A stretch of 20,000 bases of DNA from Psammoneis japonica (Eukaryota), in contig QPGO01000005.1 in the NCBI GenBank assembly GCA_008632985.1, positions 495,863 to 515,862 on the forward strand, read 5' to 3'. The notes beneath the pieces were generated by a model. The model was not told where the DNA came from. It saw nothing but the letters and a program-made list of their open reading frames with translations, and searched no databases. Shown piece by piece: positions 1 through 20,000 of the stretch. The translations under genes were made by a program, and so were the position numbers. How positions within the stretch are numbered: the first letter of the stretch is position 1; the number at the start of each line of letters is the position of its first letter.

Positions 1-1000
1 TGGCATGCGGAGATCAAGAAAAGTGAGTGCGAGAAGTCCGGAGAAGCAAAAAGAAGAAGAAGAAAGCGCCGACCGGTGACACGGAGAAGGTGAAGGCAAT
101 GAACAGCCCAATGGTGGAGAGCAGCAGGGATGATGACAGCAACAACGATGAGCAGGAGGAAGGCGCAAAAGGCAAAACGGACGAGGGAGGAGACGAGTCC
201 GATGGAGACGAGTCCGACAATGATCGTCAGCTTAGTTCAAGAGAGTTGCAGCAAGAAAATGTGCGCACAGTTGGCATGGCACTCAGTCATTGCACTGCAG
301 ATGTAACAAGGGATTGACTTAACCGATGAAATGCTTTTCTTGTTTAAAATGATGTTTGCGAAAATTGACAAACCAAGGATTGTGTGGCAATGCAATTGCG
401 CACTGGCATGTGGCAACAAGGTGGAGGCAGAAACAGTGATGTGGGTGTGCAGTGAAAAATGGCACACACAATTCTCAATGAGTCATTGCAACATTGGCAC
501 ACCAAACTTGTAANTTCATTGCACAACAATTTTTTTGCAACATTTTGACAAATTGTCATCATGCAAATCTGCACATTTTTAACATTTCGTGCACTCTGAT
601 GTTCTGTTGACTGCAATTGCGGTGCAAGGTCAAACGAGACAAAGACTTCAACGAGGTCACAAACAGCGAAGCCCGTTGCATGCAACGGCTCTCCAACAAC
701 TGATTCATTCATCAGAGACAGACAGCACAGCCCGCCATCCAGGCCCGCCAGACCAACAGGAGAGTGGTCTGTGCCCCCCCCTTGCTCACACACTCGAGGG
801 TTTTCCACAGGCTCTGAGCCTGTGGGTTTTCACCACCCGTTTCACCATTCCCCAGCAGGCCAGAACCGAGCCGCGGCAACCTCACTCTTTCTTTCCAGAT
901 GAACAGAGAGCGGATGTGCTTCTGAATTCGAGATTCGAGAAGCCTATTTTGACCATTGGTGAACCCTGTGTGTGACGAGGCTGGCAACCGTATTTTTCTT
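1..1000. other. TpA-depleted degenerate region, probable mutated repeat/transposon remnant (includes a K/E/D-rich ORF fragment 27-317 and an N at 514)
   Basis: Hand count gives only 6 TA dinucleotides in 1-940, despite an AT-rich stretch at 300-600. TG/CA is abundant. No recognisable protein family. Repeat origin is inferred from the similar signature in the retroelement at the right end. Confidence 0.45.
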
Positions 1001-1087
1001 TTGCACGGCGAACAAGAAAAAAAAAAATCTCGGTGACACCACCCTCGACACTTTAATACAGTACAGTATCGTACACGAAATTTCACC

Positions 1088-2716
1088 ATGTCGGAACGCG
1101 GTGCCAACCAAAACAGCTTGGCAACCGAGCTCCAGGTCTTGTTGAGGCCTCTCGCGAACAACAAAGCTCCGGAGCTTTCGATTCTCGCCGCGGCATCGAT
1201 GCCCGCTGATGCGAAACGTAGAAGCAATAGTGATTCCGAAGGCAACGGACTCATTTTCAAGCACATCGAATCCGATCAGCTGAGACTCTTTGAACGGCAC
1301 GTTGGGCCGTATCAGGAAGTGCTGGGCAATGCTCTTATGCACACTCGAAATCTTCGCAGCGATGAAATCTTTGAGTTCGAGTCAGATGTCGACGAACCTG
1401 TCAGTGGGGAACGATTTGAGCATCCAATCAATCGTTTAATCCAAGGACCTCGGCCAGATCTATGTGTCTGGGTGGGGTTATTTCTGGGGAGAGACGCGGA
1501 ACAGCGAGCTCGTGCTCAGTTTGAAGAAAACAGAGAGGAAGGAGAGCCATGTTATGGAAATGTACTCACTGACATCGAGCAGGCAGCATCGGGATTGTCC
1601 ATATTGCAGTTGCTCCGAAATATCCTAAAGTATCTCTCGGAAGAAGCTCGTCGACTGGGTGATGCAGCCAAAATGCTACGCTTCTGTGCGCTTTATGGCT
1701 TGAGTGGTGCCATGTCGGATGTCTTGGATGGAAAATATGGTGCAGTTGGCCAACAAGGTACCGTTCTTACGATTGACACGGCACTGCCCGCAAAGTCGGA
1801 TGACGACTATACGGATGATGATGATGATGATTATGATGATGATTATGATTTTTTATATGGAAGCCTTTTAAGCATGCCAGCATATTCGTTCGGAGTCACT
1901 CTGGGGTATTGTAACGTCGTGCGCCAGGCGATCACGTGCTGTGGTGCCAACATCGATGCGAAGTTCTATTTGAAGGACGGCCCGTTTGAACCACGCGAGT
2001 TCGACGGCTTGCCAGCGCAGATGTTGCTATGGGCGATCAAGAGAAATCAACTAGAAATGGTCAAATGCTTGGTGAGGGACTTTGGGTTTCAGTTTCGGTG
2101 GTTGGCGACTAGTACCTTCGAGGAGCTATACGACCTACTCTTTCACATTGACGCCGTGAACGACGAGTACGGTCCTTGGCGAGGGCTACAGTACGATTCT
2201 GAGAGATGTATGTTTGTTCTAAGTGTGCAGCGCAAATACCGTGCATATGGTTGTTACCAGCGCAAACAGGCAATGCTCAAGGCCTTGATTGAAGTTGGTC
2301 TCCCGCAAGAACTGCTTCTCCCGCAACTAGACCTGACTCGTGATAAAGAAGTGTGGAGCCAAGTTCAAGCCCGTGGCGGTGACAGCAGTAGCGATACATC
2401 GCAAGAGTACTTGAAGTCACTCAGTCGTGTGGAACGTCGTGCCCGTGAGAAGGTCTTTACGGCGACGGCTGAAGCCAACGAGCATCGGAAGGAAATGGAC
2501 GAGCTGACGTACATTGCCTTTTACGAAGACCATGCCCAGAGCCTGTGGGAGAATCAGCCGACGGTGCAGGCGACAAGGCTTTCCAAAAAGGAAGATTTTG
2601 ATCCACGCTGGAAGGAATACGAAGAAAAGGGAGAAGACGCGTTCCTGCCGTGGTGGGCTTGCAAAAGCGAGTACGATGACACTGATTCTGACATGGAGGA
2701 CACCGACTATTACTAG
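1088..2716 (+). CDS. Intronless hypothetical protein (542 aa) with a possible ankyrin-like helix pair and an Asp/Tyr-rich tract
   Basis: Long ATG-initiated ORF. LLWAIKRNQLEMVKCLV resembles an ankyrin repeat core. Acidic run SDDDYTDDDDDDYDDDYD and acidic C-terminus. Confidence 0.75.
   Translation: MSERGANQNSLATELQVLLRPLANNKAPELSILAAASMPADAKRRSNSDSEGNGLIFKHIESDQLRLFERHVGPYQEVLGNALMHTRNLRSDEIFEFESDVDEPVSGERFEHPINRLIQGPRPDLCVWVGLFLGRDAEQRARAQFEENREEGEPCYGNVLTDIEQAASGLSILQLLRNILKYLSEEARRLGDAAKMLRFCALYGLSGAMSDVLDGKYGAVGQQGTVLTIDTALPAKSDDDYTDDDDDDYDDDYDFLYGSLLSMPAYSFGVTLGYCNVVRQAITCCGANIDAKFYLKDGPFEPREFDGLPAQMLLWAIKRNQLEMVKCLVRDFGFQFRWLATSTFEELYDLLFHIDAVNDEYGPWRGLQYDSERCMFVLSVQRKYRAYGCYQRKQAMLKALIEVGLPQELLLPQLDLTRDKEVWSQVQARGGDSSSDTSQEYLKSLSRVERRAREKVFTATAEANEHRKEMDELTYIAFYEDHAQSLWENQPTVQATRLSKKEDFDPRWKEYEEKGEDAFLPWWACKSEYDDTDSDMEDTDYY
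1799..1849 (+). repeat. Coding GAT/TAT microsatellite (poly-Asp with Tyr)
   Basis: gatgatgatgatgatgattatgatgatgattatgat lies within the 1088-2716 ORF. Confidence 0.8.
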
Positions 2717-3172
2717 ATTAGCTGGACTAGCTAGTAGCCAGTTGAAGTGTTTTATTGACGTGCTTCTTCGGAACCTACAATACTTTTGTTTCCTGTAAGC
2801 ATGGTACGCCGATTGTAATTGCTATGAAAATGTTATATTTCTGGTGAAATCTCAATTGCGAGAAGCCCGCAAGACAATTGGTGCCGGATGAGATGGACGA
2901 CATTATGGTCCTACACATAGTCTATGTTCTCATGAATTGCAGGTGCAATAATGCGGTTGATGAATTGACACTGACGTCAGAAATCCGATGGTGCGTGCTT
3001 GATTGAAGTACTACAGCAGTAGAGAGCACATTGCTGCTCCAGATTTTTCAGCGAATGTGCCGCAGAAGAGAGTACGGAAACGAAATTTTCGCACTGGCGA
3101 AGAGTTTCACAAAAATCTTGAAAACCTTCATTGGAACGAGCTGAGATTGTGTAGCTGCAAAGTCATCGAACG

Positions 3173-4372
3173 ATGTCCCTCCAAGGCAAATATCATCCAG
3201 GTATATGCGAGGCAACAGCCTACGGGAAGCGCTACGGCAAGAATTTGACTCCTCAGCGATATGATTCTCCGGGTCATTGCTGGCACTTGGCAAAAGACAA
3301 GAATTGGTCAACGTGGAGCTGTTGTGGGGGCAAGGCAAACTCGCCGCCCTGTCAAGATCGTCCAGCTGGATACCTTCATTCATCAACTTCAAACAGTGGT
3401 CAAGACGTTGGTGTGGGAGCATACATCCAATTCTTGATTAATAACCGCGATCGCGTTCTTGTTGTGGGCGAGAACACCCGGTGTTGGCTGCTTTCATCCG
3501 GGCGAGTAGCCAAAAAGGGAACACAGTACGTATCATGGGTGTGGGCGAAGGATGCCGAAGATGACAAAAGACTATCCAGCGAGTTGCGATCTCTGCTCAG
3601 CGTTCAAGTCAATGGATTCTATTCGGTTGGGACATGGGGCTATCATACCGCTGAATCGGTAGGTCAGGCGTTGCCAGGATTTTCTCCAAGCCCTCCTGGT
3701 GCAGAGATTTGTGGCCGCTACAAAGTGCTGTATGTGGCAGCACTCCGCTATGATCAAAATCGGCGTCAAGCTTCTAGTTTGCTTCGTAGAGTCCCGAAGA
3801 GTGGGCAGCTCGTCCTTTCCAGTAGCTCTAAACGATTCTCTGTCGGCGTGTCTGACAACACGGGACGCCGAACAGAGCACGTCACAAGCCAAACGATTCT
3901 CTATGGACATGTGCTCCTCCAAGACGAAGGGTCTTCAATCGATCGCTACTTTGGGCCTGGCTATCGGTTCTATGGGTTTGGAGCAGATTCAGAAGCCGCC
4001 GGCCGCTACACACACAAAGCATCCAACGCAGGCTTAATTGTGACATGCAGGAATGATAACAAGGGCCGGATCTATCAAGTTTCCGAGACGAAGGCTTTGC
4101 CTCTCGTTGAGAGTGAGCACAGTCCAATCGTCCCCAGCGCGTCTACCGAAACACAAAGTCGCGAAGCAAGGGAAGCTCAACGTATCTGTAGATGCCGTCA
4201 CTATTCCTTTTTATGCAAGAATTTAAGCCTACCTTGCAGTGTCGCAGCTCGAATTACAGCTTTTGCTTGTGAACTTCCTCCGTTCATCTTTGCTGAGCCT
4301 GGAGATGTTTGGATTGATGTTCGCCTTTCAACACCTGTGAGAACCTATGTCCTAGCTCGTCGAGTGGACTAG
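3173..4372 (+). CDS. Intronless hypothetical protein (399 aa) with an N-terminal BTK-type zinc-binding motif
   Basis: ATG ORF. YHPG...WSCCGGKANSPPC matches the YHP-x(n)-W-x-CC-x(7-8)-C pattern of the BTK motif. C-terminal LCKNLSLPCSVAARITAF is reminiscent of a SOCS-box-like LPxxxxxxI segment. Confidence 0.7.
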   Translation: MSLQGKYHPGICEATAYGKRYGKNLTPQRYDSPGHCWHLAKDKNWSTWSCCGGKANSPPCQDRPAGYLHSSTSNSGQDVGVGAYIQFLINNRDRVLVVGENTRCWLLSSGRVAKKGTQYVSWVWAKDAEDDKRLSSELRSLLSVQVNGFYSVGTWGYHTAESVGQALPGFSPSPPGAEICGRYKVLYVAALRYDQNRRQASSLLRRVPKSGQLVLSSSSKRFSVGVSDNTGRRTEHVTSQTILYGHVLLQDEGSSIDRYFGPGYRFYGFGADSEAAGRYTHKASNAGLIVTCRNDNKGRIYQVSETKALPLVESEHSPIVPSASTETQSREAREAQRICRCRHYSFLCKNLSLPCSVAARITAFACELPPFIFAEPGDVWIDVRLSTPVRTYVLARRVD

Positions 4373-4896
4373 ATGTTGGACTTTGTGACTAAGTGGGCGA
4401 GGTAGAGAGGTAGAAGAGCGAACGCATGATGCTGGTGACACCGGTGGAGATGCTATCCAACTAGCAGGCTCGTTGCACTAAACTGTTTTCGTGTGATGTA
4501 CCAAGAAAGAATGACATGTAATTGGTAGTATTGTCGTTAGAAATTTAGAAGTGTGACTCGATGTAGGTTATAGGTGGCTGCCTGCCTTGCGGATATTCTA
4601 ACCGATCCTACAGTATCTTCTCCTTCTAGGTGGTGCCCTCATAATCACACTAAAAGTTTTCCATTCGCACTTGTGTGTCACACCGAGCTTGGAATGCCCC
4701 TCGCTCTCTCTAGTAGAGCTGCTCTATTCTCTCTAGCTAGAGAGTAGAGAGAAACGGTATCCTTTGAGACCGCCATTTGGGCGGGGTGGAGAAAAAGTTT
4801 GGGTTATGAGTTTGTGCAGACACGGCTGACGAATGCCGCAACAACAAAGTGCGGCGATTGGCGATATTTCGTAACTTCCCTGCTGTTCTTTCGATC

Positions 4897-5512
4897 ATGG
4901 TGGATAAGAAACCGGCGCCGGTCCTTACTTTTGAAGAGCTTTCTGCATTCTCTCGAGTGAGTAATTTCCCATTCTTCTTTTTTGGCCAAGACATTGACAG
5001 CCAAATGTCTCTGGATGTGCAATACGTACAAATTGGTACTGGACCTACGTTGATGGATCTTCGTTCGTCTCATGTCGGAGCGGTGTTGCACATTCGTTAT
5101 ATCTCACGCATGTTGCTTCTTTTTGTTCTGAAAGGTGTTTGAAATATCTTGTGCTGAAGCTGCCAAGGCTTTCACAGTTTCTACAGCCGCCAAACATGGC
5201 CCTATGGACGGAGAGACAATTCGCGCTATGGTAAGAAAGTACTTTGTTGAATTGCCGAAATTTCCGTCTGTAAAAATGTTCTAACAAGTAGCTACTCTTT
5301 GATGGTTATCTCGGGCGTTGAATTAGACTGAACAATGCTTCAAGAATAGCTACACACAGACGACTGAGCTCTGTCCGGAAGAGTTCTCTGAACTTCGTGA
5401 TTGCATGAGGGCAAACCCTAAACGCTTTGCAAAATGCGCCTTGATTAGCGAAAAGTTAGAAGTATGTGCAGCGAAGAACAGGATTGGCGAAATGGCTGTG
5501 TTGAAAAAATAG
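4897..5512 (+). CDS. NDUFA8: NADH:ubiquinone oxidoreductase subunit NDUFA8-like CX9C protein, 113 aa; exons 4897-4956, 5135-5230, 5327-5512
   Basis: Manual splicing used donors GTGAGT 4957 and GTAAGA 5231 and acceptors AAG 5134 and TAG 5326. Product: MVDKKPAPVLTFEELSAFSR/VFEISCAEAAKAFTVSTAAKHGPMDGETIRAM/TEQCFKNSYTQTTELCPEEFSELRDCMRANPKRFAKCALISEKLEVCAAKNRIGEMAVLKK*. It has two perfect CX9C motifs and NDUFA8-like cysteine spacing. Confidence 0.75.
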
Positions 5513-5984
5513 TCTCGGGATAGCCCTTGATTACCGAATCATCGTAGTGATTACCGACCGTTTTCTCTCGTCCCATCGATATCTGCCGTACGTTGCTGAA
5601 AGAGGGCTTTTTGGTCATGCCTTCTATTCTTTCTTGTTAAAAGCTCAATGTAGCTAGGGCCCCTAGTCATCGTATCTTGCACTTCTCTTCGGGAAAGTCG
5701 AGGTGCTATGGTATGCTGTAGTCCTCTCTACTAGTTTTGGAATAAATAAACTCGGTTCGGTTCTCGACTTTCATTCCGATATCCGTCAGCGCGCGTGGCG
5801 CGCGGGCCTCGCCCGTCCTGTCCGTCCAACGTCCGTGGTGCGGTGAGTTCCCTACAGACCAGTCAGTCCGTCTACACGTGGAAGTCCAGAGGTCGGAGGC
5901 AAAAACAAAGAGTGAGAGAATCTCATCACTCATCATTCATCATGGCGCTTATCTATCGTCAGCAAAGCTAGCTCACTGTTGACA

Positions 5985-7454
5985 ATGAATCAAATATCGT
6001 TTTCGTCAATGCTATATCTGGTTGTTTATGTTGGCTCATGGTGTGATAGAAGATTTTCGTCTCACGCGTTTGTTCCAACCAGACGTTGCAGAAGTTTGGG
6101 AGGGTTGCCTCCTTCTTTGGTTTCGGTTCGAACAAGTTTTGACACGGGGTATAAGCCTCTGAATGTTGGGGACGGAGATTTCAGCCAAGAGGAGCAGGAA
6201 GAGGAGGCTCTTCAGTCGCTTCAAGATTATCATAGGGGAAATTGGAAGGGACGAGCTACATCCTTTTCTGTTACCGCGGACACAGCGGCTGGTATTGTGA
6301 AACGATACACAAGTCCCGAGTACCAAGCATCTGTTCGGCTTGACAGGGGAAGTCAAGATGCTTTATCAATGACGGAAACATTACAGTGGGAAGATAAGGT
6401 GGTTTCTCGAAATACTCCGCTTTACTCAAACATGGACGTCGATGCTGTTGATGCTTCGTATTCTGTTGATTCAACCTTGCCTACTCTCCCTTCCGACATC
6501 ATTGGCACGGACAAGTTGATTCAATTTGGAATTGAGCATTGTTTGGCAACATCTGATGACGAACGTGTAAGGTGCTTTGCATTGTATGGAGTGGATCAAG
6601 CCTTGGCGCGAATTGTAGTTTGCGAAGAAACAAGAGTTCAGTCGACAACAACTCCCGAACTGAACAGAAATGGGAAAAGTAGTGCTCCTCCCACTAGTTC
6701 TGATTCAATCCTTGGCAAAATTACTGAGAAATCTGATGACGGAAGCATTGCGCTATCACGATATCCAATAAGTCTGATGGATTTGACGTCAAACGTTTGG
6801 TTGGGAGACACTGTTGTTCGAGATTTGCCTCACGTCCCCGTCTCCAGTACCGTCGGTAGGGGCTTTGGCTCTTCCACAAATGCTAAGTCGAGTGCATCAC
6901 CTTCGTTCGCGAACTGGGAATTGGGAGTTCAAAAAGCCGCTTCTCGCTTTGAATGGGATTTTGATGAGTCGATTAGCGTCCTACATGACTTTGGAAGAGG
7001 AATGGGTGCGGAAACATCTCCCTCCTTGCCAAGAGCTTTGTCGGGCAGACTCTGTGTCAACGAAAGCTTCTCTCGTCGTATTCCAAAGGAAGAGAGGATG
7101 GTATACATCGATTATGACAACGGCGACCATTGCGGTTTTCTAGTGGGATCGGCATATGTACAGGTAAGTGTGATCCACCGTTCATGCTATTGGTCCCGGC
7201 GACGAGCTCAAAATGTTTCATTTTTCTTTCTTGTTCAGATTCCTCGCTTTGTTTCGTTTTCCTCAACATCTACGCAAGCAAAATCATTCTTTACAGACTT
7301 TTCCGTCTTCCAGTCAAATGCAGTTGCGACAGATGAAACAGAGAAAGAAATATGCTGTTCCAGAATCACACGATTGTACAACTTTGAGATGCAACTGAAA
7401 CAAGGAAGTACGTCATTTCTTACTATCAAAGAGTCGAGAGATCCTCGTCCATAG
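5985..7454 (+). CDS. Plastid-targeted protein, DUF3598-like (two beta-barrel-like halves); exons 5985-7163 and 7239-7454, 464 aa
   Basis: Hydrophobic N-terminus followed by SHA|FVP (ASAFAP-type cleavage motif) and an R/S-rich transit peptide. GNWKG and NVWLG motifs open the two halves. In-frame 75-nt intron CAG|GTAAGT...tttttctttcttgttcag. Confidence 0.75.
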   Translation: MNQISFSSMLYLVVYVGSWCDRRFSSHAFVPTRRCRSLGGLPPSLVSVRTSFDTGYKPLNVGDGDFSQEEQEEEALQSLQDYHRGNWKGRATSFSVTADTAAGIVKRYTSPEYQASVRLDRGSQDALSMTETLQWEDKVVSRNTPLYSNMDVDAVDASYSVDSTLPTLPSDIIGTDKLIQFGIEHCLATSDDERVRCFALYGVDQALARIVVCEETRVQSTTTPELNRNGKSSAPPTSSDSILGKITEKSDDGSIALSRYPISLMDLTSNVWLGDTVVRDLPHVPVSSTVGRGFGSSTNAKSSASPSFANWELGVQKAASRFEWDFDESISVLHDFGRGMGAETSPSLPRALSGRLCVNESFSRRIPKEERMVYIDYDNGDHCGFLVGSAYVQVSVIHRSCYWSRRRAQNVSFFFLVQIPRFVSFSSTSTQAKSFFTDFSVFQSNAVATDETEKEICCSRITRLYNFEMQLKQGSTSFLTIKESRDPRP

Positions 7455-7687
7455 CGTAACGCTATACCAAGAAGCACGAGGGATGTAAGGAAAGCTACAC
7501 ACGTTAAACAAGGACTAAGAATTTGCGACGTCTTTATTTTTTTCTGGACCCTTTCAAGGGTGTTCGATGCAGTATCCGATTCTCAGGTGGCGACGCAGAT
7601 AGAAAGGTATTCACGCATGAAATGAATTTCGCTGAAAATCAAAATAAAAGATTAGAACATGTTGCGTGTTTGTTGCGTTTCGGCCCT

Positions 7688-10600
7688 CTAGTAACTGCCT
7701 CGCGCTTGAAAAGACTCGACTTCACCGCTGCCCACGGACTCAGCAGCGATTTCATCGGCGCAATGCATGCGGATCCTTTCGCTCGTAGCCGGCATCCTCA
7801 TCTCAAAATATTCATCCTTATTTAACATGTCCTTTCTGCAGGAACGAACAGCATCCTTGATGGCATAGTAGACACTTGTGCCTAGAAAGAAAGGCGGCTC
7901 TCCGATGGCTTTGCTGCTATGAACAGCAAAAGGGTTATCCACGTTCTCCAAAAGAGACACGTTAAATGTCTCTGGCACATCGTTGAAAGCTGGAATCTTG
8001 TAGGTTCCGGGACCAGATGTGAACAATCTTCCTGTAGGCCGCACCCACGTGTGGTCGTCGTCTGCCCATACAACTTCTTCGATCGTACTCCAACCCATAC
8101 CTTGAATAAACGCACCTTCAACTTGTCCAATGTCAATAGCAGGATTGATACTTGAACCGACATCAATGATTATATCGGTACGAAGAGTGCGATGGTTTCC
8201 GGTAAGAACATCAATTTCGACCTCTGCGAACACAACTCCCTGTGTGAAATAGTTGAACGGGTGTCCCTTCCAAGAGTTTTCAGGCAGGGCCGAGGAGTAG
8301 TCATCGGGCTTTGCTTTTGCCCAATCGAATCCGCAGCGACTGCTGTCAAGGGCAAAGAAACCGTGAGCCGAGAGGTCGATCCTATCCATGTGCGCGGCAG
8401 ACGCTACAGCGCTCAACGGGGCATCCGGTCCAAGCTTTTCCCTTACTGGTTCCAACCGAGCCAAGATCTGGCGACACGCATCCAGAGTGGCCATGCCATA
8501 TGTATCAGTGCTCATTGAAGCAGCAGTTGGAATGCTAGAGAGACAAGGTTTAAGAGGAGGACGACATGAGACGAGACTTGCACGATGTGTAGGTGCTGTA
8601 TGTGCAGACTCCGGATCACTTACGTGTTTGCCACCTTGTCGGTACTGGAGTCGTTGACATAGACATCTTCAACGGGGATTCCGAAGGCTTGTGCAGCCAC
8701 TTGGCAGACCTTAGTGTGCAGGCCTTGCCCCATTTCTGTACCACCGTGAGAAACGAGCACAGTTCCGTCCGTGTACAAGTGGACCAAAGCCCCGCCTTGG
8801 TTCATGAATTTTGCGGTGAAAGCAATTCCAAACTTAGTGGGCACAACAGACACTCCTCGCTGCAACCACTTGTTCTTGGAGTTGAAATCAGCAGCTTCGG
8901 CGCGTCGCCGTGCCACTCCTAGTTCGTTGTAGATCCTGTCCCACATGGTGGGAACGTTCCACTTCCCACTATACTGTTCCCCGATCACCATTCCAAACGG
9001 GGTACTCTGTCCTACCTTGTACATATTGCTACGGCGAATCGTGTCGCCAGGCACCTTGCAAGCCACTACCAAGTGATCAATTACATGCTCGGCGATAGCC
9101 ATTCCTTGCGGTCCCCCAAATCCGCGGAACGCAGTGTGAGGTGGCTACTCGAGAGAAAGAAGAGAAAATGTTGTTAATTCTGCGTGTGTAACAGTCCACA
9201 GGGATGCTTGCATAAATAAATCATACCTGAACCGTTTTGCACGGTACACCTTCTGCCCGGAAATTGGGCCAGTAGTAACAACCGTCAACGTGAAAGAGGG
9301 CGCGGTCCATGACAGGGGAAGACAAATCGAGCGCACAGCCACCGTTATTGTACAGTTTGGCGTCGAAAGCGTGCAACTTCACCCCCTCTTCGGTAATTAC
9401 AGCACTGGCCTCGTAGAAAGCAACGAAGGCATGCCTCATACCGGTAATGCTCATGTCAACATCGCGACCGAGCGTCAACCGCACCGGACGACTGCTAAGT
9501 TTTGCAGCTACAGCAGCAGCGCAGGAGGCGAAAACGCTTCGCGTTTCCTTCCCACCAAAGCCACCACCCATGCGTTTCATACGCACTACTACTTTCGAAG
9601 CCGGGGTACCGGTAGTTGACGCACAGTATGTCTGAGTCTTGGTCGGTGCCTGAGAGGACGTGTAAATGGTGAGGTTGGTATCAGATTCGGAGGGAACAGC
9701 CAAAGTTGAGTTCGTTTCAAGATAAAAATGCTCTGTGGCACGTCAGAAAGCGAAGAAATGGGGATGAGAAACAAGATGATGCGGAGCCGATATGAAAAAC
9801 CTCGATACAAGTCACCTTGACAGCCAGAACGAAATGACCCAGAGACTTTGATGACATCGCCTACACTAGGATTCTCGTTTCCCTCAGCAAGATCTTTCAG
9901 CTTGTCAATCTCGCCAATGTCACCACGTTCCATAGAGTGACGGGCGTACTCATAATAGCTATTACCGGCAATAGCATCTTCGATGCTAACGATTGGCTTC
10001 TCTTGCACTTCACCGTATTCCACTTTGACTGAGCGAGCTCCTGCTTCCGCGCTTTCAAGGCTCTCGGCCACCACAATTCCAAGTACTTGTCCGACTGTCG
10101 TTACTTTCTCGCCAAGTGGGAGGAACAAAACCTCATCGTGGACTACGGGGCCAAGCTCATTGTTTCCTCCAATGCTCGCAAGATCTTTGTGAGTGTATAC
10201 CCCTACAACACCAGGAACCTTCAGTGCTTCTTCCGCATCAATCGATTCCATTGTTGCACCACATTGACTTGATAGAATCATGGCGGCCTGAAGAGTGGAA
10301 GGAGGAAGGGGTATATCATCTGTATAGAGAGCCTCACCAGTACAATGCAGTGGTCCAGACTGGTGAGTGGTCGGTTTTCCAACCGTCTCATTCGATTTGC
10401 TAGCATCAGCCGCCGCCTTGGCCATAGGATACATTTTCTCTTCGAGGCCCCGCGCCACCTTTGGAGCAGGGTATTTCTGCACTCCCTTATAGGAAGGTTT
10501 CTGTTCCATCAAAAAGTTCTGCACGCCACTCACTTCGGTTTCATCCACAGATGGCACCGGTGGCAACGATGTGTTCCCAGATGATTCAATATCCTTCTTG

Positions 10601-12871
10601 AGAGATTCGGTGACTGCCAAGAAGAACTTGTAGAGAAAGGAAGCAGTCAACGTCATTCGATAACGCTCCTGCCCACCGGGAGTGATGTCAGGCAGCTTCA
10701 TCTCCGCCAGCATCACCTTTCGGGCTTCCTTGAACGATTCCTGGCTGAAGGGCTTTCCGATCAAGAACTTTGCCGTCTCGCTGGCCATTATCGTTTTCGG
10801 CGCCATTCCGCCAAAAGCCATACGAATGTCGCCAACAACAAATGCACCGTCTTTGACTTGTAGGCGAATCCACATGCCTGCCGTGACGATGCTGTATAGA
10901 GATAAGAAAAACACTCGTCAGTAAATACAAAAAGAAGCGAGACTTCTGCAAATAACCGCGCACCTGATGTCATCTTCTCGTCGGCGAGCCTGCTTAAACG
11001 GCAACGCATACTCAAACTCAGTCTTGACAAGCGGAATCTCGATCTTTTCAACGAGTTCAGTCGGTTCCAAGTTCACCGTACGATACTTTAGGAAGAACTC
11101 CGACACTGGAACAACGCGCCGAACAATGGCTTTATTTTCTCCAATGGACGATAGAATGAGTTTGGCGTCCAGACATGCCAAGACGGGGTTCATGTCGGAG
11201 ATGGGACTTGCTGTCACCAAATTGCCTCCCAAACAAGCAACATTTCGAATTTGTGTGCCCGAGAAGAAGCGAAGCATGTCATGAATGATTCGGACCGTCT
11301 TGCTCAATTCCGGCGTGCTTGCAAGACTGTCACACTTGTGCTGGATTGTACTGAGGGATGTACAGGAACCAATCTCTAAATGAGTGGAAGTCACGTTGAA
11401 CGCAAAGAGCGGCTCAATCTTGTCGGAAGGGAAGAGTAAACGAGGGTACACGGCATGCTTGAACTTTGTTTCTGCGAGTAGAAAAACACGTGGCCGACCA
11501 ATATGAGAGATACTATCTGAACATGGCTACTGCAGAATCTGCGTAGAATAAATGTACGTACCGATACCGACTTCGGTGTTTCCAACAACAATTTTGCAAC
11601 CTCCTTGACCAGCTCCACCGAATTCAGAGAGCAACCCGAGTAACTCCTCAAGCGTCGTGGGCTTGAACCATGTACCACCGGCGTGGAAATCTGTCCGATC
11701 AACTACAACCAATGGCTTTGCAAGCTGTGTGTTTTCTTCCGACTCTGCATTCTTCAACTCGTCTGGAAACATGTTGTCTGGCTGCTTGAGCCATGTCGGG
11801 CTCTCCTTGACAAGTGTCTCTTTGTATTGTCTCATTTTGTCTTGAGAAGACGAAGAGCAAATCTTGCTACCACCATTCTCAATCTTTTTCTCTTCTTCTT
11901 GTTCCTTATCCTTGACGTTGCAATCCTCTGTGCATTCCTCCCGTTCTGGGCATTCGCGACAAGGGGTCCCACATGGTCCGCGAGTCGTCACTCCGTCGTC
12001 ATCACAAAGCGACCTTGCTGCATCCCAAATGGGACGGTACCCCGTACAGCGACACAGGTTACCGTCCAAATGCTCCTCGAGATAGGCAGGAGTGGGATTG
12101 TTGGCAAAGAGAGCATAAATTGCAACGATAATACCGGGAGTACAGAATCCTGTTGTAGGGCAAGTGCCCATACCGTAGCGAGTGAGTAAAAGCAAAGAAA
12201 GACGGTGCGCAGACAACGGTACTCAGAAAAAGAATGACACACACTCAAGCACATACCACACTGGGAACCGTGCATATCAACCATGGCTCGTTGAATAGGA
12301 TGGAGATTATCGCCCTTTACGGTTCCTACTCCCTCCACAGTTGTGATGTGACAGCCGTCAGCCGCAAGGACCGGCATGAGGCATGCATTCACCGACATGT
12401 GTCTACAAAAAATAAGAGGTCGAAAACTTGTGAGAGAAATGCTCTTAAACAGTACCCAGTCTACTCCGCTTCACGTTTTCTTACTTGATTGCGTCTCCGT
12501 CGCCCTTCTTTGACAGCATCACGGTACAAGCGCCGCAACCTCCCTCTGCACACCCGAGTTTGGAGCCCGTCAAATTCATTGTGTCTCTGAGAAACGAAAG
12601 AAGAGTTTGATTGGGACGCGCCTGTGACGCCAACTTGTCGGGGACTCGTGATCCATTGACAAACAAAATGGGGCTGGTGCGGTATCCTACAGGAGACAGA
12701 ACAGTAGAAGGTGTGGGTGTCAGCGTGTGTAATCGACAGAACTTTGATGAATCTAAACGAATCAATCAACCGTGGCTATGCAGTCTACGTAAGAAGCTTA
12801 CCTTTACTCAGGAACGATGGGAGAAGTTCCACATCTTTGTTCTCGTAGATGAGAGTGCCGTTCGGCGCCAT
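7688..12871 (-). CDS. XDH: Xanthine dehydrogenase, 1487 aa, 9 exons: 12871-12802, 12686-12485, 12402-12257, 12149-11562, 11471-10964, 10891-9816, 9732-9227, 9144-8624, 8534-7688
   Basis: All eight introns are GT-AG and phase-compatible; exons total 4464 nt. 2Fe-2S motifs [18 protein letters not shown] and [12 protein letters not shown]-domain motifs [19 protein letters not shown] and RREDDIS. Moco-domain motifs [32 protein letters not shown] and SSKAIGEPP. Residues equivalent to bovine Glu802, Arg880 and Glu1261 are present, which favours XDH over aldehyde oxidase. Confidence 0.97.
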
Positions 12872-13194
12872 GGTGTCAACTGTTCGACTGAAGCGCTCCT
12901 CCCGCCAAATCAACGGAAGTTGACAGGCATAAAGTAGGTAAGATCCTTTACGTCATGCCGTAGAAAAATACTATTGCCGTACGATACGTTGATCCAGTAC
13001 TTTTTGTTCGTGGCGTTGGCAGCAGTTTTTGAGTCGAATGGTTCGAATCGGCATTTGCATCCAATTCAGATTTCAGCGAAGATCTTGGATCTGGAAATGA
13101 GAACCCGAGCGATTGGCACGAATCGGCACTTCGGTCCACAACACCACAGTAAGACAAAAAGAACTCAAGAGTAGAAGCATTGAACAATAGCGCC
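12872..13194. promoter_or_regulatory. Short divergent intergenic region (323 bp), probable bidirectional promoter
   Basis: Lies between the XDH ATG (12871, minus) and the VOC gene ATG (13195, plus). Inferred from geometry only. Confidence 0.5.
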
Positions 13195-13987
13195 ATGATT
13201 GGATCTCTGGGCTTGAAGCATTCCTTCCAAAAATGTGCTCTTGTTGGGAGGCGGCTTGTCGTTCAGAGCGCGAGTTGTAAGTCGCCGTCGTTATTTTTGC
13301 GACACTTTGCAACCACATCGGAACGCCCGTTTACAATTCTCGGATTGCAGCAAGTTGCTGTTGGATCCTTGCAAAAGGAATCCTTATCGGATCTCTGGGA
13401 AGGAGTGTTTGGATTGACAAAGGTTGGAAGCTTCCAAAGTGAAAAAGAAAATGTGGATGAAGATATCTTGCGACTCGGTCCAGAAGGATCGCCTTATGCA
13501 GTTGAAGTGGATCTCATGACACCGATTGATGCCGAGAAAAGTCCAAAAGTATGTATTGAAGCATATTTATGTGTTTTGGTTGGACTGTGTCGTTATTATT
13601 GTTGACCGATTTCTGTCTCTGTCATACATTTCTTCGTCATTGATGTAGGTTCATTCACCGCCCTTGAATCACATTGGACTGTGGGTAGACGATTTGGAGG
13701 CGGCAGTTACCTGGATGGAAGATAATGGTATGTTTAGAGACACCTTTGTAAGATATGCTTCTTGCAGTTGAATTGTTCTTGGATTCTCATTCCTTGCTTC
13801 GTCTTCGTTCGTGTGTTTCTGCAAAGGCGTTCGGTTTACGCCCGGAGGCATCCGCAAAGGAGCTTCAGGTCATAATGTAACCTTTATTCATCCAAAAGGA
13901 AATGAAAAGGCTCCCATTGGAGGGGCAGGCGTGTTGATTGAGCTTGTACAAGCACCCAGCGATGTCATTCAAGAGCTCAAGAAGTAG
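13195..13987 (+). CDS. VOC/glyoxalase-superfamily protein, probable mitochondrial methylmalonyl-CoA epimerase; exons 13195-13548, 13649-13727, 13827-13987; 197 aa
   Basis: Spliced product contains [61 protein letters not shown] and GVLIELVQ. The N-terminus is R/S/K-rich and lacks acidic residues up to LRHFATT, like a mitochondrial presequence. Confidence 0.85.
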
Positions 13988-14309
13988 AATGGGTTGGAAC
14001 AAAGGATAGGCCCCTGCGAGAGCAACCTGGTTCTCTCTTGGGTTGTTATTAAAAAATTAGATTGCTTCTCATAGACAATACCGTCCATCCCTACTGTAGA
14101 CTGCGTTTCAATTCAGGGCGAGAGAGCACATTCACAATATTTGTGAGTCCTACATACAGTACGTGCTGGCAACTATTAATTATGCTTGAGAAAAGCGCGC
14201 TTGGCGAATGTTGCAGCTACTGTAAGCTTTCCCCACCAACCATTCTGTTTTGAAAAACCATAGCTTCTTTAGCGCTTGTGGACGTGGTAGGATGCCGTTT
14301 GCGCTAGTG

Positions 14310-14520
14310 AGTAGTCTCTAGGCTCTCCACACGCATAGCTCTCTCTAGCGAGTATGTTCCTAGAGAGTAGTAATAGGGCCCTCTCGACTCTAGAGTAGTA
14401 GCTACTACTCTCTACGGTCTAGCTCTCTAGCTAGAGAGCTCTACTCCTGAAGTACATAAGGTTTAGAGAGTACAATAGAGAGAGGTCTACAGTACCGGTA
14501 CCGTACCGTGCGGTACTCCC
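14310..14520. repeat. CTAG/AGAG/GTAC-rich low-complexity patch with two perfect 20-bp palindromes
   Basis: agagtagtagctactactct (14392-14411) and agctctctagctagagagct (14421-14440). GTACC repeats at about 14492-14516. Confidence 0.8.
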
Positions 14521-14578
14521 CAAAATAAAAGCGACGTTACGCCCACCCCACTCCCGGCTTGGGAGGTCTGTACCCACC

Positions 14579-14646
14579 CGTTCGCCGGCACGACTCGTTC
14601 GCCGGCACGACTCGTCCGTCGCCACGACTCATCCGCCGCCACGACT
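14579..14646 (+). repeat. GC-rich 17-bp minisatellite, 4 copies
   Basis: cgttcgccggcacgact x2, cgtccgtcgccacgact, catccgccgccacgact. Confidence 0.9.
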
Positions 14647-14670
14647 CTTGCCCATCGACCACCGCCGCCG

Positions 14671-14830
14671 TGAGGACGTGACACGCCTCATAATTGTTAT
14701 TATTTATTATTCGTTATTTATTATACAATACTGAATAAGATATATCATAATACTCTAATTAGGAAATGTAATACATACATTCAGTGTCTTATACTAACAC
14801 TCATAATGAACACGTGCTATCGACTCCTCA
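14671..14830. mobile_element. Candidate solo LTR or MITE-like 160-bp AT-rich insert
   Basis: Begins TGAGGA and ends TCCTCA (inverted termini, TG...CA). AT-rich interior in GC-rich flanks. CCG on both sides, but no 5-bp target-site duplication. Confidence 0.35.
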
Positions 14831-15042
14831 CCGCGTGTGACATTCGACATTTGCGAACCCCTCGATGTACTGTACTGTAAGACACTTGAAAAAGGCGGGA
14901 AAGAACACATAATCAAAAATTGAAATAATTGTTGCCACGAACCAAGGCACCTATTGCGTTCACATTGAACACATATCAGTCAAACTGTCGGTCTCTACCT
15001 CCACTCGCGGTCCTCATACATTAAAAGGGAATACATGAGAGC

Positions 15043-15576
15043 ATGATTGTTACCAATTTAAAAGAATTCGAGAAGCGATTTCCGTCGTGGAAGAATCTCA
15101 TTCAACTCGTTGCCCTCTCTGCAGTTATTCTCGGAGCGGGGGAATCTCTTCCTCTATTTTTGAAAGGTGTAGCGAATCTTACGCGCGAGAATATCCTGAA
15201 ACCCTTTGCATTTCCTGTACAAGAGAGTCCATTTAACTTGGGATTCCACAGTATCGTATCGAAGGACGATTTCTTCTTTGCAGTATTCGCAGGTCCCACT
15301 GAGAACGGATTTGATATTCATATCGCCAAAAGCTTTGATGCTGATATTTGGGAAGATGAAGAAATCATCCGGTACAAATTTGGCAATGCAAGCAAAGAGA
15401 ACCTGCCAAAGAGTCTCCGTGTCGGATGGGATGACACCGAACCAAGCGAGGAGCGCCTCAAGATTGTGTGGGGACAAGGCGATGCTGAGTTTACGATTGT
15501 TGGGTCCTTCGATCAGAAAGGAAAATGGAGTGGTTCCCATGCGGTGAATATTGTCCCATGGTCCGACACTCGCTGA
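15043..15576 (+). CDS. Hypothetical protein (177 aa), intronless
   Basis: ATG ORF with natural composition and an N-proximal hydrophobic stretch (LIQLVALSAVILGAG). No family recognised. Confidence 0.55.
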   Translation: MIVTNLKEFEKRFPSWKNLIQLVALSAVILGAGESLPLFLKGVANLTRENILKPFAFPVQESPFNLGFHSIVSKDDFFFAVFAGPTENGFDIHIAKSFDADIWEDEEIIRYKFGNASKENLPKSLRVGWDDTEPSEERLKIVWGQGDAEFTIVGSFDQKGKWSGSHAVNIVPWSDTR

Positions 15577-15754
15577 GAAGAAAAGCTTTATACATGTTTT
15601 CAGGGACGATTCGTCCCTTGTCGCATAATACATGATGAGAACTCGCGTGCGTTATAGGCTGTAGTACTTAGAGTACATCATGCCGCACGTATTAGTATCA
15701 GCACTTGATGTTTAAAAACTACAATAAGTTGTACCAACTTTAAAAGCTGCGCAT

Positions 15755-16580
15755 TTAGATCCCAGGCGTTGGCTGGCAGTGAAACGGTGTTGGACAGGCT
15801 GCGATCTTAGGAACCACCATCTTTGCAATTTGGGTTCCTTTATCTGGGTGGCATGCCTGACACAATCCCAAATCTCCTGCAACGCTCAAAAAGATAAAGG
15901 CATCTTCTGGTGTAAAGCCCCACTGATTCACCAACAGTTTCTGCGCCTCTTCGCAGGCCACGACGGTAGCTTGTGGAATATCGGTGACGGTCACTCCATG
16001 TGTTGCCCAGTGTGTTCGCGTTTCCGTTACAGGGAACTGAACACCGGCACCCTTTATATCTGCAGCCTTTAGAATACTACAGCCGAGCAGAACGTCCCCT
16101 CCAACCTCGACGCCTGTTCCACTAATCTCGCCATCACCCTGTGACGCATGCATGTCGCCTAAACTTAGCAACGCTCCAGCATGTCGTACAGGGAGATGCA
16201 GGACACTCCCAATCGTATTCATTTTGTTATCAAGGTTTCCACCATGCCTTCCAGCGGGCATGGTGGGGACGCTGTCATCGCCCTCGGGTGCAACTCCTAC
16301 AACACCAAGCATGGGACTCGCTGGAAAGGATATCTCGGCTTTGATAGGCTTGGTTTCGTTTGCATTTCGTTGCATGGCAACCTTCCCATTCTCGATTGAA
16401 AAGAACCGTGTAAAGCCATTTTCGCATGTATGACAAAGCTGTCCAGACGATGGACCACACATGGCAACTCCAGTGTCGCTGGGACAAATATTGAGAAACT
16501 TTACCGACAGCACGTCGCCAGGTTTTGCACCCTTGACAAAGATTGGACCAGTAACAGGGTTCATTTCGTCGCGATCAACT
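15755..16580 (-). pseudogene. Acetamidase/formamidase-family (FmdA/AmdA) gene, 5' end missing or displaced by the LTR element
   Basis: Motifs NPVTGPIFVKGAKPGDVL, PMLGVVGVAP, HGGNLD and LSLGDMHASQGDGEISGTGVE. The frame closes at TGA 16646-16648, with no ATG upstream of the internal Met at 16564 and no N-terminal segment carrying the usual (E/D)TxD-type motif. Confidence 0.8.
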
Positions 16581-16581
16581 G

Positions 16582-16885
16582 TGTTTGAAGGTGACGACGA
16601 GTCACGAGTCAACAACCGAGTCTGATTCACGGATGACGCTCCCGGTCATGGATCTCTTCTTCCGGAAGAAATGTCCGTTGAGTCTTATAGCGATAGTAAT
16701 CGGAGTGACACACACGACCGTTAGGTCATAATGTCATCTCCAATCCCTCGTGAGATCTTCTCACAATTCGTATCTTTAGCGTATCTTATTGTCCCAAAAC
16801 CCACTTCTTATCATCCTCTGTTGTATTGTACAACCTCAAGAGAGTCCTGAACTCTCCATCCTACACAGTGTATTGTTGTATCCCA
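16582..16885 (+). repeat. Putative 5' LTR (about 300 bp)
   Basis: Several TG starts (16580/16582/16586/16592) where the amidase homology ends. Ends ...tatccCA at 16885, 3 nt before the PBS-like motif. The 3' LTR is outside the window, so this cannot be confirmed here. Confidence 0.5.
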
Positions 16886-16888
16886 AGT

Positions 16889-16900
16889 GGTTACGACCCC
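16889..16900 (+). other. Putative primer-binding site
   Basis: GGTTACGACCCC is a 10/12 match to GGTTATGAGCCC, the complement of the initiator tRNA-Met anticodon arm used by copia-type half-tRNA priming. Confidence 0.5.
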
Positions 16901-17067
16901 AATCCACGCACCGGTGTCAACTCGTGACGGAGTTGCTGCCACTCGTTCGTCTCGTTACAGACGACATCCTGTCCAACGGCGATCTTCTGTGTCGCAATCC
17001 AACGGCGATCATCTATATCGCAATCCCTACCCACTAATCGATCCTCTGTGTCGAATCATCCATAACC

Positions 17068-20000
17068 ATGTCCATGGATCCTGACACCGTCAAGATGTTT
17101 GCTGAGGCCTTCGCCAAGATGCAAACCTCGACCAACCCTCCTACGATCCCCACGCCGCTTCGCGGCGGTGTCCACCACTCTCATGGAGTGCATCTGGGCG
17201 GTTCGGCTCTGAACAACAAGTACGAGCAGACCGACACCCGCACCTGCCGTTTTGCCTCGCAACGTCGCCATCCGAAAGCTGTCGACTCCATCGAGCGATC
17301 TCTCAGAGATCAACTCGCCTCGGCAACCACATCCAAGTTCAACGGCCAGATTGAGTTATCCAACGGTTCCAGTGCTGAACTGGACAAAGACCACTTCGTC
17401 AAGACCATTCAGGACTTAATCGAGTTGCACGGACAAGAAACTTTCCACCATCTCAAGAAAGTCGACGGCAAGGTCGTGCACCTTTTTGATCATCTTCACG
17501 CCTTCACTGTCAAAGACCTTGAGAAGGAACATGAGACCCGTGTGGCGGCTACAGGTGACGAAGGCTACGATCAGGGGTCTGTCTCATTTGTGATGGCTCT
17601 GGATGCCTGCAACGCCAGTGCTCTGGTTGACGTCAAGGCCGCCAAGGAAAAGTTGAATGACTTAACTCTGGACAACTGCCCTGGCGAAGACTGCACCGAG
17701 CTTGCAACCGAAGCTCTGCGCCTGCTCAAGATCATGCAGACGGACCATGCGTCACCAGTTGAAACTGGGTCTGCCATTTTATCTAAGGCATCAAAGACAT
17801 CCTCCGAGTTTTTCAATCGTCAAGTTTTTGCCAAGCTCGACTCCGTCAAGCGCTTGGAGCGCAAACATCGCTTGCGTGACCCGGCAGAAGTCCCCAAGGA
17901 TGCCGACTGTGCGGATCTTGGACCTGTTGGCCTCATTGGCTGGATCACCAAGACCCATGGCGAACTCATTAGCGATGAAGATTGGCCTGCCTTAGCAGCC
18001 AAGCTCCCGGAATCCAACCTCGCCAAGGACCACTCGGAAAAGCATTGCCACGGCTGTGGCAAGGTTGGGTGCACCAAACGCACGTGTCCTGCCTGCAAGG
18101 AGCAATGCAAGAAGGACAAACAGGGCACGGCGGACAAGTCCAAGGATGACCCTCCGGATGTCCGGAAGACTAACCCTTCCAAGAAACCACCCAAGCCGGC
18201 CTGGCGTTTCGTTCACAAAGGTGCCACTGTCACCGACGAGAAAGGCACGACCTGGCACTGGTGCGACAAGTGTGTGAACAAGGAAACGGGCAAGAAGGGC
18301 ATGTGTCAAGGCCACTCCTCCGCTCAACACACCGGGAAACCGTCTGTCAACACCGACACCGCCGCTGCGGCAAATTTATCTGCTGTGTCGGACCCTTCTT
18401 CGGGCATTCCTTTTGGTCCTCCCGAGCAGACGACGTCTCCGCCTACAGACGAACCCTCTGACCCTAACGAGCTGGTTCATTGCGGCATGTGGTGTGCACC
18501 AGTGGACGACTCTTTGAGTTCGACTCCAGTGACTACGTCCGTCTCGTTCACTCCTGCTCCATCGGCCGAGAGGGAGACTGCCGTGGCCAAACCCACTCCC
18601 ATCTTGGTTGAAACGGTTGCCCCCGAAGACGCTGACGATTACTCCGAGTGCTCCGACGCTCACTCCTCTTTTGACTCCCTACCGTCAGCTATCGAGCTAT
18701 TTCCGGCCCACACCATGCACGAGATTCAAAATCCGGACGTGTTTTATGACACGATCGCAACTCACGTGGAAGGTCTGTCCGACGACGTGTTAGACGATCT
18801 CGTTTCCGGGGCAAGCATCCTACTTTTCGAAGACAGCTACGAGCACTTACCTCCAAGCACCCAGTGTCGCGGTTTCGAATTTTACGATCCCGAACCCCAA
18901 GATGTTGATTGTGGCGTCGAGGAGGCAACGCCGAGCTCTCGTCTTGAGCTTTTCTGGAACTTCTTGAAGCTCCGAGTTTTCTGGCTGTTTGCTATGTTCT
19001 GGGAAACGGTACTACACATTTGCTGTGCGCCGATTCCTGTCTTACCTCGTCGCATGCGCCGTAAGGCATTCATCCCAACCATTCACGGTTTCCCCTCTAC
19101 CTGGATGGTGCTGACTGGAGCTATCATGGTCTGGGCGTCTGTTTTCAACGGTCAGCCTCCCACGTATCCATTCTCCAATGTCCCTTCTCGCTTCTCCAAA
19201 GCTGGCTCTCAGGTCCACTCGATCATTGAAGAACTAGACGATAAGATGGTGTTAGATCCGGGCAGTTTGGTGGAATACAACAAGATCAAGGCGCGACAAG
19301 TGCTTACCGAATTTGTGGAGCGCGATCCGGACCATTATCTGAGCAAGAAATTCACGCGGCTCTGGGAGAACGACGCATGCTCTTCCCCAGGCCGCTGTAT
19401 CCCTCCAGCTCTAGAAGACCTCGAGTCCTACTTCGACACCTGTGATTCAGAGGAAGCCCTCGACCCGCTCCCGACCGAGCCGAGCCACTACTTTGATGCG
19501 GTTGAGGAGCTCTCTCCGGACTATTTTCGTTTCGACGAGCTGTCCACCAAGTTTGGTTTCGTGGACACCACTCCATGGCAAGACCCTGTGAAGCTTCTCC
19601 AGGCAGCTACTGACGGAACCGAAGCCCATCCTGCTCATACCTCTGTGCAGGTGTTGACGGGCCAACGCTCTTTAGCACAACTCGCCGCCGACCCGCAAGC
19701 TTTGCTGAGCCTAGCACATGAGCGCCACACCGTCATATGCGACACTGGCGCATCCCTGGCCATTGCTTACGATGAAAATGACTTTGTCGGACCTCCAACG
19801 ATCCCTGATGGCCCATTGAAGCTTGGGGGTCTAGCAAAGGGCTTAACCATCGCCGGCATCGGACCCGTCTCCTGGGTTTTCCATGACGAGGACGGCTCTG
19901 AGCTCGTCGTCAAGACGATGGCGTACATGCACCTCAGGCCGGACAACGTCTTCTATCCCCACAACGCCTCTACAGTAAGGAACATGGCGTGACAGGAAAA
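17068..20000 (+). pseudogene. Copia gag-pol polyprotein (gag, Zn knuckle, long spacer, protease), hypermutated and frameshifted at about 19927
   Basis: gag motifs MALDACNAS, PGED.TELATEALRL, TSSEFFNR and WPAL. Knuckle CHGCGKVGCTKRTC and second motif WHWCDKC...H....H. Protease VICDTGASLAI and LGGLAKGL.I.GIG. The conserved RLLSPQ continues in a shifted frame after 19927. Confidence 0.88.

Follow-up and report, generated by a model that had tools for sequence, protein, structure and literature searches.

The gag coding region of a Ty1/copia-like element (tract T2) and a second tract (T1), both within the 20,000-nt stretch of DNA analysed here (the window), appear to bear the footprint of a context-specific transition process that converts TpA to TpG or CpA, with a signature like that of Bigelowiella natans. 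We put the probability of this reading at roughly 0.7. The features concerned are collected in Table 1.

Table 1. Features of the window (O/E, observed/expected ratio; X1, the run whose Logan contigs were compared with the window)
Feature	Positions	Strand	Remark
Tract T1, second and stronger TpA-depleted tract	1-1050		8 TA against 42 expected
Repeat 5' end, presumed LTR and leader	16628-17067	+	Unique X1 contig ends at 16627; summed depth rises beyond
974-aa gag-protease ORF (P0001), Ty1/copia-like	17068-19992	+	1049 homologs of the gag profile (E<=1e-3)
Tract T2, TpA-depleted gag coding region	17101-18450	+	Nine successive overlapping 300-nt windows with TA O/E 0.09-0.25
gag Cys/His knuckle CHGC...CPAC	18046-18096	+	Second residue His (CAC) in the window, Cys (TGC) in other copies
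ORF 3' half, ordinary TA (O/E 0.57)	18641-20000	+	13 Tyr in 450 residues
DTGAS aspartic-protease motif	19741-19755	+	Aligns with DTGAS/DSGAS of P0004 and L006
Likely frameshift, one C missing	19925-19926	+	C present in X1 contigs of other copies (depth 681/681, 2 contigs)

Two TpA-poor tracts in or beside high-copy repeats

Between 17570 and 18440, TA occurs at 17663, 17780, 17784, 17970, 17993, 18171 and 18377 and nowhere else, exactly the seven positions listed in a first-pass annotation of this DNA. Base composition predicts 41.6 (O/E 0.17), and 26.2 would be expected at the O/E of 0.63 found in the unique part of the window (Poisson P = 9e-6). None of the 1471 overlapping 871-nt stretches of that unique part (1051-16627) is as TA-poor, the minimum O/E there being 0.35. 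The depleted region is thus real, but the annotation had drawn it too narrowly: it spans about 17100-18450 and holds 14 TA against 41.2 expected, with O/E values of 0.22 for TA, 1.26 for TG+CA and 0.86 for CG. When the codons of 17101-18450 were redrawn from the element's 3' part and the host ORFs with the present protein kept, 39.0 +/- 5.1 TA were expected against the 14 observed, and no draw among 2000 reached so low a count. Since host exons (TA O/E about 0.5-0.6) also contain isolated 300-nt windows down to 0.22-0.29, it is the long low-TA runs that are unusual. In the encoded protein, Tyr is found at residues 52 and 167 and then from 525 onward. The 357 intervening residues (168-524) contain none, as had been claimed, but have 15 Cys and 11 His; three host ORFs contain 3.0-5.0% Tyr.

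In T1 the O/E values are 0.12 for TA, 1.54 for TG+CA and 0.66-0.69 for CG. Its positions 1-667 are high-copy, with a summed depth of 17084, roughly 290-fold the value for the unique contig (59); positions 601-1050 are low-copy and mostly non-coding, and contain no TA at all from 601 to 900. TAA and TAG account for 11 of the 57 stop triplets in T1 versus 545 of 1098 in the unique part, and long open frames run on both strands. A Pfam search with four frames in 27-1275 gave no match, and no repeat connecting T1 with the copia-like element was found within the 20,000-nt window.

A single polyprotein of the element carries both the Cys/His knuckle of gag and a D(T/S)G protease, as in Ty1/copia elements; the annotation refers to its closest relatives by the diatom name 'CoDi'. 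The window ends at 20000, ahead of any integrase or reverse transcriptase (RT) of the element. The relatives L006 and L012 carry, in this order, Pol_BBD, gag_pre-integrs and SH3_retrovirus, the copia-type beginning of an integrase behind the protease, and their contigs end short of RT. A single-sequence search with P0001 returned 3 matches, against 1049 with the profile, and Pfam matched no family to P0001 itself. Some 50 conserved residues are missing from the ORF after residue 167; past 19925/19926 its likeness to relatives is lost, and it stops at 19992. No direct repeat (LTR) was found within the window, which covers the element's 5' side only. Run X2, which resembles a transcript assembly with spliced joints, has no depth over 1-667 or 16676-20000 and is uninformative on expression.

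Summed depth over the element is 1490-4210 as compared with 59 for the unique contig, so that T1 and the element together reach 25-290 times unique depth. Hence both TpA-poor tracts lie in or beside high-copy repeats. The annotation had called the loss repeat-targeted; this holds for the high copy number of the element and of 1-667, but there is no depletion in the element's 5' part (16651-17100, TA O/E 0.67-0.79) or in the 3' half of the ORF, and the TA-free positions 601-1050 are low-copy. An undepleted 5' end and 3' half are unexpected for a process aimed at the whole repeat.

Direction and context of the substitutions

The direction of change was assessed with 152 homologs that are about 30-37% identical to the window protein. 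At the 15 columns with a Tyr consensus (at least 40% of at least 15 homologs), the window protein shows His in 7, Cys in 4, Tyr in 2, and Leu and Phe in 1 each. Thus the consensus is kept at 2 of 15 Tyr columns versus 164 of 260 other columns (Fisher p = 1.7e-4), and at 2 of 9 versus 110 of 136 when the threshold is raised to at least 60% (p = 4.6e-4). His and Cys together occupy 11 of the 15 Tyr columns in the window, as against a mean of 7% and a maximum of 33% in 122 homologs. Judged by these homologous sequences, the direction of change is loss of TA. Most of the ancestral motifs that the annotation had proposed (YPGED, Y-A-L-P, K-Y-R-L, Val for SKAS, and Leu and Met for VSFVMALD) agree with the 152-homolog consensus. 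Its derivation of WHWC from WYWC is not confirmed, the consensus at residue 397 being Lys (26 of 57). For CHGC, traced to CYGC, the consensus is Phe (26 of 61), although other copies read Cys. Relative to the consensus, 17 single TA-type steps were deduced, comprising 10 T>C and 7 A>G, in line with the annotation's statement that both types occur. As both appear on the coding strand, both DNA strands are affected.

Copies in the same genome were compared by means of the Logan contigs of run X1, which may be the source sample of the assembly and so gives no independent confirmation of the bases. Two contig records (6 and 7) carry the same TA-poor sequence at many-copy depth, and 380 of 1591 contigs are at least 99% alike; record 6 (279 nt, depth 909, about 15 copies) departs from the window sequence in just 5 positions. 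Because the TA loss in T2 is mostly common to the other copies, much of it predates amplification of the family, and its bulk could come from one ancestral episode. For the same reason the Tyr losses alone do not prove the ORF dead, a status that the annotation had assigned to it and that these losses do not establish.

Superimposed on the shared loss are differences between copies, whose contexts were read from the best-supported 40 of 174 differing places, a non-random subset. CAT/CAC codons of the window are TGT/TGC or TAT/TAC in other genomic copies. Among the best-supported 40 of 174 places, two neighbouring letters differ as TG<->CA at 17604/5, 17866/7, 18049/50, 397/8 and 409/10. The window has CA where other copies have TA at 17446, 18478 and 19930, and TA where they have TG at 17222 and 19123. 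Two of these private TA-type differences (19123 and 19930) lie in the 3' half of the ORF. The homologs indicate that TA was ancestral at 17222, 17446, 17866/7 and 19930 and, with weaker polarisation, at 17604/5 (consensus Thr, 42 of 98), 18478 (consensus Phe) and 18049/50 (Phe most frequent, 26 of 61, with two of the three closest homologs having Tyr). Within the same best-supported 40 of 174 places, 8 of 12 transition events in the element are compatible with TA, including three TG<->CA doubles, and CpG-type differences are present at 68, 144, 285, 17426 and 18595. CpG-type and other changes of this sort would be expected in old copies. All copy differences taken together and unpolarised (A>G 38, T>C 33, G>A 29, C>T 40, transversions 33) are balanced and give no direction by themselves. 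Single transitions of the TA type and of other types number 5 and 4 between the window and its copies in the best-supported rows, versus 46 and 278 between metagenome relatives (p = 0.005), the latter tallied over three element pairs, two of which share L012.

These relatives came from a metagenome scan that gave none with P0001 alone and 21 loci with alignment A2. In a blastn search, no match between the window and the 21 loci exceeded 300 nt, and none is close enough in DNA to polarise substitutions. Their TA O/E is 0.37-0.82 (median 0.57) as compared with 0.22 in the window gag, and an inherited peculiarity of composition in the gag lineage was rejected on account of this ordinary TA content. 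The TA-poorest relatives (0.37-0.39) have a CG O/E of 0.09-0.40, against 0.86 in the window gag. Decay of Arg CGY codons as the origin of the Cys/His excess was likewise rejected, given the outgroup Tyr and the normal CpG. The TpA loss is therefore independent of CpG decay, and the annotation's description of it as the opposite of RIP (repeat-induced point mutation) and distinct from 5mC decay is borne out by a TpA O/E of 0.12-0.22 beside a gag CG O/E of 0.86.

Possible origins of the TpA loss

A>G change at TpA, read on either DNA strand, would give TpG or CpA, and the substrate of the process would be DNA, or a replication intermediate hit on both strands, and not sense RNA alone. Action partly before the amplification of the family would account for the shared losses, and action partly after it for the private TG/CA/TA differences among copies. 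We infer that the process is enzymatic and defensive. All ADAT substrates carry U33-A34, a UpA context, and for this reason our first guess for the agent would be an adenine deaminase, ADAT2/3- or TadA-like, with DNA as its substrate; a mutagenic modification of thymine or adenine at TpA may be an alternative. Surviving TA sites are enriched in TAA (20 of 44 strand-contexts versus 247 of 1320), a hint that recognition may extend beyond the dinucleotide and a possible aid in identifying the enzyme.

In animals, A>G-rich retroelement copies have been attributed to the fixation of edited RNA. Here it would mean that the element's genomic RNA underwent A-to-I editing by an ADAR- or ADAT-like enzyme and that the edits were fixed by reverse transcription and integration. 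The element does replicate via RNA, and the depletion is regional and largely shared, as if an edited transcript had founded the family; UpA is also the preferred 5' context of ADAR-type editing, according to a 2026 preprint (10.64898/2026.01.13.699255). Editing of sense RNA gives A>G only, though, whereas on the coding strand T>C makes up 10 of the 17 TA-type steps, and Tyr>His (7) exceeds Tyr>Cys (4). Nor would it explain the low-copy and mostly non-coding 601-1050 with its TA-free 601-900, or the private TA>CA differences between near-identical copies, and ADARs are generally considered metazoan enzymes. We thus regard this route as unlikely. We give slightly less credence still to selection, by which the element RNA would avoid UpA (for example because of a UpA-cutting RNase), or codon or amino-acid usage would differ in the gag lineage. 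In many eukaryotes expressed RNA is poor in UpA (PMC3829696). Host exons are themselves rather TA-poor (about 0.5-0.6, single 300-nt windows to 0.22), and the family was amplified with a TA-poor gag. It is difficult to reconcile selection with the non-synonymous loss of conserved Tyr (11 of 15 now His or Cys), with the TA O/E of 0.37-0.82 in 21 relatives of the same gag family, or with the strongest depletion falling in the mostly non-coding T1; the presence of TG or CA at the same site among copies fits independent mutation rather than a selected state.

Two further explanations have to be considered, both of them very improbable. Cytosine-methylation decay (CpG>TpG/CpA) would raise TG and CA and, through CGY Arg codons becoming TGY or CAY, also Cys and His, the paucity of TA being incidental. 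TG<->CA differences between copies are its classic signature too, CpG-type differences do occur at the five places given above, T1 has a CG O/E of 0.66-0.69, and several metagenome relatives are clearly CpG-decayed. It is, however, unable to remove TA; the gag tract keeps a CG O/E of 0.86, the homologs have Tyr and not Arg at the His/Cys columns, and other copies read TAC/TAT at 17446, 18478 and 19930. The same low weight is given to a sequencing artefact, in which modified bases at TpA in silenced repeats would be miscalled by the platform and the errors inherited by the assembly. There is an N at 514, the platform is unrecorded for both the assembly and X1, and X1 may be the source sample. 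Against this, the independently built X1 Logan contigs carry the same TA-poor sequence at many-copy depth, copies differ in outcome (TG, CA or TA) at the same site, and the 15.6-kb unique part differs from the contigs at only 5 letters.

Significance and comparison with known systems

By the time the family spread to tens of copies, most TpA had already gone from its gag, conserved Tyr codons included. It is conceivable, though we hold it only tentatively, that TpA-directed DNA hypermutation is an old genome defence common at least to Rhizaria and Stramenopiles, that it targets LTR retrotransposons and other repeats of diatoms and spills into adjacent unique DNA (601-1050), and that elements could survive it by becoming TA-free. 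Natural DNA A>G (or T>C) editing against mobile DNA is barely documented, and if the process is the same as in B. natans, a TpA -> TpG/CpA mutator would be present in a second algal lineage, one that is ecologically dominant. Some diatoms are genetically tractable, so candidate enzymes could be tested by knock-out. There are also consequences for annotation: TpA-poor tracts with few TAA/TAG give long open frames on both strands that are not genes, and element proteins in which Tyr has become His or Cys escape domain searches, as P0001 did with Pfam.

Fungal RIP, in which C is changed to T chiefly at CpA so that TpA and stop codons arise, shares with the present case context-specific transitions that are concentrated on repeats, affect both strands and degrade element proteins, with a possible leak into adjacent unique DNA (601-1050); unlike RIP, TpA is here destroyed and TAA/TAG are removed. 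Animal ADAR/APOBEC footprints are similar in their clustered transitions in retroelements and in the 5' U/T preference for A>G, but they are single-stranded (coding-strand A>G or G>A), whereas T>C and A>G both occur here and a low-copy stretch outside the retroelement is included. The element resembles diatom Ty1/copia elements in its gag-protease polyprotein, and its relatives do so in the gag_pre-integrase and retroviral SH3 domains after the protease. A term search of the diatom CoDi paper (Maumus et al. 2009, PMC2806351) found no mention of hypermutation, RIP, dinucleotides or deamination, and a search that covered few subscription journals found no published report of TpA hypermutation in diatoms.

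The closest counterpart comes from B. natans, where integrated viral DNA undergoes A>G/T>C hypermutation at TpA only (Mettrop et al., bioRxiv 10.64898/2026.01.13.699255). According to that preprint, A>G and T>C accounted for 230 of the 231 mutations in two viral regions, all reported at TpA; the local mutation rate in mutation-accumulation lines was about 1000 times background, RT and DDE domains were enriched in TpA-poor coding sequences, and single-copy DNA could also be affected (10.64898/2026.01.13.699255). By the cluster cut-offs given there, T1 (0.12, 1.54) lies on the cluster side for both TpA and CpA+TpG and T2 (0.22, 1.26) for TpA only, its CpA+TpG value lying below 1.52; both T1 (1.05 kb) and T2 (1.35 kb) are too short for the rule of three successive 1-kb windows. 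The two cases have in common the TpA target, the TpG and CpA products, regional tracts poor in TpA and rich in CpA+TpG, and a link to mobile or foreign DNA, among it genes that bear RT. They differ in that B. natans is a rhizarian alga in which de novo mutations were recorded, while the evidence here is a long-term footprint in a copia family, with differences among copies, in a diatom-like host. Since a TpA hypermutation process is already described in that preprint, the 'reverse RIP' proposed by the first-pass annotation is not new in kind; in the present case the host genes look diatom-like.

TpA depletion in the gag tract and at the window start

The TA depletion of the gag tract is real and far stronger than chance would give. 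Only seven TA are present in 17570-18440 (17663, 17780, 17784, 17970, 17993, 18171 and 18377), exactly those counted by hand in the first-pass annotation, which had proposed a repeat-targeted TpA->TpG/CpA hypermutation ('reverse RIP') of the Copia gag in 17570-18640. By comparison, 41.6 TA were expected from base composition and 26.2 at the observed/expected ratio (O/E) of 0.63 in the unique part (1051-16627). None of the 1471 overlapping 871-nt stretches of 1051-16627 was as TA-poor, the minimum O/E being 0.35. In 300-nt windows, TA O/E was 0.09-0.25 across about 17101-18450, a run (T2) extending further 5' than first annotated. When the present protein was fixed and codons were drawn from the element's 3' half and the host ORFs, 39.0 +/- 5.1 TA were expected in 17101-18450 versus 14 present, and 0 of 2000 draws was as low. 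Hence, the depletion of T2 is not merely an amino-acid effect. TA was ordinary at the element's 5' end (16651-17100, O/E 0.67-0.79) and in its 3' half (18641-19992, O/E 0.57). As single 300-nt windows of host exons reach down to 0.22-0.29, only the long TA-poor runs are exceptional, not single windows.

A second tract at the window start (T1, 1-1050) showed an even stronger depletion, with 8 TA versus 42 expected, a TG+CA O/E of 1.54 (locally 2.1) and no TA at all in 601-900. T1 is mostly non-coding, and many frames are open on both strands because TAA and TAG are scarce among its stop triplets (11/57 versus 545/1098 in the unique part). Positions 1-667 are a repeat, with a summed contig depth of 17084 (~290x the unique depth). 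The stretch 601-1050 is low-copy, yet it holds only 0-2 TA per 300 nt, and the two contigs of the public sequencing run X1 that cover 806-1078 (depth 24-28) resemble the two alleles of a single-copy region.

Several further composition features were observed. Past T1, TA O/E recovers only gradually, reaching 0.37-0.51 in the first (5') part of the gene that begins at 1088, and the process could have leaked there into unique DNA. Surviving TA sites in T1 and T2 lie in TAA/TTA contexts in 20 of 44 strand-contexts, versus 247 of 1320 in the unique part (p = 6.5e-5); this TAA enrichment may point to a wider sequence preference, and TTAA sites seem spared. Parts of 18001-18600 and of 601-1050 are poor in ApT as well (O/E 0.39-0.56), for which composition alone may account. 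The opposite extreme to both tracts was found in intergenic 14250-14700 (TA O/E 1.6-1.8, TG+CA 0.5-0.65), which contains CT/AG-rich runs and an imperfect 34-nt inverted repeat (14339-14372 / 14403-14436).

Direction and relative age of the changes

Residues 1-560 of P0001, the product of the element's ORF, were aligned with 152 homologs. P0001 has Tyr at residues 52 and 167 and then from 525 onward; as the first-pass annotation had noted, the intervening 357 consecutive residues lack Tyr and are rich in Cys (15) and His (11), while three host ORFs of the window have a normal 3.0-5.0% Tyr. At the 15 Tyr columns (Tyr in at least 40% of at least 15 homologs), the window carries His 7, Cys 4, Tyr 2, Leu 1 and Phe 1. 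The consensus was therefore retained in 2/15 Tyr columns versus 164/260 non-Tyr columns (p = 1.7e-4), and a 60% threshold gave 2/9 versus 110/136 (p = 4.6e-4). The share of His plus Cys at Tyr columns was 11/15 in the window, compared with a mean of 7% and a maximum of 33% among 122 homologs. Among the 109 non-consensus columns, one TpA transition can account for 17, a CpG transition for 2 and some other single step for 50, while 40 have no single-step path. The 17 TA-type steps comprised Tyr>His (7), Tyr>Cys (4), TTA>TCA Leu>Ser (2), GTA>GCA Val>Ala (1) and ATG>GTG or ACN>GCN after a T (3). On the coding strand, 10 of them were T>C and 7 were A>G, so both changes claimed at first do occur. 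Most of the ancestral motifs proposed in the first-pass annotation agreed with the alignment. The derivation of WHWC from WYWC was not supported (consensus K, 26/57 homologs), and that of CHGC from CYGC was weakly supported (consensus F, 26/61 homologs).

TG<->CA differences and an excess of Cys and His are also products of CpG decay (CGY>TGY/CAY). However, CpG decay is unable to remove TA, the window gag keeps a CG O/E of 0.86, and at the His/Cys columns the residue in the homologs is Tyr and not Arg. Across 21 metagenome relatives, gag DNA had a TA O/E of 0.37-0.82 (median 0.57) versus 0.22 in the window's gag tract, whose TG+CA O/E was 1.26; the three TA-lowest relatives, unlike the window, are heavily CpG-depleted (CG O/E 0.09-0.40). 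In the gag of five relatives (L009, L013, L014, L007 and L010), a CG O/E of 0.09-0.40 was accompanied by TG+CA up to 1.7, which is ordinary methylation decay and not TpA loss.

Other genomic copies were compared by using X1, which contained half of the words sampled from 16600-20000. With X1 contigs placed across the whole window at a likeness of 80%, 1049-16627 was covered by one contig (depth 59, 5 differing letters), while the summed depth over 16676-20000 was 1490-4210. Thus, T1 and T2 both lie within or beside high-copy DNA. In a selected subset of 40 of the 174 differing places, the element showed 18 events: 3 adjacent TG<->CA doubles, 5 single TA<->TG/CA, 2 CpG-type, 2 other transitions and 6 transversions. 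At 17866/7 the window has CAT (His) and other copies TGT (Cys), where 68/91 homologs have Tyr; at 18049/50 CAC stands against TGC. The window has CA at 17446, 18478 and 19930 versus TA (Tyr) in other copies, and it keeps TAC at 17222 (Tyr52, consensus Tyr 49/53) where others have TGC. Hence, once the copies had diverged, TpA sites still left were converted to TG in some of them and to CA in others. Meanwhile, a 279-nt contig of ~15-copy depth has only 5 differences from the window in 17791-18069, so most of the TA loss is shared among copies and older than the amplification. Transitions made up 140/173 tallied copy changes versus about 60-68% of differences between related elements from metagenomes. 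TA-type versus other single transitions were 5 versus 4 between window and copies and 46 versus 278 in three pairs of the metagenome elements, two of which share L012 (p = 0.005, for selected rows).

Taken together, homologs and copies show a context-specific TpA loss by transitions on both strands, in the direction and context first proposed. The claim of repeat targeting holds in so far as the loss is concentrated in repeated DNA, but it is not co-extensive with it.

The element and its neighbours

Pfam search of P0001 gave no match, while a profile of P0001 and its three first matches found 1049 proteins at E<=1e-3. P0001 is alignable to the gag and protease regions of L006, a metagenome relative which, like a second relative, L012, has a long open frame with Pol_BBD, gag_pre-integrs and SH3_retrovirus in order downstream of gag. 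P0001 is thus consistent with the N-terminal half of a polyprotein of the Ty1/copia type, and the element may be one of the 'CoDi' elements named in the first-pass annotation. Integrase and RT positions fall past the window end, and LTRs are presumed only.

Features of the element's open reading frame
Feature	Position	Strand	Remark
P0001 ORF	17068-19992	+	974 residues
Cys/His knuckle	18046-18096	+	P0001
DTGAS motif	19741-19755	+	P0001

About 50 conserved residues, located in the closest homologs after the N-terminal domain and before the M-A-L-D/E-x-C-N-A-S motif, are absent past residue 167 (window 17568-17580), and the family may have arisen by deletion. A single C after 19925, present in other copies (depth 681/681), is absent from the window copy; similarity to relatives stops just past this point and the frame ends 22 codons later within the protease region. 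The notion of a dead ORF is borne out only in part.

Next to the element lie parts of a xanthine dehydrogenase (XDH) gene and a formamidase-like gene. The XDH C-terminus shares 76% identity with its counterpart in the pennate diatom Seminavis robusta (best database match 81%); we regard the host as a diatom, and it is not Bigelowiella. The formamidase-like ORF (15755-16630, minus strand) has its upstream end within a few bases of the repeat start at 16628, and its Pfam match begins only at profile position 199/373; the gene may have been truncated or split by the element. Contigs of a second public run, X2, omit 72-178-nt stretches with GT..AG or CT..AC ends in 7160-13826 (XDH region and neighbours), and one terminates in poly-A at 5564. 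X2 thus resembles an assembly of transcripts, and many short introns interrupt the XDH gene.

Possible agent and comparison with known systems

On the coding strand T>C steps are no rarer than A>G steps, so editing of the sense RNA ahead of reverse transcription cannot by itself account for the loss. The largely TA-free, low-copy, non-coding 601-1050 points to an action on chromosomal DNA, possibly spread from the adjacent high-copy repeat. An ADAT- or TadA-like adenine deaminase would fit A>G at TpA on either strand, since U33-A34 is present in all known ADAT substrates. Alternatively, a mutagenic thymine modification, with T>C at TpA, would leave an identical footprint.

The first-pass annotation had left open whether such a process was already described. 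It belongs to a kind reported for another organism, Bigelowiella natans, in a preprint (Mettrop et al., bioRxiv 10.64898/2026.01.13.699255). In mutation-accumulation lines, 231/302 mutations fell in two integrated viral regions at ~6e-7 per site per generation; 230/231 were A>G or T>C, all at TpA according to the authors (TpA>TpG or CpA). The same source describes 124 genomic clusters of TpA-poor, CpA+TpG-rich 1-kb windows and TpA-poor CDS enriched for reverse-transcriptase and DDE domains, and proposes an ADAT2/ADAT3 pair as candidate enzyme. No diatom report of a TpA-loss signature was found in the literature searched, which took in few subscription journals; within that scope, its apparent occurrence in a retrotransposon family of a diatom is new. 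By the B. natans cut-offs (Rho TpA <=0.43, CpA+TpG >=1.52), T1 falls within both (0.12, 1.54) and T2 within that for TpA only (0.22, 1.26). Fungal RIP follows a similar logic to the process in the window, with the opposite chemistry.

Follow-up and report, generated by a model that had tools for sequence, protein, structure and literature searches.

TpA-depleted tracts in a copia-like gag and a high-copy repeat of Psammoneis japonica are probable scars of hypermutation with a flank-dependent rate

The window analysed here is a stretch of 20,000 nucleotides of Psammoneis japonica DNA (GenBank assembly GCA_008632985.1, contig QPGO01000005.1, positions 495,863 to 515,862 of the forward strand). 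It carries a TpA-poor tract at each end, with host genes between them. One lies in a high-copy repeat and its flank, and the other in the gag part of a retrotransposon. The features are as follows.

1..600, no strand assigned: TpA-poor end of a high-copy repeat, running off the window start; loose contig ends cluster at 601
27..317, frame +3: open reading frame whose acidic tail ends at 317, inside the repeat
601..1053, no strand assigned: adjoining flank at near-single-copy depth; a host gene with its ATG at 1088 follows shortly downstream
16630..17068, plus strand: repeated 5′ part of the retrotransposon, a putative LTR or leader with approximate borders, marked by a rise in depth
17038..19992, plus strand: 984-codon open frame that runs to the window end and has its first ATG at 17068
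17069..18676, no strand assigned: probably TpA-hypermutated tract in gag, the top-scoring segment (19.2), with 17 TA
17570..18440, no strand assigned: gag tract as delimited in the original prediction, with 7 surviving TA, all TTA or TAA, and with CTAC at 17550, 17566 and 18444
18046..18087, plus strand: Cys-rich, knuckle-like segment of gag, from the alignment with relatives

Word depth in the assembled contigs was 17084 in the bin 1–667 compared with 59.4 in single-copy parts. Depth in the flank was 137 at 762, 52 at 851 and 64 in the bin 668–1334, and on the host-gene side a spliced contig from run X2 spans 929–4493. At the retrotransposon, a single-copy contig stops at 16627, after which depth climbs to 1074–4210. 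A tandem duplication of a 26-base unit lies at 16972–17023. Neither run X2 nor run X3 covered the repeat or the transposon, which has no bearing on expression. The limits of the two tracts (1–1053, score 18.0, and 17069–18676, score 19.2) come from a segmentation that scored only whether A follows T and was blind to the context of each site.

The TA ratio (rho) was 0.13 in 1–1000 and 0.22 in 17069–18676, compared with 0.63 in the background, that is, the host genes between the tracts. Calculated as observed over expected, TA was 0.10 in 1–940 and 0.17–0.21 in the gag tract (background 0.64), while TG was 1.40–1.56 and CA 1.19–1.60 (background 1.14 and 1.13, respectively). The rho of CA+TG was 1.57 in 1–1000 and 1.25 in 17069–18676 against 1.13 in the background. 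The loss was specific to TA, the other A/T dinucleotides of the tracts being AA 1.04–1.38, AT 0.73–0.87 and TT 1.19–1.63. CG was lowered too (rho 0.66–0.87), and CpG decay accounts for part of the TG/CA excess. With cut-offs that a preprint set on another data set, 1–1000 lies within both the TA and the CA+TG limit; 17069–18676 lies within the TA limit, and its CA+TG value, above background, is under the 5% cut-off of 1.52.

The repeat end (1–600) contains 6 TA where base composition predicts 41.7, with rho values of 0.14 for TA, 1.75 for CA+TG and 0.71 for CG. In the adjoining flank, 601–944 has no TA at all in spite of 68 T, for which the background rate gives P = 5.6e-6; the first TA of the flank lies beyond 944 and the depleted segment closes at 1053. 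The retrotransposon leader (16630..17068) is without depletion (23 TA, 29.6 expected), and so is the open frame downstream of the gag tract (rho 0.58), showing that the depletion is bounded inside the element. The tracts lie in a copia-like gag and in a repeat at a depth of about 17000 versus 59, and one of them reaches into a unique promoter region. The TpA depletion of both tracts is genuine, and together with the protein and sister-copy comparisons below it supports a mutational process that removed TA.

The protein of the open frame (P0001) was compared with known proteins. Pfam matched no family to P0001 directly. Its relative P0002 (E = 7e-122) carries PF13976 and PF22936 (GAG-pre-integrase and TNT1-type Pol beta-barrel), and a protease motif, DTGAS, lies at 19741–19755, suggesting that P0001 covers gag and the first part of the protease in a Ty1/copia-like retrotransposon. 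The gag-like and protease parts are inside the window; in the Ty1/copia order, with integrase between protease and reverse transcriptase and an LTR on either side, the integrase, reverse transcriptase and 3′ LTR would fall beyond its end. A word-index protein search found 3 relatives and a full HMMER scan 681 at E ≤ 0.001, all with at most 56% identity and hence none from a sister copy. Metagenome data searched with the protein yielded no DNA of relatives, and a 24-base word taken from the repeat had no exact match in viral or metagenome contigs.

Alignment of P0001 with 152 relatives (P0002, P0003 and P0007–P0156; P0004–P0006 were excluded) gave 16 columns within the tract at which at least 35% of the relatives have Tyr. 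P0001 keeps Tyr at 2 of these and has His at 8, Cys at 4, and Leu and Phe at one each. If Tyr is required in at least 50% of the relatives, His or Cys occupies 8 of 11 columns. Among the relatives, His and Cys together make up no more than 6% at most of these columns, the exceptions being columns 49, 138 and 307. Tyr accounts for 0.6% of residues in the tract compared with 3.9% in the relatives and 2.7% in the remaining open frame. Changes of TA to CA (Tyr to His) and of TA to TG (Tyr to Cys) are both present on the sense strand. In the Cys-rich segment, for instance, His338 (CAC, 18049) stands opposite Tyr or Phe of the relatives and is TGC in sister copies, the differences at 18049/18050 being seen in 3 contigs.

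Sister copies in the same genome were taken from the contigs of run X1. Transitions were found at 140 of 173 differing places and transversions at 33. The listed rows are 40 of 174 difference rows. The 29 of these that lie in repeated parts include 23 transitions, corresponding to 18 events: 5 link TA with TG or CA, 5 link CG with TG or CA, 5 are double differences between TG and CA, and 3 are others. The TA-linked differences among the listed rows are at 17222, 17446, 18478, 19123 and 19930. At 17446 the window reads CAC where nearly all copies read TAC and the relatives have Tyr; at 17866/7 it reads CAT where another copy reads TGT and the relatives again have Tyr. At 17604/5, a conserved Ala indicates an ancestral CG. 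An origin of CG at TG/CA sites from simultaneous deamination of both strands was considered and rejected, because the daughter duplexes would give TG and CA, never CG; CpG decay is therefore the better reading of differences that involve CG. Thirteen strand-resolved events could be inferred from the listed differences, 2 of them in TAA context compared with 2.4 expected by availability. These direct hits give no sign of TAA avoidance, in a sample too small to detect a threefold effect. One of these 2 (397/398) may be CpG decay instead.

The TA sites surviving within the borders of the original prediction are as follows.

17570..18440: TTAA at 17663, TTAT at 17780, CTAA at 17784, TTAG at 17970 and 17993, CTAA at 18171, TTAT at 18377
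1..940: TTAG at 233, GTAA at 304, TTAA at 320 and 345, GTAA at 511, TTAA at 580

A recount agreed exactly with the prediction that all of them (7/7 and 6/6, or 13/13) read TTA or TAA. Its further statement that no other TA remains held inside those borders and broke down just outside them, still within the TpA-poor zone: CTAC occurs at 17550 and 17566 (the latter 4 bases before 17570) and at 18444 (4 after 18440), and CTAT at 945 (5 after 940). Equally long runs of TA that obey the rule were found elsewhere in the window, with 8 sites at 14691–14722 and 6 at 15741–15913.

The census was repeated on the context-blind tracts. TTA or TAA was found in 6 of 8 survivors in 1–1053 and 11 of 17 in 17069–18676, that is, 17 of 25, compared with 251 of 723 TA (34.7%) in the rest of the window (binomial p = 7.1e-4; contiguous-block null, 0.0017). 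Each tract also departed from background when tested singly (p = 0.024 and 0.011). The strand-symmetrised 3′ neighbours A/C/G/T of the survivors were 22/11/12/5 against 9.4/15.8/11.5/13.3 expected (empirical p = 2e-5), and no survivor has a 5′ A (0/25 versus 178/723 in the background, P = 8.5e-4). These comparisons take the ancestral context mix as equal to that of a background made up mostly of host genes; the unaffected remainder of the element also has 35% TTA/TAA, on 14 of 40 sites. TA-poor host windows had no excess of TTA/TAA (86/228 versus 380/1116, Spearman −0.02, in overlapping 500-base windows that count sites repeatedly). In a hand count from pentamers, C stood two bases past the A in 11 of 24 survivors, and C there and TAAC appeared to be in excess. 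The tests place the enrichment of TTA/TAA above chance, but as a tendency with exceptions and not a strict rule, which confirms the prediction in part.

Survival relative to the length-scaled background depended on the number of protected flanks. It was 1.48 for TTAA (5 seen, 3.4 expected), 0.34 where a single flank was T/A (12 against 35.1 expected) and 0.11 for sites without a protected flank (8 seen, 72.4 expected), and the same order of two over one over none was present in each tract separately. The one-flank value fits an effect exerted per strand, because the square root of 0.11 is 0.33. The fitted per-strand survival relative to TAA was 0.26 for TAC, 0.44 for TAG and 0.13 for TAT (rule-free likelihood-ratio test, 3 df, p = 3.7e-5). 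The claim that the mutator disfavours TAA is thus borne out insofar as TAA/TTA is its poorest context by graded survival, but protection by TAA on one strand is only partial; one such strand is insufficient because both strands are hit, as the changes from Tyr to His and to Cys show. The suggested likeness to the UAC(G) substrate of TadA did not hold. The most depleted context was TAT, not TAC, and TACG accounted for 5 of the 11 symmetrised TAC survivors, a higher share than its 82 of 456 in background sequence (p = 0.03), making it the TAC context that survives best. TGCG had no special enrichment in the tracts. The flank dependence is real, and on 25 sites in one window it is a modestly supported refinement of a known process.

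The base composition, the replacement of Tyr by His or Cys, the variation between sister copies and the flank gradient are best explained, with a probability of about 0.6, if the tracts are scars of TpA-directed A:T to G:C hypermutation of silent mobile DNA with a flank-dependent rate. TA would be converted to TG or, via the opposite strand, to CA, and the substrate would be silent mobile DNA, here the gag of a Ty1/copia-like element and a very high-copy repeat with its unique flank. The rate on each strand would be set by the 3′ neighbour of the target A (on the other strand, the 5′ neighbour of T), mutability falling in the order T ≥ C > G >> A. TTAA would then be nearly untouched, and about 1 in 3 one-flank sites and 1 in 9 no-flank sites would survive; such a rate would leave survivors enriched in TTA/TAA with no ATA among them. 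The agent is probably an enzyme that acts on DNA and on both strands, the flank effect would be its own specificity, and its chemistry could conceivably be adenine deamination.

The hypermutation could be real and the TTA/TAA pattern a product of chance combined with borders and a rule chosen post hoc. The borders of the original prediction indeed abut counter-examples, its rule was framed after the fact, the sites number 25, ordinary sequence has rule-obeying runs of 6 and 8 TA, and the 2 of 13 events in TAA context among the listed differences match availability. Against this stand the rule-free test with 3 df, the empirical test and the block null, the agreement of the two tracts taken alone with a like gradient, the absence of ATAN and the lack of bias in TA-poor host windows, and we consider this explanation unlikely. 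It is quite improbable that the remaining TA are new sites, arisen after saturation by A/T exchanges or by slippage in runs of T or A and so automatically TTA or TAA. Some do lie in runs (GTTTAAAAT at 345, TTTTTAAC at 580, TTTTATC at 17780 and ATTTATC at 18377), and AA and TT are mildly enriched in the tracts. But just 33 of the 173 differing places between copies are transversions, CTAA, TTAG and CTAC survivors lie outside runs, TTAA is near background density (5 versus 3.4) and the one-flank class fits the square-root relation. The least probable alternative, to which we give very little weight, dispenses with a TpA mutator in favour of selection (on codons or RNA stability) or of CpG decay of methylated repeats alone. 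The lowered CG rho, the general paucity of TA in coding sequence (0.63 in the background) and the equal frequency of CG-linked and TA-linked differences in the listed rows (5 and 5) speak for it. However, CpG decay cannot remove TA, the tract 1–1053 is largely non-coding, at 12 of 16 columns a conserved Tyr has given way to His or Cys, which selection on codon usage would not bring about, and the remaining open frame is undepleted.

The editing might instead have been made on RNA, in transcripts or dsRNA, by an ADAR- or ADAT-like enzyme and fixed via reverse transcription. The gag tract does lie within a retrotransposon, and a bounded tract could mirror a local RNA duplex. ADAR prefers a 3′ G and the fungal preference is UAG, unlike the 3′ order T > C > G > A found here; moreover, TA to TG and TA to CA are both present on the sense strand, and the near-single-copy flank 601–944 beside the host gene is also free of TA. 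ADAR-type editing was accordingly rejected as the main cause, given the unique flank, the involvement of both strands and the different 3′ order. According to a preprint, a 5′ U preference is common to ADAR and ADAT enzymes, while the case that it describes mutates single-copy integrated DNA in vegetative lines (bioRxiv 10.64898/2026.01.13.699255). Editing on RNA is on balance very improbable. A hardly better chance is given to thymine as the target, in which case silenced DNA would carry a modified thymine at TpA, akin to 5-hydroxymethyluracil (5hmU) or base J, that miscodes as C. On the duplex this is the same base pair, so that outcome and flank rule would be identical and sequence cannot separate the two targets. 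Appreciable miscoding by 5hmU is weakly founded, and we know of no such modification, nor of its enzyme, in the source organism. Early work cited in PMC11071213 reported 5hmU at TA and TC, and a 5hmU enzyme is reported as a transposon silencer in dinoflagellates (PMC11572971), but the Breviolum data described in PMC11071213 are without a TA preference and the preprint favours adenine deamination (bioRxiv 10.64898/2026.01.13.699255).

Returning to TpA-directed hypermutation of DNA, a more specific and tentative picture, which we regard as doubtful, is that the mutator reads the step in duplex DNA and is not tRNA-deaminase-like. Both neighbours of TA would set the rate, TTAA being immune, ATAT most exposed and an adjacent CpG protective, and the mutator would act on resident silenced DNA, spill into host promoters and occur beyond one chlorarachniophyte. 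Were this so, the flank rule would be a first handle for identifying the enzyme.

To our knowledge, one preprint is so far the sole description of a hypermutation that is directed at TpA in foreign DNA and raises GC. The present sample is one 20-kb window with 25 surviving TA, and the other assembled contigs came from one sample. If the flank rule holds, the order TAT ≥ TAC > TAG >> TAA with TTAA spared would be a biochemical fingerprint for candidate deaminases or thymine-modifying enzymes, and it would argue against a simple TadA/ADAT-like specificity. Under the same condition, a retrotransposon protein can be rewritten from Tyr to His or Cys without any stop codon arising. As no stop is ever created, a long open frame in genomes of this kind would not mean that the element is intact. 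In addition, hypermutation appears able to reach the upstream region of a host gene.

Among known systems, repeat-induced point mutation (RIP) of Neurospora and other fungi is alike in being a genome defence with dinucleotide-directed transitions in repeats, a leak into unique neighbours and a dinucleotide scar. RIP changes CpA to TpA (C to T), so that TA rises and stop codons appear. Here, unlike in RIP, TA is lost, GC is gained and stops are not creatable, so that the frame of 984 codons remains open; RIP itself was rejected, the composition of both tracts being the opposite (TA lost, CA/TG gained). TadA and ADAT2–ADAT3 share with the tracts a U or T directly 5′ of the edited A and the outcome Tyr to Cys. 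Editing of mRNA by TadA is described as requiring UACG or YUACGAA in a hairpin, with recoding of Tyr (UAC) to Cys as a typical result (PMC11472039), the fungal Tad2–Tad3–Ame1 complex prefers UAG (PMC11087585) and amphioxus ADAT2 on DNA prefers GAA (PMC10354150). The order in the tracts differs from these, and a core of C at +1 and G at +2 is not favoured. ADAR and APOBEC in animals act on RNA or reverse-transcription intermediates, on one strand and at other motifs, whereas the changes here fall on both strands and extend to a flank that is not transposon. In common with the tracts, the two are reported to leave clustered transitions in retrotransposon copies that are fixed in the genome (PMC4866542).

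The closest likeness is to Bigelowiella natans, in which Mettrop et al. describe de novo A to G and T to C mutations only at TpA, in integrated viral DNA, together with TpA-depleted, CpA+TpG-enriched clusters rich in reverse-transcriptase and DDE genes; the de novo hypermutations of their mutation-accumulation lines number 231, and the rate is raised in some lineages (bioRxiv 10.64898/2026.01.13.699255). The tracts are shorter (at least 1.05 kb and 1.6 kb, compared with 25–186 kb in Bigelowiella) and, unlike there, one stops within a retrotransposon and the other runs on into the promoter region of a host gene. The graded dependence on flanking bases found here is not stated in the main text of that preprint (bioRxiv 10.64898/2026.01.13.699255). 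In both cases TA changes to TG and to CA, on both strands and in clusters, although the changes here are comparative, not de novo, and 5 of the 18 listed events are CpG-linked. In both, too, TpA is down, CpA+TpG is up, and the targets, in resident silent DNA, include reverse-transcriptase or transposon sequences, a signature suggesting that the process that marked the tracts may be the one described in Bigelowiella natans.

When the window was scored solely for whether A follows T, the top segments were 17069-18676 (score 19.2) and 1-1053 (18.0), the next best (10.3) lying in host sequence. TA observed/expected (o/e) was 0.10 at the window start (measured over 1-940) and 0.17-0.21 in the other tract (background 0.64); over both, TG was 1.40-1.56 (1.14) and CA was 1.19-1.60 (1.13). 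Both tracts are mutated. The one at 17069-18676, the gag tract, lies in the following frame:

17038-19992: open frame of 984 codons (protein P0001), containing the stretch on which the original prediction centred
19741-19755: DTGAS protease motif

The best relative of P0001, P0002 (E=7e-122), carries GAG-pre-integrase and TNT1-type Pol domains, and a full HMMER scan showed 681 relatives at E<=0.001, with identity never above 56%. The frame is read as the gag and protease start of a Ty1/copia-like retrotransposon. Contig depth over the retrotransposon is 1000-4200 versus 59.4 in single-copy parts, and the element is therefore repeated. Immediately 5′ of the gag start codon, a 26-base unit is duplicated in tandem (16972-17023, 88% identity). 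Bases 1 to about 600 are part of a far more abundant repeat (depth about 17000); within it, at 27-317 in frame +3, a Lys-rich stretch is followed by a strongly acidic tail ending at 317, which may be the C-terminus of a high-copy-element protein extending upstream of the window start.

P0001 was aligned with 152 relatives, and columns with Tyr in at least 35% of them were taken as Tyr columns. The results showed that at the 16 Tyr columns in the gag tract P0001 has His (8), Cys (4), Leu (1) or Phe (1), Tyr being kept at 2; at a stricter 50% cut, His or Cys is present at 8 of 11 columns. The Tyr share is 0.6% in the gag tract, 2.7% in the remaining frame and 3.9% in the relatives. The codon changes TAY to CAY and TAY to TGY correspond exactly to TA to CA and TA to TG. 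The 984-codon frame (17038-19992) persists despite loss of most conserved tyrosines. By reasoning, A>G and T>C changes never create stop codons, which is why the frame is still open though heavily altered, and the integrity of an element cannot be judged from ORF length in such genomes.

Comparison with contigs of sequencing run X1 showed that sister copies differ by transitions at 140 of 173 differing places. Among the 40 of 174 differences given in detail, 29 fall in repeated parts and include 18 transition events: 5 TA-linked, 5 CG-linked, 5 TG<>CA doubles and 3 others. The window's CAC at 17446 contrasts with TAC in nearly all copies, and its CAT at 17866/7 with TGT in another copy, the relatives having Tyr in both cases. 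Adjacent TG<>CA double differences were seen at 397-410, 17604-17605, 17866-17867 and 18049-18050. Because such a double needs a TA or CG ancestor with opposite strands hit in separate copies, the pattern suggests that the copies underwent mutation independently, after insertion. CpG decay contributes too; CG rho in the tracts is 0.66-0.87, and a conserved Ala at 17604/5 implies a CG ancestor.

The retrotransposon tract is bounded on both sides: the repeated leader (16630-17068) has 23 TA versus 29.6 expected, and the frame past 18676 has a TA rho of 0.58. At the window start, depletion extends past the end of the high-copy repeat. Loose ends of that repeat cluster at 601, with near-single-copy DNA beyond, and 601-944 contains 0 TA among 68 T (P=5.6e-6); this depleted unique flank lies immediately upstream of a host gene with its start codon, ATG, at 1088. 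Hits on both strands, taken together with the affected unique flank, suggest that the process acted on resident DNA and not on transposon RNA.

The window is eukaryotic DNA, and GT..AG introns of 72-178 bases are spliced out in contigs of a second run, X2, aligned to it. Further features are:

about 7.7-12.2 kb, minus strand: xanthine dehydrogenase gene
14339-14372 and 14403-14436: imperfect inverted repeats, CTAG-rich
15755-16645: acetamidase/formamidase gene

X2 is labelled 'DNA?'; since its contigs over 5900-16000 skip such introns (for example 7160-7236, 8534-8624, 10891-10964 and 11471-11562 in the minus-strand xanthine dehydrogenase gene), it behaves as RNA and confirms the gene models. 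At 14000-14900 the composition is reversed (TA o/e 1.29, maximum 1.63 in 500-base windows; CA 0.82; TG 0.90), loose ends of X2 contigs occur at 14402 and 14436, and X1 depth is a little up (77 versus 59); either a small inserted element or a polymorphic insertion may lie here. At 806-1078, two alternative contigs at about half depth (27.9 and 24.3 versus 59.4), with 6-8 differences and several gaps, look like two diploid alleles or two haplotypes within the sample.

The original prediction held that every TA surviving in the depleted tracts reads TTA or TAA. Its lists were exact (7/7 in 17570-18440 and 6/6 in 1-940), but its statement that no other TA remains is an artefact of border choice, since CTAC at 17550, 17566 and 18444 and CTAT at 945 adjoin those borders within the same TA-poor zone. 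Runs of 8 and 6 such TA are present in ordinary sequence too. In the two scored tracts, 17 of 25 survivors read TTA or TAA versus 251 of 723 (34.7%) elsewhere (binomial p 7.1e-4), a comparison of 25 sites in one window with a background of mostly host genes. The counts were 6/8 in 1-1053 (p 0.024) and 11/17 in 17069-18676 (p 0.011), and a block null of contiguous runs of 8 and 17 background TA sites gave P=0.0017. A test free of the TTA/TAA rule, using the strand-symmetrised 3′ neighbour of A, showed 22, 11, 12 and 5 A, C, G and T versus 9.4, 15.8, 11.5 and 13.3 expected (empirical p 2e-5, likelihood-ratio p 3.7e-5). A 5′ A was found at 0/25 survivors versus 178/723 background sites (P=8.5e-4). 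In TA-poor host windows the bias was absent (38% versus 34%, Spearman -0.02).

Survival was graded in each of the two tracts; over both combined, 5 TTAA were observed versus 3.4 expected by length (ratio 1.48), 12 sites with one T/A flank versus 35.1 (0.34) and 8 with none versus 72.4 (0.11). These ratios fit a per-strand model (the square root of 0.11 being 0.33), in which A before A would be nearly immune and any other A would survive about one time in three. The order of loss was TAT >= TAC > TAG >> TAA. TAA is not fully immune, as 2 of 13 direct hits inferred from the listed sister-copy differences fell in this context, a sample too small for a threefold effect. The proposed flank bias is probably real, taking the form of a graded preference instead of an absolute rule.

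The suggested likeness to the UAC(G) substrate of TadA is unsupported, as TAT is the most lost context and TACG is over-represented among TAC survivors (5/11 when symmetrised versus 82/456 in the background, p=0.03). On the plus strand of the gag tract, 4/7 TAC survivors are TACG (17142, 17221, 17566 and 18534) versus 43/235 in the background (p about 0.03). A CpG straight after TA seems to protect it, the numbers being small; no TGCG enrichment was found in the tracts. In the parts of the sources consulted, TadA mRNA sites have UACG or YUACGAA in common (PMC11472039), the fungal Tad2-Tad3-Ame1 complex prefers UAG (PMC11087585) and amphioxus ADAT2 prefers GAA on DNA (PMC10354150); a 5′ T is the sole match with the losses seen here. 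Sequence does not distinguish an adenine-directed from a thymine-directed enzyme, since the two descriptions refer to one and the same base pair.

A search of titles and abstract openings found no other reports of TpA-directed hypermutation of transposons besides that in Bigelowiella natans (bioRxiv 10.64898/2026.01.13.699255, 2026 preprint). The main text of that preprint does not deal with flanking bases (0 occurrences of 'context', 'flanking' or 'trinucleotide'), and its Figure 2B and supplements may bear on them. According to the parts of it consulted, the 231 mutations that arose de novo within two regions of integrated viral DNA were nearly all A>G/T>C and in all cases at TpA, 124 clusters show depletion of TpA with enrichment of CpA+TpG, reverse-transcriptase and DDE domains are enriched, and the candidate enzyme is an ADAT2 homologue. 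The TpA-hypermutation signature in B. natans is the same as in the present tracts, where the hypermutation is real and of this recently described kind.
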